Below, piece by piece: positions 1 through 64,000 of a DNA stretch of 64,000 bases. Source of the DNA: Acidimicrobiia bacterium (GTDB lineage: Bacteria > Actinomycetota > Acidimicrobiia > Spongiisociales > ZC4RG35); the NCBI GenBank assembly GCA_050329555.1, contig JBHJOQ010000077.1, forward strand, positions 3,144 through 67,143, read 5' to 3'. The notes beneath the pieces were generated by a model. That model ran no database searches and had not been told where the DNA came from. It was given only the letters and a program-made list of their open reading frames with translations. Numbering within the stretch: the stretch's first letter is position 1; every line of letters starts with the position of its first letter. The position numbers were made by a program, and so were the translations under genes.

Positions 1-1217
1 TCGTCGTTGACCCGCCGCAGCTGGTCGGCGGCGGCATGCAGCGCCCGTGCCCGCCCTTCGGGGCCGTTGAGATCGTGGGCGGCTACCTCGTGTCTGATCC
101 TGAACTCGAGCAGCGGTCTCGCCTCCGAGACTGCCTTCGCCAGTTCGTCACCCCTGCCCTCCTGGACCAGGTCGGCGGGGTCGAGGCCGTCCGGCATCAG
201 TGCCACCCGAAGGTCGAGGTCGAGCCGGAACGGAGACTCCAGATCGTCGCTGCGCAGCGCAGCCTTAGAGCCGGCCATATCGGAGTCGAACGCAAGCACC
301 ACCTTCTCCGTGAAACGGCGGAGCAGGTCGAAATGGTCGTCACCGAGAGCGGTGCCACAGGTTGCCACCGCCGTCTCCACACCGGCGAGGTGCATCGCGA
401 TCACATCGGTATATCCCTCGACGATCACCGCCTCGCCCGCCGTCCCCATCGCCGTCCGTGCCCGGTCGAGCCCGTACAGCAAACGCGACTTCTGATAGAC
501 CATCGAATCGGGAGAGTTGACATACTTGGCGTCAGGGTTGTTGGTGGCCTCCCTGGGAACCTCCTCCACCTTCCGCCCGCCGAACCCCACCGGATCGCCC
601 CTGAGGTCGTAGATGGGGAACATGAGCCGCCCCCGGAAGAAGTCGTACATGCCACTGCGGCCTTTGCGGCTCAGCCCGGCATCGGTGAGGGCACGGTCGT
701 CGATCCCGGCCGACCGCAGCTCTTTGGTCAAGGTGTCCCAGTCGGTGCCGGCGAAACCCATCTTCCATTGGTCGATCACAGCAACGTCATAGCCCCGGGC
801 GCGGAGGTATGCCCGGGCGGGGCCGGCGTCGGGTGACGACTTGAGCCTGGTGTGATAGACCTCGATTGCCTTGCGGATCGCATCGATCCCGGCACCACGC
901 CTCCCCCGCCGCTGCGCCGCCCCCGGGTCTTCGGTGAGGGTCACGCCGGCCTTGCGGGCCAGGACCTCCAGCGACTCCCGGAAGTTCAGGCCCTGGGTCT
1001 CCTGGACGAAGCTGAACAGGTCGCCGCCCTTGCCGCAGCCGAAGCAGTGGTAGAGGCCGCGAGCGCGGTCGACCGACATCGACGGTGTCTTCTCCTCATG
1101 GAAGGGGCACACCGCCATGAAGGTCCGACCGGAACGTTTCACCTTCGTGACCTCCGAGATGAGGTCGACGAGATCTATCGACTCCCGGATCCGGTCTATG
1201 TCGGCGCGTTCTGCCAT
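1..1217 (-). CDS. dnaG: DNA primase DnaG, N-terminal ~405 aa (C-terminus runs off the left edge)
   Basis: My own minus-strand translation from the ATG at 1217 gives MAERADIDRIRESIDLVDLISEVTKVKRSGRTFMAVCPFHEEKTPSMSVDRARGLYHCFGCGKGGDLFSF..., which contains the CHC2 zinc finger, followed by TOPRIM (VIVEGYTDVIAMH). It is absent from the ORF track because it is open at the window edge. The + ORFs 7..495 and 36..836 are antisense shadows. Confidence 0.9.
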   Translation of the reverse strand, partial: MAERADIDRIRESIDLVDLISEVTKVKRSGRTFMAVCPFHEEKTPSMSVDRARGLYHCFGCGKGGDLFSFVQETQGLNFRESLEVLARKAGVTLTEDPGAAQRRGRRGAGIDAIRKAIEVYHTRLKSSPDAGPARAYLRARGYDVAVIDQWKMGFAGTDWDTLTKELRSAGIDDRALTDAGLSRKGRSGMYDFFRGRLMFPIYDLRGDPVGFGGRKVEEVPREATNNPDAKYVNSPDSMVYQKSRLLYGLDRARTAMGTAGEAVIVEGYTDVIAMHLAGVETAVATCGTALGDDHFDLLRRFTEKVVLAFDSDMAGSKAALRSDDLESPFRLDLDLRVALMPDGLDPADLVQEGRGDELAKAVSEARPLLEFRIRHEVAAHDLNGPEGRARALHAAADQLRRVND

Positions 1218-1239
1218 GGGAGCCAGATCATAAGGAGGC

Positions 1240-1986
1240 TCAAGAGCTTGTGGCCACGAACTCCAGTTGCAGGGTGACCTCGTCGCTCACATCGGCCACG
1301 AAAGCAACATTCGGGATCCCGATGCCGAAGGCACTACGGAGGACATTCGCAGTGGCCGTTCCCTCGACGGTTGAATCGTCGAGGAGGCTGGCGGTCAACG
1401 CGAACTCGACCTCATTGGTCTGGTCGCGAATGGTCAGGTCGCCGATCAGCGTGAAGGTGAAGGTGTCGCCCACTGCCGCCGACCCGTCCAGCCCCACTGC
1501 CTCTTTCACCTTGAACGTGATGAACTCGAATTCATCGGTGGCGGAGTCGAGGATGATTGGCCCACGAATGGCGCGGTCGCGGTTGCTCGAGTCGGTGACG
1601 AACGTGCGTGCGTTGACCACGAAGTCGGAGAACCGGGTCTGGCCCAGGTCTTCGACGTCGAGGACGAACTGTCCGGCAAGCTCCGTCGTGGTCCCGACAA
1701 CTGTCGTCGGCACGCCCCGCAGCACCTCGTCGAGGGTGAAGATGGCCTGTGACTGATCCGGCTGGATGACAAAAGCCCCGCTGGCCGTCTCGGCGACGGG
1801 GGTGGGAGTCCCTTCGTCGCCGGTGGTGGGTGGCCCGGCCGTCGTGGAGGTCTGGCCGGCAATCGTCGGAGTCGTCAGTTCGGTGCTCGGCTCGCCGGAG
1901 CCGCCGCTGAACCAGAACCAGGCGAAAGCGGATCCGCCGATAGCGAGCACAAAAAGTCCTGTCCAGACCCAGATGGAACGTTTCAC
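1240..1986 (-). CDS. YceI-like (polyisoprenoid-binding family) protein with N-terminal membrane anchor/signal
   Basis: 248 aa. N-terminal hydrophobic segment WVWTGLFVLAIGGSAFAWFWF and a Thr/Pro-rich linker. The C-terminal ~170 aa has the YceI-like beta-barrel pattern (FVIQPDQSQAIFTLDE...VGTTTELAGQFVLD...IRGPIILDS...FTFTLIGDLTIRD). Confidence 0.6.
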   Translation of the reverse strand: MKRSIWVWTGLFVLAIGGSAFAWFWFSGGSGEPSTELTTPTIAGQTSTTAGPPTTGDEGTPTPVAETASGAFVIQPDQSQAIFTLDEVLRGVPTTVVGTTTELAGQFVLDVEDLGQTRFSDFVVNARTFVTDSSNRDRAIRGPIILDSATDEFEFITFKVKEAVGLDGSAAVGDTFTFTLIGDLTIRDQTNEVEFALTASLLDDSTVEGTATANVLRSAFGIGIPNVAFVADVSDEVTLQLEFVATSS

Positions 1987-2040
1987 ATCGGCATCACGAT
2001 CGTCGATCCTGACCGCTACATGTCAAGGGGGCGTTAACGA

Positions 2041-3348
2041 TCAAGACAGTTTCGCCATCAGATAGCCCTCCACGGCATCCATCGAGACCCGGTCCTGGGC
2101 CATGGTGTCACGGTCCCGGACGGTTACCGCACCATCTTCGAGGCTCTCGAAGTCGACAGTTACGCAATAAGGCGTGCCGATCTCGTCCTGGCGGCGGTAC
2201 CTCTTGCCGATCGACTGGGTGATGTCAAGCTCCGCCATCCAGTGCTTACGGAGCCCAGCGATGATCTTCTCCGCCGGTTCGATCAGCTCCGGTTTCTTGG
2301 AGAGGGGCAGCACCGCCACCTTGTACGGCGCCAGCCGGTGGTGCAGCTTGAGCACCGTTCTGGTGTCGTCGCCGACGGTTTCCTCGTTGTAGGCGTCGAT
2401 GAGGAAAGCAAAAGTAGTCCGGGTTGCTCCTGCCGCCGGCTCGACGACATGGGGAAAGAAGCGCTCGTTGGACTCCGGATCGAAGTAGGTGAGGTCCTGG
2501 CCGGAGTGCTCGGCATGCTGTTTGAGATCGAAGTCGGCCCGGTTGGCGATGCCCTCCAGCTCGTCCCAGTCCCAGGGGAAGCGGTATTCGATGTCGACGG
2601 TGCCCGACGAATAGTGGCTCAGCTCGTCGTTCTCATGGGGCCGGATCCGGAGGTTGTCCGGGTCCATGCCCAGATCGAGGTACCACTGGAACCGCTGGTC
2701 CTGCCAGTACTGATACCACTCCGGGCTCGCTTCGGGCCGGCAGAAATACTCCATCTCCATCTGCTCGAACTCACGGGTGCGAAACACGAACTGGCCGGGG
2801 GTGATCTCGTTGCGGAACGATTTGCCCACCTGGGCGATGCCGAACGGGAGCTTGAGGCGGTTGGTCCTGCGCACGTTTTCGAAATTGGTAAAGATCCCTT
2901 GTGCGGTCTCCGGGCGGAGATAGACCAGGTTGTCCTCACTGTCGATGGGCCCCATGTGGGTACGGAACATCAGGTTGAAGTTGCGGGGGGCGGTGAAGGT
3001 CCCGGACTTGCCACAGCTCGGGCACTTGTCGGGATCGTCGAGCTTGTCCTGGCGGAAACGGCTGTTGCAGCTGGAGCACTCGACGAGAGGGTCGGTGAAC
3101 ACCTCCTCGTGGCCCGACGCCTGCCAGACCTTGCGCGCCTGGAGGATGGCCGAATCGATCCCGACGATGTCGGAGCGCTGTTGGACCATCGAGCGCCACC
3201 ACTCTTCCTTGACGTTCTTGAGCAGCTCGACCCCGAGCGGACCGTAGTCATAAGACGAGCGCAGGCCGCCGTAGATTTCGCTGGCCTGGAAGACGAACCC
3301 GCGCTGTTTGGCGAGGTTGGAGATGGTGTCGAGTGTTACTTCGGTCAT
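2041..3348 (-). CDS. glyQS: Glycine--tRNA ligase (homodimeric class II type)
   Basis: 435 aa. N-terminus ISNLAKQRGFVFQASEIYGGLRSSYDYGPLGVELLKNVK and class II motifs are typical of GlyQS. Confidence 0.93.
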   Translation of the reverse strand: MTEVTLDTISNLAKQRGFVFQASEIYGGLRSSYDYGPLGVELLKNVKEEWWRSMVQQRSDIVGIDSAILQARKVWQASGHEEVFTDPLVECSSCNSRFRQDKLDDPDKCPSCGKSGTFTAPRNFNLMFRTHMGPIDSEDNLVYLRPETAQGIFTNFENVRRTNRLKLPFGIAQVGKSFRNEITPGQFVFRTREFEQMEMEYFCRPEASPEWYQYWQDQRFQWYLDLGMDPDNLRIRPHENDELSHYSSGTVDIEYRFPWDWDELEGIANRADFDLKQHAEHSGQDLTYFDPESNERFFPHVVEPAAGATRTTFAFLIDAYNEETVGDDTRTVLKLHHRLAPYKVAVLPLSKKPELIEPAEKIIAGLRKHWMAELDITQSIGKRYRRQDEIGTPYCVTVDFESLEDGAVTVRDRDTMAQDRVSMDAVEGYLMAKLS

Positions 3349-3380
3349 GTGTCCGCTGAACGGTGGCTCAGATCCGGTGC

Positions 3381-4136
3381 TTAGTCAACCTGGATCCGGT
3401 CTTCGGCCCCGCCGAAGCGGCGTTCCCGTGCCTGGTACTCGACCACCGCGTCGACCAGGGCGTGGCGATCGAAGTCGGGCCAGAGGATGCCGGGAAAGTA
3501 GAACTCGGCATAAGCGGACTGCCAGAGCAGGAAATTGGAGAGGCGGTGCTCCCCCGAAGACCTGATCACCAGGTCGACCGGCGGCATGTCAGGAATGTAG
3601 AGATGGTCAGCGATTGACGCCTCGTCGATGATTTCCGGATCGAGATCCCCCGCTGATGCCTTGCGGGCAAGCTCTTTCGCCGCCGATGCGATCTCCCGCT
3701 GGCTCCCGTAATTGAACGCAAACACCAAGCGCAGCACCTCGTTGCCGGCGGTCAGCTCTGCAGCCTCGGCCATATGCGTGCGGTTGCGGTCGGGGATCCG
3801 GGGATCGTCCATGTCGCCTGCGAAGAGCATCCGCACCCCCTGCTTGTTCAGATCGTCGCGCCGGCGGGTGAGCAAATCCTCGTTGAACCACATCAAGAAC
3901 TCGACCTCGTCGTCGGCGCGGTTCCAGTTCTCGGTGGAAAAGGTGAAAGCGGTCATCCACCCGACTCCGAGAGCGAGGGCGCCCTCCACGGTGTCGAACA
4001 AGGCCTCCTCGCCAGCCAGATGCCCCGCGGTCCTCGGGAGGCCCCGCTGATTGGCCCACCGGCCGTTGCCGTCGAGGATCAGGCCGATGTGGCGGGGAAC
4101 CCGATCGAGGTCGACTGCTCCCAGATCGAGTGTCAT
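3381..4136 (-). CDS. uppS: Undecaprenyl/isoprenyl diphosphate synthase (cis-prenyltransferase)
   Basis: HIGLILDGNGRWANQRGLPRTAGH...FTFSTENWNR...SGEHRLSNFLLWQSAYAEF. I start it at the ATG at 4136, which forms an ATGA overlap with the recO stop. The 362-aa track ORF has an Arg/Pro-rich N-terminal extension that overlaps recO and is not credible. Confidence 0.9.
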   Translation of the reverse strand: MTLDLGAVDLDRVPRHIGLILDGNGRWANQRGLPRTAGHLAGEEALFDTVEGALALGVGWMTAFTFSTENWNRADDEVEFLMWFNEDLLTRRRDDLNKQGVRMLFAGDMDDPRIPDRNRTHMAEAAELTAGNEVLRLVFAFNYGSQREIASAAKELARKASAGDLDPEIIDEASIADHLYIPDMPPVDLVIRSSGEHRLSNFLLWQSAYAEFYFPGILWPDFDRHALVDAVVEYQARERRFGGAEDRIQVD

Positions 4137-4849
4137 TCCAGCACCGCCAGCGAGAAGAGCTTGCGGTCGAGGTGGTATTCGAGGAAGCGGCGGGCGATAC
4201 CCATTGCCTCCCCGCTCAGCACCGGGTCGGTTACCGGAAGACTCATCAACTCGGAACGAGCAAGGCCATCGAGATAAACAGTGATCCCCCGCCGCAGCTT
4301 GACACCGCCTTCGACCTGGCACACGGAGCAGTGGACACCGCCACCGGAGAAAGAGAAGCGGTCCAGGTTGTCGGTCCTGCCGCACGAAGCACACTCGACC
4401 AGTGCTACCGCCACGCCGACGACGTCGGCGAGTTTGAGCAGGAATGCAGTGATCAGGTCCGGCGAGCACATCCCGGAGTCGAGCGCCTTGAGCCCGCGCT
4501 GGAGGAGGAGGAAGAGACGGACCGACGACTCCTGTTCCTGGGCGACGGCATCGACGGCTTCGACCATCATCCCCGCTGCGATCACCGAATCGAGGTCGCC
4601 TCGCAGCCGCTTGAACGGCTCGACGGTGGCCACCTGGGTGATGGTGTCCAGATTCCTGCCCTCATAGAGGACCAGGTCGACATGGGTGAACGGCTCGAGA
4701 CGGCCTCCGAAACGGCTCTTGGTCTTCCGTACCCCTTTGGCAACGGTCCTGATCTTGCCGTTGTTAGGACTGATCAACACCACCACCCGGTCGGCATCGC
4801 CGAACGGATAGGAGCGGAGGACTATTGCCTGGTCGTGCCGGATCGCCAC
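4133..4849 (-). CDS. recO: DNA repair protein RecO
   Basis: 238 aa. OB-fold N-terminus (AIVLRSYPFGDADRVVVLISPNNGKIRTVAKGVRK) and a Cys4 zinc motif (CASCG...CSVC). Confidence 0.9.
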   Translation of the reverse strand: MAIRHDQAIVLRSYPFGDADRVVVLISPNNGKIRTVAKGVRKTKSRFGGRLEPFTHVDLVLYEGRNLDTITQVATVEPFKRLRGDLDSVIAAGMMVEAVDAVAQEQESSVRLFLLLQRGLKALDSGMCSPDLITAFLLKLADVVGVAVALVECASCGRTDNLDRFSFSGGGVHCSVCQVEGGVKLRRGITVYLDGLARSELMSLPVTDPVLSGEAMGIARRFLEYHLDRKLFSLAVLE

Positions 4850-4914
4850 AGGCCAAGAGTATTGGAACCATGACGCTGCGCCGGGCTTATCCGCAACTCC
4901 CGTAGGATGAGGAC

Positions 4915-5208
4915 ATGGCCGATCTACTCAGCGACGAACAGATATCCGCATTCCTCGACGAGCACAAGCGATGGGAGCGCGACGGGGATGCGATCAAGGC
5001 GACCTTCGAATTCGAGGACTTCAACGAGTCACTCGGGTTCGTGACCCGGGTCGGGCTGAAGGCCGAGGCCATGTTCCACCATCCCGACATCGAGATCAGC
5101 TGGGACAAGGTGGGCCTGACGCTTTCGACCCACTCTGAGGGCGGATTGACCGAAATGGATACCAAGCTCGCCGCCTTCTGCGACGAGATCGTCTCGAACG
5201 GCGAGTAA
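4915..5208 (+). CDS. 4a-hydroxytetrahydrobiopterin dehydratase (PCD/DCoH family)
   Basis: 97 aa. FEDFNESLGFVTRVGLKAEAMFHHPDIEISWDKV contains the family HHP motif. Confidence 0.85.
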   Translation: MADLLSDEQISAFLDEHKRWERDGDAIKATFEFEDFNESLGFVTRVGLKAEAMFHHPDIEISWDKVGLTLSTHSEGGLTEMDTKLAAFCDEIVSNGE

Positions 5209-5209
5209 C

Positions 5210-6106
5210 TCAGGAGCCGCCGAAGCCGAAGCGGTCGAGGATCTGACCCCGGATCTGCCAGTCCTTCTCCACCACGACATGGAGTTTCAGGTTCACCTTC
5301 GTGCCGAACAGCACTTCGAGCTCTTCCCGGGCCTCGGTGCCGGCGATCTTCAACAGCTCGCCGCTTTTGCCGATGACGATCCCCTTCTGGCTCTTCCTCT
5401 CGACGATGACATCAGCGGTGATGTCGAGGAGGCCGTTGTCTCTCTGCTCCATGTCCTCGACCCTGACCAACAGAGAATGGGGTAATTCGTCTCGGAGCCG
5501 TTCGAGGAACTTCTCCCTGACGATCTCGGAAACCACCAGCGACTCTGGCTGGTCGGTCATCATCCCCTCCGGGTAATAGCGCGGCCCTTCGGGGAGCCGC
5601 ACCACGATCTCGTCGACCAGGGCCTGGAGCCCGGTTCCCTCGGTGGCGGAGATGGGCACGTAGGCAGCGAAATCCCACTCCCCTGCCCGCACCAGCTGCT
5701 CACCGATCTCGGTCCTGGTGCCTTTGTCCGACTTATTGACGGCGAGCACCACCGTTGAAGACGCCGCAACCAGCCTCTCGGCAATCAACCTGTCACCAGG
5801 CCCGATCGGTGCGGAGGCATCGATCAAGAAGAGGACCACGTCGGCGTCGGCGAGGGTCCCATAGACCATAGAGTTGAGCCTCGAACCGAGCTCGGTCCGC
5901 GGCTTGTGTAGTCCGGGGGTGTCGACCAACACGATCTGATATTCGGGTTGGTCGGCGTCGGGGCCGGTGACCACTCCCCGGATCGTGTTCCTGGTGGTCT
6001 GCGGCCGGGAAGAGGTAATGGTCACTTTGGTGCCGACCAGGGCGTTGACCAGAGTCGACTTGCCGACATTGGGCCGCCCGACGACGGCGACGAACCCCGA
6101 TTTCAT
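5210..6106 (-). CDS. era: GTPase Era
   Basis: MKSGFVAVVGRPNVGKSTLVNALVG (G1), DTPG (G3), NKSD (G4) and a C-terminal KH domain. The start at 6106 makes an ATGA overlap with the upstream gene's stop. The longer track ORF (to 6337) is an overlap artefact. Confidence 0.92.
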   Translation of the reverse strand: MKSGFVAVVGRPNVGKSTLVNALVGTKVTITSSRPQTTRNTIRGVVTGPDADQPEYQIVLVDTPGLHKPRTELGSRLNSMVYGTLADADVVLFLIDASAPIGPGDRLIAERLVAASSTVVLAVNKSDKGTRTEIGEQLVRAGEWDFAAYVPISATEGTGLQALVDEIVVRLPEGPRYYPEGMMTDQPESLVVSEIVREKFLERLRDELPHSLLVRVEDMEQRDNGLLDITADVIVERKSQKGIVIGKSGELLKIAGTEAREELEVLFGTKVNLKLHVVVEKDWQIRGQILDRFGFGGS

Positions 6107-7293
6107 GCGGTTTCGGGCTGGGGGTCTATGACCACGGTCAGCTCGGCGATGCGCCGGCCCTGCATCCGGACCACAGTGAACACGCAGTCGCCAACCCGGA
6201 ACGTCTCGCCTTCTTCGGGGACACGTTCCGCCACGGCGAGTACAAGCCCGCCGACAGTGTCGGACTCCGCTTCCGGTAACTCCACCTCGAGCTCGGCCGC
6301 CAGGTCCTCGACCGGCAGGCGGGCATCGACAGCCCACCGGCCGTCGCCGGAGGCAACGAGCAGCAGCTCGTCTTCATCGGTCTCATCAGTGATCTCGCCC
6401 ACCAGCTCCTCGAGCAGGTCTTCGATTGTGATCAGCCCGGTGATATCGCCGTACTCGTCGACGACGATCATTTGATGCACCTTCCCGACCTGCATCTCGG
6501 CGAGCAAAGTCGCAGCCAGCTTGGTCTCGGGAACGAAATCGACAGGTCGCATCACTGCGGCCACCGATTCTGGACGCTTGTTCCCGACGAACATCGGAAG
6601 CAGGTCCTTCACGATCACCAGCCCAACAACATCGGAGTCGGCGGTGACGGGAATTCGCGAGTATCCCTCGTCGGTGGCGAGAGCGACGAGCTCCTCGATG
6701 GTCCCGGTCACCGGCACGGTCACCATATCGGGGCGGGGGGTCATCACCTCCCTGACCATGGTCTCGGAGAACTGGAGGACCGACAGGATCAGCTCGCGCT
6801 CTTGTTCATCGGAGATCTCCTCCTCGACGTCTTCGAGTTCGTCGTTCTGGTCGACATCGGCTTCGAAGATGAGATCATTGGCCCATCCCCCGAGCCTGAC
6901 CGCTACCCCGAGGACGGGAGCGGACCGGTATGCCATCCGGTGGGATGCGACGCGGCCGATCCCGCGTGGAATGAGGTCGCCCACTAGGAACACAATCAGG
7001 CCAACCACGAGACCGAGCCAGACCGCCGCAATCGCAGACTCGTTGGCGGCCACAGCCGCGACCCCGAGCGTGGCGCTGACCACGAGCAGTGCCGAGCCCA
7101 CGACGCCGACGGCTGGTGCAATCACCTCGCGATCGTCGAGCATCTCGGCAACGGCCTCCGCACCCTTCACTTCCTCAGAAGCGTCCCGGAGAGCATCGGC
7201 TCGTGGAACTCTGCTGATTGCAGTACCGGCCGCGCGCAGCCATGCAGCAAACAACAAGATCAGCCCGGCGATGACAAGGGTCAGCGTGGTCAT
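6103..7293 (-). CDS. Hemolysin/CorC-family membrane protein (CNNM/DUF21 TM domain + CBS pair + CorC_HlyC)
   Basis: 396 aa. It has N-terminal TM helices, a CBS-pair region (VREVMTPRPDMVTV...VVDEYGDITGLITIEDLLEELVGEI) and a C-terminal transporter-associated domain. Confidence 0.85.
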   Translation of the reverse strand: MTTLTLVIAGLILLFAAWLRAAGTAISRVPRADALRDASEEVKGAEAVAEMLDDREVIAPAVGVVGSALLVVSATLGVAAVAANESAIAAVWLGLVVGLIVFLVGDLIPRGIGRVASHRMAYRSAPVLGVAVRLGGWANDLIFEADVDQNDELEDVEEEISDEQERELILSVLQFSETMVREVMTPRPDMVTVPVTGTIEELVALATDEGYSRIPVTADSDVVGLVIVKDLLPMFVGNKRPESVAAVMRPVDFVPETKLAATLLAEMQVGKVHQMIVVDEYGDITGLITIEDLLEELVGEITDETDEDELLLVASGDGRWAVDARLPVEDLAAELEVELPEAESDTVGGLVLAVAERVPEEGETFRVGDCVFTVVRMQGRRIAELTVVIDPQPETA

Positions 7294-7754
7294 CTCCGCA
7301 CCTTGCCGATCTTGGCGAGGATCTCTCTCTCCCGCTGTTCCATCGCCTCTGCCTCATCGTCATTCTGATGGTCGTAGCCGAGCAAGTGGAGCAGGCCGTG
7401 AACCACCATCAATGAGATCTCGTCTTCGAAGCTCACGCCGTACTCCTCCGCCTGCCTCGAGATGTACTCAGGGGCGACGATGACATCGCCGAGAAGCAGG
7501 GGGGGATCATTGAAGTCGCGTTCGGGCACCACTCCGGGCTCGAGATCTTCGACTGGAAACGCGAGCACGTCGGTGGGCCCGGTCCGGTCGAGGAAACGCT
7601 CGTTGTAAGAGCCCATCTCTGAGTCACTGACCAGAAGCAGGGTCACCTCGGAGCTTTCCGGATATCCCTCTCCTTCCACCAACAGTTCGGCAAGCGCCCG
7701 AATCGCCGGAAGGTCGACGGGCCGGGATTGCTCATCGGCAACAAAAATGCTCAC
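7290..7754 (-). CDS. ybeY: rRNA maturation endoribonuclease YbeY
   Basis: 154 aa with the diagnostic metal motif HGLLHLLGYDH. Confidence 0.92.
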   Translation of the reverse strand: MSIFVADEQSRPVDLPAIRALAELLVEGEGYPESSEVTLLLVSDSEMGSYNERFLDRTGPTDVLAFPVEDLEPGVVPERDFNDPPLLLGDVIVAPEYISRQAEEYGVSFEDEISLMVVHGLLHLLGYDHQNDDEAEAMEQREREILAKIGKVRR

Positions 7755-7793
7755 GGGTGAGCACCGGTATATCGACTGAGGGGGTCGTCCACC

Positions 7794-10310
7794 TCAGGAG
7801 CCGGGGAAATTGGGGTAGGCAATGCGCTGATGGTAGTGGCCGATCAGGGACTCGAGGAAAGCAGCCCTGATCTTGGTGATGTCGGAGAGGGTGAGCGGCG
7901 ATTCTCCGAGTTGCCCGTCGTCCATCTTCTCGTTGACAACACGATCGACAACCTTCTCAATGGCTTGAGGCGAGGGCTCCTCGGTCTGGAAAACGGCCCG
8001 GCAGGCAGCTTCGAGGCTGTCGGCCAGCATGACGATTGCCGACTCGGCGGTCCGGGGCTTGTGACCGACATGGCGGAAGTCTGCCGGGTCGACTTCGCCA
8101 TTCTCCTGGGACTTGGCCTTCTCGTAGAAATACCTCATGATCCCGTCGCCGTGATGGCTGACGATGCCCATGGTCACGTCGGAGGGGATCTTGTACTGGC
8201 GGGCGAGGGCGACCCCGTCGCTGACGTGACGCCTGATGATCTCAGCCGACTCCTTGGGGCTGAGCATGTCATGGGGGTTGGCCCCGCCGAACTGGTTCTC
8301 GATGAAATAGGTGGGGTTCTCGGTCTTGCCGAGGTCGTGGTAGTAGGCCATGGCCCGTGCCAGAAGGGCGTTGGCGTTGATGGCTCGCGCCGCAGCGTGG
8401 GACAACGTCCCCACCATGAGGGAGTGGTTGAACGAGCCGAACGCTTTCTCCTGAAGCAACTGCAGGGCCTCGTGATTGCGGTCCGTGAGGTCGAGAAGGC
8501 TGAGTGTGGTCGTGATGTCGAAGGCAGACTCGAAGAACTGAAGGGCGGCCAGCCCGACCAGAGAAGCGACGATCGACACTCCGAACGCCCACAGCGAGGA
8601 GATCCCCACAACTTCGAGTACCGAGTCGTTGGGGCCGGCGTGGAAGTACCACGAAGTTGCCGCCGCCGCCACCGCAGCGGTCAAGGACGAAAAGATCACA
8701 GCATTCCGGAAAGCACCACGGCTGCTGACCGAAGATACAAACGGAATCGGCGCCATCGTGGCCAGCACCGCATAGACCGATACCCCGATGTCCTGGCTTC
8801 CGACCGCGGCGAGGACTCCAATCGTGAGCGCCATGAGCACTGCAATCCGGGAGTCGAAGAGGACTGCAGTGACGAACCCGAAAGCTACCGCAGGGAAGAT
8901 GTACCAGCTCATCCCCGGCTCGGCTACCACCGTCCCCCGCACCGCGCCGGCAGCGAGCACGATGAGTATCCCCAATAGCGCCACCATCCGGGGGCGGGCC
9001 CAGAACTCGAGACGGAACGTGGCGAGGTAGAGGCCGAGGATGCCGATCAGCACCGCGACCACGGCAAGCAAGCCGCCATCCTGTTCGACCTCCACGACAT
9101 TGGCACCGGTCTCGTTGATGGCGTCGATGTGAAGCTGGGTCAAGGGCTGGTTCTGGTCGACGATGAGCTGGCCGGCTGTGTATTCCTCCATCACCTCTTC
9201 AACAGCGCTGGCGCGAAGATCCTGTTCCTGGGTGGTGCGTGTCTGGTTGACGTCCTCGTTGGCCTGGATCAAGGTCGCCACGATCTCCCCCGCTGCCTGC
9301 CCCGCCGCCTCATCACGGCCGGTGTCATCGAAGAAGACCGCCGGGGGGCTGTTCCGGGCCCGGGCCCTCACATCCTGCAAACCACTGCTGCGAACGCCGA
9401 GGCCAAATTCCTGGAGGATCCGATCGGTCACCTGCCTCTCGATAACCGTCAGCCGCAGCGGCTGGGTCAGGGCGGATCGGATCACATCGTCGGCAGCCAT
9501 CGTGGCAAGGGTGAGCGAAGCGTCGCTAGCAAGGGCATGTGCTTCGCTGATCTCGGCGGCGACCTCTTCCACAGGCCTCAGGTTGGGGGCAAACCCGACC
9601 GACCGCGCCACGCATTCTTCATCATCGCCGGAACAGGAGACCAGCTGCGACGGACCTTCCTCGCTCAGCACTGCAAAACCGACCGGGACGTCGCTGTCCT
9701 CGACGTCGACCTTGACCACATAGTCACCTGGCGCGGTTTCGTACGCCCAAACACCGCCCGGGCCGGTCATTAGGGTCTCCTCGCCCCCGCCTGACGTCAC
9801 GGTGACGGTGATCCTCTCCAGTCCCCGGTCCGGCCGCGCCCCCTCAGCCTCGGGGGCAAAGCTGCCGTCGCCATCGACGTCGACATACACGACCCCGCTC
9901 AACACCACGGGAGCGGGTGGAACGGTCGTTGTGGTAGATGTGTCTTCTGGATCGGTTGTCGTCGTGGTGCCTTCAGGAAGCGTTGGGTCGGTGGTTTCCG
10001 GTGGCGGGTCGGCAATAACCGAGGCAGCGACATCGTCGAACAACGCGGTTACGTCGTTTTGCACGTCCTGCTCCGCTACGGGATTGTCTTCCCATATGGG
10101 CTCGACATTGTCGCGCGCCTGCTGGCGGAGTTGCTCGGTGGCGACGACGTTGACAACGTCAGCCGCCCGCTGTGCCTCATACGGTCGTTCGGCAAGATCG
10201 CCGACGTTGAGTCGAGAGGAGGCGCCACCACCTCCGACCGAGAGCACACCCCACACCGCAAAAACTGTGGCGAGGAATGTGGCCCAGCGCACAACGGTGG
10301 ACCGTTTCAT
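7794..10310 (-). CDS. 7TM-HD membrane phosphohydrolase (PgpH/YqfF family) with an enlarged extracellular N-terminal region
   Basis: 838 aa. It has a signal/TM segment and a long extracytoplasmic region with Thr-rich linkers and an SdrD-B/Cna-B-like module (VLSGVVYVDVDGDGSFAPEAEG...ITVTVTSGGGEETLMTGPGGVWAYETAPGDYVVKV). This is followed by 7 TM helices and a C-terminal HD domain (HSLMVG...YHDLGK...HHGDG). Confidence 0.8.
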   Translation of the reverse strand: MKRSTVVRWATFLATVFAVWGVLSVGGGGASSRLNVGDLAERPYEAQRAADVVNVVATEQLRQQARDNVEPIWEDNPVAEQDVQNDVTALFDDVAASVIADPPPETTDPTLPEGTTTTTDPEDTSTTTTVPPAPVVLSGVVYVDVDGDGSFAPEAEGARPDRGLERITVTVTSGGGEETLMTGPGGVWAYETAPGDYVVKVDVEDSDVPVGFAVLSEEGPSQLVSCSGDDEECVARSVGFAPNLRPVEEVAAEISEAHALASDASLTLATMAADDVIRSALTQPLRLTVIERQVTDRILQEFGLGVRSSGLQDVRARARNSPPAVFFDDTGRDEAAGQAAGEIVATLIQANEDVNQTRTTQEQDLRASAVEEVMEEYTAGQLIVDQNQPLTQLHIDAINETGANVVEVEQDGGLLAVVAVLIGILGLYLATFRLEFWARPRMVALLGILIVLAAGAVRGTVVAEPGMSWYIFPAVAFGFVTAVLFDSRIAVLMALTIGVLAAVGSQDIGVSVYAVLATMAPIPFVSSVSSRGAFRNAVIFSSLTAAVAAAATSWYFHAGPNDSVLEVVGISSLWAFGVSIVASLVGLAALQFFESAFDITTTLSLLDLTDRNHEALQLLQEKAFGSFNHSLMVGTLSHAAARAINANALLARAMAYYHDLGKTENPTYFIENQFGGANPHDMLSPKESAEIIRRHVSDGVALARQYKIPSDVTMGIVSHHGDGIMRYFYEKAKSQENGEVDPADFRHVGHKPRTAESAIVMLADSLEAACRAVFQTEEPSPQAIEKVVDRVVNEKMDDGQLGESPLTLSDITKIRAAFLESLIGHYHQRIAYPNFPGS

Positions 10311-11272
10311 TTCTTCGTCTCGTACCTGGCGTACGCTTCGACGATGGACGCGACGATTCGATGGCGCACCACATCGCGCGACGTCAGCTCGACAAATGCC
10401 ACCCCGGGAATGTCGCCCAGGATCTGGCGAACCACACCGAGACCGGAGTGCCGATCGGTGGGCAGATCGGTCTGAGTGATGTCACCAGTGATGATCATCT
10501 TGGAATTGAAGCCGAGCCGGGTCAGGAACATCTTCATTTGCTCCGGAGTTGTGTTCTGGGCTTCATCGAGGATCACACATGCGTCGTTGAGAGTCCTTCC
10601 TCGCATATAAGCGAGCGGAGCTATCTCAATAGTTCCCTTGTCGATGAGATCGAGGGTCTCCTCAGGGCCAAGCATGTCCCAGAGGGCGTCGTAGAGGGGG
10701 CGGAGGTAGGGGTCCACTTTTGCGGTCAGATCCCCCGGGAGAAAGCCCAGTCTTTCGCCGGCTTCCACGGCGGGGCGGGTGAGGATGATGCGGCGAACCG
10801 ACCCGTTGACCAGGGCATCAACCGCCGCTGCCATGGCCAGATAGGTCTTTCCGGTACCGGCCGGCCCGATACCGAAGGTGAGGGTGTTCTCCCTGATTGC
10901 GGCCATGTAGCCCTGCTGGCCGTGGGTCTTCGGCCTGATCATCCGGCCCCTGCCCACCGGAATGCCGTCACTGAGGACGTCGGAGGGAGAAGGCACGTCC
11001 TCACCTACCATCTTGACCACCTCGGCCACCCCTCCGCTGTCCAGGGCCTGACCCTCCTGGACGAGGATGAGCAGTTCGTCGAGGACCGTCCTGGCGCGTT
11101 CGACCTCATCCCGGGCGCCGCTGACGGCGATTTCGTCCCCGCGCGCGACGAATCGCACCCCCGGGAAGTGTTTTTCGATCTGGCGGAGGTGTCGGTCGGC
11201 GTCTCCGAGTAGGTCGAGCATCAAATGCTGACTCGGGACGCGTAAACGTGTTTCGGTGTGTTCAGGAAGCAC
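10307..11272 (-). CDS. phoH: PhoH-like ATPase
   Basis: 321 aa. Walker A GPAGTGKTYLAMA and a PhoH signature region (ILTRPAVEAGERLGFLPGDL...DPYLRPLYDAL). Confidence 0.9.
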   Translation of the reverse strand: MLPEHTETRLRVPSQHLMLDLLGDADRHLRQIEKHFPGVRFVARGDEIAVSGARDEVERARTVLDELLILVQEGQALDSGGVAEVVKMVGEDVPSPSDVLSDGIPVGRGRMIRPKTHGQQGYMAAIRENTLTFGIGPAGTGKTYLAMAAAVDALVNGSVRRIILTRPAVEAGERLGFLPGDLTAKVDPYLRPLYDALWDMLGPEETLDLIDKGTIEIAPLAYMRGRTLNDACVILDEAQNTTPEQMKMFLTRLGFNSKMIITGDITQTDLPTDRHSGLGVVRQILGDIPGVAFVELTSRDVVRHRIVASIVEAYARYETKK

Positions 11273-11333
11273 AGGTACGACGCGAAAAGCGCGTTACAAG
11301 GATTCTAGTTGATTCTGGGGTTGAGACCAGATT

Positions 11334-11747
11334 TTACAGGTCCCGGGAGACTTTCTGGCTCTCGATCTCGAGCAACGAGGAGAGAATGACACGATCGGCA
11401 GACCGGATCTCCGGAGTCAGCGACCCGGATCTGAGGAGGTGGACAGCAGCTATGAACCGCTCAGCGATGTCGCCTTCGCCGGCGCTGATCCTGTCCAGAT
11501 CGATGACCTGGGAATACTCCGGTGCCACCGACATCGGGAGCAGATCGGGAGCACTCATGCCGTAAATGTCCGCCACCCGCACCAGGCGTTGTACCGAGAT
11601 GGCCCTCTCGCCGCGCTCATAGGCTCCGACCACCGACGCCTTGAACTCCCCATCGGTTAGCGACTCGACGTCTGATAAAGACCAACCCTTTTGTCGGCGC
11701 GCCGCGCGCAACCGACTACCCAGAGCAGCACTGAACTTGTCTACCAC
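11334..11747 (-). CDS. XRE-family helix-turn-helix transcriptional regulator
   Basis: 137 aa. LRAARRQKGWSLSDVESLTDGEFKASVVGAYERGERAISVQRLVRVADIYG is a Cro/C1-type HTH. Confidence 0.7.
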   Translation of the reverse strand: MVDKFSAALGSRLRAARRQKGWSLSDVESLTDGEFKASVVGAYERGERAISVQRLVRVADIYGMSAPDLLPMSVAPEYSQVIDLDRISAGEGDIAERFIAAVHLLRSGSLTPEIRSADRVILSSLLEIESQKVSRDL

Positions 11748-11812
11748 GGACGTCTCCCTATAACCGCAGGCCTAGAGTCTATGAGATGGATGCCCACTTC
11801 GCATCCTTTCTT

Positions 11813-12445
11813 TCAACGAAATCTCGAGGCCGCCACCACGGCGGCGGTCTCGACCCTCAAGATGGTGGGGCCTAGATCCACCGCCGTAGCGTCTGGGGGG
11901 ACTTCGTCGTCTCCGAAACCCCCTTCGGGCCCGACTGCAACCGTCCTGAAAGCAGCTTCGTCCCCGGAACCGCCGGGCAAGCAGACCGCAAGAGGGCGCT
12001 CCAGGGAGTCCCAGACGACAAAATCGTCGCTCACGCCCATCAGCCAGCTTCCCCGGCTCTGCTCCAGGGCAGAAATCGCCCAGCTGCGCTGCTTCTTCAA
12101 AGGTGGAACCCTTCTGACGCCATGGCGGGTCGTCAGCCAAAGCAGTCTCTCGACACCGAGTTCGGCGACCTTCTCAACGAGAAATCGCACCCGGTCGCGG
12201 CTCGATGGAGGTGCGGTTGCAACGACCAGGCCCGATGGGCGGTCGCGTTGTTCTTCTCCGGACCTCGAGATGGCTCCGCCGGACCAGAATCCCTGGCCAA
12301 AAGTCCCGTCTCCGTCTGTGTAGGTGACTTCCGATCCGGCCCCCAGGCGGAGCACACGGCTCAGGTGATCTACCTGTTCATTGCCCGCCTCCAGGGTTTC
12401 CCCCTCCCAGGGCCCGGGCAGGTAGAGGTGCGGGATGTGTTTCAA
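11813..12445 (-). CDS. rsmE: 16S rRNA (uracil1498-N3)-methyltransferase RsmE family
   Basis: 210 aa. It has a PUA-like N-terminus and a C-terminal SPOUT knot motif (VAVGPEGGF...LGPTILRVETAAVVA). It sits in the conserved position after dnaJ. Confidence 0.75.
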   Translation of the reverse strand: MKHIPHLYLPGPWEGETLEAGNEQVDHLSRVLRLGAGSEVTYTDGDGTFGQGFWSGGAISRSGEEQRDRPSGLVVATAPPSSRDRVRFLVEKVAELGVERLLWLTTRHGVRRVPPLKKQRSWAISALEQSRGSWLMGVSDDFVVWDSLERPLAVCLPGGSGDEAAFRTVAVGPEGGFGDDEVPPDATAVDLGPTILRVETAAVVAASRFR

Positions 12446-13527
12446 GGATCGGTGCCGGCAGGGTCGGCAGTTATGTCACCGCGAATCCGGGCGAGGTCCA
12501 GGAGCAGGGCCCGCTCCTCGTCGCTTATCTCGGTAGGGATGCTCACCCCGACCCTCACCATGAGGTCTCCTCTGCCTTTTCGACCGAGGCGGGGAACGCC
12601 GAAGCCGGCGAGCCGGAGCAAGGCGCCCGGCTGGGTCCCCGGAGGAACCTCTAGAAACTCGGTGCCGCCCTCGAGCAGAGGTACTTCACGCCGGGTCCCG
12701 AGAGTCGCCTCCACGGCGCTTATGTCCAGATGGTGGTAGAGGTCGATGTCGTCACGCTCGTAGCGGGCGTCAGGCTCGACATGGATCTCCACCTGGAGGT
12801 CGCCGGCGCGCCCACCGCGGCCCATCGCCTCGCCACGACCGGTTAGCCGCAATCTGGTCCCCGTGGATACCCCGGCGGGAATTTCCACCGTCAAAGACCT
12901 CTCGCCGTAGGTGACTCCACTCCCCCGGCAGTCGGCACAGGGGTCGGCAACGACCGAACCCTGGCCCGAGCAGTCGGGGCACTCGACGACGGTCATCATC
13001 GTCCCCACAATCGAACGCCGGGCCATTCGCACCGCTCCAGAGCCTCCGCACCTGCTGCAGGTGGAGTGGCCTGCGCCATCTCCGGCGCCCGAACCGCCGC
13101 AGGTCTCACAGGCATAGTTGGTTTCGTACGTGACGTCGATATCAGAGCCGAATGCCGCCTGCCCCAGCGAGATGCGCACCCGGAGCAGAAGGTCTGCGCC
13201 GCGGCGCGGGCGAGACGCGCCGGCACCTGAGCCGAAAAGCCCGCCTTCACCGAAGACCGACCTGAGGATGTCGTCGAATCCGCCAAAGCCTCCGAAGAGG
13301 TCACCCAGGTCGATCGTGTCACCCCGGTCGTAGCGTTGTCTCCGCTCCGGGCTGGACAACACCTCGTAGGCCTCGGCCGCTTCCCGGAACCGTTCGGAGG
13401 CTGCGGGATCGTGCGGATTGGCGTCAGGGTGGGTTTCCCGGGCCAGGCGCCGGAACGCCGATTTGATGTCCGCTGTCGTCGCATCCCGGGCGACACCCAG
13501 GATCCGGTAATAATCCTTCGCCATCAA
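12442..13527 (-). CDS. dnaJ: Molecular chaperone DnaJ
   Basis: 361 aa. J domain (DYYRILGV...HPD), a G/F region and four CxxCxGxG zinc repeats (CETCGGSG, CSRCGGSG, CPDCSGQG, CADCRGSG). Confidence 0.95.
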   Translation of the reverse strand: MMAKDYYRILGVARDATTADIKSAFRRLARETHPDANPHDPAASERFREAAEAYEVLSSPERRQRYDRGDTIDLGDLFGGFGGFDDILRSVFGEGGLFGSGAGASRPRRGADLLLRVRISLGQAAFGSDIDVTYETNYACETCGGSGAGDGAGHSTCSRCGGSGAVRMARRSIVGTMMTVVECPDCSGQGSVVADPCADCRGSGVTYGERSLTVEIPAGVSTGTRLRLTGRGEAMGRGGRAGDLQVEIHVEPDARYERDDIDLYHHLDISAVEATLGTRREVPLLEGGTEFLEVPPGTQPGALLRLAGFGVPRLGRKGRGDLMVRVGVSIPTEISDEERALLLDLARIRGDITADPAGTDP

Positions 13528-14525
13528 CCGGTGGTCTGACCTATTCGGTCTTCGAGTTCCTTGGAGATCTCCTCTACGGCGGAGATGACCCTCTTGTAGT
13601 TCATTCGCATCGGGCCGATCACGCCCACGGTGCCCCCGCCTCCGACCGATTCGTACGACTTGGAGACAACGGCCATGTCGAGGTCCACCGAGGGTAAGTC
13701 GCTGCCGAACTGGATCGAGGTGCCCTGCTCGGCGGCGAGCAATGCCAGGACCTCGGCTTCACGTTCCAGGACTTCGAGCACCCTGCGCACGGCAGAGAGG
13801 TCGTTCCAGACGTTGGACAGCCGCTCGGTGCCTCCGACAAACACTTCCGAGCCTGCCGAGGCGGCGAGATGGAGTGCGTCGACGAGGGTCAACACTGCTT
13901 CCTGGACAGGCCCGGACAGCGACCGCAGCCGCTCGTCGGTCAACGGGATGTCGGCGCCGAGCGATGACCCGACATAAGTCTCGGTGACGAGGGTGTGTGC
14001 TTCCTCCAGCTCGCTCGGTGTGACCGGTTTGCGGAGCCGGCCGCGCTGCTGTGCCACCCGGCCCCCCTCGGTCACCGCGACCAGCAAGATCTGGTCGGCG
14101 GTCACCTGCACGGCGTGGATCGAACGCACCTTGTCGCCGATCAGGCCGGGGGCGACAACGACGGCGGGGAGGTCGGTGACGTCGGCGAGGAGGTCGGACG
14201 TTGCTTTCAAGAGCTTGGACAGTTCGAGATGGACGTCTCCAAAGAAGGTGGCGATCTTGTGCTGCGCTGCGATCCGGAGCCGCCCTTTGCTCAAATGGTC
14301 GACGTAATAGCGATATGCGGTTGCGGTGGGCACGCGCCCGGCCGAAGTGTGGGGCTGCACGGCATAACCCTCTGCCTCGAGGGCTGCGAGATCGTTGCGA
14401 ATGGTCGCAGTCGAAACCTGAAGGCGCGAGCGATCGGCAACGGCGCGAGAGCTCACCGGCTCACCGGTGCGGATGTGCTCTTCGACGAGCACCCTGAGAA
14501 TCTCGGACCTGCGGTCTTCAAGCAT
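13524..14525 (-). CDS. hrcA: Heat-inducible transcription repressor HrcA
   Basis: 333 aa. Winged-helix N-terminus (RSEILRVLVEEHIRTGEPVSSRAV...STATIRNDLAALEAEGY), and it lies in the hrcA-dnaJ context. Confidence 0.9.
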   Translation of the reverse strand: MLEDRRSEILRVLVEEHIRTGEPVSSRAVADRSRLQVSTATIRNDLAALEAEGYAVQPHTSAGRVPTATAYRYYVDHLSKGRLRIAAQHKIATFFGDVHLELSKLLKATSDLLADVTDLPAVVVAPGLIGDKVRSIHAVQVTADQILLVAVTEGGRVAQQRGRLRKPVTPSELEEAHTLVTETYVGSSLGADIPLTDERLRSLSGPVQEAVLTLVDALHLAASAGSEVFVGGTERLSNVWNDLSAVRRVLEVLEREAEVLALLAAEQGTSIQFGSDLPSVDLDMAVVSKSYESVGGGGTVGVIGPMRMNYKRVISAVEEISKELEDRIGQTTG

Positions 14526-15693
14526 CTGTAGCCATCAGAGTATCGCCATCGGGACCCTGTTCCCCAACCTTGAGGCCGAGAACCACACGCAGCACGGCAT
14601 CGCTGAGCAACGGATCCTCCACTTTCAGCCGGTCGCCGGCGCAGGACACCACCCCGGCTTCAAGAAGCCGTTGCCCATCGGCATCAGCAAGGAATGCCTG
14701 CCCTCCGCGACCCATTTCGACACCTGCCGATCGCCGCAGACCCACAAAGAGCCGGTCCAATTCGAGATCCCAGCCTCTCAGGATCTCCTCACCCGCAATC
14801 GGTGAATCCCCCCTCTCGACGGCTTCCAGATATGACTCGAGACGTCGGAAGTTCCGGCTCCGTACCCCATCCCGAAAACGATGGGCCCCGTTGCCGTAGG
14901 CCACATAGTCGCCCTGGGCCCAGACGATCGAGTTATAAACGCACTCATATCCGGAGCGAGACCAGTTGGAGACTTCGTACCTGGTGAGCCCGTTTGCGGT
15001 GAGAATCGAATCGGCGGTACCGAATCGGCTGGCCTGGATGTCGGGGTCGGGGGCGGGCGCACCACGGCCCACCTGCCGCCCCAGCTCGGTTCCGGGTTCG
15101 ACTGTCAGGGCGTAACACGACACATGATCCGGTCCGGCCGCCATTGCGGCCTCCAAAGTCGCCATCCAGCTCCGCTCCGACTCGTCCGGGCTCCCGTAGA
15201 TGAGGTCGATCGAGACGCTGTCGAATCCCTCGGCCCGGGCACACGCTACCGACCCCGCAATCTGATCAGGGCCGTGCCTCCTGCCCAACGAAAGCAGGAC
15301 CGAGGTATCGAAGCTCTGGGCACCGAACGAGACGCGGTTGAACCCTGCGGCCCGGAACGATGCAGCTACCTCTCCGGTCCAGTCCTCGGGATTGGCCTCG
15401 AGGCTCACCTCGGCCGCGTCGTTGATGCCGTGCCGCCCACGGAGGGCATCGACGAACCGGTTCAGCTGGTGGCCGGGGACACGACTCGGGGTTCCGCCAC
15501 CCACGTACACGGCGTCGAGAGGTCGCCAGGGCCGGTCCATCCCGATCTCGGCGACTACGGCATGGCAATAGCGGTCGATGAGATCGTCTTTGCCTGCAAC
15601 CACAGCGAAGTCGCAGTACGGACAGATGGCTGCGCAGAACGGGGTGTGCAGGTATGCGCCGGCCAGGTCGCCGAACGCGTCCATGTTGCTCAT
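14518..15693 (-). CDS. hemW: Radical SAM heme chaperone HemW (HemN-like, oxygen-independent coproporphyrinogen oxidase family)
   Basis: 391 aa. Radical-SAM cluster motif HTPFCAAICPYCDF and a HemN C-terminal domain. It sits in the conserved position between lepA and hrcA. Confidence 0.88.
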   Translation of the reverse strand: MSNMDAFGDLAGAYLHTPFCAAICPYCDFAVVAGKDDLIDRYCHAVVAEIGMDRPWRPLDAVYVGGGTPSRVPGHQLNRFVDALRGRHGINDAAEVSLEANPEDWTGEVAASFRAAGFNRVSFGAQSFDTSVLLSLGRRHGPDQIAGSVACARAEGFDSVSIDLIYGSPDESERSWMATLEAAMAAGPDHVSCYALTVEPGTELGRQVGRGAPAPDPDIQASRFGTADSILTANGLTRYEVSNWSRSGYECVYNSIVWAQGDYVAYGNGAHRFRDGVRSRNFRRLESYLEAVERGDSPIAGEEILRGWDLELDRLFVGLRRSAGVEMGRGGQAFLADADGQRLLEAGVVSCAGDRLKVEDPLLSDAVLRVVLGLKVGEQGPDGDTLMATDA

Positions 15694-15702
15694 GCCTGTG
15701 TG

Positions 15703-17508
15703 TCAATCGTCATCGTCGGTGCGGAGGGCGGCGACGAAAGCCTCCTGCGGCACTTCTACCGAGCCCACCATCTTCATCCGCTTCTTGCCCTCTTTCTGAC
15801 GCTGCAGCAGCTTCTTCTTCCGGCTGATGTCACCGCCGTAACACTTGGCAGTCACATCCTTGCGCTTGGCCTTGACCGTCTCCCGGCTGATGATCTTGCC
15901 TCCGATCGCGGCCTGGATCGGGACATCGAAGAGCTGGCGGGGGATCAGCTTGCGGAGACGACCGGTCATGGTCAAGCCGTAGGCCTGGGCGTTGTCGCGG
16001 TGGACGACTGCGGAGAATGCGTCTACCGGTTGCCCGTTGAGGAGGATGTCCACCTTGACCAGATTGGAAACCCGGTATCCAGCAGGTTCGTAGTCGAGTG
16101 AGGCATATCCCCGGGTCTTTGATTTGAGCTGGTCGAAGAAGTCCAAGACAACTTCGCCGAGTGGTATGTGGTAGTCGAGTTCGACCCGTTCGGGGCTCAA
16201 GTAGTTCATGTGGCCGACCTCGCCGCGGCGGTTGGTTACCAGCTCCATTATCGGCCCTACGTACTCGCTCGGCGTGAGAATCATCGCCTTCACGTAGGGC
16301 TCTTCGACCTTCTCCCGTTCGCTGGGCTCGGGCAGATCCTGAGGGCTCCTCACCTCGACAACCGTCCCGTCGGTGCGGGTGACGCGATAGGCCACAGAGG
16401 GGGCCGTGGTCACCAGGTCGAGGTCGTATTCCCGCTCGAGGCGCTCCCGGACGATCTCCATGTGGAGGAGCCCGAGGAAACCGCACCTGAACCCGAAGCC
16501 AAGCGCCTTGCTCGTCTCCGGTTCGAACACCAGGGAGGCGTCGTTGAGCCTCAGCTTTTCCAGAGCCTCACGCAGCTTCTCGAAGTCGTCCCCCTCGGTC
16601 GGGAACATGCCGGAGAACACCATCGGGCTCGGCTCGGCGTATCCCGGTAACGGCTTGCCGGCGCGCACGGCAGCGTCGGTGACCGTGTCGCCGACTTTCA
16701 CCCGGTCGATTTCCTTGATCCCGGTGATCAGGTATCCAACCTCGCCGGCGCCGAGGGACTTTCTCTCGTTGGCCCTGGGAGTTAGGACGCCGATCTCGGT
16801 GGCTTCGTGATTCTCCCCGGCGACCATGAAGCGGATCTTCTGGCCGGATGAGATCGACCCGTCGACCACCCTGATGTAGCAAACCACTCCCCGGTAGGCG
16901 TCGTAGTAGGAGTCGAAGACGAGAGCCCGCAACGGAGCGTCCGGGTCACCTTGGGGCGGGGGGACCGACTCGACCAGGACCTCGAGCAGTTCATCGACGC
17001 CCTCGCCGGTCTTTGCCGAGAGCCTGACCACTTCGTCAGGATTGCCGCCGATGATGGACACCATCTCTTCAGCGACCCGATCGGGGTCGGCAGCGGGGAG
17101 GTCGATCTTGTTGATCGCGGGAATCACCTCGAGGCCGGCGTCGACTGCCAGGTATGCATTGGCCAGGGTCTGGGCCTGGACACCCTGTGAGGCATCGGTC
17201 AGGAGCAGGGCGCCTTCGCAAGCGGCCAGTGAACGGGACACCTCGTAGGAGAAGTCGACATGGCCGGGGGTATCGATGATGTTGAGGATGTAGTCCTCAC
17301 CTGCCTTGGAGCGATACTCCAGCCGGACCGTCTGCGCCTTGATGGTGATGCCCCGCTCGCGTTCGAGGTCCATCGAATCGAGCAACTGCTCGCGCATGTC
17401 GCGGGCACTGACGGTCCCGGTGCGCTCGAGCAGGCGATCGGCCAGAGTCGACTTGCCGTGGTCGATATGGGCGATGATTGAGAAATTTCGGATGCGCGAC
17501 TGAATGAT
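15703..17508 (-). CDS. lepA: Elongation factor 4 (LepA). The start codon is non-canonical or uncertain.
   Basis: The track ORF starts at an internal Met ([22 protein letters not shown]). My own translation continues upstream through the G1 motif: [37 protein letters not shown]. That frame is preceded directly by in-frame TAG TGA. Only ATC (17508) or ATT (17505) are available as initiators. Confidence 0.9.
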
Positions 17509-17638
17509 TCACTACCAGGTGGGGTGGGGCCATTGTACCTTGATCGAGCGCTCTGCTAATCTTCGCCACCGGCGATCGGACTATCGGAAGACCGCCAATC
17601 CCTCTTCAATCGGTTTTGACGCGAAACGAGTTTTAGAC

Positions 17639-17890
17639 ATGGCCAACATCAAGTCCCAGGAAAAGCGGAATCGGCAAAACGTCGTCCGCCGCGAACGCAA
17701 CAAGTCGGTGACGAGCGACCTGAAGACCGCGATCAACAAGGTGCACGCCGCTGCTGAAGCCGGCGAGCCCACCGCTGAGCTGATCCGTCAGGCGCAACGC
17801 AAGATCGATGTCGCCACCACCAAAGGCGTAATCCCCAAAAAGAGGGCAGACCGTAAGAAGTCACGCCTCACCAAGCTGACCTCCGCCTGA
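17639..17890 (+). CDS. rpsT: 30S ribosomal protein S20
   Basis: [35 protein letters not shown]... is the typical S20 sequence. I start it at the ATG at 17639. The upstream part of track ORF 17504.. is non-coding. Confidence 0.93.
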
Positions 17891-17923
17891 CCGGGCCTTT
17901 CAGACCACCCTTTCACGCAATTC

Positions 17924-17945
17924 AGGTGCGCCCTCCGGCGCACCT
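17924..17945. terminator. Perfect 9-bp GC-rich hairpin between convergent rpsT and holA (candidate bidirectional terminator)
   Basis: aggtgcgcc-ctcc-ggcgcacct, followed on the + strand by attgcttta. It lies in the 61-nt gap between the two stop codons. Confidence 0.55.
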
Positions 17946-17951
17946 ATTGCT

Positions 17952-18935
17952 TTATCCGTACCAGCGACAGAGGGCAACGGTGAGGCGTTCCAGCGTGACG
18001 CGGTGGGTAACTTCCGGCTGAGACTTGATCACGCGATCAGCCCGGACCAGGGCATCCTGAGCCATGCGCAAGGAGGACTCCCGCACTCTCCCCCTCATCC
18101 GCCACATCCGATTCAGTGCACTGTCAGAAGATCTGCCACCGACCCACTCTTTGAAGGTCTCCTCATCCGGCGCTGCCGCGGCAAGGGCGCGTCGCCTGAG
18201 GTCGCCTTCCACAGCTGCGAGGTACACGAGGGGATGGCCGTGGACCAGGAAATCGGAGAGACGGCGTAACGCCTCGCCGACGTTTCCTTTCGAGATCGCA
18301 TCGGTGATGTGCCATGGAGGCTCGTCGGGGCGGTTCCGGAACCAGTCGAGGACCAGGTCACGGGTGATCTTCCCCGCGTGCTGCGAAAGCTGGTCCAGCG
18401 CCTGACCGGTCGCGGCGGTGTCGGTTCCGAACCTCTGGAGGAGAGCCTCCCTGGCTGGCCCGTCGATCGTCATCCCCCGCCGCTTGATCTCGCCGCCTAG
18501 CCACTCCCCTGCCTGTCTCTCCCACATCTTCTGGACGGAGACTTTCGAGCCGAAGTCCTTGGCGAGAGTGGCGATGGCTTTGACCGGGGAGCCGGTGACG
18601 GCGAGGACAAGGTGGATCGTTTTGAGATCGGCGGCGCGCACCAGTGCCTCGAGAATCTCGACCTCGCCAACCTGAAGATTTTCGGCGTCGACGAGCTCGA
18701 GACCGCCAGAGTCGCCGAACAGCGACCCCGACTGGAGCAGGGGGACCATGGGCTCGAGCTCAGTCCGGAGCGTGCCGTCGCCAGGCTCGCCGGCGCCTCG
18801 CCCCGGCACATCGATACGGACGATGTCCTGGGCTTCGACATTGTGGGATGCAAAGAACTCGTCGGCGGCGTCGAGCATCTGCTTGCGCTCACCCGGTCCC
18901 GAGTTGGACGGTGCGGTGACGAGTAGCAATGGCAC
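17952..18935 (-). CDS. holA: DNA polymerase III subunit delta
   Basis: The ~327-aa product has the delta-subunit pattern (LLLVTAP..., GSLFGD, ...LVHGHPLVYLAAVEGDLRR). I prefer the GTG start at 18935 (VPLLLVT) because the ATG at 18986 overlaps the upstream gene by 37 nt. Confidence 0.8.
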   Translation of the reverse strand: MPLLLVTAPSNSGPGERKQMLDAADEFFASHNVEAQDIVRIDVPGRGAGEPGDGTLRTELEPMVPLLQSGSLFGDSGGLELVDAENLQVGEVEILEALVRAADLKTIHLVLAVTGSPVKAIATLAKDFGSKVSVQKMWERQAGEWLGGEIKRRGMTIDGPAREALLQRFGTDTAATGQALDQLSQHAGKITRDLVLDWFRNRPDEPPWHITDAISKGNVGEALRRLSDFLVHGHPLVYLAAVEGDLRRRALAAAAPDEETFKEWVGGRSSDSALNRMWRMRGRVRESSLRMAQDALVRADRVIKSQPEVTHRVTLERLTVALCRWYG

Positions 18936-18949
18936 GGTCTGACAGTACC

Positions 18950-19753
18950 TCAGATCGAGCGGCCGAAGAGCCTGGCGAGATCGCATGCCACGGCTACATC
19001 GTGAACCCGAATGATGTCGGCGCGATGTTCCAGGGCGAGGGAGATGTAGGCGATGACACGGTGGAAGTCCCGCTTCCGGGGAATCGGGATCAGCACCGGT
19101 TTCCCGAGTTTGTGCAGCTCTGCCGACGAGGCGATCACCTCGAGTTGCATCCTGGTATAGGCCTCGTAGTCGCCCCGGTAGTTGAGGGCGATCCCCGGGT
19201 CGAGAATCACATTGCTGATACCGGCTGCCTCCAATTCGGCGAGGAGCCCTCGGAACGAATCGGCGGTCACTCTTGCCTTGTCATCGGTGATGTCGACACT
19301 GTCGACATCGTGAGGGTTGGAGCCTTCCACATACACGGCCACCGCAGCGGCCCCGTACCGTGCCACTACCCCCTGCATGTCCGGGTCCTTGAGGCCTCCG
19401 GTGTCGTTGACGATGAGGGCCCCGGCGTCGAGTGAAGCTGCCGCAACTTCAGGCTTCCAGGTATCAATGGCCACGATGTGATCCTCGGCGACAAGGGCCT
19501 CGATGATTGGAACTACCCTCGAGACCTCGTCCGCGGCGGCAATCGTCTCGTTGTCGTAGTGCGACGATTGGCCTCCGAGATCGATGATGGTGGCGCCCCA
19601 GTTCCGATACCGATCGGCCATGAGCAGAGCGTCGTCAACGGTCGCGGCCACCGTGTGCACGTTCTTCGAGTCCGGCGAGGCGTTGATCACCCCCATGACG
19701 TAGGTGACGTCTCCCAGGGGAAGTGCGGTGGGCCCAAGCTGGAGGTCGCTCAT
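18950..19753 (-). CDS. Dihydropteroate synthase-like pterin-binding protein
   Basis: 267 aa. VMGVINASPDS...IIDLGGQSS...AIDTWKPEVAAASLDAGALIVNDTGGL...ADIIRVHDV matches the DHPS TIM-barrel motifs. Whether it is a true FolP or a FolP2-like paralogue is not resolved. Confidence 0.75.
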   Translation of the reverse strand: MSDLQLGPTALPLGDVTYVMGVINASPDSKNVHTVAATVDDALLMADRYRNWGATIIDLGGQSSHYDNETIAAADEVSRVVPIIEALVAEDHIVAIDTWKPEVAAASLDAGALIVNDTGGLKDPDMQGVVARYGAAAVAVYVEGSNPHDVDSVDITDDKARVTADSFRGLLAELEAAGISNVILDPGIALNYRGDYEAYTRMQLEVIASSAELHKLGKPVLIPIPRKRDFHRVIAYISLALEHRADIIRVHDVAVACDLARLFGRSI

Positions 19754-19813
19754 TGCCTGCAGTCAAGCACCGTGGAGTGACATGGGTTTCCCGCTCGCCG
19801 ACGGGAGTACCCG

Positions 19814-20006
19814 TCGTGTACCCCAGACCGACCCCGACTCTCCTCACCCTGTCGGGGGGATACAAGGGGGGTCGTCCCCCCTTGCAAGATCACAGTCCGG
19901 ATCACCAACCCGACAGCACCAAAATCGTGTACCCCAGACCGACCCCGACTCTCTCACCCTGTCGGGGGGATACAAGGGGGGTCGTCCCCCCTTGCAAAAT
20001 CACAGT
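19814..20006. repeat. Two tandem copies (83 and 82 nt, period 111 nt) of a structured intergenic repeat
   Basis: Copies at 19814-19896 and 19925-20006 are near-identical: one 1-nt indel and one substitution. Each carries the hairpin ccccgac-N12-gtcgggg and the perfect 9-bp hairpin caagggggg-tcgt-ccccccttg. Confidence 0.9.
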
Positions 20007-20007
20007 G

Positions 20008-22074
20008 TCAACCGGCAAGGTCGACAACAACCGTTCCGTCGACATCTGTTCTCTGCACGACGGCCCCGGAAGCCTCCAGTAACTCGATCACCCACGGAAC
20101 CGGATGGCCGAAGTCGTTGCTACCGACCGATATCACCGCCAGTTCGGCACCCGTCGAGGCAAGCCAACGGGGGTCCGAGGTGCCGCCACCGTGATGGGGA
20201 ACCTTGAGCACATCGACCTCCAAACCATCCAGTTCGGCCTGGGCGACGACTTCGATGTCGCCGCTGAGCAGCATGGTCCGTGCCGGGCCGGTGACCAACA
20301 GCACGATCGACTGGTCGTTGGGAGAGACGTACCTGCGCTCGGGCCCGAGAACCTGGATCTCCACGGATCCGAGGTTTGCCCGGGTGCCCACCGCGGGTTG
20401 GAGAACCGGGATCCCGAGGCGGATCGCCTCCGCGAGGAACCGGTCACCCGACGGGGACTGATGGGGTGCGCTCCGCTCCCAGATCTCCCCGATCCCGATT
20501 CGCCCGGGCAGTGCTTCGAGACCCCCGGCATGGTCGGCGTCGCCGTGGGTCATCACCACCAGGTCGATGTGTCTCACACCGAATTCTCGGAGCCGTTCGA
20601 TGAGCAACGGTTGCTCACGGCCCCCGTCAACGAGGGCAAAACGTCCCTCTCCCCCGGAGATGAGGATGGCGTCACCCTGGCCGACGTCGAGCACAGCGAC
20701 TTCCCCGGCGTCGAGCCTTGTGGTTCCGGGGAGGATCACGACGACCAGGGCTCCGGCCGCCAGGAGGGTGGCCACGTCCGGCAAGCGGCGCCAGATCCGA
20801 GGGGCGATTGGAATCAGCGCCGCCCAGGCTATGAAACCGACCCAGCCGACCTGTGGCCACCCGGCCGACATGTGCGAAATGTCGATGACCAAGGACGCGA
20901 CCCACTCTCCGGGTATCAGTGCGAGCGTCGGACCGGAGACTGCGACAATCCCCAGCAAAGTGGCAAGGCTCACCAGCGGAGCGGCGACCAGGTTGCTCAG
21001 TGGGCTGAGGAGCGGGATCGACCCGAAGTGCCAGAGGAGGAGCGGCGCTACCGCCAGCTGGGCCCCGAGGGTGACGGCCAGTGCCCGGCGAATCTTGCCC
21101 GGAACGCCGGGCCATCTCGCCCCGCCCACCACGCCGCAGGTGGCCATCACCGACAGCTGAAACCCTACGCTGCGGATCAGCCACGGATCATGGGCAAGCA
21201 CCGCTATCGACGCCAGGGCGATCACCTGCCACACCTCGAACACCACGTCGAGCAGGCGACCGGCCAGGACGAGGCCCGCCATCGCCGACGCCCGGACGAC
21301 GGACGGTTCGAAACCGGTGGCAACGACGAACAGGGGAAGGGCGAACAGCCCGAACAGGGCACGTCGTTTCGGGCCAATGCCCAGCGGAAGCGTCACCGCG
21401 GCCACGAACCCGAGGAACAGGGCGACGTTGCTCCCGCTAACGGCGACGAAGTGGGACAGGCCCGCCTTGCGCATGGCCTCGACCGTCACCTCGCTGACGC
21501 CTGAGGTCTCTCCGACGAGAAAACCCGCCAGAAGGCTTCTCGCTTCATTGCCCCCGGACAGTCGGCCGATGACATGGTGACGGACGAGGGCTCCCCCACG
21601 CAGGTAGATCCCCGCGTGGAAGTCGGTAAGAGCCATCTCGTCGATGACGACGATCTGGCGGGGCCGGCCCCCGATATTGGTGACATCTCCAGTGACCAGC
21701 CCGTCGAACCGATAGATGTCACCTGCGTTGCCGGATAGCCCGCCGAAGTCGACGAACACGCCGACGCCGTCGATCTCCCCCAGAGCCCAGTTGCCGAACT
21801 GGCCTTCACGTGAGTCGGTGATGAGTACCAACTCCGATACCAGTTCGCCATCCGGGAGAAGCGGCTCCGGTGAGAGAAGCGGTGGAGCCGCCACCAGCGC
21901 AGCGGCGAAGATCCACAGCGCTTTGCCGCGGGCGAGTTGCACCAATCCGCAGACAAGGAGGACAGCCCACCCCGGGCTCCAGCCCGTGACGGTGACTGCG
22001 GCCACTGCGGCCACGCCCGCATTGACCAGCCAGGGGCGTGAGTGGAGCGGGAGCACCCCGGCGAGGGCACTCAC
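20008..22074 (-). CDS. comEC: DNA internalization competence protein ComEC/Rec2 (with C-terminal metallo-beta-lactamase domain)
   Basis: 688 aa. It has a polytopic membrane core and a C-terminal MBL motif (VVMTHGDADHAGG...VPHHGG). The GTGA start/stop overlaps comEA. Confidence 0.88.
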   Translation of the reverse strand: MSALAGVLPLHSRPWLVNAGVAAVAAVTVTGWSPGWAVLLVCGLVQLARGKALWIFAAALVAAPPLLSPEPLLPDGELVSELVLITDSREGQFGNWALGEIDGVGVFVDFGGLSGNAGDIYRFDGLVTGDVTNIGGRPRQIVVIDEMALTDFHAGIYLRGGALVRHHVIGRLSGGNEARSLLAGFLVGETSGVSEVTVEAMRKAGLSHFVAVSGSNVALFLGFVAAVTLPLGIGPKRRALFGLFALPLFVVATGFEPSVVRASAMAGLVLAGRLLDVVFEVWQVIALASIAVLAHDPWLIRSVGFQLSVMATCGVVGGARWPGVPGKIRRALAVTLGAQLAVAPLLLWHFGSIPLLSPLSNLVAAPLVSLATLLGIVAVSGPTLALIPGEWVASLVIDISHMSAGWPQVGWVGFIAWAALIPIAPRIWRRLPDVATLLAAGALVVVILPGTTRLDAGEVAVLDVGQGDAILISGGEGRFALVDGGREQPLLIERLREFGVRHIDLVVMTHGDADHAGGLEALPGRIGIGEIWERSAPHQSPSGDRFLAEAIRLGIPVLQPAVGTRANLGSVEIQVLGPERRYVSPNDQSIVLLVTGPARTMLLSGDIEVVAQAELDGLEVDVLKVPHHGGGTSDPRWLASTGAELAVISVGSNDFGHPVPWVIELLEASGAVVQRTDVDGTVVVDLAG

Positions 22075-22634
22075 GGCGGCCTGATCAGATCCCTGATCGA
22101 AGCAAGCTTGGCCTCGCCGATACCGACAACGTCGAGCAGGTCCTCCACGGACTCGAAACGCCCGACCGTGTCGCGATGGGCCACGATCCTGCCGGCCAGC
22201 ACCGGTCCCACCCCGGGTAGGCTCTGCAGCTCGATCTCGTCCGCCGTGTTGATGTCGATGAGCCCATCACCCGGGGCGCTGCCTCCGGTAGCATCGACGC
22301 CGGCCTCGGGCCCCGGCACCTGGAGTTGGTCTCCTTCGAAGACGGGCTGCGCCAGATTGATCAGGTCGAGCCTCGCCCCCACCCGGGCACCGCCGGCGGC
22401 ATCGATGGCGACAATGACGAGTGAGCCCTCGGTCACCCACACCACACCCGGTGTCGTAACCCAGCCGGAAACATGGACGGGTACCAACACCGACCCGAGG
22501 ACCTCAGGTGCACCCCGCAGCGGGGGTCCCTGGACCGGAGACAACCCGGCGTTGACTCCAATCAAGCCGCCCAGTGCGGCGCCCACCAGCGCAAGCCCGA
22601 CCGCCACCGCCCTCTCGTTAGGTACTCTCCCCAT
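22071..22634 (-). CDS. comEA: Competence protein ComEA (helix-hairpin-helix DNA receptor)
   Basis: 187 aa. N-terminal TM segment, a SLBB-like region, and a C-terminal (HhH)2: IDINTADEIELQSLPGVGPVLAGRIVAHRDTVGRFESVEDLLDVVGIGEAKL. Confidence 0.85.
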   Translation of the reverse strand: MGRVPNERAVAVGLALVGAALGGLIGVNAGLSPVQGPPLRGAPEVLGSVLVPVHVSGWVTTPGVVWVTEGSLVIVAIDAAGGARVGARLDLINLAQPVFEGDQLQVPGPEAGVDATGGSAPGDGLIDINTADEIELQSLPGVGPVLAGRIVAHRDTVGRFESVEDLLDVVGIGEAKLASIRDLIRPP

Positions 22635-22677
22635 TCACTCCCATAGATACAAGGCGCAAAGGCGGTGTTTAACCCCC

Positions 22678-23502
22678 ATGGGCAAAGCGAAGATCGATAT
22701 CAGCAAGTTCCGGGTGCCACCGGAGATGCAGGTCTCTCTCGACGACCACGATCCCGACTCGAAAGCCGGGTTCGCTGGCGGAAAGGATGAGGCCAACCGG
22801 GCACTGCAGGCCCTGAACGAAAAGCTGTCAGCTCTGCAGAAGCGGCTGTGGGGTGAGTCGCGACAGAAACTGCTGCTCGTGCTCCAGGCGACCGACACCG
22901 GGGGCAAGGACGGGACCATCCGCAACGTGTTCACCGGAGTCAACCCACAGGGAATCAAGGTGCACCCCTTCGGGAAGCCGACCGAGGAAGAACTGGCCCA
23001 CGACTACTTGTGGAGGATTCACCATCACACTCCGGCGAACGGTCGGATTACGGTGTTCAACCGATCGCATTACGAGGATGTCCTCGTCGTCAGGGTTCGA
23101 AATCTGGTACCGCCGGAGAGGTGGGAGAAGCGATACCGGCACATCAACGAGTTTGAGCGGATGCTCACCGACGAAGGCACTCGAATCGTAAAGGTGTACC
23201 TCAACATCAGCAGGGAAGAACAGAAAGAGCGCCTTGAGGCACGTCTCGATGATCCGGACAAGAACTGGAAATTCAACAAGGCCGACCTCGACGACCGTGC
23301 GTTGTGGGACGATTTCCGCGCGGCCTACGAGGCGATGCTATCCCGGACTTCGACGGAGCACTCTCCCTGGTACGTGGTTCCTGCCAACCGGAAGTGGTAC
23401 CGGAACCTGGTGGTATCACAGATCCTCATCGACACCCTCGACGAGATGGACCCCCGGTACCCTGACCCCGAGGAGGACCTGGACGGGGTTGTTGTGACGT
23501 AG
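22678..23502 (+). CDS. ppk2: Polyphosphate kinase 2 family (polyphosphate:nucleotide phosphotransferase)
   Basis: The 274-aa product starts MGKAKIDISKFRVPPE. It has LLLVLQATDTGGKDGTIRNV (Walker A-like) and ...FNRSHYEDVLVVRV...PWYVVPANRKWYRN. The upstream 212 codons of the track ORF are antisense to comEA. Confidence 0.88.
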   Translation: MGKAKIDISKFRVPPEMQVSLDDHDPDSKAGFAGGKDEANRALQALNEKLSALQKRLWGESRQKLLLVLQATDTGGKDGTIRNVFTGVNPQGIKVHPFGKPTEEELAHDYLWRIHHHTPANGRITVFNRSHYEDVLVVRVRNLVPPERWEKRYRHINEFERMLTDEGTRIVKVYLNISREEQKERLEARLDDPDKNWKFNKADLDDRALWDDFRAAYEAMLSRTSTEHSPWYVVPANRKWYRNLVVSQILIDTLDEMDPRYPDPEEDLDGVVVT

Positions 23503-23898
23503 TCAGCCGGAGAAGCTACTCGATATGTCGCGCGCCTCGACCTCGGCTTCGATCGCGAGGTAGGCCTCCCGGTGGCTGGCCCCTCTGATCCGTGCCACGA
23601 GGTACTGGCGGATATAGGCCGTCAGGAACCGCCGCGGGCCCCGCTCCTGCCACTGACGGGAGTGCACCATCTCATGCATGAGGAGAGCGGTGAGTTCCCG
23701 TCCTCCCCGTTCCAGGAATGCGGGGTCGACAAAGATGAGCTTCCCGATTGTCATTGCCCCGGTTTCCTTCGCCCACAGTTTCCTCATGAGCCGTGGAGCG
23801 GACATCACCGTCACGCTTTCAGGGGTGACCGGTTGGATCCTGACCAGGTAATCGGGATTTAGCGCCGTCCCGACGAAACGAGCGGCCGGCAGCCTCAT
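23503..23898 (-). CDS. Small HExxH (DUF4157-like zincin) domain protein
   Basis: 131 aa. TGAMTIGKLIFVDPAFLERGGRELTALLMHEMVHSRQWQE matches the DUF4157 pattern. Its stop abuts the ppk2 stop with zero spacing. Confidence 0.5.
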   Translation of the reverse strand: MRLPAARFVGTALNPDYLVRIQPVTPESVTVMSAPRLMRKLWAKETGAMTIGKLIFVDPAFLERGGRELTALLMHEMVHSRQWQERGPRRFLTAYIRQYLVARIRGASHREAYLAIEAEVEARDISSSFSG

Positions 23899-26321
23899 CG
23901 TCCGACGACGATGTTGACCAGGTTCGGTTCGCGCACGATGACCTTCCTGATCTCATGGCCATCGATCCACTGCTGGACCTTCTCGGCCGACACTGCGAGC
24001 CGCTCGGCGTCGGAGGCGGCGATATCCGAGTCGACCTCGATCCTGTCGCGTAGCCTGCCGTTGACCTGGACCACCATGGTCACCTGGGCCCGCTCGATCA
24101 ACTTCGGGTCCCATGCGGGCCAAGGCTCCAGCGCCAGCAGCGTGTCGTGGCCGGTCAGCTCCCACAGTTCATGGGCGATGTGCGGTGCCATCGGCGAGAG
24201 CAACTTCATGAGGAGCTCGGTCACCTCGACGAAGGCGTCCTTGGGAATTCCGCTGCGGACCTCGTCGACGAGATCATTGGTGACCGTCATCAGCGGCGGG
24301 ATGGCAGTGTTGAAGTGGAAGTCGTCGATGTCCTCGGTGACTTTCTTCACCGCCCGGTGAGCGTCGGCTACCAGCTCCGACGCGTCGGCCGTTTCGTCGA
24401 AGCGGTCGGTCTCGGTGACGACGCGCCAGAGGCGGTCGAGAAAGCGCAGGGTGCCGTCGACCCCGTTGGTGTCCCAGGCAGCATCGTCGGTGGGCGGGCC
24501 CATGAACAGGTGATAGAGGCGGAGGGCGTCGGCGCCGTGCGACTCGAACAGGTCGAGGGGGTCGACCACATTCCCCTTCGACTTCGACATCTTCGCCCCG
24601 TCGAGAGTGATCATCCCCTGGGTGAACAGGCGCGCAAATGGCTCTTCGACGCTGGATAACCCCATGTCGTAGAGCACCTTGGTGATGAATCTCGCATACA
24701 GCAGATGGAGGACAGCATGTTCGACACCGCCGATGTATTGGTCCACCGGCATCCAGTAGCTCGCCGCCTTTGGGTCGAAGATCTGTTCGGTGTTAAGCGG
24801 GTCGGTGAAGCGGAAGAAGTACCACGACGAGTCGACGAAGGTGTCCATCGTGTCGGTCTCCCGCCGGGCTGCACCGCCGCACGCCGGACAGGTGGTATTG
24901 ACCCAATCCTCAACCGCCGCAAGTGGCGATTGGCCCTTCGGGGCGTAGTCGAGAACGTGGGGCAGGACGACCGGAAGCCGGTCTTCGGGCACCGGGACCA
25001 TCCCGCAATCGTCACAATTGACCATCGGAATCGGTGAGCCCCAATAGCGCTGACGGGAGATCAGCCAGTCCCGAAGCCGGTACTGGACTGTGCCTTCGCC
25101 GATGCCTTCGGCCCCCAGCCACTCGATGATTGCGGCAATCGCCTCGGCGCGCTCCAGCCCGTCGAGGAAGCCCGAGTTGATGGTCAACCCGTTGCCTGTG
25201 TAGGCCTCTCCATCGAAGTCATCGGGTGGTTGCACCGTCCTGATGATCTCGATCCCGTACTTCGCAGCGAATTCCCAGTCGCGTTGGTCCTGGCCGGGGA
25301 CCGCCATAATCGCCCCCGTCCCGTAACCCATGAGCACGTAGTCGGCGATGTAGATCGGTACCTGGCGGCCATCGACAGGGTTGACCGCGTGGTGGCCGAT
25401 GAACACACCGGTCTTGTCCGTGCTCGCCATCCGTTCGACATCGCTGGAACTCCCGGCCTTGCGAATGTAGGCCCGGGCTATTTCCTCCTGCTCGGCGCCG
25501 GCGATCAATTCCTCGACCAGCGGATGCTCCGGTGCCAGCACAGCGAAGGTCATCCCGAAGATGGTGTCTGGCCGGGTAGTGAACACCTCGAAGGAGTGAT
25601 CGGTGCCCGCCACTTGGATCCCGAAGCTCGCGCCCTGGGATCGGCCGATCCAGTTGCGTTGCATGGTGCGCACCCGCTCCGGCCACTCATCCAGGGTGTC
25701 GAGGTCCTGGAGCAGGCGTTCGGTGTAGTCGGTGATCTTGAAGAACCACTGGGCCAGGTTGCGCCGCTCGACCTCGGCGCCACAACGCTCGCAGTGTCCG
25801 TCGACGACCTGCTCGTTGGCGAGGACCGTCTGGTCGCGGGGGCACCAGTTGACCAGTGCCTCGCGTTTGTAAGCGAGCCCGCGATCGAAGAGCTGAAGGA
25901 ATAGCCACTGGTCCCAGCGGTAGTACTCCTGGGAGTGGCTGGCCAGCTCCCGGGTCCAGTCGTACATCGAGCCCAGCTGCTTCACCTGACGTGTCATCGT
26001 GGCTATCTGCGCCTCGGTGTTCTCCTTGGGGTGGGCTCCGGTGTCGATCGCTGCGTTCTCAGCGGGCAGCCCGAAGCTGTCCCACCCGAGCGGGGAGAGG
26101 ACATTGAACCCGGCCATTGTTTTGTACCGGGTGAGGAGATCACCGAATGTGTAGTTGCGGACGTGACCCTGATGCAATGCTCCCGACGGGTAGGGATACA
26201 TGCACAGGTTGTAGAACTTCGGCTTCGTCGTGTCGACGGTCACCTCGAATGTCTTTTCAGACTCCCAACGAGCCTGCCATTTTGCTTCGATCGCTTTGTG
26301 GTCATACGCCATGAATCGCAC
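23895..26321 (-). CDS. leuS: Leucine--tRNA ligase
   Basis: 808 aa. HIGH-type motif (PYPSGALHQGHVRNY), CP1 editing domain and KMSKS (GAKMSKSKGN). Confidence 0.96.
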   Translation of the reverse strand: MRFMAYDHKAIEAKWQARWESEKTFEVTVDTTKPKFYNLCMYPYPSGALHQGHVRNYTFGDLLTRYKTMAGFNVLSPLGWDSFGLPAENAAIDTGAHPKENTEAQIATMTRQVKQLGSMYDWTRELASHSQEYYRWDQWLFLQLFDRGLAYKREALVNWCPRDQTVLANEQVVDGHCERCGAEVERRNLAQWFFKITDYTERLLQDLDTLDEWPERVRTMQRNWIGRSQGASFGIQVAGTDHSFEVFTTRPDTIFGMTFAVLAPEHPLVEELIAGAEQEEIARAYIRKAGSSSDVERMASTDKTGVFIGHHAVNPVDGRQVPIYIADYVLMGYGTGAIMAVPGQDQRDWEFAAKYGIEIIRTVQPPDDFDGEAYTGNGLTINSGFLDGLERAEAIAAIIEWLGAEGIGEGTVQYRLRDWLISRQRYWGSPIPMVNCDDCGMVPVPEDRLPVVLPHVLDYAPKGQSPLAAVEDWVNTTCPACGGAARRETDTMDTFVDSSWYFFRFTDPLNTEQIFDPKAASYWMPVDQYIGGVEHAVLHLLYARFITKVLYDMGLSSVEEPFARLFTQGMITLDGAKMSKSKGNVVDPLDLFESHGADALRLYHLFMGPPTDDAAWDTNGVDGTLRFLDRLWRVVTETDRFDETADASELVADAHRAVKKVTEDIDDFHFNTAIPPLMTVTNDLVDEVRSGIPKDAFVEVTELLMKLLSPMAPHIAHELWELTGHDTLLALEPWPAWDPKLIERAQVTMVVQVNGRLRDRIEVDSDIAASDAERLAVSAEKVQQWIDGHEIRKVIVREPNLVNIVVGR

Positions 26322-26492
26322 AGGTTAATAAGCATTTTTTTGCTGCGAATACGTCGCTCAGCAGGGAGGATGCTGACACGGACCTATGCCCTTTGGGCAT
26401 GGACACGCGTAACGTCGCCAAACTCGGTAGCGTTGCGCGATGTGCCCCGGCGAGCCGGTGAGCACACATCCCAAACATGGAGGAAGAAAAAA

Positions 26493-28187
26493 ATGAAACG
26501 TATGCGATGGTTAGCTCTCGTTTCGGTCCTCGCCCTTCTTATCGCGGCTTGCGGTGGCGATGGCGCCGGAGACGAAACGACTACCAGCGCGGGTGAGACG
26601 ACGACGACAGCGGATGGCGGGACGACCACATCGGTCGATCCCGACGCCGACTTCGAAGGTCTCACACTCGATTCGGGTGGCTGTGACTACGGCGGCAAGA
26701 TCGAGTCCATCGCCGCGACAGCGGAGAACGAGGTCGTGTTCAGCCTTTGCTCCGAAGACCCGGCGTTCCTGGCCAAGCTCGCGTTCATCCCGTTCGGAGT
26801 GCAGCCCGCCGAGCATCTCGAAGCAACAGAAGGCTCGCCGCTCGAGACTCCTGTAGGAACCGGTCCGTTCGTGCTCCAGGATTGGAGCCGTGGCTCGGAA
26901 ATCGTGTTCGCAGCGAACCAGGACTACTGGGGCGAGGTACCGGCATTCGACACACTCGTGTTCCGTTGGAGGGACTCCAGCACGGCGAGAATCACCGAGC
27001 TGACCTCCGGTAACGCCGACATGATCACCAACCTGGCGGCGAGCGACTACGCAACTATCGAGGCCGACTCGAATTTGCAGATCCTCGTTGATGAGAACCC
27101 GAACGTCTTTTATGTCGGGTTCAACAGCAACTTCGCGCCGTTCGACGATGTGAGGGTGCGCCAGGCTGTGGCAATGGGAGTCGACAGGCAACGGATCATC
27201 GACACCTTCTATCCGGAAGGTTCGGCCGTCGCGGACTTCTTCACCCCCTGCATCATCGAGAATGCATGTGAAGGCGAACCGTTCTACGACTTCGATGTCG
27301 AAGCCGCCCAGGCGCTCCTCGCCGACGCCGGCTATGCAGATGGATTCGACACCACGATCAAGCTTCGTGACGTGTTCCGTGTCTATCTTCCCGAGCCGAC
27401 GGCCGTCGCCGAAGACATCCGGGCCCAGCTGGCCGAAAACCTCGGTATCAACGCCACGATCGAAGTCATGGAATCGGGCGCTTTCCTCGAGGAGAACGCA
27501 TCCGGGACACAGGAAGGCCTCCATCTTCTCGGATGGGGCGCCGACTACCCGCACGTGACCAACTTCCTCGACTTCCACTTCGGTGGAGGCAACCCACAGT
27601 TCGGTGACATGCACCCCGACATCGTCGAGACCCTCACTGAAGGCGCTCGCACGGTTGACCCGGAGGCGGCGAGGCCGATATATGAGCAGGCCAACAACCT
27701 GCTCCGTGAGCACGTCCCGATGGTCCCCTACGCCTGGGGAGCGGCTGCAGATGCAGCCTTGACCACACTCGAGAATGCATTTGTGGCCCCGGTTGGTGCG
27801 CCGCAGTTCTTCTCGATGAACCCCGGCGACGCCGACCTGGTGTTCGTCCAGAACGCGGAGCCGATTTCGCTGTTCTGCGCCGACGAGACCGACGGTGAGT
27901 CGCTATCGGCCTGTGAGCAGGTGCTCGAAGGCCTTTACGGCTATGGCCCCGACGGTGAGGTCATTCCCAAGCTGGCCACCGAATGTGCCGCTGACGACGC
28001 CGGCCTGGTCTGGACCTGCACACTGCGTGACGGTGTGCTGTTCCACGACGGCTCGACGTTGGATGCAAACGACGTGGTCGCTTCATGGACGGTCGGGCTG
28101 GATGCCTCCAGCCCTCTCCACGTGGGTAACAGCGGTGCTTTCGAGTACTTCGCATACCTCTGGGGAGCGTTGATAAACGCTGAGTGA
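26493..28187 (+). CDS. ABC transporter substrate-binding lipoprotein, family 5 (peptide/nickel/oligosaccharide type)
   Basis: The start MKRMRWLALVSVLALLIAACGG gives a lipobox. It is followed by a Thr-rich linker and an SBP_bac_5 body. The upstream part of the track ORF is antisense to leuS. Confidence 0.88.
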   Translation: MKRMRWLALVSVLALLIAACGGDGAGDETTTSAGETTTTADGGTTTSVDPDADFEGLTLDSGGCDYGGKIESIAATAENEVVFSLCSEDPAFLAKLAFIPFGVQPAEHLEATEGSPLETPVGTGPFVLQDWSRGSEIVFAANQDYWGEVPAFDTLVFRWRDSSTARITELTSGNADMITNLAASDYATIEADSNLQILVDENPNVFYVGFNSNFAPFDDVRVRQAVAMGVDRQRIIDTFYPEGSAVADFFTPCIIENACEGEPFYDFDVEAAQALLADAGYADGFDTTIKLRDVFRVYLPEPTAVAEDIRAQLAENLGINATIEVMESGAFLEENASGTQEGLHLLGWGADYPHVTNFLDFHFGGGNPQFGDMHPDIVETLTEGARTVDPEAARPIYEQANNLLREHVPMVPYAWGAAADAALTTLENAFVAPVGAPQFFSMNPGDADLVFVQNAEPISLFCADETDGESLSACEQVLEGLYGYGPDGEVIPKLATECAADDAGLVWTCTLRDGVLFHDGSTLDANDVVASWTVGLDASSPLHVGNSGAFEYFAYLWGALINAE

Positions 28188-28214
28188 TCGTTTGACGACT
28201 CACACAAGGACAGA

Positions 28215-28238
28215 GGGAAGGCGCCGCGGCGCCTTCCC
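28215..28238 (+). promoter_or_regulatory. Intercistronic GC hairpin between the SBP gene and the permease genes
   Basis: gggaaggcgc-cgcg-gcgccttccc (10-bp stem) followed by tcgttct. This placement is typical for partial termination or stabilisation, which gives excess SBP transcript. Confidence 0.5.
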
Positions 28239-28259
28239 TCGTTCTACGCTCACCCGAAC

Positions 28260-29336
28260 ATGATCGGATACATCCTCCGTCGCCTCCTCGTCGCTGTCCC
28301 AGTCCTCGCCGGAGTGCTGGTCGTGGTTTTTCTCCTCGTAAGGATGGTCCCCGGTGAGCCCTGCACCGCGATCCTGGGTGAGCGGGCCACCCCCGAGGCC
28401 TGCGAGCGCTTCAACGAAGCAAACGGGCTCAACGAACCGATATTCGTCCAACTCGGTATCTACGCCGGCAACGCTGTAACCGGTAACTTTGGCGAGTCGA
28501 TCAGGTTTTCCCGGCCCGTCAGCCAGATCATCGTCGAACGGCTGCCGGTCACCCTCGAGCTCACCATTGCAGCTCTGAGTGTTGCGATACTGATCGGGAT
28601 CCCACTGGGCATTGCCGCGGCCCGCCGCCACAACAGCCCTGTGGATGTCGCCGCGATGGCCTTCGCCAACATCGGGGTATCCATGCCCATCTTCTGGTTG
28701 GGCCTCCTCCTCGCCTACCTCTTTGCCGTCGTGTTATTGGGGACGCCGTTCGCGTTACCGCCCAGCGGAACCCTGAGCCCTGGTTCCCGACCGCTTGCTT
28801 TCTACGAGGTGTGGGGCTTCGAACTGTCCGAAGGATTCGGGTCGACAATGGCGGAGTTCGTGTCCAACATGACCATTACGAACACTCTTATCAGCGCCCA
28901 ATGGGAGATTTTCAGAGACGCGCTGAGACACATGATCCTTCCCGCCGTGACCCTTGCCACGATCCCGATCGCGATTATCGCCAGGATGACGCGCTCGTCG
29001 CTACTCGACGTCCTCGGGCGCGAGTACATCCGGACGGCACGGGCCAAGGGAGCGGGAGACCAGCGGGTTATTCGCCGTCATGCCCTTCGTAACGCGATGC
29101 TCCCGGTTGTGACCATCGTCGGGCTGCAACTCGGTGGGCTTCTGGGAGGAGCGGTGCTCACCGAGACGGTATTCGGGCTTGCCGGAGTCGGCACCGCACT
29201 GTTTGAGGCGATCACAGCGAGGGACTTCCCGATTATTCAGGGGTTCACCTTTGTCATCGCCACCACCTACGTTGTGGTCAATCTCATCGTCGATATCTCG
29301 TACGGATACCTCGACCCGAGAGTGAGGCTGGAGTGA
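28260..29336 (+). CDS. ABC transporter permease (DppB/OppB type)
   Basis: 358 aa. N-terminus MIGYILRRLLVAVPVLAGVLVVVF, six TM helices and an EAA-like loop (REYIRTARAKGAGDQRVIRRHALRNA). Confidence 0.9.
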   Translation: MIGYILRRLLVAVPVLAGVLVVVFLLVRMVPGEPCTAILGERATPEACERFNEANGLNEPIFVQLGIYAGNAVTGNFGESIRFSRPVSQIIVERLPVTLELTIAALSVAILIGIPLGIAAARRHNSPVDVAAMAFANIGVSMPIFWLGLLLAYLFAVVLLGTPFALPPSGTLSPGSRPLAFYEVWGFELSEGFGSTMAEFVSNMTITNTLISAQWEIFRDALRHMILPAVTLATIPIAIIARMTRSSLLDVLGREYIRTARAKGAGDQRVIRRHALRNAMLPVVTIVGLQLGGLLGGAVLTETVFGLAGVGTALFEAITARDFPIIQGFTFVIATTYVVVNLIVDISYGYLDPRVRLE

Positions 29337-30265
29337 CGCTCCCCCCCGACTTAGGGCTTCCCGAGCCCGAGTCCCTGACCGAGCGCCCAGGAGCAATGTG
29401 GCGGATCGCCTTCAGGCGATTCCTTCAACGCAAGGTTGGAGTCATCGGGCTTGCCCTGGTGACATTCATGATCCTGGTTGCTGTTTTCGCTCCCCTGATC
29501 GCTCCCTACGATTACCAGGAAAACTTCATCGGCGAGCCCGGAGCGGAGAGATGGCTCCCGCCATGCGTCAACTTTCTCGGCTGTGAGGGGACGCAACATC
29601 TGATGGGACTCGATGGGAATGTGCGTGACTTCTTCAGCCGCGTCGTCTACGCAGCCAGGGTCAGCCTCCCCCTTGGGTTCACGACAGTTCTCATCGCCAT
29701 CGTCATCGGCACCTTGATCGGAGCGGTCGCCGGATTCTTCGGAGGCTGGACTGACAACATCCTGATGCGAATCATGGACGTGGTCCTTGGCTTTCCCTCG
29801 CTCATCCTCGCAATCGCAATCGTGTTCGTCCTCGGACCGGGGATCAGGAATACCCTCCTGGCGATCGCGATCGTAACCATCCCCCAGTACGCCCGGGTGA
29901 TGCGGGCGTCGGTGCTGGCGATCAAGGAAGTCGACTACGTCTCGGCCTCACGCGCCCTGGGCTCGTCGTCATGGCGCATTCTCGCCACCCGAGTCGTTCC
30001 CAACGCGATGACCCCGCTGGTTGTCCTGGGGACCCTCGGCGTCGCCACTGTGATCCTCGAGGCAGCCGCACTCGGGTTCCTCGGACTCGGTGCCCAGCCC
30101 CCTACTCCCGAGTGGGGGGCGATGCTGGCGGCAGAACGTGCCCGAATCTTCACTGCTCCCCACCTGATGATCTTTCCCGGGCTTGCCATCATGATCACGG
30201 TGCTCGGCTTCAACCTGATGGGTGACGGGCTTCGCGATGCTCTCGATCCAACCCTGAACCGATGA
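29333..30265 (+). CDS. ABC transporter permease (DppC/OppC type)
   Basis: 310 aa. BPD_transp_1 pattern (VDYVSASRALGSSSWRILATRVVPNA). Its start overlaps the stop of the preceding gene. Confidence 0.9.
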   Translation: MTLPPDLGLPEPESLTERPGAMWRIAFRRFLQRKVGVIGLALVTFMILVAVFAPLIAPYDYQENFIGEPGAERWLPPCVNFLGCEGTQHLMGLDGNVRDFFSRVVYAARVSLPLGFTTVLIAIVIGTLIGAVAGFFGGWTDNILMRIMDVVLGFPSLILAIAIVFVLGPGIRNTLLAIAIVTIPQYARVMRASVLAIKEVDYVSASRALGSSSWRILATRVVPNAMTPLVVLGTLGVATVILEAAALGFLGLGAQPPTPEWGAMLAAERARIFTAPHLMIFPGLAIMITVLGFNLMGDGLRDALDPTLNR

Positions 30266-31332
30266 ACGCAGCCCGTCCACTCCCCGAGGAACCGATCGAC
30301 ACTGATGCTCCTGTGCCGGCAGCAGCGGGTGAGCGCCTTCTCGATGTCAAAGGCCTGAGGACCCATTTCGACACCAGAGACGGGCTGGTCAAGGCAGTGG
30401 ATGGGGCCGACTTCCACGTCAACCGGGGAGAGGTGCTGGGGTTGGTCGGAGAATCCGGCTGTGGCAAGTCGGTGGCGTCGTTGTCGATCATGAGCCTCGT
30501 GCCCCACCCGGGCAAGGTTGTCGCCGGGGAGATCCTGTTCGGCGGTCGCGACATCACCAAGATGAAGGGCAAGGAGCTCAGGGACCTGCGCGGAGAGCAC
30601 ATCTCGATGATCTTCCAGCAGCCCAGCTCGGCTCTGAACCCGGTCTACCGGACCGGGGTCCAGATTCAGGAAGTGTTCGAACTGCACCGGGACTGGAGCA
30701 ACGAGGTCGAAGAACGCAAGGTCATCGAAATGCTCGAGAAGGTGGGGATACCCGATCCGAAGAGACGGGCCGAGGCGTACCCCCACGAGCTGTCCGGGGG
30801 CATGGCCCAACGAATCATGATTGCGATGGCTCTCGCCTGCGAACCCGAGCTGTTGATTGCGGATGAGCCGACCACCGCACTGGACGTCACGATTCAAGCC
30901 CAGATCCTCGACTTGATCCGTGACCTTCAGCAGACTTCGAATACGGCTGTCGTCCTGATTACCCACGATCTGGGCATCGTCGCCGAGATGGCGGATCGCG
31001 TGGCGGTGATGTACGCGGGCGAGATCGTAGAGGAAGCGGACGTCCGCACGATCTTCAAGAACCCGCTCCATCCCTATACCAAGGGCCTGATCGGGTCGAT
31101 CCCGGTCCTCGGGTCGCGCCGGGAGCGGTTGGACGTCATCCATGGGGTGGTCCCCTCGATGGTCAACCTGCCTGTGGGGTGCCGCTTCGCCTCACGCTGT
31201 GGTCCAAGGATCGAACATGGTCTTCAGATCTGTACCGAAGTCGATCCCGACCTGCGCGAGATGGAGGATGCCCACAAAGTCCGGTGCTGGCTCTATTACG
31301 GCCCCGAGAAGGTCTTGGCTAGCGATGCCTGA
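30262..31332 (+). CDS. ABC transporter ATP-binding protein (DppD/OppD type)
   Basis: Walker A GESGCGKS, signature LSGGMAQR, Walker [13 protein letters not shown], and a C-terminal oligopeptide-type extension with CRF..RC. Confidence 0.92.
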
Positions 31333-32326
31333 AACCCTCGTGAGTCTCAGAGATCTGGTGAAGGAGTTCCCCGTCCGCGGGGGTGTTCTGCAGCGCCAGG
31401 TCGCAACGGTGCAGGCGGTGGCAGGGGTGAATCTCGACATAATCAGAGGAGAGACGATGGGTCTCGTCGGGGAGTCAGGGTGCGGGAAGACCACCCTGGG
31501 ACGGCTCCTCACCCGACTGCTCGAGCCCACCAGCGGGACAATCGGGTTCGACGGGACCGACATCACTCACCTTTCGGGAAGACAGTTGAAGCCGTTCCGG
31601 CGGCGTGTCCAGATCATCTTCCAAGATCCCTACGGATCCCTCGACCCGCGGTCACAGGTTGGCCCGATTATCTCCGAGGGCCTGCGCCTTCACAGCATCG
31701 GCGACAAAGACGAACGCCATGAGCGGGTCAACGAGATGCTGGAGCTGGTCGGCCTTCGGCCCGCACACGCATCCCGCTATCCCCACGAGTTCTCTGGCGG
31801 CCAACGCCAGCGCATCGGCATCGCCCGGGCGCTCATTCTCAAACCCGACCTGGTGGTCGCCGACGAGCCCGTCTCCGCCCTGGACGTCTCGGTCCAGGCA
31901 CAGGTGCTCAACCTGCTCAAAGAGTTGCAGTCCGAGCTCGACCTCACCCTCCTCTTCATCGCCCACAACCTCGCCGTTGTCGAGCACATATCTGACAGGG
32001 TCGCGGTGATGTACCTCGGCCGGATTGTCGAGATAACCGACCGCGACAGCCTCTACGCCAATCCGCTCCATCCCTACACCGAGGCGCTGCTTTCGGCAAT
32101 CCCCATCGCCGACCCCGACCGTGCCCGGACCAGGCAGATCCTCCAGGGCGAGATCCCCTCACCGCTGAACCCTCCACCGGGCTGTCACTTCCATCCACGC
32201 TGCCCCATCGCCAGGCCGGGGCTGTGTGACGTCGAGGCTCCAGGTTTGATGCCAGGACCGGGGGAAAAGGATCATCTCGCCGCCTGCTGGCTACGGGCCG
32301 GTGATCGCGCCATCGCCGGCGTCTGA
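31325..32326 (+). CDS. ABC transporter ATP-binding protein (DppF/OppF type)
   Basis: The ATG at 31325 overlaps the stop of the previous gene. Walker [10 protein letters not shown], signature FSGGQRQR and Walker [13 protein letters not shown]. Confidence 0.92.
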
Positions 32327-32343
32327 GTGCAGACACCTCCGGT

Positions 32344-32455
32344 TGCACAGTGCACCGGGTTGCGGAATCCGCCGAACTTTTCTGCACTGTGCCGATCGGA
32401 CTGGTCCTGCACTGTGCACCGGGGGAGCGGAATCCGGTCCGGTGTGCACGGTGCA
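32344..32455. promoter_or_regulatory. Four copies of the 11-bp palindrome TGCAC-N-GTGC(A/C) in the oppF-hbd intergenic region (candidate operator array)
   Basis: The copies are tgcacagtgca (32344), tgcactgtgcc (32383), tgcactgtgca (32408) and tgcacggtgca (32445). Sites 1 and 3 are embedded in a longer direct repeat, gcacNgtgcaccggg..gcggaatccg. Confidence 0.55.
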
Positions 32456-32509
32456 GGTGGAGGTGAATCGGTTTAGCGGACGACGCGTCGGCAGGTATCT
32501 TCTGTTGCC

Positions 32510-33355
32510 ATGGAACGGATCGGAGTGATCGGCGGCGGGCTCATGGGCTCGGGTATCGCCGAAGTGTGTGCCAGGGCGGGGAGCGACGTCGTCGTCCATG
32601 AGATCAACGCCGAGGCTGCAGAGGCGGCCCTGGGGCGCATCGAGAAATCGCTGGCTCGAGCCATTGAGCGGGAGAAGCTGGACGAGGCCGGGAGGGATGA
32701 CCTCTTGTCCCGTATCGATATCTCCACCGACATCTCCGATCAGGCCGACCGCCAGCTGGTCATCGAGGCGGCGACCGAGAACGAGAGCTTGAAGAAGGAT
32801 ATCTTTGCCGAGCTGGACAGGGTCACCGGCCCGGATGCGATTCTCGCATCGAACACATCCTCGATCCCGATCACAAGGCTGGCGGCAGCCACCGACAGGC
32901 CCGGGAAGGTAGTTGGCCTTCACTTCTTCAACCCGGTACCGGTGATGGCCCTGGTCGAGCTGGTGACCACCGTGCTCACCGACGACGACGCCGCCGAGGC
33001 CGTTGCCTCCTACGCCGAATCGCTGGGCAAGACCGTGATCAGGGCGAAAGATCGCGCCGGGTTCATCGTGAACATGCTGCTGATCCCCTACATGATCGGT
33101 GCCGTGCGCATGTTTGAGGCAGGGTTCGCCTCCGCCGAGGACATCGACGCCGGGATGAAGCTGGGAGCCAACCACCCGATGGGGCCTTTAGAGCTCGCCG
33201 ACTTCGTCGGCCTGGACACCACCAAATACGTCGCCGATGTGTTGTTCGAAGAGTTCAAGGACCCAGCATACGCCTCTCCCCCTCTGCTCACCCGGATGGT
33301 CGAGGCAGGCCTCCACGGCCGCAAGTCAGGCCGCGGCTTCTACGACTACAGGTGA
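32510..33355 (+). CDS. hbd: 3-hydroxybutyryl-CoA / 3-hydroxyacyl-CoA dehydrogenase (NAD-binding)
   Basis: 281 aa. IGVIGGGLMGSGIAEV Rossmann motif, ASNTSS and GFIVNMLL motifs, and a C-terminal 3HCDH domain. Confidence 0.9.
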   Translation: MERIGVIGGGLMGSGIAEVCARAGSDVVVHEINAEAAEAALGRIEKSLARAIEREKLDEAGRDDLLSRIDISTDISDQADRQLVIEAATENESLKKDIFAELDRVTGPDAILASNTSSIPITRLAAATDRPGKVVGLHFFNPVPVMALVELVTTVLTDDDAAEAVASYAESLGKTVIRAKDRAGFIVNMLLIPYMIGAVRMFEAGFASAEDIDAGMKLGANHPMGPLELADFVGLDTTKYVADVLFEEFKDPAYASPPLLTRMVEAGLHGRKSGRGFYDYR

Positions 33356-33873
33356 ACTAGAACCTGGTCGAGTTCGGCGTGGTCGCCGGCGAATTCCTCG
33401 AAATCCGAGTAGCGGAGCTCGTCGCCGGGTCCGATCACCAAGGTGGCTCCAAGCTGGAAAGGGCGTCTGCCCGCGTTGTGCTGCCGGTTCCCTTTGGCAA
33501 GTGCTCTCGTCCCGACCAAAAGTTGCCGGGGGCTGACCAGCGAAAGTTTGCCGAGAGTGCCGGTGCCTACCAACTCCGCCGCTGATCCGTCTTCGTCGAG
33601 GAGCACCTCAAAGGGAACCGACTCATCCTCGATGAACGCTTGTGCATAGCGGCGCCCGCCGGTACCTATCGCGGTGACGTCGGCCCCGGCTGCCAGAATC
33701 TCCTGATATCTGTCACGGACCTGACCGGCCCGTTCGCGGCAGGTCAGTCAGCCGAAGTGACGGAGGAAAAGGATGACCCTGGGATCTGTCGCCCAACGGT
33801 CGCCAAGCCGATGCTCGGTACCGTCGGGGTCGACCAGATGCATTTCACCGAGGGCAGAGACGTCAAATACCAT
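33346..33873 (-). CDS. Prx-like2 / AhpC-TSA_2 family thiol-disulfide oxidoreductase with an in-frame TGA at the first redox Cys position (candidate selenoprotein, otherwise a pseudogene)
   Basis: My own translation is MVFDVSALGEMHLVDPDGTEHRLGDRWATDPRVILFLRHFG-[TGA, 33748-33750]-LTCRERAGQVRDRYQEILAAGADVTAIGTGG...LVIGPGDELRYSDFEEFAGDH. The frame is continuous on both sides of the TGA. The track lists only the part after an internal GTG (33346..33606). Confidence 0.6.
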
Positions 33874-33891
33874 GGACCAAGCCTAGGAAGA

Positions 33892-34656
33892 TCACGACGC
33901 CAACGTCCCGGCGAATACCTGCCATGCCAGCGCCGACTTGGCGACCAGGCTGAGCAGGATGTATGTGGACTCACCGTAGACATACTCGGCCCATTTCCCG
34001 ACCCGGCGATACTGCAGGACCATCACCACCGCAAAGACGTTGAAGAAGACGAACAGGGAGAAGAAGATCCCGTAGACGAAACCCGGAGGGCTGACGTCGA
34101 AACCAGGGCTGATGAGGTAGATCGCAATCGCCACCCAGGGGACCGCTCCGGCGATGACACCGAACCAGTAGGGCAGCCAGCCGGCAACGCGCCCCGGGGA
34201 CTCGTACTTCTCCTGGAGGAGTCCGAACAAGATCATCGAGGCGTTGACGCCTGCCAAGGCGATCAGAGCGGCAATGTCGGCGATACCCACCAACATTGCG
34301 ATCAGAACCACCATCACCGAAGACGACAGCGAATACTCGATCCATCGGGCGTAGTTGCGCTTCTCCCCGAGATTGGCCAGATACCACCGGTATATCCCGG
34401 GCGATGCAATCAGGAAGTGAGCCCCCGCCGAGAGGAAGAGAAACACAGCGACACCCCAGGCGAGACTCAAATCGAAAAGCGGCTCGACCGCGGTCGGCTC
34501 CAGACCGGGGGGCCCGGTCATATAGGTCGCGATCACAGGAAGGGTGAAATCGGTTGCGAGCCACAGGACTGCGGCTCCCTGTGCTGCATGGAGAAACCCC
34601 ATGACGATGTTGTACAGGCGGAGGCGGGAGGAAACGGACGCGGCTAAATCGCTCAT
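33892..34656 (-). CDS. Heliorhodopsin (7-TM retinal protein with inverted topology)
   Basis: 254 aa. It has the signature blocks of characterised heliorhodopsins: ...GFLHAAQGAAVL..., SAGAHFL, ARWIEYSLSSSVMVVLIAMLVGIADIAALIALAGVNASMILFGLLQEKY, VPWVAIAIYLISPG, and YILLSLVAKSALAWQVFAGTL, which carries the Schiff-base Lys in VAKSALAWQ. The counterion Glu lies in WIEYS. Confidence 0.9.
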   Translation of the reverse strand: MSDLAASVSSRLRLYNIVMGFLHAAQGAAVLWLATDFTLPVIATYMTGPPGLEPTAVEPLFDLSLAWGVAVFLFLSAGAHFLIASPGIYRWYLANLGEKRNYARWIEYSLSSSVMVVLIAMLVGIADIAALIALAGVNASMILFGLLQEKYESPGRVAGWLPYWFGVIAGAVPWVAIAIYLISPGFDVSPPGFVYGIFFSLFVFFNVFAVVMVLQYRRVGKWAEYVYGESTYILLSLVAKSALAWQVFAGTLAS

Positions 34657-34724
34657 ATGACGTATTCGTAACAGACACCGCCTCCGGATGATGCCGCGAC
34701 GAGGTTCGTCTCAGATCAGACCCA

Positions 34725-36089
34725 TCATCTGGAGAGGAATTCCTGGTACCAGCGCCCGCTGTCTTTGATCGTGCGCTCCATCGTGTCGTAGTCGACCCGC
34801 ACAATCCCGAAACGCTTCGAGTATCCAAGTGCCCATTCGAAGTTGTCGAGCAGGGACCACACGAAGTAACCGACCATGTCGACGCCGTGATCGATGGCAT
34901 CGGAAACAGCCTGGATGTGGGTCTCGATGTACTCGGTGCGCTTGACATCGTGAATCGAGCCGTCCGCCTCCACTATGTCGGGGAAGGCGGCACCGTTCTC
35001 GGTGACCATCATCGGGACCGGCCCGTATTCGTCATGGACCCGGCGGAGGGTGAGAGTCAACCCTTCCGGCTCGACCCCCCAACCCATTTCGGTCAATTCT
35101 CCGGGCGGCCTCACGATCACGGCCTCGTCCGCCCCCGGCCAGGCAGGCATCCCGGGGAAGCCTTCACGGTGCTCGACGTGGTTGATGTTGTAATAGTTGA
35201 CCCCGAGGACGTCGATCCGCTGAGACGCTGCGTGCAGTTCGGCAGTGTCGATTCGGTTGGTAACGCCATACTTGTCGTGATATCCAAGGATCTTCTCGGG
35301 ATAACTGCCACGAAAAACGGCGTCGAGGAAGAGCTGATTGTGCACCGCATCGACCGAGTCAGCCGCCTCCCGATCCTCGGCAGAACCGGAGGCGGGGAGC
35401 GCGGGAATCACGTTGAGGACGATTCCAAGCGATGTATCACTCGAGCCACCCATCGATCTCAACTCCCCAACCGCAACATGATGCGCCAACATCAGGTGAT
35501 GTGCGGCGACGAACGATGAGCCGCCATCCCTCATCCCTGGCGCATGTTCACCAGCGCTGTGCCCGAGGAAGGCGGTGCACCACGGCTCGTTGAACGTGGC
35601 GATTTGCGGGATCATGTCCCCGAGGGACTGATAGACCGCCCCCGCATACTCAGCGAACCAATCGACTGACTCCCGGTTGAGCCAACCGCCCCGGTCTTGC
35701 AGCGCTTGGGGAAGGTCCCAGTGGTACAGGGTCGCCACGGGGGTTATTCCGGCCGAGTGAAGCTCGTTGCACAAGCGGCGGTAGAAGTCGACGCCCGCCT
35801 GGTTCACCGCGCCCGTGCCCTCGGGGAGGATTCGGGCCCACGCGATGGAGAATCGGTAGGCGTTGACTCCGAGAGTGGAGAGGATGCCTACGTCCTCGGC
35901 ATACCGGTGGTAGTGGTCTACGGCAACGTCACCGTTCTCCCCGTGCAGGGTCTTGCCCTCGGTGTGGGAAAAGGTGTCCCAGATGGACACTCCCCTCCCG
36001 CCCTCGTCGATCGCTCCTTCGATCTGATACGACGCTGTCGCCGCCCCCCACAAGAAGCCTTCCGGAAAGCTGGAAGCTCTGACACTCAC
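34725..36089 (-). CDS. GH1 beta-glucosidase
   Basis: FPEGFLWGAATASYQIEGA, the acid/base TFNEPW and the nucleophile VTENGAAF. The start is probably the GTG at 36089 (VSVRASSFPEG), preceded by gaggag. The ORF is open up to the TTG at 36146. Confidence 0.9.
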   Translation of the reverse strand: MSVRASSFPEGFLWGAATASYQIEGAIDEGGRGVSIWDTFSHTEGKTLHGENGDVAVDHYHRYAEDVGILSTLGVNAYRFSIAWARILPEGTGAVNQAGVDFYRRLCNELHSAGITPVATLYHWDLPQALQDRGGWLNRESVDWFAEYAGAVYQSLGDMIPQIATFNEPWCTAFLGHSAGEHAPGMRDGGSSFVAAHHLMLAHHVAVGELRSMGGSSDTSLGIVLNVIPALPASGSAEDREAADSVDAVHNQLFLDAVFRGSYPEKILGYHDKYGVTNRIDTAELHAASQRIDVLGVNYYNINHVEHREGFPGMPAWPGADEAVIVRPPGELTEMGWGVEPEGLTLTLRRVHDEYGPVPMMVTENGAAFPDIVEADGSIHDVKRTEYIETHIQAVSDAIDHGVDMVGYFVWSLLDNFEWALGYSKRFGIVRVDYDTMERTIKDSGRWYQEFLSR

Positions 36090-36385
36090 TGTTCGAAGAT
36101 CTCCTCGTTTGGCCGTTGACCCACTTTTGCACACCGAAGAGATCAATGCCCTTGAGGACGATTCTCTGTGTGAACAAGAACACGATCACCTGGATGATCG
36201 GCGCCAGTATCGAACCGGACTGGATGAGGTTCGGTTGGCTGTCGTGGAGAGAATTGAAGGTCCACAGATGACACCTGGAGCGGCCCATGGTTCGACCCGA
36301 GAGGTGTCGAGTGCGCAGAGGTAGGTGCGATCCCGCTCCCCCAATTTCACCAGCGCCATCGCCATCGCCCTGCAGGGCTGAAAAC

Positions 36386-37309
36386 CTACCCGGCGAAGGC
36401 CACCGTTTCTCTCCCCCCGACCGGAGGGGTGAAACGGAACACGGAGCCGGACAGGGGTTGGGCGTCCAATTGTTCCCGGGTGAGGCCGGTCCGGGCCGTG
36501 GTCACGTATAGGTCGTTATATCCGGGACCGCCAAAACAACAACTCGTGACATTGGGTGCGGGCAGCTCCAACTCATCGACGACAAGCCCTTCAGGGTCAT
36601 AGCGGCGGACAACGCCACCACCGAAGACTGCCACCCAGAGATGGTCTTCGACATCGATGCACATTCCGTCCGGTGCCCCGAATCCGGATTCGACCCGTGC
36701 CAGGACGCTTCGCTCTTCGAACCTCCCCGTTGCGACGTCATAGGAGAAACGGTCGATGCTCCCACTGGCGGAATCGATGTAGTACATCCAGCTTCCGTCC
36801 GACGACCAGGCGAGGCCGTTGGATATCCCAACATCGCCAAGCACCCGCTCGACTGCCAGGTCAGGGCCGACCAGGTACAGGGCCGAATGAATTCCTGAGT
36901 CGGTCATGGATCCGGCTAGTAACCGGCCCGCAGGGTCGCATCCGGCTTCATTCATCCGCCCGTCGTCATCAACCCCTGCGAACCGGGCAAGCGCGACACG
37001 CAAGTGGCCGGCATCGTCAACTGCGAACAGCTCATTCTTCCCGGTCAAGACCAGGCCACCTCGGGACCTCGGGATGACCGAGGTGACCGGACTCCCGACG
37101 TCGAGGCTCGCAACGGAAAGCGCCTCGAGATTCAGGCGGTGCACGAATCCCCTGATTATGTCGACCATGAGCAGGGACCCGGTTGTTGCTTCCCAGACCG
37201 GCCCTTCTCCCAGCTCGGCACCTGCCTCCCAGATCAGCTCGCCACCGGAGTCGAGCAGCTCCGGGGCCGGGATGGCGGCTGTCGCCCACCCATCGAGGCT
37301 GATCTCCAT
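36386..37309 (-). CDS. SMP-30/gluconolactonase/LRE-like beta-propeller (sugar lactonase family)
   Basis: 307 aa. GEGPVWEA..., SNGLAWSSDGSWMYYIDS, PDGMCIDVEDHLWVAVFGGG and LYVTTAR...GSVFRF are typical of this family. Confidence 0.82.
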   Translation of the reverse strand: MEISLDGWATAAIPAPELLDSGGELIWEAGAELGEGPVWEATTGSLLMVDIIRGFVHRLNLEALSVASLDVGSPVTSVIPRSRGGLVLTGKNELFAVDDAGHLRVALARFAGVDDDGRMNEAGCDPAGRLLAGSMTDSGIHSALYLVGPDLAVERVLGDVGISNGLAWSSDGSWMYYIDSASGSIDRFSYDVATGRFEERSVLARVESGFGAPDGMCIDVEDHLWVAVFGGGVVRRYDPEGLVVDELELPAPNVTSCCFGGPGYNDLYVTTARTGLTREQLDAQPLSGSVFRFTPPVGGRETVAFAG

Positions 37310-37312
37310 GGT

Positions 37313-38338
37313 TTAGCCCGCCTCACTCGACGCTGCCCACAGGTTGATATCGCCGTCAACGGCGTAGCGGTCGATCTCCTCGAGCTCTGCGGCGGAAAAC
37401 TCGACGTAGTCCATGGCGCCGAGCGCCTCTTCGATCTGCTCCCACGAGCTGGCGCCCATCAGGGCCGAAGTCACCCTGGGATCCCGCAGAGCCCAGGCGA
37501 TTGCCATCTGCGCCAACGTCTGGCCCCTGTTTCGGGCAATCTCATTGAGCTGACGCACTCTGGCCACGTTCTCGTCGTTCAGGAGGCTGGTGTCGAAAGA
37601 GTCTGCGTTAACGGCCCGGGACGATTCGGGGACGCCGTCGAGGTACTTGTCGGTGAGCAGCCCCTGGGCGAGTGGCGAGAACACGATGCAGCCGATGCCC
37701 TCGGCCTCCAGGACATCGAGCAGACCGCCCTCGATCCAGCGGTTGAGCATCGAATACGAGGGCTGATGAATGAGACACGGGGTGCCGAGCTCGCGAAGGA
37801 TGGAAGCTGCTTCGGCAGTCTTCTTCGCGCTGTAGGAGGAGATACCCACGTAGAGCGCCTTCCCGAGACGAACTGCGTGGTCGAGTGCCCCCATCGTTTC
37901 TTCGAGGGGGGTCAGCGGGTCGTAGCGATGGGAATAGAAGATGTCGACATAATCGACGCCGAGCCGTCGCAAGCTCTGGTCGAGGCTCGCAGTCAGGTAC
38001 TTCCTCGAGCCGAACTCGCCGTAGGGACCGTCGTACATCCAGTACCCGGCCTTGGTGGAGATGATCAGCTCATCGCGGTATGGGGCGAGATCGGTTGCGA
38101 GCAATGACCCGAAGTTTCGCTCGGCCGAGCCGGCAGGCGGGCCGTAGTTGTTGGCCAGGTCGAAGTGGGTGATTCCGTTGTCGAACGAGTTGAGAATCAT
38201 CGACCGTCCCGCTTCGGTGAGCGCATCACCCCCGAAGTTGTGCCAGAGACCGAGGGAGATGCGGGGCAAGTCGAGCCCGCTGCGCCCACAACGCTCATAC
38301 GGGACCTTCGAATAGCGATCATCGCCAGGTTGGTACAT
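37313..38338 (-). CDS. Aldo/keto reductase (YghZ/Tas-like)
   Basis: 341 aa. MYQPGDDRYSKVPYERCGRSGLDLPRISLGLWHNFG, DLANNYG, and the AKR catalytic pattern D/Y/K/H. Confidence 0.88.
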   Translation of the reverse strand: MYQPGDDRYSKVPYERCGRSGLDLPRISLGLWHNFGGDALTEAGRSMILNSFDNGITHFDLANNYGPPAGSAERNFGSLLATDLAPYRDELIISTKAGYWMYDGPYGEFGSRKYLTASLDQSLRRLGVDYVDIFYSHRYDPLTPLEETMGALDHAVRLGKALYVGISSYSAKKTAEAASILRELGTPCLIHQPSYSMLNRWIEGGLLDVLEAEGIGCIVFSPLAQGLLTDKYLDGVPESSRAVNADSFDTSLLNDENVARVRQLNEIARNRGQTLAQMAIAWALRDPRVTSALMGASSWEQIEEALGAMDYVEFSAAELEEIDRYAVDGDINLWAASSEAG

Positions 38339-38545
38339 GTCTGCCTCCTACGCCGACACTATCGCAGGCGATACGAATGTGACCACCCGACGAGGAAAGG
38401 GGTGGCGGGGAGGCCGCTCCTCTCTCTTCATCCGTGGGGATGTGTTCGGTAGTGAGCTATTTTTTCTTACCGGGCGCGGAACCTGACTGCCGGGAGAGTC
38501 GGGCTTACCCGACACGTTCAGGTTTGCCGGCCTATGAGGGTTTGA
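38261..38545. repeat. Left copy (DR-A) of a ~285-bp diverged direct repeat bracketing a 3.5-kb insert
   Basis: It aligns by eye, at roughly three quarters identity, with 42089-42372. It covers the functional AKR 5' end, the intergenic segment (gacactatcgcag...gaaagggg.ggcgg) and a dead remnant of the 3' end of the 42282..42920 gene (AGKPERVG*, then frameshifted KPDSPG...). Confidence 0.8.
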
Positions 38546-38805
38546 ATTGGCGCTAAGATCGTCGGCGGCCGCGCACGGACGGGTAGGCGCGGCACGATTC
38601 GTGGGTTTCTATCGGCGCGGTCATTATCGTCACGATTTCCAGTGGTCTGGCTTGCTCTGGCTTACCCCAGCACTCTGGCGATATCGCGACTGGTGTGCTG
38701 ATTGTCGCCGGTGGGTACCCTCGATCTGCTGGTGCGCCGAGCCGCATCCCGCAGTCTCGGGTATTTGAACAGCTGATTCGGTTGATCTGGAGGAGAGAAT
38801 AGAGC

Positions 38806-39816
38806 GTGAGTTTCAAAGTTGCGTTGGTTGGTGGTATTCCTGACGGTGAAGTTCCTGCTTGGGTCAATGAGCGCCTGGAACAGGCAGGGATTGACTTCGT
38901 TGCTAGGAACTGTGTTTCGCGGCAACAACTAGCAGAGATCGCTGGCGATGCCGATGTCGTCTGGACGTTGGGCAGTCACGAGTGTCTGTACGCCGAGAAT
39001 CTGGATGTATTGACGCGCTGCGCGGTGATCCTGAGGACGGGCAGCGGAACCGACAACGTTCCCGTTCAAGAGGCGACTGACCTCGGCATCATTGTCGCGA
39101 ACACACCGGAGGCCGTCAGCGACGCTGTATCCGACCATGCGATCGGCCTGCTGTTCACGATCATCCGACAGATCGTTGTCCAGGATCAGGCGATGCGACG
39201 CGGCCTCTGGGATCGGTATTTGGGGTGGCCGAACTGGCATCTCCATGATCAGACGTTCGGCCTGGTTGGCTTTGGGAACATCGCTCAGCTAGTTGCGCGC
39301 AAGTTATCCGGGTTCTCGCTCAAGATGATCGCCTATGACCCATACGTACCGGCAGAATTCATGGCCGAGCGAGGCGTGCGCGCCGTCAGCCTTGAGGAAC
39401 TATTTGCCACCTCCGACTTTGTCTCTCTGCATTGTCCGCTCATCGACTCAACCCGTCATCTCATCAACGAACGCACGCTGCGAATGATGAAGCCCCAGGC
39501 GGTGCTGATCAATACGGGTCGCGGGCCGCTGATCGACGAAGCCGCCCTCCTGAGCGCCCTCCAGGAAGGATGGATTGCGGCTGCAGGCCTCGACGTTTTC
39601 GAGCAGGAGCCTACCCCTCAGGATAACCCGCTGCTAAAGCTCGATAACGTAGTGATCACACCCCACATCGCCGGATACAGTGACGAGTTCTGGGACAATT
39701 CTTGGTTGTTCTCGGTCGAAACCGTGATCGATATCGCCAATGGACGCATGCCCCGATCGTACGTGAATCGCGATGTGAAGCCACGCCGGGAGCTGGATGG
39801 CAGGGGAGATGGCTGA
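38806..39816 (+). CDS. D-isomer-specific 2-hydroxyacid dehydrogenase (CtBP/PGDH-like)
   Basis: 336 aa. GTG start preceded by ggaggag. NAD motif GLVGFGNIAQLVARKL, NTGRGPLIDEAAL and ITPHIAGYS (catalytic His). Confidence 0.85.
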   Translation: MSFKVALVGGIPDGEVPAWVNERLEQAGIDFVARNCVSRQQLAEIAGDADVVWTLGSHECLYAENLDVLTRCAVILRTGSGTDNVPVQEATDLGIIVANTPEAVSDAVSDHAIGLLFTIIRQIVVQDQAMRRGLWDRYLGWPNWHLHDQTFGLVGFGNIAQLVARKLSGFSLKMIAYDPYVPAEFMAERGVRAVSLEELFATSDFVSLHCPLIDSTRHLINERTLRMMKPQAVLINTGRGPLIDEAALLSALQEGWIAAAGLDVFEQEPTPQDNPLLKLDNVVITPHIAGYSDEFWDNSWLFSVETVIDIANGRMPRSYVNRDVKPRRELDGRGDG

Positions 39817-42022
39817 GCTGATCGGCTACACAGACAAATTGAGTGTCGCACCCGGGGATCAGATCGCCTTCAAGGTGAGTACCGATCACGCCGGTTTTGA
39901 CGCGAACATCGTGCGCTTGGTCCATGCGGACGTCAACGGGCCGGGCGTGCGGATGGAACAGGTCTCGACAACTGCGCGCCATCCGGGACAGCTTCAGGAG
40001 ACTGCGGCGGGTTCGTATGCCCGGATTGACGATCCCGTGCTGGCTGATCTGCGAAGCCTCACGATCCAGTTGTGGGTCTATTCCACAACGCCGGCAAAAG
40101 GGGAGCCACAGGGTCTGATCACGCGCTGGACAGGTGACAGCGGCTGGGCCTTGGTGATAGGCGAAACGGGCGAGCTTGGCTTCTGGATGGGCGCGGAGGG
40201 CGCTGTGGAACGCTGTTACACAAGCAGCCAACTACGATCGCATCAGTGGTACTTCGTCGCACTGACACTTGACGCCGAAGTTGGGCTGCTCACGCTGTAT
40301 CAGCGTCCTCTGACACCGAATGCTCTGGAAACCGCGTTGGCACCCAGCAGGCATACCGTCAACAGCGAACCGTTTGCGCCAGAAGGCATTCCTCTACTTA
40401 TGGCCGCTACCCATGCAGAAGTCTTCGGTGCATCTCGCCTGAGGACTTTCGGACACTTCAACGGAAAGCTTGACAATCCTCGGGTGTTCAAGGTTGCGTT
40501 GACGGCTGAGGAGGTTGAGTCCCTGTTTCGGGACACGCCGCCGCAAGCAGTCGCTCCGCAGGCTCTGGTTGCATCGTGGGACTTTTCTCACGAGATAACA
40601 GGCTCAACCCTCGTTGATGTTGGGCCGCATGTGGCGCACGGTATGGTGGTTAATATGCCGATGCGCGCGGTGACCGGCCACGCATGGGATTCGACTGAGT
40701 TCGACTACAAACGTGCGCCGTCGCACTACACCGCCATCCATTTTCACGACGATGACCTGGAGGATGCAGGCTGGGATACCAGTTTCAGGTGGCTGGTGCC
40801 GCAGGGAACCCGGAGCGGCTTCTATGCAGCGCATGTGCGTGATGCCGACGTGGAGGACTACATCCCGTTTTTTGTTCGTCCGAAGCGGGGTTCGGCAGCT
40901 GCGCGGGCCGTCGTCCTGGTATCGACGATGACATATCTCGCCTATGCCAATGATCGGATGAAGTCATTTCCAATCCATCAGGCAGGGATTACCAATCGCC
41001 CGATTGTCACAGACCCGCTCGACGAGCTGCTGGAAGCACACCCCGAATTCGCCATGTCAATCTATGACGTGCATTCCGATGGCAGCGGTTGCTGTTATTC
41101 GTCTCGGCTGCGTCCTATCCCCAATATGCGGCCCCATTACCGGATGTGGCTCGTCGGTGCTCCCCGTCACCTCGGCGCGGATCTGTACCTGATCGACTGG
41201 CTGGAAGCCAAGGGTATTGCCTACGACGTCATCACCGATGAGGATCTCCACGCTGAGGGCACTTCGCTCTTGAAGGGTTATTCCGTGGTGTTGACGGGCA
41301 CTCACCCGGAATACTGGACGTCGCCAATGCTCAAGTCCCTCGAAACCTATCTGAACACGGGTGGCCGCATGATGTACCTCGGCGGCAACGGTTTCTACTG
41401 GGTGACTGCCGTCGACCCCGAACGCCCGCATGTCATCGAAGTCCGTCGCGGAACGTCAAGCACCCGTGCCTGGAATTCCGAACCAGGCGAGCAGTATCAC
41501 AGCGCAACCGGTGAAATGGGTGGTTTGTGGCGACATCGGGGATTCGCTCCGAATCGAGTTGCAGGCGTTGGTTTCACCGGTATGGGCTGGGATTCGCCGA
41601 CGCCGGGTTACCGCCGCCAGCCGGGAAGCTTCGATCCGCGTGCTGAGTTCATCTTCGAAGGCATTGGCAGCGATGAGACTATCGGCGATTTTGGCCTCGT
41701 GTTGGGCGGTGCAGCGGGCGATGAAATCGACAGGCTTGATTACGCGCTTGGAAGTCCACCGCACACCCTGCTGCTGGCGTCGGCCACGGATTACAGCCGT
41801 CACTACCTGCCGGTCATCGAAGACGTCCTCGAAATCTCTGCCAGCCTGATAGCCGAGCAGGACCCGAATGTGCGGGCAGATATGGTCTACTTCGAGATGC
41901 CGGACGGCGGTGCAGTTTTTTCGACAGGCTCGATTACATGGTGTGGCAGCCTGTCGCACAACCAGTACGAGAACAACGTGTCGCGAATCACAGAGAATGT
42001 GCTGAGAAGGTTCGTGTCATAG
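39797..42022 (+). CDS. LamG/concanavalin-like domain fused to an N,N-dimethylformamidase large-subunit-like (DMFA2_C-type) domain; function unknown
   Basis: 741 aa. The N-terminal beta-sandwich and LamG-like part is LTIQLWVY...WALVIGETGELGFWMG...WYFVALTLD...GKLDNPRVF. The C-terminal part has a GATase1/ThuA-like stretch, YSVVLTGTHPEYWTSPMLKSLETYLNTGGRMMYLGGNGFYW. I assigned the family from memory of DMFase beta-subunit homologues. The ATG at 39809 (ATGGCTGA overlap with the upstream stop) is an alternative start. Confidence 0.55.
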   Translation: MAGEMAELIGYTDKLSVAPGDQIAFKVSTDHAGFDANIVRLVHADVNGPGVRMEQVSTTARHPGQLQETAAGSYARIDDPVLADLRSLTIQLWVYSTTPAKGEPQGLITRWTGDSGWALVIGETGELGFWMGAEGAVERCYTSSQLRSHQWYFVALTLDAEVGLLTLYQRPLTPNALETALAPSRHTVNSEPFAPEGIPLLMAATHAEVFGASRLRTFGHFNGKLDNPRVFKVALTAEEVESLFRDTPPQAVAPQALVASWDFSHEITGSTLVDVGPHVAHGMVVNMPMRAVTGHAWDSTEFDYKRAPSHYTAIHFHDDDLEDAGWDTSFRWLVPQGTRSGFYAAHVRDADVEDYIPFFVRPKRGSAAARAVVLVSTMTYLAYANDRMKSFPIHQAGITNRPIVTDPLDELLEAHPEFAMSIYDVHSDGSGCCYSSRLRPIPNMRPHYRMWLVGAPRHLGADLYLIDWLEAKGIAYDVITDEDLHAEGTSLLKGYSVVLTGTHPEYWTSPMLKSLETYLNTGGRMMYLGGNGFYWVTAVDPERPHVIEVRRGTSSTRAWNSEPGEQYHSATGEMGGLWRHRGFAPNRVAGVGFTGMGWDSPTPGYRRQPGSFDPRAEFIFEGIGSDETIGDFGLVLGGAAGDEIDRLDYALGSPPHTLLLASATDYSRHYLPVIEDVLEISASLIAEQDPNVRADMVYFEMPDGGAVFSTGSITWCGSLSHNQYENNVSRITENVLRRFVS

Positions 42023-42034
42023 CGGCTGTGATGG

Positions 42035-42166
42035 TTAGGTGAGTGGCGCCTGTTCGGCAGATCGATTCAGGCCCCCGTCGACAAACCTGCGGGGCAGGTC
42101 GAGGCCGCTGTGGCCACAGAGCGAATGAGGCACCTCCGAATAGCGGTCAGGATCGGGTTGGTGCAT
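42035..42166 (-). pseudogene. Truncated duplicate of the aldo/keto reductase 5' end (43 codons, then stop)
   Basis: My own translation is MHQPDPDRYSEVPHSLCGHSGLDLPRRFVDGGLNRSAEQAPLT*. The intact AKR reads MYQPGDDRYSKVPYERCGRSGLDLPRISLGLW. 17 of the first 26 residues are identical, after which similarity is lost. Confidence 0.75.
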
Positions 42167-42372
42167 GTCGCCTCCTGCGGACACTATCGCAGCGGAGTGC
42201 CAAACGGGTGGCGACCCACGAAGAAAGGGGCGGCGGGCAGGCCACCCCTTTCATCAACCGTGACGGATGGTGACGTAGGAGCTATTTGTTCTTGCCGGGG
42301 GCGGAACCGGAGTTGCCGGGAGAGTCAGGCTTGCCCTTCCCCTCAGGCTTGCCGGCCCAGGGAGGCTTGCCT
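42089..42372. repeat. Right copy (DR-B) of the ~285-bp diverged direct repeat
   Basis: It pairs with 38261-38545. It contains the dead AKR 5' fragment, the intergenic segment and the functional 3' end of the 42282..42920 gene. Confidence 0.8.
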
Positions 42373-42920
42373 TTACCCTCGTCTTCGAGCTCGGCGTCTC
42401 CGCCGTCGCCGTCCTGGCACAGGGTCTCGATCGTGGTGAAGTCGATCGTGTACTCACTGCCGGCTTCCCCCAGGTCCGAATCGGCCTCTTCGTCGCCACC
42501 CTTGACCTGTTGGTCACCCTTGCCCAAGTCTGACTGGGCGAGATGACGGACGACACAGCCGCGGCCGGTGCCTTCATAGAGGCTATTGAACAGTTTCATG
42601 AACATCCCGTGGTTGACCTGGCCATTGGATCCGGCAACCTCTCCCCCGGTCAGCTCGCAGACGGGTTCATCATCTTGCTCGGTAGGCTCGGCATCTTCAG
42701 CGGTCGGGAGTGCACAGGGCTCGTCAATCGACGAAATGTTCCAGAGGAACAAACCATTGATCAGGTCGTACCCGAAGCTGAAAAGTGTGTCCACCATCAA
42801 CTCGCTGTCGACTCCTTCTTCCGGGACGTCGGCATCGGTCTCGGCCACGGCGATGCCGGAGCCGACGAACAAACCCATTGCGACAAAGGTGACGATGGCG
42901 GATCTTTTCAGGTTCTTCAT
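42282..42920 (-). CDS. Secreted acidic hypothetical protein with a Lys/Pro/Gly-rich C-terminal tail
   Basis: 212 aa. Signal peptide MKNLKRSAIVTFVAMGLFVGSGIAVAE, an acidic body with 4 Cys, and the tail GKGKPPWAGKPEGKGKPDSPGNSGSAPGKNK. I do not recognise a family. Confidence 0.55.
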   Translation of the reverse strand: MKNLKRSAIVTFVAMGLFVGSGIAVAETDADVPEEGVDSELMVDTLFSFGYDLINGLFLWNISSIDEPCALPTAEDAEPTEQDDEPVCELTGGEVAGSNGQVNHGMFMKLFNSLYEGTGRGCVVRHLAQSDLGKGDQQVKGGDEEADSDLGEAGSEYTIDFTTIETLCQDGDGGDAELEDEGKGKPPWAGKPEGKGKPDSPGNSGSAPGKNK

Positions 42921-43175
42921 TGCTTCTTCCTACTTGGTCCCAGCCAACCCTGTAAACGCCGGACACGGCGTTCTAGGTACGGGAACCCCGGAAGAAAGAC
43001 ACTGACCAGGGACCACTTGGTGGCAAACGGGTCGGATGGCATCGTCTCATCCATGGCTCCTTCTCGAACCGACCATGTTCGGCTCACCCCGACAGAGCTG
43101 GTGGTGAGGTTATACCCTTGACGGCCATGGTGTGCAGTGAGGCTTATCACAAGGCGACTACGTGGAGGTGAAAGG

Positions 43176-44390
43176 TTGACTCCCAGTCAGCCATTCGACC
43201 TTTGCGTGGTGGGTGGTGGCCTTGTCGGGCTTTCGGTGGCGAGGGCGGTCTCGGAGGAGTACCCCGGCGTGTCGATCCTCGTGCTGGAGAAGGAAGATGG
43301 GATCGCCAGGCACCAGAGCAGCCACAACAGCGGGGTTGTCCACTCGGGGCTTTACTACAAGCCGGGCTCACTGAAAGCACAGCTCTGCGTTGAGGGCCGC
43401 GATGCCACCTACATGCTCTGCAACGAAGCGGGCATCGCCCACGAGAGGTCAGGCAAGTTGGTTATCGCCACCAGGCCGTCCCAGTTAGCAGCACTCGGCG
43501 AATTGGAGCGGAGGGGCATCGCCAACGGCCTCTCCGGTCTCCGCCGCATCGGACCCGACGAGATCACCGAGCTGGAACCTGCCGCAACCGGGATTGCTGC
43601 ACTTCATGTGCCCGAGGCCGGCGTCGCCGACTTCCCGGCCATTGCCGCCCACCATGCCTCCACCCTGCGGGCCGGAGGCGTAGAGATCGCCACCGGTGCC
43701 GAAGTCACTGCTATCGCCCATCTCACTGAGGGAGTGAAGATATCGACCACAGCGGGCGAGTATCTGGCTCGAATCCTGGTCAACTGTGCCGGACTCCATT
43801 CCGACCGGGTCGCCGTGATGGCGGGTGTGGCACCGAAGGTGCGGATCGTCCCGTTCCGCGGTGAGTATTACCAGCTATCTCCCGAAGCAGCAACGCTGGT
43901 CCGGCACCTGATCTACCCGGTCCCTGATCCCCGGTTCCCCTTTCTCGGAGTCCACTTCACGCGTCGCGTCAACGGAGCTGTCGAGGTGGGCCCAAACGCC
44001 ATCCTCGGTCTCGGGCGCGAGCACTACCGAGGAACGCGCGCCGAATGGGGGGAAGTGAGGTCGATCGCCGCCCATCCCGGGTTCAGGAGGCTCGCTTTCC
44101 GACACTGGTGGTCGGGGACGAGTGAATTGCTCAATTCGAGATCGAAGCGCCTCTACGCCCGGCAGGCTCGAAAACTCGTTCCCGACCTGCGCCACAGGCA
44201 CCTCCGGCAGGGGGGCGCCGGTGTCAGGGCGCAGGCCATCGACGCCAGTGGCAACCTCGTAGACGATTTCGTTATCGAGCTTGCCGGAAACACCGTGCAT
44301 GTGCTCAATGCGCCTTCACCGGCAGCCACAGCAAGCATCGCTGTCGGGCGCTACATCTCCGAAAGGGTTCGGCCGCTCTTGTTGGCGTGA
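43176..44390 (+). CDS. lhgO: L-2-hydroxyglutarate oxidase/dehydrogenase (FAD, LhgO/YgaF family)
   Basis: DLCVVGGGLVGLSVARA...LEKEDGIARHQSSHNSGVVHSGLYYKPGSLKA. I prefer the TTG at 43176, which lies 7 nt after ggagg. The ORF is open from the GTG at 43137. Confidence 0.82.
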   Translation: MTPSQPFDLCVVGGGLVGLSVARAVSEEYPGVSILVLEKEDGIARHQSSHNSGVVHSGLYYKPGSLKAQLCVEGRDATYMLCNEAGIAHERSGKLVIATRPSQLAALGELERRGIANGLSGLRRIGPDEITELEPAATGIAALHVPEAGVADFPAIAAHHASTLRAGGVEIATGAEVTAIAHLTEGVKISTTAGEYLARILVNCAGLHSDRVAVMAGVAPKVRIVPFRGEYYQLSPEAATLVRHLIYPVPDPRFPFLGVHFTRRVNGAVEVGPNAILGLGREHYRGTRAEWGEVRSIAAHPGFRRLAFRHWWSGTSELLNSRSKRLYARQARKLVPDLRHRHLRQGGAGVRAQAIDASGNLVDDFVIELAGNTVHVLNAPSPAATASIAVGRYISERVRPLLLA

Positions 44391-44399
44391 ATGGCCACG

Positions 44400-44675
44400 A
44401 CGTGCATCCTCCTACTCTGCAAGCGCTCCCGTGCGGCTCATCTCGTCGAAATCCTGGAAGGCGGCTGAAACTTTGACCAATACGGGATTTCCGGTAGACC
44501 TCACAACAAGCGTCGAGGAGGTCTGAACGCGTCGAGAATCGCGCATTGCAATCCGGGCCGACATCGGAGAACACGGCGAATTTTCACTCCGCAATTGACC
44601 TTGTCGTCTCCCGCCTTGGCCGCATCGACATCCTTGTAAACAACGCTGCCAGGACCAGGTTCGGCCCATTACTGT
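44400..44675 (+). pseudogene. Degenerate fragment of a short-chain dehydrogenase/reductase gene
   Basis: Pieces in shifting frames interrupted by stops: ...AAETLTNTGFPVDLTTSVEEV*, ...ADIGEHGEFSLRN*, ...DLVVSRLGRIDILVNNAARTRFGPLL*. The last piece is the SDR FGRIDILVNNAG motif. Nothing follows it. Confidence 0.5.
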
Positions 44676-44679
44676 AATC

Positions 44680-44744
44680 CGTGAATAATGAACCAAATTA
44701 GGAGTGAATAATGAACCAAGTAGGAGTGAATAAATTGAATCAGG
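44680..44744 (+). repeat. Three tandem ~22-nt units, each carrying an SD-like aggag and tgaataATG / tgaataAAT
   Basis: The units are gtgaataatgaaccaaattagga, gtgaataatgaaccaagtagga and gtgaataaattgaatcagga. They are AT-rich compared with the flanks and sit directly at the 5' end of the aldolase gene. Confidence 0.85.
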
Positions 44745-45535
44745 ACGCATTGATGGCTAAAGGCCCGACTGAAGAAGGACGTTTCGCGACGAGATTACGC
44801 GAAGGTGGGTTTCTCTTAGGGAGCACGGTAAGCACGACTGACCCTTCCCTGGTCGAGTGCATGGCGCGTTCAAAGCTTGACTTTCTGATGATCGATACGG
44901 AGCACAGCCCCCTTGGCCCCGAAACGGTGCAAATGCTGGTTATAGCCGCATCAGGATCTGGAATGCCATCGGTCGTCCGCGTTGGGAGCACGATCCCCCA
45001 CGCGCTGATGCAGCCTTTGGACGTCGGGGCCGCAGGGATAGTGGTACCTCGCATTAAGAGCCACGTTGAAGTGCAAGCGGTGATCGAAGCGACCCGGTAT
45101 CCTCCACTCGGCCTCCGTGGCTTTGGTCCCCGTCGCGCAGCCGGGTACGGGCGCGATACTCGACTGTACGTAGATGAAGCTCGCGAACGTGTCGCGGTAA
45201 TAGTACAAATCGAGACATACGAAGCAGTGGAGGACTTGGAGGCGATTGCTGGCGTCGCAGGTCTTGATGCCCTGCTGGTCGGGCCGAATGATCTAGCAGC
45301 TGCCATGGGCGTGCCAGGTGAACCTGAGCACGAGATGGTGATTGAAGTGGTATCCAAAATGAAGGTCGCCTGTGATAAGGCCGGGGTGGCAGCAGGAATC
45401 GCGGTGGCACCTAACCCCAAGATTGTTCAGTACCACATAGACTCCGGGCTTGATTTCGTGATTTCCGGAGGAGACGTGGCGTTTCTGACGGAATCTGTCG
45501 ACACCTTCGTTGGCGAGGTGATGCGCGGGAGATGA
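44711..45535 (+). CDS. HpcH/HpaI-family aldolase (2-keto-3-deoxy-acid aldolase type)
   Basis: RFATRLREGGFLLGSTV...SKLDFLMIDTEHSPLGPE...VVRV...GIVVPRIKS...PPLGLRGFG. The start is ambiguous: either the ATG at 44711 inside the tandem repeat, or the ATG at 44752. Confidence 0.8.
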   Translation: MNQVGVNKLNQDALMAKGPTEEGRFATRLREGGFLLGSTVSTTDPSLVECMARSKLDFLMIDTEHSPLGPETVQMLVIAASGSGMPSVVRVGSTIPHALMQPLDVGAAGIVVPRIKSHVEVQAVIEATRYPPLGLRGFGPRRAAGYGRDTRLYVDEARERVAVIVQIETYEAVEDLEAIAGVAGLDALLVGPNDLAAAMGVPGEPEHEMVIEVVSKMKVACDKAGVAAGIAVAPNPKIVQYHIDSGLDFVISGGDVAFLTESVDTFVGEVMRGR

Positions 45536-45755
45536 TGAGGGCACTCGATGCCTTGGGGAAGTGTGAGAGACTCCCCGTCGTGACGTGTGTGGGAAGTCGA
45601 CTAAGTTGCGTTGAAGCTTCGGCAGGGTGCCAAACCACTGGCCACCTAAGGAAGAACCTGAAGTCAGGTCCTTTGGTTTGGTGTATGGGTGATACCGCGT
45701 CGGCCTCGTCTGCTTCTTTCTAGTGCTGTGTCCACTAACGTTCGCGCGGGTGTGA

Positions 45756-46674
45756 TCAGGCGGCTTGTGAGGCGGGTCTGCCCCATCGTCGGCCTTTCTC
45801 GGCTCGGACTCGGGCACGTTCTCGACGTTGAGCAGCGAGCAGTTGGGGATCTCGTGCGTTGGCGTTGCGCCACCGTAGATAGGCGTGGAGTCGGCGGGTC
45901 AGTACAACATGGTTGGGATGGTTCGAGTTGTTCAACACGAACTCGCGTAACGGCCCGAAGTGGGCTTCGATCGGATTGGCCCATGAACTGTAGGTCGGGG
46001 TGAAACACAGTTCGACCTTGTTCTGCCACGCCCAGGCCCGGATTGTTTTGCCCTTATGCGCCGACAAGTTGTCCAAGATCACATAGATCCGTTTCCCGTC
46101 GGGACGAGCGGTTCGGATCGACTTCAGAGCTTGAAGCGTGTTTTCTGCCGACTTGCGTTTCCGGACCACACCCCACAGTTCGTCGTCGCCGACCGAGTAA
46201 CACCCGTGGAACTGACGGACCCCATGCAGCTTGTTGTAGTTGGCCGGCTGACGTTGCGGCCCGCCTCGGGGCGCCCACGCCGAACCACCCACCGGACGGA
46301 TGCTCAACGGGGCCGAACTCATCGAAAGCGAAACACCGGTCGGGATGCTGGTCTAAAACCTCCTCGATACGATCCAACTTGGCGCCACGGTCCGGATCGT
46401 TCGACTCCTTCCAGGTTTTGGTCCGCTGGAAAGTGACCCCGTGGTCGTTGCGGATCTGTCGGAGACGCTCCCTTCCCAGCTTCACCATCCGGGTGTCGTT
46501 ATCAGCGAGAAACTTGACCAGTTTGCGCAGACTCCAACGGGTGAACGGCTGGCCCAACGCCTCGGGTCGGAATTTGGCCGTCTCAACAATGAAAGCTTCA
46601 TCGTCAGTCGTGATCGAGGTTGACGGAATGTCGATAGTCGCGGCCGAGGACCTTGGGCTCACGCCAAATCCCAT
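45756..46674 (-). mobile_element. IS630-family transposase remnant: 5'-truncated and frameshifted
   Basis: Two overlapping ORFs. The first, 46054..46674, reads ...TRWSLRKLVKFL...FDEFGP. The second, 45756..46322, reads LSIRPVGG...YVILDNLSAHKG...YSSWANPIEAHF, which carries the DDE motifs. The frames differ by 1 nt at a ggcccc run near 46310. The N-terminal HTH region is missing, and the sequence switches abruptly to AT-rich DNA at about 46680. Confidence 0.8.
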
Positions 46675-46761
46675 CCCAGCTTGTGTATAAAATATATAGT
46701 GCCGGCGTGCTACTATAACTCAACGCGATTCGGGATAGACAGAAGCAATTCGGAGGAAACC

Positions 46762-47403
46762 ATGACAGGTGAGCGAACTTGGATGAATGAACCCCCCCAA
46801 TGGAACACCGACGGCGACACGCTGACGATGCGCACCGGGCCCAAGACCGACTTCTGGTGCCGGACGATGCAGGACGTGATGAGCCCCCAAGAGTTTGCGG
46901 AAAAGGACCTCGAGCCACCGGAGTTCCTGGTGGACACCGGGCACTTCTACTACGAGGTGGTGAAAGGAGACTTCACACTGACCGCCCAGGTAGGAGGTGA
47001 CTACAACTACCAGTACGACCAAGTGGGCCTGTATATACGACAGGACGCCGACACCTGGCTAAAGGCATGCGTCGAGGTGGTCTATGGAAGCTGGTCGCCT
47101 CGATACACCTACAGCAACCCTGCGCACATTGTGGCGTGCACTCACACCGTCGACGGCTGGTCGGGATGGTCCCCGCTCCCCGAGTCCGAGAACAACCCGC
47201 CGACCGTCTGGTTCCGGGTCACCAGGTCGGGGGACACGTTCTTTGTGGACTACTCCGAAACCGGTGAGCGCTGGGATCTCATCAAGGTGTTCTCGATGCC
47301 TGGTGCGGACGAGCTGATGGTGGGGGTGTACGCGACCTCACCTAACGGGTTCGGGTTCGATGCGCGTATCGAACACTTCTCCCTTGTTGGGGACCCCTCG
47401 TGA
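46762..47403 (+). CDS. DUF1349 family protein (concanavalin-like beta-sandwich)
   Basis: MTGERTWMNEPPQWNTDGDTLTMRTGPKTDFWCRT...QYDQVGLYIRQDADTWLKACVE... fits the DUF1349 pattern. ggagga lies 6 nt upstream of the ATG at 46762. Confidence 0.7.
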   Translation: MTGERTWMNEPPQWNTDGDTLTMRTGPKTDFWCRTMQDVMSPQEFAEKDLEPPEFLVDTGHFYYEVVKGDFTLTAQVGGDYNYQYDQVGLYIRQDADTWLKACVEVVYGSWSPRYTYSNPAHIVACTHTVDGWSGWSPLPESENNPPTVWFRVTRSGDTFFVDYSETGERWDLIKVFSMPGADELMVGVYATSPNGFGFDARIEHFSLVGDPS

Positions 47404-47422
47404 CGGCTCTTAGGAGAAAGCA

Positions 47423-47896
47423 ATGACCGCGATTCCCTACTACCACATCGGGATCCTTGTACCCGACCTCGACGAGGCCGTCGAACGCTTCAGCGATGTG
47501 CTTGGTGTCACCTTCGCCGACCGGGTGTATCAAGACAGCCAGCACTTCGACGACGGAGGGGTGCTCAGGGACCTCAGGCTTCATCTCACCTATTCCATTG
47601 ACGGCCCGCCCTATTACGAACTAATCGAGGCGCAGGGTGACGAAGGCCTGTACAGTATCAAGCACGGAGCGGGACTTCACCACGTCGGGATCTGGGAACC
47701 CGACCCCACGGCGAAGCGCGAAGAGTATTACGCCAAGGGCATGACCCACGAGGCGACCATCTACCGTCCGGATGGCAGCATCATCGTGACCTTTTTCGAC
47801 CCGGAGCCGCTAGGCGGCGTGCGAATAGAGTTCGCGAACCTCGACCTGAAGGAGGGTCACGAGTCATGGCTCACGGGAGGAGATTTTGTCCGATAG
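47423..47896 (+). CDS. VOC (glyoxalase/bleomycin resistance/dioxygenase) family protein
   Basis: 157 aa. YHIGILVPDLDEAVERFSDVLGV...GLHHVGIWEPD. Confidence 0.75.
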   Translation: MTAIPYYHIGILVPDLDEAVERFSDVLGVTFADRVYQDSQHFDDGGVLRDLRLHLTYSIDGPPYYELIEAQGDEGLYSIKHGAGLHHVGIWEPDPTAKREEYYAKGMTHEATIYRPDGSIIVTFFDPEPLGGVRIEFANLDLKEGHESWLTGGDFVR

Positions 47897-48887
47897 CGGG
47901 AAGGGACCCCCGTCGCTGAGGGTCCTCTATCTGCCGAGTCCCGATCCGAACTTCTCTTCGATCCCTGACGATGCGGTCAGGCTCGCTTTTGAGCGTTCGA
48001 ATCGGCACGAACTCATCTTCTTCGACCACACGGTCGAGTTGGAGCCGCAGTTCGAGAACGTTGACGTGGTTATCGACATGGGTGGCTCGGTCGGTACCCG
48101 CCGGATGCTCCATGCCGCAACGTCCGCGCGTCTCTGGCAAGTGCTCGGTTACGGCCTCGACCACTTCGACCTGAAGTACTGGGCTTCGCATGGCATGGTG
48201 ACGGCTCATTGTCCGGGCCCGAACAGCGCGGTTGCCCTTGCCGAGTTTGCCATGATGCAGATGCTAATGCTGGCCCGGCGATATCCGGAGGCGAGAGCGT
48301 GCGCGGATCGGCAGATCTGGTCCTCGCCCTTCGGCATGGAGCTGGAGGATAGGGTCCTGGGGCTCGTCGGCTTCGGTGCGAGCGCCCGCGCCCTAACGAC
48401 CCGGGCGCTTGCGTTCGATATGCGGATCATGGCTATCGAAAAGGAGGCGGTCTCGGGCGCGGACGTAGAGCGATACCGGCTTGAGTTCATCGCCGGCCCC
48501 GAGCGGTTGCACGAGATGCTTCCCAACGTGGATTTCGTGTCCATGCATCTACCGCTCAACAACGAGACACGGCACATACTCGACGCCGACGCGTTGGCCC
48601 TACTTCCGACCTCAGCGCACGTGATCAACGTCGCGCGTGGTGCGTTAGTAGACGAGGGGGCGCTCGTGACGGCTCTTCTCGAGGGGCGCCTCGCCGGGGC
48701 AGGGCTTGACGTTTTCGGAGAGGAGCCGCTGCCGTTGTCGTCCCCGCTCTACGGCCTGCCCAACGTCATCCTCACGCCGCACGTCTCCGGCGGCACGGAC
48801 GGCACGTTTCAGCGGCGCGCCTTCACCGCCGTCGAAAACTGCGATCGGGTGGCCCGAGGAGAAGAGCCCTTGCATCGGGTCATTTGA
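47886..48887 (+). CDS. D-isomer-specific 2-hydroxyacid dehydrogenase, NAD-binding
   Basis: 333 aa. GLVGFGASARALTTRAL, INVARGALVDEGAL and LTPHVSGGT. Confidence 0.82.
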   Translation: MSDSGKGPPSLRVLYLPSPDPNFSSIPDDAVRLAFERSNRHELIFFDHTVELEPQFENVDVVIDMGGSVGTRRMLHAATSARLWQVLGYGLDHFDLKYWASHGMVTAHCPGPNSAVALAEFAMMQMLMLARRYPEARACADRQIWSSPFGMELEDRVLGLVGFGASARALTTRALAFDMRIMAIEKEAVSGADVERYRLEFIAGPERLHEMLPNVDFVSMHLPLNNETRHILDADALALLPTSAHVINVARGALVDEGALVTALLEGRLAGAGLDVFGEEPLPLSSPLYGLPNVILTPHVSGGTDGTFQRRAFTAVENCDRVARGEEPLHRVI

Positions 48888-49509
48888 CTCGCCCTCCTTG
48901 AACGAGAGTTCGCCTGGCAGATAGTCTCGTTCACTTTGTCAACAACAGTCAGTCCGAGAGGGCGGTAGTCGGCACCCGTCGCTACCGGCGCGGCACGAAG
49001 AATGCGGCCCAGCCCTGAGAACGGCATCGACATCTGCTTTGGGTGGAAGCCGCCGAGGCAGTATTCTCCGAGTTCAGTTCGAAGCCGGTCTCAGGCAGAG
49101 ATACCCAGGCTGCTAAGGATGCCAGTCTTGGAGGGCTCTCTCGGCGGTGATGTTGTGCGCAGCGAGGTGAGCGGGTTGAGGGCGGAGGGACGGCTGCGCG
49201 TCCCCCTGCGGAGCTGGTAGCCGATCGATTCGATCAGGTAGTGCAGACCACTTTGCGGACCTCTCATGGGATCGGCCGGGATGCCTGGCAGCGACCGGCG
49301 ACCTGCTCCGCCGCTTCTCGATCGCTCCTGCTCTCGACACGGCTATCCCGGCGACCGATGATTCGGTTGCGCAGCAATTCGAGGACTACTATGGTCCACC
49401 GGCAAGTTGTACCCTCATATCCGCATCATCGATGGTCGTTCCATGGCACGATCCGACCAAAGGCGTGGGCGGTTGAATGGGTCTCCTTTGAACCTTGGAG
49501 GATTCCAGG

Positions 49510-50592
49510 GTGACCCAGACGATTGAATCAGTCGACGGCCCGATCACTTCGGACCGGCTCGGCGTCACCCTCACCCACGAGCACGTGTTCGTTGACCTGA
49601 GGAAATACTTCGCCACCCCCACCGGGGTCCTGGAGCGGGCTCGAGCCCAGGAGCCGGTGCGCATCGAAAACGTCGGAGCCTGGCGCAGAAACCCGTTAGC
49701 GAACCTCGACAACCTCGTGCTCGACAACATGGAGGCGGCTATCGCGGAACTCAGCGACTTCCGGGCCAGTGGCGGGCGCACACTTGTTGACGTGACCCCC
49801 CCGGACATTGGACGCGACGTCTTGGCGTTGCGGGCCGCATCCCGTCTCTCCGGGGTCCAGATCATCGCTGGCGCTGGCCATTACATCCAGCCCTTGCACC
49901 CCCCTAGTCTCTCCGACGAGCCGGTCGAGGACATTGCGGGGCGCCTCGTGGGTGAGCTGCAAGACGGCATTGGCACCACCGGGATTAGGGCCGGAGTCAT
50001 CGGCGAGATCGGTACAATGGCGCCCATTCACCCCGATGAAGAAAAAGTGCTCAAGGCCGTGGCCCTCGCCCACCAAGCCACGGGGGCCCCGGTTATCGTT
50101 CATATCTCGCCTCCGTCACCAGGCACCTGGTGGCAGGGTCATGAGGTCTTGAATGTCCTGGAAGAGGGAAATGTGCCGCTGAACAAGGTCCTCGTGAGCC
50201 ATCTCGACAACGTGTTGGGATCCGGTGATATGTTCGCCCATGCTATCGAATATCACAGCGAGCTCGCTGAGCGAGGCTGCTACATCGGGTACGACGGGTG
50301 CGGCAAGGAGCACTATTTCCCGAGCGGCTCGGCGGCCGACTACCCTTCGTTCTGGTGTGTGTCGGATCAAATCCGCTCCCACGCCGTCGCCAAGCTCGTG
50401 GAGGCTGGCCATACCGACCGCCTGCTGCTCTCCCAGGACGTGTGTTTCAAGATCGAGTTGCTCCGGCTCGGCGGGTTCGGCTACGGCCACGTACTCAAGG
50501 CATTTAGCTCCAATCTCCAGGACCACGGCCTTGATGGCGCGACCATCCGACACATCCTCGAGGACAATCCCCGCGAGTTTCTATGCGGATAG
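49510..50592 (+). CDS. Phosphotriesterase-family (PTE/PHP-like) amidohydrolase, likely a lactonase-type enzyme
   Basis: LGVTLTHEHVFVDL (HxH metal site), GEIG, VHISPP and SHLD. I prefer the GTG at 49510, 8 nt after ggagg. The ORF is open from the TTG at 49495. Confidence 0.82.
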   Translation: MTQTIESVDGPITSDRLGVTLTHEHVFVDLRKYFATPTGVLERARAQEPVRIENVGAWRRNPLANLDNLVLDNMEAAIAELSDFRASGGRTLVDVTPPDIGRDVLALRAASRLSGVQIIAGAGHYIQPLHPPSLSDEPVEDIAGRLVGELQDGIGTTGIRAGVIGEIGTMAPIHPDEEKVLKAVALAHQATGAPVIVHISPPSPGTWWQGHEVLNVLEEGNVPLNKVLVSHLDNVLGSGDMFAHAIEYHSELAERGCYIGYDGCGKEHYFPSGSAADYPSFWCVSDQIRSHAVAKLVEAGHTDRLLLSQDVCFKIELLRLGGFGYGHVLKAFSSNLQDHGLDGATIRHILEDNPREFLCG

Positions 50593-50831
50593 GAGCAGAG
50601 ACAAGCGAGTTCTCGGACCTCGTTACCGGCGTCCGCACAGGGCATTAGGCCGTAAGGCGACCCTGCATCGGGTGCCTTATCTGGCTTGGTCCGGCGCGCA
50701 AATGTAAGGATCAGGCTTTGTGCACGGGTGCCGGACTCCGTCATCTGTCGAGAAACTGAAAGCCCACGCGTTTACGCCGCGAAATCCTGCGTTGCTGAGA
50801 GAGGTCACATGCTCCTCGGAGAGGTGTCGGA

Positions 50832-50990
50832 GTGCCGGAGCCACTTCTGACCCTGCAAGAGACCGCCGAATACCTGCGCCTGACGCCAGGCGCTCTTTAC
50901 ACACAGCGCTATCGGACCAGGTCGTGGGCCAGCCAGAGCGACGGCGTCGTCTTGGGTCTCGCTACTTGCTGTTGCATCCTGGTTAGACCC
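50832..50990 (+). pseudogene. Degenerate excisionase/AlpA-type HTH gene remnant
   Basis: [27 protein letters not shown] resembles Xis/AlpA HTH proteins. The expected continuation appears only in another frame ([19 protein letters not shown]). In the track it is artificially fused to glgB because there is no in-frame stop. Confidence 0.4.
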
Positions 50991-51125
50991 GATCTCTCGC
51001 TATTTGGTTCCAGTGTCACTTGCCGGCACAGATTGCCTGCTGGACCTGCCAACACACCGTATCTGTGGTGTTATCTCGGGCGTTGCGACCATCTAGACCC
51101 ACGTCCACCTATCGTTAGACCAGGA

Positions 51126-53057
51126 ATGACGCGATCTCAACCAACTGTGACCAGGCTGACCGACGACGACGTCTACCTGTGGAACGAGGGCACTCATTAC
51201 CGTCTCTACGAGAAGCTGGGCGCCCATCATGACGAAAGCGGCACCCAATTTGCGGTCTGGGCGCCCAACGCCGAGCGGGTCTCGGTCGTTGGCGATTGGA
51301 ACGGATGGAACCCGGACTCCGACCCGCTCCAAACACGGGGCGACTCCGGGATATGGGAAGGCTCCGTCGCGGGTGCAGGGCTGTCCCAAACCTACAAGTA
51401 CCACATCGTCAACGGCACCTTCAGTGTCGACAAAGCCGATCCATTCGGATTCCATCACGAAACCCCGCCACTCACGGGTTCGAGGATCTGGAATCTCGAC
51501 TACGAATGGGCCGACGCAGCATGGATGGCCGGTCGCGACGCGGTGAACAGCCTGACTGCTCCAATGAGCGTTTACGAGGTTCACTCCGGCTCGTGGCGCC
51601 GGGACGGTGACGGGCGACAGCTCACCTACCGCCAGCTCGCCGAGCAGTTGCCCGACTATGTGGCCGGTCTCGGCTTCACCCATGTCGAGCTCCTACCCCT
51701 GATGGAGCACCCGTTCTACGGCTCGTGGGGCTACCAAACCACCGGCTATTTCGCACCAACCAGCCGATACGGCACACCTCAAGACTTCATGGCCCTCGTT
51801 GACCGATTCCACCAGGTTGGTATCGGCGTGATCCTCGATTGGGTGCCCTCCCACTTCCCGACAGACGAGCACGGCCTGGGGATGTTCGACGGAACCCATC
51901 TCTACGAGCATGCGGACCCGAGGCAGGGGTTCCAGCCCGATTGGAAGACCTACGTCTACAACTACGGTCGCAAAGAGGTCCAGGCGTTTCTCATCAGCAA
52001 CGCACTGTTCTGGCTGGATCGCTACCACATCGACGGGTTACGGGTCGACGCGGTGGCCTCCATGCTGTATCTCGACTATTCCCGGGAAGACGGGGAGTGG
52101 ATAACCAATGCCCGCGGAGGCAGGGAGAACCTCGAAGCCATCGGTTTCCTGCAGAAACTCAATGAGACCGTCTATGACGCCTACCCGGGCACCCAGACAA
52201 TTGCCGAAGAGTCGACCGCATGGCCGGGCGTTTCCCGCCCCACCTTCCTCGGCGGGCTCGGGTTCGGGCTGAAATGGGATATGGGTTGGATGCACGACAC
52301 TCTCGAATACATGTCGAAAGAGCCTGTGCACCGCAGCCACCATCACCACGAGCTGACCTTCCGTGCCGTCTATGCCTTCAGTGAGAACTTCATGCTCCCC
52401 CTCTCCCACGACGAGGTCGTCCACGGCAAGCGCTCCCTGCTCGAGAAGATGCCCGGTGACGACTGGCAGAAGTTCGCCAACCTCCGCCTGCTGCTGTCGT
52501 CGTTGTTCACCCAACCCGGAAAGAAACTCCTGTTCATGGGTGCGGAGTTGGGCCAGCGCACGGAATGGGCCCACGAAGGCCAGCTCGATTGGGGCCTCCT
52601 CGATCACGACTCGCACAAGGGAATCGCGCGGCTGGTCGGCGACCTCAACCGCATCTACCGGGAGGAGAAGGCGCTCCACGAATTCGACTGCGAGCCGGGT
52701 GGATTCGAGTGGGCGGTTCCGAACGACTCGGCGAACAGTGTTATCGCCTACTTCAGGCTCGGGTCCGACAACTCACCGGTCCTGGTCGTGCACAACATGA
52801 CCCCGGTGCCCCGCCACGGATACCGGATCGGCGTTCCCGACGCAGGCACCTGGGATGAGATCCTCAACACCGATGCCGAAAACTACGGCGGCTCCGGCCA
52901 GGGCAACCTCGGTGGCGTTGGCACCGGCCCTCTCCCCGTACCGCACCACGGCCGGCCCCATTCGATCGACCTCACGTTGCCACCACTGGCAACGGTGGCT
53001 TTCCGCCATCGAGCCGGCTCAAATGCCGGTGCGCTGGCAGCGGCGGAGGAGGTCTGA
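51126..53057 (+). CDS. glgB: 1,4-alpha-glucan branching enzyme GlgB
   Basis: The 643-aa product starts [34 protein letters not shown]. It has a CBM48 domain and GH13 motifs ([31 protein letters not shown]). Confidence 0.93.
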
Positions 53058-53059
53058 AG

Positions 53060-55039
53060 ATGAGTAGACCGGAGCCGACTACCAGACGCGTCGTCATCGA
53101 GTCGATCACTCCGACCGTCGACCAGGGGCGCTTCCCCTCCAAGTCGACTGTCGGCGACCGGGTTGAGGTGGAGGCGAAGATCTTTGCCGACGGGCACGAT
53201 CTAGTCTCTGCCGCATTGCAGTACCGCAAATCGCCATCCCGTAGCTGGTCGGTAGCGCCGATGGGATTCGTCGACAACGACAGCTGGAGCGGCGAGTTCA
53301 CACCTGTCGAAATGGGCGCATGGCAGTTCCGGGTGTCTGGGTGGGTTGACAACTTTCGAACCTGGACCGAGGGCCTCGCCAAGAAGGCGGCCGTCGGCGT
53401 CGTCACCGATATCGACCTCGACATCGGATCCGCACTGGTCATGGCTGCGGCGGGTCGAGCGAAAGGGAAGGCCGCCAGAACCCTCGCGCAATTTGCCGGC
53501 CAGCTCACCGAGCCTGCGGTAGAGCTCTCCGGGAGAACATCGATCGCCGTTTCCGACGACCTGGCCGAGCTGATGAGAGCGAACCCAGATCGGAGCAGGG
53601 CAACGGTCTCCGAAACGTTCGAATTGTCCGTGGATAGAGAACGCGCTGCCTTCTCGACCTGGTACGAGCTGTTCCCCCGTTCCTGGGCAGCCGTGCCCGG
53701 GGAGCACGGGTGCTTCGCCGATGTGGTGAAGCAACTCGACTATATCTCCGGAATGGGATTCGACGTCCTCTACCTTCCCCCGATCCACCCGATTGGTGCC
53801 ACATTCCGCAAAGGGCCGAACAATGCCCTCAAAGCCAGGCGCGGAGATCCAGGGGTCCCCTGGGCGATCGGCTCCGAGTTGGGAGGACACACTTCGTTCC
53901 ATCCCGAACTGGGCACTCTGGAGGACTTTCATGACCTGCTTTCGGCGGCTGGAGAAAAGAGCATCGAAGTTGCAATGGACGTGGCGCTGCAGTGCTCGCC
54001 CGATCACCCCTGGGTCAAGGAGCATCCGGAATGGTTCCGGCACCGGCCCGACGGGACTATCCAATATGCCGAGAACCCACCCAAGAAGTACCAGGACATC
54101 TACCCGATCGACTTCGAGACGTCCGATCCGGACGGGCTGTGGGAAGGCATCAAGGCGGTGTTCGACTTCTGGATCGAACAGGGCGTCCGCATCTTTCGGG
54201 TCGACAACCCCCACACCAAGGCCTTCCCGTTCTGGGAGTGGCTGATCTCCGAGCTCCGCTCCGAGCACCCTGACATCATCCTTCTTGCCGAAGCCTTCAC
54301 CCGCCCAGCCGTAATGCACCGGTTGGCCAAGGCCGGGTTCAACCAGTCGTATACCTATTTCACCTGGCGCAACACCCGTCATGAGATCACCACCTACATG
54401 CGCGAGCTTGCAGAGGCCCGCGACTATTTCCGCCCCAATTTCTGGCCGAACACCCCCGACATCCTCCCTGAGATCCTGCAGACCGGGACGCGAGCCGCGT
54501 TCATCTCGAGATACGTGCTGGCTGCCACCCTCAGCTCAAACTGTGGAATCTACGGACCCGCCTACGAGCTCATGGAGCACAAGCCGTTGCGCCCCGGGGC
54601 CGAGGAGTACCTCGAGTCGGAGAAGTATCAGATCCGCACGTGGGATCTGGATCGGGCCGACTCGCTTGCACCGTTGATCACGCAAGTGAACAATGCCCGG
54701 CACGCTCACCCGGCTTTGCAGCGCAACGACAACCTGCAATTCCATGACGTCGACAATGAGATGATCATCAGCTACTCGAAGCGGGCCGGAAATGATGTGG
54801 TGCTGACGGTGGTCAACCTCGACCCGCACCACACGCAAAGCGGATGGGTCGACCTCGACTCCGGCTCGCTCGGTCTGGACGACGATCGATATCAGGTACG
54901 CGATCTGCTCACCGATCGGATCTATCAGTGGAGCGGCTCACGAAACTTCGTGCGCCTCGATGTGTCGGGAATCCCGGCGCACATCTTCTCCTTCCTCCGT
55001 CAGACTCGAACCGAAAGGGATTTCGACTATTTCTCCTGA
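53060..55039 (+). CDS. glgE: Alpha-1,4-glucan:maltose-1-phosphate maltosyltransferase GlgE
   Basis: 659 aa. N-terminal DUF3416 ([35 protein letters not shown]), then a GH13_3 domain ([15 protein letters not shown]). Confidence 0.92.
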
Positions 55040-58000
55040 ATCACCAGGGTGGTATCACGACGCCATCATCTATGAGGTCCACGTTCGCTCCTTCCGCGAC
55101 GCAAACGGAGACGGGATCGGGGATTTCCGCGGGTTGACGAGCAAACTCGACTACCTGCGCGACCTGGGTGTGACCGCCATCTGGCTACTGCCGTTCTACC
55201 CCTCCCCGCTACGCGACGATGGCTACGACATTGCTGACTACCTGTCGATCAATCCCTCATACGGGACGATGCGCGATTTCAAGCGTTTCCTCAGTGAAGC
55301 CCACGACCGTGACCTGAAGGTGATCACCGAGCTTGTTATCAATCACACTTCCGACCAGCACCCCTGGTTTCAACGAGCCCGCAGGGCACCCGAAGGGAGC
55401 CCTGAACGGGATTTCTACGTTTGGTCCGACACCACCGACCTCTATTCCGATGCCCGCATCATCTTCCAGGACACCGAGAATTCGAACTGGACCTGGGACC
55501 CTGTTGCAGGGGCATACTTCTGGCACCGGTTCTTCTCCCACCAGCCCGACCTCAACTTCGAGAACCCCGCAGTTCACGACGCCATCTTCGAGGCCCTCGA
55601 CTTCTGGCTCGATCTCGGTGTCGACGGGCTGCGACTCGATGCCATCCCGTACCTGTACGAGCGGGACGGCACTATGTGCGAGAACCTCGACGAGACCCAT
55701 GCCTACTTGAAGAAGCTGCGCGCCCGGGTCGATTCAAAGTACGAGGACAGGATGCTGCTTGCCGAAGCCAATCAGTGGCCGGAGGACTCAGTCGCATACT
55801 TCGGTGACGGGGACGAATGCAACATGTCCTTCCACTTCCCCCTCATGCCGCGCATGTTCATGGCGTTGCGGATGGAGAACCGATTTCCCATCATCGACAT
55901 CCTGGAACAGACCCCGGAGATACCCGACGGTTCGCAGTGGGCAATCTTCCTCCGCAACCATGACGAGCTGACACTGGAGATGGTCACCGACGAAGAGCGC
56001 GACTATATGTACCGGGTGTATGCGGGCGACCCCCAGATGCGAATCAACGTAGGTATCCGCCGTCGCCTCGCCCCGCTGCTGGGCAACAACCGGCGTGAGA
56101 TCGAACTCATGAACGGGCTGTTGCTCTCACTGCCGGGATCGCCGGTGATCTACTACGGCGACGAGATCGGCATGGGGGACAACATCTACCTGGGAGACCG
56201 CAACGGGGTGAGGACCCCGATGCAATGGTCTGGTGACAGAAATGCCGGATTCTCCGAAGCCAACCCGCAGCGGCTCTACTTTCCAGTCATCACCGACCCC
56301 GAGTACCACTACGAGTCGGTCAACGTTGCCATCCAGGGGGACAATCCAAACTCGCTGTGGTGGTGGATGAAGCGGGTTCTCTCCATTCGGAAGAGCCTTC
56401 CTGAGCTGTCGCGAGGACGCCTCGAGTTTGTCAGCTCCGACAATGCCAAGGTCCTCACCTTTCTCCGGCGTCTCGAAGACCGGTCGGTCCTGGTTGTCGC
56501 CAACCTTTCCCGCCATGTCCAGCCGGTCACTCTGGAGCTCGAAGAGCTGGCCGGTCATGTCCCGGTCGAGGTCCTGGGCCGGGCACGTTTTCCCGAAGTC
56601 GGCGAATCTCCCTACACCCTGACCGTGGGGCCCCACGAGTTCTACTGGTTTTCGATGGAGCCAGCCGAGGCGGAATCCCATCCCGAAGAAAGACTCAGGA
56701 TCAACCTGCGCGGCCCTCTCGACGGGATCTGGCGGGCGCGTGGGCAACTGCAACGGGCACTGGTGGACGACATCTCACATCGTCGTTGGTTCCGGTCCAA
56801 GGCAAGGACAATCCGGGAATCTGAGCTGGTGGATTTACTCGAGGTTCCAGGCTCGGACGGTCGGGTCGCAATCCTCAGGGTCGACTACATGCACGGTGAC
56901 GATGAGTTCTACGTATTGCCGCTGGCGGTGGCGACCGGTGTCGAAGCCACACGCGTCGAAACGGATTTGCCCGAAGCGATCGTTGCCGTGATCCATGTCC
57001 CCGGTGAGGAAACCGACTCATACCTCTACGACGCCATGCACGACGAGAGCTTTTCGCGGTCTCTTCTCCGGCTGGCGGCAAGCAACCGGAAGGTAAAAGG
57101 GCGACGGGCCAGCCTCTCCTCGGGTTCCATCCCCCGGTCCCGGGTTGCCGCCCAGGGAATGGATGAGGTTCCCGTGCGCTTCGCCGGTCTCGATCAGACG
57201 AACTCGTCGGTGTTCTTCGGCGACCGGCTGATGATGAAGCTATTCCGCAAGATCGAGCCCGGGCCGAATCCTGAGGTAGAGGTGGGTCGTTTCCTCACCG
57301 AAGAGGCACGGTTCCCCCACACTCCTGAAACGCGAGCACTGGTGGTTGCCGAGGTCGATGGAAAGACGGCGGCGCTTGCCTTCTTCCAGCAGTTCGTCCC
57401 CAGCCAGGCCAACGCCTTCGAACACGTATACGGGAATGCCCTGCTTGCCCTGGAGACCGTGTTTGCCCGATCCGATGACCTGGGTCCTCCCCCAAGCCCG
57501 AAACACGCCCTCGACGTCACTGAGGTCGATCTCGACAGGGGACGGCAGTTCATGGGGCCGTTGCTCGCAGACGCACGGCTGCTGGGCGAGCGCACCGGCG
57601 AAATGCATCTTGCCCTCGCATCGAGACCCGACGACCCCGTCTTCGGGACCGAATCGATCTCGACCCTGCAGATGCGCTCGGTGTACCAGTCGATCCGATC
57701 AACGGTGAAGACGAGCATCGGACTGCTTCGTCGGCGCCGGTCACACCTGCACGAAGACGATGCCGAAATGGTCGATGATCTGATCAGTCGTGAAGCCGCC
57801 ATCCTCGACCAGATCAAAGCGGTGATGTCCGAGAAGATTGTTGTCGACCGGATCCGAATTCATGGCGACTACCACCTCGGACAGGTTCTCTACACGGGGA
57901 AAGACTTCGTCATTATCGACTTCGAGGGCGAGCCGCAGCGACCGTTGTCGGAGAGGCGCTTGAAAAGGCTGGCTCTGCGCGATGTCGCCGGGATGGTTCG

Positions 58001-58307
58001 ATCTTTCCACTATGCGCTGCTGATGGCGTCCCGCCAGATCGACAGGTCGGGCTGGGACGACGGGAGGCGCCAGCATCTGTTCGACTGGACGCAGGCGATC
58101 CACCGATGGCTAACTGCCGAACTCGTCGCCGGATACCGAGAAGTGGTGGACGGGTCTTCGATCGTCCCGGCCGATCCCGACCAGTTTCGCGAGCTGCTCG
58201 ATGTCCTGATAGTAGAGAAGGCCGCCTACGAGTTGGAGTACGAGGTGAACAACCGCCCGGACTTCGTCAGCGTGCCGCTAAGCGGAATCCTCGACACGCT
58301 TCGCTGA
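54960..58307 (+). CDS. treS: Trehalose synthase / maltokinase fusion (TreS-Pep2)
   Basis: 1115 aa. The TreS half has [39 protein letters not shown] and [11 protein letters not shown]. The C-terminal maltokinase half has [26 protein letters not shown]. The only canonical start (ATG at 54960) overlaps glgE by 80 nt. Confidence 0.9.
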
Positions 58308-60383
58308 AGTAAGAACGACTGTCGAGCGCGTCGGCAACACCAGCGCTCCGTCCACCTGGGTCCCCGCCTCGCGGTCACCACTGGTGTCGACGACAACCGA
58401 CCAGTCGTGCTCCAAAGTCATCGGTAGCTTCCAGTCGAGCTCTTTGTCGTTGGCGCTCATGATCACCATGAATGAGTCGTCCTTTACGTGTTGACCACGG
58501 AGATCGCGTCCCCTGATGCCGTCGCCGTTGAGGTACATGCCCAGCGAGCGCCGGTGGCTCGTGTTGAAATCCTCCTCGCTCATCTCCTCGCCGTCGGAGC
58601 GGAACCAGGCGATGTCGACGGTTCCTCTAATCGGCCGACCCTGGAACCAGCGTCGCTGGCGAAAGATTGGATGCTGCTGGCGCAGCGCGATCAGGCGGCG
58701 GGTGAAAGCGAGGAGATCTCGGTCGACATTTTCCCAGTTGTACCACGAGATATCGTTGTCCTGGGCGTAGGGGTTGTTGTTGCCAACCTGAGTCCGACCC
58801 ATTTCGTCGCCCCCCAACAGCATTGGCACGCCTTGGGAGAGAAGAAGGGTGGTCAGAAAATTGCGCTGCTGGCTGCGGCGGCACCGGCAAACATCCGGGT
58901 CGTCACTGGGACCCTCTGCCCCGCAATTCCAGGAACGGTTGTGGTTTTCGCCGTCGCGATTGTCCTCGCCATTCGCCTGGTTTTGTTTCTCGTTGTAAGA
59001 GACGAGGTCCTTGAGAGTGAACCCGTCGTGGGCGGTGACGAAGTTGATGCTGGCCACGGGTCGCCTGGTGTCAGCCTGATAGAGGTCGGAGCTGCCGGTA
59101 AGCCGGGAGGCCAACTCTGCAACAGACGACGGCTCCCCTCGCCAGAAGTCGCGCACCGTATCTCGATATAGCCCGTTCCATTCCGACCAGACCGGCGGAA
59201 AATTCCCAACCTGATAGCCCCCTTCCCCAAGGTCCCATGGCTCCGCGATCAGCTTTACCCGGCTGACGATCGGATCCTGCTGGATGATATTGAGGAACGC
59301 AGACAGCCGATCGACTTCGTAGAACTGCCTGGCGAGGGTGGCTGCCAGGTCGAACCGGAACCCGTCGACATGCATCTCGGTGACCCAATACCGGAGCGAA
59401 TCCATAATCAGTTGGAGACTGTGCGGGTTGCCTGCGTTGAGGCTGTTACCAGTGCCTGTGGTGTCGAAATAGTGACGGGGGTCGTCTGGAACCAGCCGGT
59501 AATAGGCGGCATTGTCGATGCCCTTGAACGACAGCATCGGGCCCATGTGGTTGCCTTCGGCGGTGTGGTTGTAGACGACGTCGAGGATCACCTCGATACC
59601 CGCCTCGTGTAACGCTCTCACCATCGACTTGAACTCTTCGACCTGCTCGCCCTGGCGGGCGGCATATCCGTTGTGCGGGGCAAAGAAACCGATCGAGTTG
59701 TAGCCCCAGTAGTTGCGGAGGCCTTGTTTCACCAGGTGCGAGTCCTGAACGAACTGGTGGACCGGCATCAGTTCGACGGCGGTCACCCCGAGTTTGGTGA
59801 AATAGTCGATGATGACCGGATGGCCGAGGCCTTCATAGGTGCCGCGGAGGTGCTCAGGAATTTCGGGGTGCTTCATGGTGAGACCTCTGACATGGGTCTC
59901 ATAGATGATCGTCTCGTGGAGGGGTGTGGTCGGCCGGTGGTCGGCACGCCAGTCGAAATAGGGGTTGTGCACGACACTCTTGGGCACATGCGGTGCGCTG
60001 TCGGTTTCGCTGCGGGTGTCGGGGTCTTCGAGGTCGTAGCCGAAACATGCGGGGTCCCAGTCGACGCTACCCTCGATTGACTTCGCATACGGATCGAGGA
60101 GCAACTTGTTCGGGTTGCACATGAGGCCCCGGGCGGGATCCCACGGGCCTTTCACCCGGAACCCGTAACGCTGGCCCGGTGTGACATCGGGCAGGTAGCC
60201 GTGCCAGACATAGCCGTCGACCTCTTTGAGGGGAACCCGGGTCTCGGCGCCATCGGCCTCGAACAGAGACAGGATCACCTTGTGGGCGACCTCGGAGAAG
60301 ATGGCAAAGTTGGTCCCCGCACCGTCATACGTGGCCCCGAGGGGATAGGCGCTCCCGGGCCATAACTCATGCTTAACAGGCAA
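58278..60383 (-). CDS. glgX: Glycogen debranching enzyme GlgX
   Basis: 701 aa. [25 protein letters not shown], and GH13_11 motifs (DVVYNHT, GFRFDLA, EPWD, VTAHDGF). It has a TTG start. Confidence 0.93.
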
Positions 60384-60471
60384 TATTGCTCAATTCTCTC
60401 TCGATTATTCAGACGCGACGGTAGAACCCGGCCGGTTTCCTCCCGGGACCCGACGGACGGGCGCCAGAACC

Positions 60472-60486
60472 TGCATCCTGGATGCA
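60472..60486. promoter_or_regulatory. Perfect 15-bp palindrome tgcatcc-t-ggatgca in the glgX leader/intergenic region
   Basis: Read directly from the sequence. The 7-1-7 geometry fits a dimeric DNA-binding-protein site better than an RNA hairpin. Confidence 0.4.
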
Positions 60487-60721
60487 AACAGTATCGCCAT
60501 CCCGGTCTAGATGCGTAAATCCGGGAGGTTGTTGACGCGGTGGCGGTGAGCCTCCCTGGTTGGGTGGTTCTTGCACAAAACACGAACCAAAAGAGGCTCA
60601 ACGAGAGAATTGAGCCGGTCATCTTGATAGCTCTAATTGGACGGTGCGTACTCGAGCTCTGGGTGACTCGAGTGGTGAGGAAGTTCGAAGCAGTCTGACT
60701 GGCGCCGACCTCGGAAGGACC

Positions 60722-61387
60722 CTATTGGGCAGTAACTCTCCAGACGGGGATCTCTTCGGTCACTCCCCTCAGGACACCACTGATCTTTTCGACTCGCGCA
60801 TCGGCGAGCAGTGCCGCCACGCCGTCGACGTCGGCCACATCCTGGGTGATGAGAACTTCGCTCGCCTCCGCCAACTGTTGGGTCCGGGCTGCGATGTTCA
60901 CATTCTGCCCGAAATAGTCGAGCCTTTCGTTGAGATTGACGGCGATCGAATGGCCGCGGTGCACACCCACCTTCAACTCCAACTTGTCCGCGCTTCCCGT
61001 CGCGATCTCTCCGATGTCTTTGACCATCTGAAGAGCTGCTGTCACCGCGTCGACCGGAGTTAGGAACGTGGCCATGACGGCGTCGCCAATCGTCTTGATG
61101 ACGACGCCATTGTGATGTGAAACTGCGTCGGCGATCACGCCGAAGTGGCCTCTCACCACGTTGTAGGCGGTCACGTCGCCGATCTCGTCATACATCGAGG
61201 TCGAGTTCTTGAGATCGGTGAACAAAAAAGTCAGGTCGGCGACCGTGAGTGCTTCTTCGTCGCCCGGGGCTTCCGATCGGAACAACGCATGAAACGTGGA
61301 CGAATGAAGGATTCGTTTGGCGGTGAGGGGATTCGACCACTCGATGCTCCCGAGGAAATCAGCGGCAAAGTTCGGCGGGTATCTCAC
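60722..61387 (-). CDS. Class III adenylate/guanylate cyclase catalytic domain (downstream half of a TAG-interrupted reading frame)
   Basis: LTFLFTDLKNSTSMYDEIGDVTAYNVVRGHF...VIKTIGDAVMATF...KVGVHRGHSIAVN...DYFGQNVNIAAR. The GTG at 61387 lies in the same frame as the upstream ORF, 3 nt after its TAG. Confidence 0.85.
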   Translation of the reverse strand: MRYPPNFAADFLGSIEWSNPLTAKRILHSSTFHALFRSEAPGDEEALTVADLTFLFTDLKNSTSMYDEIGDVTAYNVVRGHFGVIADAVSHHNGVVIKTIGDAVMATFLTPVDAVTAALQMVKDIGEIATGSADKLELKVGVHRGHSIAVNLNERLDYFGQNVNIAARTQQLAEASEVLITQDVADVDGVAALLADARVEKISGVLRGVTEEIPVWRVTAQ

Positions 61388-61390
61388 GAT

Positions 61391-62302
61391 CTAAATCGGC
61401 CGTCGATGTGTTGAGTCGTTTCTGCAGGTGAGGTCGAGGAGGGTAGGTCCGATCAAGTGAACCGCTAGAAAAAGAATCGTGCCGACCGGGGTTTCGATAG
61501 GAACTGCAGATGTGGCGATGCCGGGATGCTCGAGGCCGTCATCGCCGATGGGCAACAGGTATGACCTATCCGATTTCTCCCCGTCCGGACGGACAAAGAA
61601 GGCGAAGGATGTTGACCAGTCACGAATCAACAGCGTTCCGTCGTCCAGGTCGACGGTGACCTCGATGGCCTCGCCCGGTTCGAGATATCGCAGGGCCAGC
61701 GTGGCCTCTCGCAGGAAGTCTCCAGTCGCGAGGTCCCCGACTCTCGTACTGGCGGATCGGCTGTACTGAAACTCAAACAGCAGTTGTTCGGCCGTTAGGT
61801 CATCGGGGTGATGGAAAATGATCTCACGAACTGACGAGTCAACAGTGAAAACTACCTGGATTACGTCATCGAGACGCGACTGATTCTCCATGTCGCAGAG
61901 GGTGCAGTGGAAGTGGCCGTCCACCTTGTCGAGGTGCCGGAAGCTTTTGAAGACATTCCCACAGGAAACGCAGACAATGTTCCACTCCATCTGAAACAAC
62001 CCGGCCTTGGTTGCGTGCAGAAACAGGTCGATGCTCTCGGACTCTCCAACGCCGCGTGTGGCGCCGTATTGGAGCGGGTTGACCCGGAACAGCTCAGGAT
62101 CTGTCGCGGTTCGGATGAATGCAGCGAATTGCTCGACCCGTTCGTCGCCGATGCCGGCCGACGTGAGGCTTGACAGACATCCCGTGAGACGTGCCTCATC
62201 AATCGCAAAACCCGACTGTTTACTCATGTACGGCATGGTCACAATTTTGCAGCCAATGGCAACGAGATAACCAGGTTTGGACCACAGCCCTCGGGGAACC
62301 AA
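61391..62302 (-). CDS. Cys4-containing N-terminal sensor-like domain (DUF5939-like), normally fused to cyclase domains
   Basis: 303 aa. It has FRVNPLQYGA, WNIVCVSCGNVF...HFHCTLCDM and a beta-rich C-terminal part. It ends at TAG 61391-61393. The true start is uncertain; internal ATGs at MPYMSKQ are plausible. I assigned the family from memory. Confidence 0.6.
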   Translation of the reverse strand: MVPRGLWSKPGYLVAIGCKIVTMPYMSKQSGFAIDEARLTGCLSSLTSAGIGDERVEQFAAFIRTATDPELFRVNPLQYGATRGVGESESIDLFLHATKAGLFQMEWNIVCVSCGNVFKSFRHLDKVDGHFHCTLCDMENQSRLDDVIQVVFTVDSSVREIIFHHPDDLTAEQLLFEFQYSRSASTRVGDLATGDFLREATLALRYLEPGEAIEVTVDLDDGTLLIRDWSTSFAFFVRPDGEKSDRSYLLPIGDDGLEHPGIATSAVPIETPVGTILFLAVHLIGPTLLDLTCRNDSTHRRPI

Positions 62303-62466
62303 AACATGGTCGCCATCCTGGCATGCCCGGGACTTGTGTGCCGATGCGGTCTAGGTGGTCTGTGATCGAACTACCAAGCAAGTCTGACGGCCGTATCGAC
62401 TTCAGGTCGGAATCGGCAGGGCGACATGAGGTCTGCCTATCAATGGACCACGGCATGATGGGGTGA

Positions 62467-63189
62467 ATGGAAAGTCTCATTGTCCTGGCCGGTCTTATCG
62501 GCCTGGTCTTCGCGATCGTCAATCTCATCCGCCCACTCGGTCGGCTCGGTGTGGTCAACCGGCAGCGTGCGGGTGCGCTGCTGGCTGTCTCCTTCGTCAC
62601 GATCCTGATCGGCGGCGCAATTGCTCCTGCTCCGTCCGCCGAAAGCGAGGTGGATGCTGCTGCCACCACCGTTGACGCGTCCACAACGGCGCCGTCGACA
62701 GCATCCGAAGTCCTGAGTGGCCCCGTCATCCTGGCACCACCCGCAGCCGGGCCGTCTGGAGATCCGGACCAGCCGGGCCCGGTCGGAGCGGAACTCGTGA
62801 CGGTTCTGTCCATTATCGACGGCGACACTTTGACCGTCGCCCTCGCCGCCGGTGGAAATGACACCGTCCGCCTGGTCGGGATCAACACCCCGGAGTCTGG
62901 GGAGTGCTTTGCCGATGAAGCCACAGCAGTGCTGAACGCGCTGGTCCCGCCCGGGTCGCAGTTAGCGATGACGGTCGACGTTTCCGACAGAGACCGGTTC
63001 GACCGGCTCCTTCGCTATCTTTGGGTGGGTCAGATGTCGGTGAACGAGGAGTTGGTGCGGCGAGGGGCAGCCATAGCACGAAGATTCCCGCCCGACATCG
63101 CGATGGCCGACCGGTTCGAAGCTGCCCAGGCATCTGCGCAGTTGGCGGAGTTCGGCCTGTGGGCACCCGAGGCTTGCGGCCCAGGCTGA
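62467..63189 (+). CDS. Membrane-anchored thermonuclease (SNase-like) family nuclease
   Basis: 240 aa. N-terminal TM (LIVLAGLIGLVFAIVNLI), an Ala/Thr/Pro linker, then the SNase fold: VLSIIDGDTLTV...VRLVGINTPE...DRFDRLLRYLWV...NEELVRRGAA. Confidence 0.82.
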   Translation: MESLIVLAGLIGLVFAIVNLIRPLGRLGVVNRQRAGALLAVSFVTILIGGAIAPAPSAESEVDAAATTVDASTTAPSTASEVLSGPVILAPPAAGPSGDPDQPGPVGAELVTVLSIIDGDTLTVALAAGGNDTVRLVGINTPESGECFADEATAVLNALVPPGSQLAMTVDVSDRDRFDRLLRYLWVGQMSVNEELVRRGAAIARRFPPDIAMADRFEAAQASAQLAEFGLWAPEACGPG

Positions 63190-63339
63190 GAGTCGGAGCT
63201 ACGCATCCTCGAAGTCTTCTAGGACGCACCCCGAAACCCGGCGGCTGGATACTGAAGGATGATTCCGCCTGCCACACCACATCGGCAGGTAACTGTTGTG
63301 GCCTCTGTTGCTGATGGCAGGGCGCCATTTTTTTTAGAG

Positions 63340-63386
63340 TGGAGCTGAGGGGATTTGAACCCCTGACCCCTTGACTGCCAGTCAAG
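63340..63386 (-). tRNA. 3' fragment of a tRNA-Ala(GGC)-like gene (anticodon arm through discriminator); no 5' half is present
   Basis: The minus strand reads cttga-CUGGCAG-tcaag / gggtc / agggg-ttcaaat-cccct / cagctcc-a. This has correct tRNA geometry (5-bp stem, 7-nt loop, 5-nt variable loop, T arm, 7-nt acceptor 3' strand compatible with G3:U70). The 27 nt upstream (tctcccaggaagtcgaaaccccttgag) contain no D arm and no complementary GGGGCTG/GGAGCTG acceptor strand. Confidence 0.65.
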
Positions 63387-63572
63387 CTCAAGGGGTTTCG
63401 ACTTCCTGGGAGAACCTAGAAATCTGGCCTCTGAACAGGACTTTTGTCTCGCGCTGACTCTTGGCGTTTTCCGGCATTTTTCATTCTCCCGCGGACTCTT
63501 TGCGGACTCTCGCCATCCACCGGAGAGGGTCCGGCTTAGCACTCAGCGTCGAGGCTGCGGCGTGTGCTCTAG

Positions 63573-64000
63573 CTATTGGCTCTGCTGGATCGATCCTCGC
63601 AGATCCTTCATCAGCAGGTAGAGGTGGTGCGGGTTTTCGGGCAACGGCTGGAACCCCCACCTTTGGTAGAACCGTGCAGCCGCCTCGTCCTTAGCGTGGA
63701 CCAAGACCGCCCGCCCTCCAATCTCGTCAGCAGCTGCGGCGCAGCGAGCCAGAGCATCCCTGAGGAGATCGCCACCGATCCCCCTTCCTTGCTCTGATCG
63801 GTCGAGCCCAAGGCGAGCCAGCAGTATCACTGGTATCGGTCGATGGCGAGGGAGCCCCGCGCCGAGCCTGGGCGCCGCCTCTGCCTGCTCAATAGCGTGA
63901 GGAGCCAAGGTGTAGAAGCCAACCAGATGTTGGTCTCGCTTGAGTATGTATGTCACCGAAGCACCTGCTCGCTGGTCCGATAGGGCGAATTGCCGTAACC
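63573..64000 (-). CDS. GNAT-family acetyltransferase toxin (TacT/AtaT-like) of a type II TA module; N-terminus lies beyond the right edge
   Basis: ...LRQFALSDQRAGASVTYILKRDQHLVGFYTLAPHAI...PIPVILLARLGLDRSEQGRGIGGDLLRDALARCAAAADEIGGRAVLVHAKDEAAARFYQRWGF is collinear with the remembered Salmonella TacT blocks (RTFVV...VAGFYSLA...PIPVIILARLAVD...GKGLGADLLHDA...IGVRAIMVHA...FYIHHGF). The frame stays open upstream of the track's GTG to position 64000. Confidence 0.8.
   Translation of the reverse strand, partial: LRQFALSDQRAGASVTYILKRDQHLVGFYTLAPHAIEQAEAAPRLGAGLPRHRPIPVILLARLGLDRSEQGRGIGGDLLRDALARCAAAADEIGGRAVLVHAKDEAAARFYQRWGFQPLPENPHHLYLLMKDLRGSIQQSQ

Follow-up and report, generated by a model that had tools for sequence, protein, structure and literature searches.

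Exchange between Cys and selenocysteine (Sec) at redox CxxC sites is an established signature of selenoproteins (PMC13188914, PMC2398784), and catalogued prokaryotic examples include the "Prx-like thiol:disulfide oxidoreductase" and "Redoxin family" proteins with a UxxC motif, where U is Sec (PMC2398784 Table 2; PMC13188914 Table 1; Zhang & Gladyshev catalogues). The bacterial SECIS (bSECIS) model that describes the accompanying mRNA hairpins asks for a loop of 3–9 nt with G in its first two positions, lying 16–37 nt from the UGA, an upper stem of 4–16 bp and a minimum free energy (MFE) of -7.5 kcal/mol or lower (PMC13188914 Fig 2A).

Here we describe a gene of this kind in a window of DNA, by which we mean the whole 64-kb stretch analysed, with positions counted from its first letter. 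The gene at 33346–33873 on the minus strand very probably encodes a 175-residue Prx-like2 UxxC selenoprotein whose UGA is read as Sec42 via the standard bacterial pathway. That it is a UxxC selenoprotein was the central claim of an earlier, sequence-only reading of this DNA, and the claim is now upheld by conservation of the TGA, by Cys homologues, by purifying selection and by selA and selB in metagenome-assembled genomes (MAGs) that carry orthologues. As a selenoprotein it is of an ordinary, well-known bacterial kind and involves no new mechanism.

The gene and its family

The complete gene runs from an ATG at 33873–33871 to a TAG at 33348–33346 and comprises 175 codons including Sec42; its frame translates as MVFDV...FLRHFG-TGA-LTCRERAGQVRDRY...VHL-TAG. 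The in-frame TGA (33748–33750, minus strand) specifies residue 42, which orthologues and Cys homologues place at the N-terminal nucleophile position of a CxxC motif. The second residue of the pair, Cys45 (TGC, 33739–33741, minus strand), is invariant in Sec-form and Cys-form homologues alike, with both TGC and TGT in use, and the active-site motif reads U42-L-T-C45. Translation bears out the earlier description of a TGA at 33748–33750 within one minus-strand frame, preceded by 41 sense codons, but the 134 codons counted after it are 133 sense codons, the stop having been included. It was also right that the ORF track misses the full gene: only a 41-aa N-terminal and an 86-aa C-terminal piece are listed.

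With Cys put at the TGA, the protein scores 46.5 bits against the Pfam model PF13911 (AhpC-TSA_2; gathering cutoff 27) over residues 54–156, and AhpC-TSA (PF00578, 39.7 bits) and Redoxin (PF08534) both lie above their gathering cutoffs. The nearest curated NCBIfam model is NF040769 (SelL-related), whose alignment spans residues 10–173 (E = 1.5e-23); at 83.3 bits, against a curated cutoff of 120, the protein as judged from its sequence falls outside NF040769 by NCBI's criterion. The Prx-like2 assignment made in the sequence-only reading stands, while its mention of a "SelU/PRXL2 lineage" was loose, given that the nearest curated model is SelL-related. Canonical peroxiredoxins carry the motif PxxxT/SxxC, in which a conserved Pro and a Thr or Ser precede the peroxidatic Cys. 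This motif is absent here, where the segment I-L-F-L-R-H-F-G-U has His in the place of Thr/Ser and no Pro at -7; the PF00578 match despite its absence reflects the shared fold, and peroxidase activity is therefore not assured.

An AlphaFold model of a 69%-identical Cys form, used as a proxy for the window protein, shows a Trx/Prx fold (mean pLDDT 81.5) in which a strand at residues 32–37 is followed by HFGC and then by a helix at residues 43–54. Its top fold matches in the PDB by Foldseek are PRXL2B (9usa/9us9), then DsbE, BcpB, ResA and PrxQ. According to this model, the protein has a thioredoxin fold in which strand beta-1 leads into the UxxC motif, itself at the N-terminal end of helix alpha-1.

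Conservation of the in-frame TGA

TGA stands at the identical codon in 29/29 orthologues from other species-level genomes of several independent studies, or 30/30 with the window included. These orthologues, mostly from Acidimicrobiia MAGs, are collinear from the same start and differ in protein sequence by up to ~40%. Over the 36 gap-free codons 5' of the TGA, pN is 0.27 and pS 0.70, giving a dN/dS of ~0.2 with synonymous divergence near-saturated, and dN/dS 3' of the TGA is ~0.1; the codons 5' of the TGA are under purifying selection.

These data bear directly on two explanations that the sequence-only reading had itself raised and that are now refuted by the 29/29 conservation and the dN/dS of ~0.2. 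The first is a nonsense pseudogene, a dead or dying gene whose Cys codon has become TGA. One change from TGT/TGC is all that this takes, and P0001/L191, a close homologue, has TGT at the site; yet a dead gene is extremely improbable when the TGA has been retained across such protein divergence, when the upstream codons remain constrained at near-saturated synonymous divergence, when the gene has no further lesions and when a frozen hairpin lies downstream of the TGA. That the orthologues are one contaminating sequence is contradicted by their many sequence differences and by their origin in separate studies. The second is a sequencing or assembly error at 33748–33750 that hides a true TGC or TGT, for which there is practically no room, since 29 independent assemblies share the identical TGA, among them long-read MAGs at chromosome level, OZ244166.1 for example. 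The sequence-only reading had named, as a finding that would speak against a selenoprotein, orthologues with Cys and no conserved hairpin alongside additional lesions in this copy; what is found is TGA in every orthologue and a gene with no other lesions.

The identity of the replaced residue is equally clear. The TGA column is Cys in 14/14 full-length homologues, within FLRHFG-C-xx-C-R, and lines up with the CxxC at the active site of human PRXL2B (PDB 9us9), confirming that the TGA replaces the first Cys of CxxC; P0001/L191 is the closest of the Cys homologues. A separate observation concerns one homologue that is a recent Sec-to-Cys reversion and still carries a SECIS hairpin that is no longer needed.

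Genome-wide reassignment of TGA was considered and ruled out: TGA ends 32/47 predicted genes whose stop falls inside the window and is the commonest stop there, so the code is not reassigned. A GC3-based scan of the window for further TGA-split ORFs proved non-specific, as antisense frames also have high GC3.

A conserved SECIS-like hairpin and a competing fold

Downstream of the TGA lies a SECIS-like hairpin, A-CGGGCC-[GGUCA]-GGUCCG-U (33715–33733, minus strand), whose loop, at 33726–33722, starts at a distance of 21 nt downstream from the UGA. Consensus folding, covariation and frozen codons all point to it, and on this sequence evidence SelB is presumed to bind here. RNAalifold gives it as the consensus structure of 30 sequences, with 96% of pair-cells paired and compensatory change (G-C/A-U/G-U) at two pairs, namely pair 30–48 (G-C 13, A-U 7, G-U 3) and pair 33–45 (G-C 28, A-U 1, G-U 1); covariation is limited to these two, the remainder being mostly invariant. 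None of 500 shuffles equals it in covariation score, in the fraction of cells paired or in how many cells are compensated, a statistic that shared ancestry can inflate, and 27–29/500 match the counts of covarying pairs and of extra pair types. The hairpin has an MFE of -11.3 kcal/mol (z = -4.0), occurs once in the window and is lacking in the distant Cys-form homologue L192.

The coding sequence carries the same imprint. Codons +6 to +10 after the TGA are frozen at synonymous sites and coincide exactly with the hairpin: GCC, GGT and CAG are each used in 29/29 (synonymous entropy ~0) and CGG and GTC each in 27/29 (low entropy), compared with 1.1–2.0 bits for the other Ala, Gly and Val codons of the gene, and pS falls to 0.22 across the hairpin codons, vs 0.70 in the flanks. 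Because the hairpin must be kept, both the RAGQV peptide and the very codons that spell it are fixed, a clear example of RNA structure constraining a peptide as well as its codons.

The hairpin fits the bSECIS model, a search for which had been proposed in the sequence-only reading, in every feature, with a 5-nt GGUCA loop starting in GG, a stem of 6–7 bp, a distance of 21 nt and the MFE given above. The positive control is a bona fide FdhA gene for a selenoprotein on an actinomycete contig, L131, where selA, selB and tRNA-Sec are present too; it shows the same architecture, with GUCCCC-GGUCU-GGGGAC 18 nt after its UGA. Rfam gave no matches at gathering thresholds across the whole window and, at E <= 10 over 33650–33800, one meaningless snoRNA match only. 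A lower SECIS helix (columns 20–25 with 49–54, that is, codons after the UGA with +12 to +13) was tried and rejected, with 67% of cells paired and essentially no covariation.

The sequence-only reading had looked elsewhere, to a hairpin directly after the UGA, CUGACC-U-GCC-(GCGAACG)-GGC-C-GGUCAG (33721–33747, minus strand), which is the MFE fold of that stretch in the window. Its presence and its better-than-chance stability are real: the window sequence gives -14.7 kcal/mol (z = -3.3), with 0/200 shuffles as good. The two hairpins are mutually exclusive, and in the window the one at 33721–33747 is more stable (-16.3 vs -12.4 kcal/mol). A selenoprotein whose functional SECIS is this hairpin rather than the GGUCA one could appeal to that stability, which favours it in 14/30 sequences, to its being the fold of minimum free energy in the window, L014, L015 and L016, and to its G-first 7-nt loop. 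We nevertheless consider such an arrangement very unlikely. Across the 30 sequences it has no compensatory changes, and its 18 broken pair-cells all stem from one-sided changes in a 5' arm that drifts freely at synonymous sites against a frozen 3' arm, so it is not a conserved SECIS; its upper stem has just 3 bp; and its loop, which had been described as slightly closer to the UGA than is usual, starts 10 nt after it vs 16–37 nt in the model. In contrast, the frozen synonymous block fits the GGUCA hairpin exactly. At most, the hairpin at 33721–33747 is a fold that the free mRNA can adopt instead, and it would be melted by a ribosome with the UGA in its A site. What is conserved with the TGA among the relatives is a hairpin different from, and overlapping, the one that had been expected to recur there.

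Selenocysteine machinery and proposed decoding

No Sec machinery genes or tRNA-Sec were found in the 64-kb window, and among the window and 30 orthologous loci only L027 had any sel genes or tRNA-Sec near the gene. In L027 the gene is immediately preceded, in the same orientation, by selA and selB, scoring 416 bits for selA (TIGR00474, cutoff 268) and 343 bits for selB (TIGR00475, cutoff 242). The sequence-only reading had proposed a search for this machinery in the rest of the genome; among the orthologue-bearing MAGs, at least 7/29 have selA, namely L027 and six others in which it lies on other contigs. Among the latter six, selB adjoins selA at 5/5 loci examined, which brings the MAGs with confirmed selB to six including L027; the seventh selA-bearing MAG, L118, is counted for selA only.

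For the closest relatives, L001–L003, neither selA nor selB was among the matches listed, and a second, profile-based selA search aimed at them (L001–L003, OZ244166) gave one further MAG among the matches listed. An Acidimicrobiia-derived tRNA-Sec pattern, CCTGGTGGGCT-N7-CTTCAA, hit no orthologue-bearing MAG among the matches listed. Likewise among the matches listed, selD was found only beside selA in Ilumatobacteraceae loci and in none of the 29 target MAGs, and the loci that yielded tRNA-Sec or selD all belong to other Acidimicrobiia or to actinomycetes.

The linkage in L027 also bears on whether the UGA could be passed in another way, either by read-through without Sec (near-cognate Trp, Cys or Arg) or by re-initiation after the stop to give two products. 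In favour of the former, Sec insertion is predicted from sequence; in favour of the latter, gene callers start 47 database proteins at a CTG or GTG right after the TGA. Either course is very unlikely. The next codon is CTC or CTT, a non-start, in four orthologues, and the re-initiated product would, on the model, miss the first strand of the Trx fold (beta-1) as well as its catalytic residue. Also against these courses stand a conserved hairpin that fits the SelB-type SECIS model, the selA-selB pair adjoining the gene in L027 and the Cys/Sec exchange at a redox CxxC that marks selenoproteins (PMC13188914, PMC2398784).

Decoding as Sec is the reading that we prefer, and it would proceed as follows. 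SelA would convert Ser-tRNA(Sec) to Sec-tRNA(Sec), and SelB-GTP bearing Sec-tRNA(Sec) would bind the in-frame mRNA hairpin CGGGCC-GGUCA-GGUCCG, its loop 21 nt past the UGA, and hand over Sec as the UGA arrives in the A site. In the folded protein, Sec42 at the N-terminus of helix alpha-1 is the presumed nucleophile on an oxidised substrate (disulfide, sulfenate or peroxide); a selenenylsulfide between it and Cys45, the presumed resolving thiol, would result and be recycled by a thioredoxin-type reductant. The actual insertion of Sec, the binding of SelB to the hairpin, the substrate and the reductant are parts of this scheme that we infer.

Gene neighbourhood and database records

No conserved functional partner was found next to the gene; a 3-hydroxyacyl-CoA dehydrogenase gene lies there in 8 loci and a heliorhodopsin gene in 4. 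In the lineage of the window the gene sits 18 nt downstream of the heliorhodopsin gene, and the two are probably co-transcribed. This spacing, together with the selA-selB-prx cluster in L027, underlies a tentative and rather doubtful broader proposal, that Acidimicrobiia dwelling at the surface, probably aerobic and exposed to light, have in this protein a clade-defining selenoprotein, which is possibly the main reason why they keep their Sec machinery and would be part of a heliorhodopsin-linked module against photo-oxidative stress. Aerobic bacteria rarely retain selenoproteins (PMC13188914), a view that such a light-linked selenoprotein module would, if true, counter, and heliorhodopsin would gain a concrete redox partner.

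A firmer consequence concerns annotation. Among the 120 best database matches 106 are truncated, 47 of them beginning exactly at the codon after the TGA, and the NCBI, JGI and ENA records are truncated entries named "peroxiredoxin-like family protein", those from NCBI PGAP being 133–136 aa long. Public databases systematically mis-annotate this selenoprotein gene by truncation: about 100 entries are truncations of one selenoprotein family without its catalytic residue, and a curated Sec-aware model would mend records across Acidimicrobiia MAGs. The gene adds a well-supported selenoprotein to an uncultured, environmentally abundant actinobacterial class, and its lineage-specific SECIS consensus (GC stem and GGUCA loop, 21 nt from the UGA) can be used to seek more selenoproteins in Acidimicrobiia.

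Comparison with known systems

The loop of the E. coli fdhF SECIS is GGUC. The hairpin described here resembles the fdhF type in its GC-rich stem, its small loop starting GG-U (GGUCA) and its in-frame position ~20 nt after the UGA, and differs from it in that its stem lacks a bulged U, the candidate lower helix is not conserved (67% paired) and no Rfam family matches.

Among proteins, a selenoprotein family tied to cd02970, which we take to be the PRX_like2 superfamily model, likewise opens its redox motif with Sec; compared by motif and host, it differs in carrying UxxS, which lacks a resolving Cys, and in coming from a deltaproteobacterial symbiont, whereas the motif here is an invariant UxxC. 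SelL/NF040769 shares the Prx-like fold and a redox motif at the same site, but in eukaryotic SelL the motif holds Sec twice (UxxU) and the SECIS, of the eukaryotic kind, lies in the 3'-UTR, in contrast to the UxxC and in-frame hairpin here. Human PRXL2B, a prostamide/prostaglandin F synthase, is the best PDB match in both sequence (E = 0.0016) and structure (Foldseek E = 6e-9, TM 0.70–0.86), and its RRFG-C-VV-C-R aligns with RHFG-U-LT-C-R; with ~22% identity, Cys instead of Sec, a eukaryotic host and a lipid substrate, nothing in the comparison points to a common substrate.

The closest kinship is with the catalogued Prx-like/Redoxin UxxC selenoproteins, with which the protein shares a Trx/Prx fold, Sec in place of the first Cys of CxxC, common Cys homologues, a bSECIS inside the coding region and the domains PF00578 and PF08534. 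Compared by domain models, it departs from the catalogued Sec families in that its best Pfam match, PF13911, lies outside the models of the review table, and it is set apart from the catalogued Prx-like/Redoxin proteins by forming a clade drawn largely from Acidimicrobiia MAGs.

A recoded gene for a PRXL2-like protein

The gene at 33346-33873 on the minus strand reads as one frame that is uninterrupted except for a single TGA at 33748-33750 and closes with a TAG stop, and translation from 33873 to 33346 gives MVFDVSALGEMHLVDPDGTEHRLGDRWATDPRVILFLRHFG-TGA-LTCRERAGQVRDRY...QVLVHL-TAG. The sequence-only reading had recognized this continuous frame, but its 134 codons after the TGA counted the stop: there are 41 sense codons 5' and 133 sense codons 3' of the TGA. 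It was also right that the gene is split in the mechanical ORF list, where only a 41-aa piece and the 86-aa piece that it named are found. With Cys substituted at the TGA, the protein scores above the Pfam cutoffs for AhpC-TSA_2 (46.5 bits, cutoff 27), the family originally proposed, AhpC-TSA (39.7 bits, cutoff 26), and Redoxin (33.8 bits, cutoff 26.6), and its nearest NCBIfam model, NF040769 'SelL-related redox protein', gives 83.3 bits, under the cutoff of 120. Among 15 aligned sequences, the TGA column is otherwise occupied by an invariant Cys within FLRHFG-C-xx-C-R. In addition, RRFG-C-VV-C-R of human PRXL2B (9us9), the best PDB sequence match, aligns to RHFG-U-LT-C-R of the window protein, which likewise places the TGA at the CxxC Cys.

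As a structural proxy, the AlphaFold model (mean pLDDT 81.5) of P0001, a Cys form and the closest full-length homologue (69% identity), predicts a Trx/Prx fold in which the TGA-column residue would lie between strand 32-37 and helix 43-54; PRXL2B is the best structural match of this model, followed by DsbE, BcpB, ResA, and PrxQ. Since the canonical peroxiredoxin signature PxxxT/SxxC is absent from the window protein, which has RHFGU there, the enzyme is more aptly called a PRXL2-like thiol/selenol oxidoreductase than a true peroxiredoxin.

Conservation of the TGA codon

In this gene family, a conserved UGA is recoded at the site of the nucleophile in a Trx-fold CxxC. Homologues from a protein search, 297 in all, fall cleanly into full-length and truncated forms. 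The best 120 comprise 14 full-length proteins (175-180 aa), all with HFG-C-xx-C, and 106 gene calls that lack the N-terminus (108-144 aa), of which 47 start exactly one codon past the TGA column ('MTCRERAGQVR...'). These short database entries are a systematic mis-annotation of the selenoprotein. At the DNA level, 31 loci were sampled from a one-genome-per-species collection, nearly all of them Acidimicrobiia MAGs, and 29 span the TGA site. As the sequence-only reading had suggested checking, the relatives share the TGA: it occupies the identical codon in 29/29, preceded by a collinear, conserved, in-frame N-terminus. The 36 gap-free codons 5' of the TGA show pN of 0.27 and pS of 0.70 (dN/dS ~0.2), and the codons after the hairpin show 0.15 and 0.69 (dN/dS ~0.1). 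One may argue that an in-frame TGA marks a pseudogene or an assembly error. The former is ruled out by the 29/29 TGA, the conserved N-terminus, and the upstream dN/dS, and the latter by the 29/29 TGA and the purifying pattern on both sides; therefore, neither can produce what is observed. Moreover, TGA is the stop of 32 of the 47 predicted genes with a stop inside the window, including the upstream neighbour heliorhodopsin, thus the genetic code is not reassigned.

The gene is otherwise of Acidimicrobiia type, but two copies occur in bins labelled as other phyla, namely a Gemmatimonadota MAG contig (L029) and a Pirellulaceae MAG (P0042). The L029 fragment, when translated, is identical to the matching part of locus L010, a product of the same study. 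Both copies probably reflect binning contamination rather than horizontal transfer.

Two competing hairpins

A SECIS-type hairpin in this gene is under RNA-level selection. The hairpin first proposed as the SECIS (hairpin A, 33721-33747, minus strand) does exist and is the window's own MFE structure (-14.7 kcal/mol alone, z = -3.3), but it is not conserved: across the 30 sequences (29 orthologues and the window) it has no compensatory changes and 18 broken pair-cells, which stem from unconstrained synonymous change in the 5' arm opposite an invariant 3' arm. The RNAalifold consensus is hairpin B, A-CGGGCC-[GGUCA]-GGUCCG-U (33715-33733, minus strand); the two are mutually exclusive and have the segment GGUCAG in common. 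In hairpin B, 96% of cells are paired, and covariation is seen at columns 30-48 (G-C 13, A-U 7, G-U 3) and 33-45 (G-C 28, G-U 1, A-U 1). Its covariation score, paired fraction, and number of compensated cells were each reached by 0/500 shuffles, a statistic that shared ancestry can inflate. Independent support comes from codon usage, which is frozen at codons +6 to +10 (R-A-G-Q-V; CGG 27/29, GCC, GGT, and CAG 29/29 each, GTC 27/29; pS = 0.22), a block coinciding exactly with hairpin B; other Ala/Gly/Val codons in the aligned 97-codon stretch each have 1.1-2.0 bits of codon entropy.

Hairpin B agrees with the published bSECIS model (PMC13188914 Fig 2A) throughout: apical loop (5 nt; model 3-9 nt), upper stem (6-7 bp; 4-16 bp), opening nucleotides of the loop (GG; G in the first two), UGA spacing (21 nt; 16-37 nt), and MFE (-11.3; <= -7.5 kcal/mol). 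Hairpin A has a suitable loop (7 nt, with G) and MFE (-14.7) but fails in upper stem (3 bp) and spacing (10 nt). The mean energies of the two are similar (A, -13.1; B, -12.7 kcal/mol), with hairpin A ahead in stability in the window itself. This can reasonably be reconciled with the conservation of hairpin B if, in some lineages, free mRNA can adopt hairpin A, which would melt once the UGA occupied the ribosomal A site; the common 3' arm could then pair in hairpin B. The same unwinding is described for E. coli, in the lower helix of its SECIS (PMC13188914). A candidate lower helix beneath hairpin B was not supported, and no Rfam family matches the hairpin region or the window.

As a positive control, a bona fide gene for the formate dehydrogenase alpha subunit (NF041513, 1991 bits) at 6207-9500 (minus strand) of actinomycete contig L131 (the same contig as L202), which also carries selA, selB, and tRNA-Sec, has an in-frame TGA (IENQARI-U-HSATVPGLG) followed after 18 nt by GUCCCC-[GGUCU]-GGGGAC, the same architecture as hairpin B. 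In the distant Cys-form homologue P0055, the hairpin is absent (+2.5 kcal/mol when forced), as is the RAGQV peptide. P0001, encoded at 2-544 (plus strand) of a single 1.2-kb JGI metagenome contig (L191), has TGT (Cys) in place of TGA, and because its hairpin CGGGCC-GGTCA-GGTCCG is nevertheless intact, this suggests a recent Sec-to-Cys reversion that kept a now-unneeded SECIS.

Selenocysteine machinery

The Sec-specific genes selA and selB are present in the lineage, and the 64-kb window itself contains no tRNA-Sec, selA, selB, or selD. In MAG MFD09779.bin.1.214 (contig L027), selA (6845-8191; TIGR00474, 416 bits, cutoff 268) and selB (8179-9942; TIGR00475, 343 bits, cutoff 242) lie directly upstream of the TGA-containing Prx-like gene (from ~10001) in a tight plus-strand cluster (6845-10513), and this clustering suggests that the Prx-like protein is a principal client of the machinery there. 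With SelA of L027 as query, selA was found on other contigs of at least six further MAGs among the 29 (prefixes CAWGTX, JBFHRE, JAHEJY, JAHEDI, DATDCF, and CAWKAG), and selB adjoins it at 5/5 further loci examined, the sixth (L118/CAWKAG) being outside this count. No tRNA-Sec or selD from the 29 orthologue-bearing MAGs was among the matches listed. A tRNA-Sec gene lies directly downstream of selB in L045 (13064-13156), L120 (13071-13163), and 12 other Acidimicrobiia/actinomycete loci. The D-arm CCTGGTGGGCT and T-arm GGCGGGTTCGATTCCCGTCC of these genes are strongly conserved and could be used as a probe, specific to the lineage, for Acidimicrobiia that use Sec.

Gene neighbourhood

The neighbourhoods of the orthologous loci revealed no conserved partner. 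In the window, 18 nt separate the end of a heliorhodopsin gene (33892-34656, minus strand; PF18761, 332 bits) from the selenoprotein gene downstream of it, and because they share a strand and no terminator-like or promoter-like site was found in the 18-nt gap, the two are probably co-transcribed. This adjacency is kept only in the window's three closest relatives (L001-L003); in L012 the heliorhodopsin gene is ~1.5 kb away, and the remaining orthologous loci do not show the arrangement. Bulzu et al. 2021 (PMC8612252) reported that gene context and transcription connect heliorhodopsins with redox genes, among them those for peroxiredoxin and catalase. The window fits this pattern, which is not a feature of the selenoprotein family as a whole. 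On the other side, the selenoprotein gene and a convergent 3-hydroxyacyl-CoA dehydrogenase gene (32510-33355, plus strand; PF02737, PF00725) overlap at their 3' ends by 10 nt (33346-33355), and such a dehydrogenase gene lies just downstream, also convergent, in 8 orthologous loci.

Proposed mechanism and relation to known selenoproteins

SelB with Sec-tRNA(Sec) would bind the GGUCA hairpin and insert Sec42, which might attack an oxidised substrate and form a selenenylsulfide with Cys45, to be recycled by a thioredoxin-like reductant. Nothing is new in this mechanism. The case is unusually clean, it brings a refined SECIS with it, and its consequences for annotation extend through an entire bacterial class. 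Public annotation, PGAP included, truncates the gene. Trx/Prx-fold UxxC selenoproteins have been catalogued since 2005, including Prx-like 1/2/3, the Redoxin family, and the cd02970 UxxS family (PMC2398784 Table 2; PMC13188914 Table 1). The best Pfam model of the window protein, PF13911, is absent from the PMC13188914 table, and the window gene encodes a new, or at least uncurated, Trx/Prx-fold UxxC selenoprotein.

Follow-up and report, generated by a model that had tools for sequence, protein, structure and literature searches.

The open reading frame (ORF) at positions 33892..34656, on the minus strand of the 64,000-nucleotide stretch of Acidimicrobiia DNA analysed here (hereafter referred to as the window), is, judging from its sequence, a bona fide heliorhodopsin (HeR) and a new member of a large, automatically annotated family. 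The interval immediately downstream on the same strand, 33873..33346, in all likelihood encodes a UxxC selenoprotein with a Prx-like2 fold (hereafter referred to as the redoxin). The best explanation for the locus as a whole, to which we assign a probability of about 0.55, is that the HeR is a slow-photocycle light sensor, co-transcribed with the redoxin and with an output linked to light-dependent oxidative stress. The HeR gene and the codons of its key residues are located as follows:

33892..34656, minus strand: HeR coding sequence, 254 aa, ATG start and TGA stop (Pfam, NCBIfam and PDB matches)
33937..33939, minus strand: codon of Lys240 (AAG), the retinal Schiff-base lysine, equivalent to Lys241 of 48C12 (alignment to 48C12)
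34336..34338, minus strand: codon of Glu107, the Schiff-base counterion (alignment to 48C12, gap-free over residues 11-112)

The first-pass annotation had proposed a heliorhodopsin of 254 aa at this position, leaving the strand unstated, and had set beforehand, as a test, that its best matches should lie inside the heliorhodopsin family; Pfam, NCBIfam, PDB and protein searches agreed in placing them there, with scores well above anything that chance would give. The protein matched the entire Pfam profile PF18761 (Heliorhodopsin; positions 1-242 of 242, E=2.9e-99, 331.7 bits for a cutoff of 26.7) and scored 326.7 bits against the NCBIfam equivalog NF038020, “heliorhodopsin HeR”, for which the cutoff is 100. 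A search of the PDB retrieved heliorhodopsins only, including 48C12 (6SU3 and 6UH3, E about 1e-78), TaHeR (6IS6, E about 1e-58) and a 317-aa HeR (9VFC). No match to the type-1 microbial rhodopsins of PF01036 (Bac_rhodopsin) was obtained at E≤0.01. The many ORFs in other frames over the HeR DNA are shadow ORFs, as is usual at 61% GC.

The HeR is of the same length class as 48C12, from an actinobacterial fosmid (PDB 6SU3/6SU4, 6UH3), and is 55% identical to it over 244 aligned positions. The two proteins share His23, His80, Glu107, the helix C motif RW(I/V)EYSLSS, the helix G motif SLVAKSALAWQ bearing the Schiff-base lysine, and an inferred inverted topology. The alignment of residues 11-112 was gap-free, with His23, His80 and Glu107 at identical positions in the two proteins, and Lys240 fell on Lys241 of 48C12, such that the Schiff-base lysine and the counterion glutamate, the loss of either of which would have spoken against the first-pass assignment, are both retained. 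Compared with 48C12, the D-E loop of the window HeR is longer by one residue and the E-F loop shorter by two; unlike 48C12, the window HeR comes from an Acidimicrobiia host and from microbial mats. TaHeR (Thermoplasmatales; PDB 6IS6, 7CLJ) was also matched over its full length and belongs to the same family, but is archaeal and more distant. All of the sequence blocks previously listed for this protein were found in its translation: RWIEYSLSSSVMVVLIA (residues 104-120), IADIAALIALAGVNASMILFGLLQEKY (residues 125-151), VPWVAIAIYLISPG (residues 172-185) and LSLVAKSALAWQVFAGTL (residues 235-252), together with the two conserved histidines, in FLHAAQ (His23; residues 22-26) and AHF (His80; residues 79-81). 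His23, His80, Glu107 and Lys240 were invariant in an alignment of 14 HeR relatives with 70-94% identity (alignment A1). From its sequence, the protein is predicted to have seven helices, with retinal bound to Lys240 as a protonated Schiff base, Glu107 as its counterion, and His23 and His80 as the proton-accepting group.

The AlphaFold model of the HeR, based on a 14-sequence alignment, was of low confidence (pLDDT 59). Even so, seven helices could be recognised in it, along with the A-B β-hairpin (strands 38-45 and 56-64) that is characteristic of HeRs. A naive hydropathy segmentation gave a count of six transmembrane segments, with helices C and D fused; this count was rejected and the recount was based on the helix limits of the model. 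On this basis, 10 lysine and arginine residues fall in the loops of the N-terminal side and none in those of the opposite side. According to the positive-inside rule, the N-terminus is predicted to be cytoplasmic, corresponding to the inverted topology of HeRs and in agreement with the orientation expected in the first-pass annotation.

Among four species of the closest clade, codon differences in the HeR gene were predominantly synonymous (421 synonymous versus 114 non-synonymous) and concentrated at third positions (95, 48 and 443 differences at codon positions 1, 2 and 3). This synonymous excess and third-position bias indicate that the gene is under purifying selection and is not decaying. 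The substitution pattern bears on the view that the protein is an apo-opsin or a relic without photochemistry, in a host unable to make retinal. As anticipated in the first-pass annotation, no carotenoid or retinal family (phytoene synthase, CrtI, lycopene cyclase, Blh) was found in a Pfam scan of about 60 ORFs of the window, with small ORFs partly covered, and this lack of any crt or blh family in 64 kb is what the relic view would predict. Nevertheless, the 64 kb are only part of the genome, the source is a carotenoid-rich phototrophic mat (stromatolite metagenomes), and a relic would not be expected to have retained such an excess of synonymous changes together with four invariant functional residues. 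We therefore consider the loss of photochemistry very unlikely; retinal for a photoactive HeR would have to be supplied by genes in another part of the genome or by the mat community.

Several stromatolite metagenome runs contain contigs that encode a protein identical to the HeR. Its best relatives (94, 93 and 91% identity) all come from Acidimicrobiia metagenome-assembled genomes (MAGs), and the 94% relative is already named “heliorhodopsin HeR [Acidimicrobiia bacterium]” at NCBI. HeRs have been reported to be restricted to monoderms (PMC8612252), and the affiliation of the nearest relatives with Acidimicrobiia (Actinomycetota) is consistent with such a host. The database contains at least 7,992 homologues at E≤1e-20. 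With thousands of family members known, and near-identical proteins already annotated automatically, the HeR alone adds little.

The description of the region as a high-GC actinobacterial core region also stood: the GC content of the window is 58-66%, the relatives are Acidimicrobiia, and the left third to half of the window is occupied by a block of housekeeping genes. This block comprises dnaG, a class-II tRNA synthetase gene (glyS-like), uppS, recO, era, CNNM/CBS, ybeY, 7TMR-HD, phoH, HTH, rsmE-like, dnaJ, hrcA, radical-SAM, lepA, holA, folP-like, comEC, PPK2 and leuS genes. The right third of the window contains the GlgE α-glucan pathway and miscellaneous enzymes. On the HeR strand, the order of genes is aldo-keto reductase (AKR), gluconolactonase-like, GH1, a 68-bp spacer, HeR, an 18-bp spacer and the redoxin ORF of 175 codons. 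The genes flanking the HeR and the redoxin are:

37313..38338, minus strand: aldo-keto reductase of the L-glyceraldehyde-3-phosphate reductase type (Pfam; NCBIfam NF007388, 466.9 bits, cutoff 448)
36386..37309, minus strand: SMP-30/gluconolactonase-like protein (SGL; Pfam)
34725..36146, minus strand: GH1 β-glucosidase, separated from the HeR start by 68 bp (Pfam Glyco_hydro_1, E=5e-160)
32510..33355, plus strand: 3-hydroxybutyryl-CoA dehydrogenase (hbd), convergent (Pfam; NCBIfam NF005875, 441 bits)
25935..32326, plus strand: Opp/Dpp-type ABC importer with SBP_bac_5, two permeases and two ATPases (Pfam)

The GH1 protein scored 579 bits against the NCBIfam model TIGR03356 (BGL; cutoff 478.5); its start codon is uncertain, with public gene callers giving a protein of 454 aa. 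The 3′ ends of hbd and the redoxin gene overlap over 10 bp, and hbd would thereby close the putative transcription unit of the HeR. Scans for promoters and terminators at the GH1-HeR and HeR-redoxin junctions yielded nothing informative, and a search of RNA-seq runs retrieved none that contained the locus.

The first-pass annotation missed the gene downstream of the HeR, which lies in what had appeared to be a gap of 536 bp. The redoxin gene begins 18 bp after the HeR stop codon and fills this gap:

33346..33873, minus strand: Prx-like2 (AhpC/TSA_2) redoxin, 175 codons with one in-frame UGA (U42-L-T-C45) (translation, Pfam and PDB)
33748..33750, minus strand: in-frame UGA, putatively selenocysteine (conservation, Cys homologues)

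The translation reads MVFDV...ILFLRHFG-TGA-LTCRERAGQVR...LVHL. With cysteine substituted at the UGA, the protein matched the AhpC-TSA_2, AhpC-TSA and Redoxin families of Pfam. The best NCBIfam match was the SelL-related redox protein model NF040769 (positions 5-171 of 173), with a score of 83.3 bits, below the cutoff of 120, suggesting that the redoxin is related to this subfamily but lies below the NCBI threshold for membership. The best PDB match was PRXL2B (9US9), in which FGCVVCR, containing a CxxC motif, aligns with FG-U-LTCR. Like other Prx-like UxxC selenoproteins and the SelL/PRXL2 family, the redoxin is a thioredoxin-fold AhpC/TSA_2 protein with selenocysteine (Sec) predicted at the first position of UxxC, with existing Cys homologues and with a SECIS element directly after the UGA. 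It differs from SelL (NF040769) not only in its score but also in belonging to a clade centred on Acidimicrobiia.

The TGA was identical in five independent assemblies, and both the TGA and the reading frame were conserved in six species-level genomes (71-100% protein identity), with no indels over 172 codons. Beyond the UGA, in codons 43-89, there were 46, 26 and 306 differences at the three codon positions, a non-synonymous rate of 0.094 and no indels, the pattern of a coding sequence, whereas a non-coding pattern would be expected had the TGA terminated translation. The TGA was present at this site in 77 of 80 metagenomic loci, a fraction biased by the scan pattern (TCRERAGQ), which favours this redoxin subfamily. 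Full-length homologues with 46-69% identity (P0121, P0175, P0192, P0196, P0204 and P0235) have a cysteine at the UGA site, in the context FLRHFGCxxCRE. Genome-wide reassignment of UGA was also considered and excluded, because UGA is the commonest stop codon in the window, ending 32 of 45 genes, including the HeR gene itself.

A candidate SECIS element was identified downstream of the UGA:

33715..33733, minus strand: bacterial SECIS hairpin (hereafter referred to as hairpin C), with a 7-bp stem ACGGGCC/GGUCCGU, the loop GGUCA and a UGA-to-loop distance of 21 nt

The string GCCGGUCAGGU was invariant across 72 distinct sequences, even at synonymous sites. The consensus stem, (A/G)CGGGCC/GGUCCG(U/C), contains 6-7 bp closed by the loop GGUCA, and 96.2% of the cells were paired in the 72 distinct sequences. 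One pair varied as GC65/AU4/GU2/CG1, with no sequence in which it was broken, and another as GC36/AU10/GU7, with 19 unpaired. None of 500 shuffles gave a higher covariation score, in a control that leaves the effect of shared ancestry in. Bacterial SECIS elements have been described as lying 16-37 nt after the UGA, with a loop of 3-9 nt carrying a G in its first two positions and a stem of 4-16 bp (PMC13188914), and hairpin C conforms to this description. The minimum-free-energy hairpin immediately following the UGA (registers A and B) had a z-score of −1.09 and no compensatory changes, and hairpin C was preferred. No other exact match to the SECIS core was found in the window. An Rfam scan of positions 33300-34800 gave no match, a predictable outcome given the poor coverage of bacterial SECIS elements.

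The remaining alternative for this ORF is that the in-frame TGA is a real stop, in a pseudogene or between two short ORFs. Such a reading would be in keeping with the lack of an Rfam SECIS match, with the annotation of fragments only by gene callers and with the fact that neither the 64-kb window nor 1.5 Mb of related loci yielded tRNA-Sec or sel genes. However, for Actinomarinales, a different order of the Acidimicrobiia, a 2026 preprint reports selA, selB, selC and selD in each of 84 complete genomes, and a true stop would leave the conservation of UGA and frame, the third-position-dominated change beyond it, the Cys homologues and the covarying hairpin to be explained otherwise. We consider a genuine stop scarcely credible, and retain the selenoprotein reading. 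Prx-like UxxC selenoproteins were reported in the Sargasso Sea and GOS selenoproteome surveys (PMC1088965, PMC2398784), and the type is therefore long known, but the clade found here is mis-annotated in public records. For the window gene itself, public gene callers give just an 86-aa C-terminal fragment. Its relatives form an Acidimicrobiia-centred clade annotated as truncated “peroxiredoxin-like family protein” entries of 110-136 aa; dozens of the closer homologues are recorded either as fragments of about 110 aa or as proteins of 133-136 aa that begin with M/L-TCRERAG, at the codon immediately following the TGA.

We investigated the conservation of the HeR neighbourhood by tblastn of the window neighbour proteins on 80 HeR loci from species-representative genomes. 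The HeR and the redoxin were adjacent in six of 81 non-redundant HeR genome loci, all from the closest clade. In three of these loci (L006, L007 and L008), the redoxin ORF follows the HeR after 21 bp, and in L020 and L027 an insert of 1.5 kb separates the two genes; in L020, a pyridine-nucleotide-disulfide oxidoreductase lies between the HeR and the Sec-redoxin. GH1 precedes the HeR in L006, L007 and L020, whereas L008 and L027 lack it at that place. The 18-bp spacer was conserved in both length and sequence in four species. GH1, the gluconolactonase-like protein, the AKR, hbd, the Opp importer and LeuS were each rejected as family-wide partners of HeRs, as their conservation was limited to the closest clade. 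The neighbourhood, which the first-pass annotation had expected to be informative, is thus conserved in a narrow clade only.

In the reciprocal test, starting from the redoxin, a HeR was adjacent in one of 80 loci, on the same contig as L020, a figure that understates the detectable adjacency because many contigs were short and had little upstream sequence. In four loci (L087, L088, L090 and L091), the redoxin-hbd-Opp block was present and no HeR was detected upstream; relatives with 83-86% identical redoxins keep this block without a HeR, and in L089 GH1 directly abuts the redoxin. The HeR looks like a come-and-go gene, occupying a variable position ahead of a block that is itself stable. Because the HeR-redoxin adjacency is confined to the closest clade (6/81 and 1/80), it is a lead that provides weak evidence for coupling and may be plain synteny.

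When every ORF lying up to 3.5 kb from a HeR was included in an unbiased clustering, with recurrent families confirmed by Pfam, the result was a set of SDR (21 loci, same strand, downstream), acyltransferase (12), ABC-F ATPase (10), SRPBCC (10), ECF sigma factor (9), NmrA/DUF2867 (9), B12-binding (7), amine oxidase (7) and DUF1365 (6) families as recurrent neighbours. The SDR class, found next to the HeRs of relatives only, is one of the ten published groups of HeR operon partners: GS, NAD+ synthetase, photolyase, MerR, TerC, ABC transporter, SDR, α/β-hydrolase, DUF2177 and DUF2238 (PMC11109279). None of the same-strand neighbours of the window HeR (GH1, SGL, AKR and AhpC/TSA_2) belongs to these ten groups, and the ABC importer lies on the opposite strand. 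Bulzu et al. found HeR regions to be enriched in thioredoxin, peroxidase and catalase genes, with a peroxiredoxin transcriptionally linked, and reported links of HeRs with glyoxalases and a glucose/sorbosone dehydrogenase (PMC8612252). The neighbourhood described here resembles theirs in having a thiol/selenol redoxin directly downstream and genes for sugar and aldehyde enzymes (an AKR and a gluconolactonase-like protein) upstream, but differs in that the redoxin is a predicted selenoprotein, a feature not mentioned in that study.

These distributions are relevant to the alternative that a genuine HeR is merely surrounded by incidental neighbours, the HeR being a lineage-specific insertion that acts alone or with partners encoded elsewhere, such as a two-component system or an antenna of exogenous carotenoid. 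None of the neighbour genes of the window is shared by about 70 of the 76 remaining HeR loci, the commonest neighbour in relatives is the SDR of a published partner group, and close relatives have the redoxin block without a HeR or with GH1 adjoining the redoxin, all as expected if the neighbours are incidental; light harvesting with a carotenoid antenna has also been proposed (2025 preprint). Conversely, the conserved 18-bp spacer implies co-transcription, L020 retains the HeR near the redoxin while adding a disulfide reductase, and redox genes are statistically enriched near HeRs in general (PMC8612252). We regard incidental neighbours as a possible explanation, at somewhat less than even odds.

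Our preferred reading remains that of a slow-photocycle light sensor co-transcribed with the redoxin. By homology with characterised prokaryotic HeRs, the protein is most likely not an ion pump, and would instead be a sensor that probably binds and modulates a partner through its cytoplasmic loops. Given the length and sequence conservation of the spacer, the HeR and the redoxin are predicted, with near certainty, to be co-transcribed. The most likely output would be a response to oxidative stress linked to light, with sugar metabolism possibly involved as well; among the local genes, the Sec-redoxin may, speculatively, be the best candidate for a partner that is co-expressed with the HeR or regulated by it. 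The sensor-partner model is supported by AbHeR with glutamine synthetase (PMC9529153) and by OcHeR with an ABC exporter and the HeR-photolyase pair (PMC11109279). In these operons (AbHeR-glutamine synthetase, HeR-photolyase and the OcHeR-OmrDE ABC exporter), as here, an enzyme gene lies on the same strand within tens of base pairs, and the HeR is proposed to act by binding in a light-dependent manner via its cytoplasmic loops (PMC9529153, PMC11109279). Unlike these operons, the neighbours here are GH1 and a Sec-containing Prx-like2 redoxin, and the Opp importer lies on the opposite strand and persists without the HeR. A stronger version of the proposal, in which the HeR and the co-transcribed Sec-redoxin form a light-controlled unit, the light-activated HeR binding or activating the selenoenzyme against photo-oxidative damage, seems to us unlikely as it stands; such a unit would possibly include a dedicated disulfide reductase, as in L020.

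For annotation, these results point to a systematic error, in which a widespread UxxC selenoprotein of Acidimicrobiia is recorded as fragments of 110-136 aa or as empty intergenic space, and the SECIS element, with its loop GGUCA, is defined well enough for a search model. For the HeR family, the HeR and the Sec-redoxin 18 bp downstream constitute a testable candidate pair for the question of what prokaryotic HeRs regulate, and this pair fits the photo-oxidative-stress hypothesis. If the proposed HeR-Sec-redoxin unit were true, it would represent a new class of HeR partner and connect a rhodopsin with a selenoprotein for the first time.

The heliorhodopsin gene is followed, 18 bp from its 3' end, by an unannotated UxxC selenoprotein gene (hereafter the redoxin), represented in public annotations by an 86-136-aa fragment or by intergenic space.

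33346..33873, minus strand: UxxC selenoprotein gene, Prx-like2/AhpC-TSA_2 fold
33748..33750, minus strand: its UGA codon, conserved, with Cys in homologues
33715..33733, minus strand: its SECIS element, covarying, with a GGUCA loop

Several other genes of the window were also delineated.

25935..28187, plus strand: SBP_bac_5 solute-binding protein, longest ORF (750 aa)
39797..42022, plus strand: protein of 741 aa; Laminin_G_3 lectin-like domain, and C-terminal domain resembling the N,N-dimethylformamidase β subunit
42282..42920, minus strand: 212-aa ORF, GC3 of coding type, conserved in stromatolite contigs
45756..46322, minus strand: DDE_3 transposase-like ORF (188 aa)
50832-53057: glgB-like
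53060-55039: glgE
54960-58307: treS-maltokinase fusion
58278-60383, minus strand: glgX-like

The longest SBP_bac_5 ORF extends about 390 bp into leuS (23895..26321, minus strand). In public gene calls, the start is placed so as to give a protein of 564 aa, and the long N-terminal extension is therefore probably not real. There is an overlap between the gene for the 741-aa protein and the end of a gene for a 2-hydroxyacid dehydrogenase, and searches of Pfam and NCBIfam with the 212-aa ORF yielded no matches. GC content is lower around 44-48 kb (0.58-0.59), where the DDE_3 ORF lies; this ORF may mark a mobile-element remnant between enzyme genes. The GlgE-type α-glucan cluster (50832..60383) is complete. 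Beyond it (60722..62302, minus strand), genes for a DUF5939 protein (303 aa) and, directly 3', a 221-aa protein with an adenylate/guanylate cyclase catalytic domain may constitute a signalling pair.

Among related heliorhodopsin loci (L011-L085; for example, L022:9133-10158, L067:6838-7923, L028:10434-12116 and L061:4524-5699), the recurrent neighbours were SDR (21 loci), an ECF sigma factor, NmrA/DUF2867, amine oxidase and DUF1365. At seven of these loci, a B12-binding-domain protein, perhaps a second component of light sensing and CarH-like, is encoded about 80 bp 5' of the heliorhodopsin gene, on the same strand.

In one relative (L020 and L093, the same contig), a pyridine-nucleotide-disulfide oxidoreductase (L020:8857-10281, plus strand; 474 aa, CxxxxC) is encoded between heliorhodopsin and redoxin, and could serve the latter as a dedicated reductase. 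GH1, a β-glucosidase, lies immediately 5' of the redoxin in another relative (L089:684-1623). Close relatives (L088, L089, L090 and L091) retain the block of redoxin, hbd (3-hydroxybutyryl-CoA dehydrogenase) and Opp-type importer without heliorhodopsin, which thus seems to have been gained or lost in the slot 5' of the redoxin.
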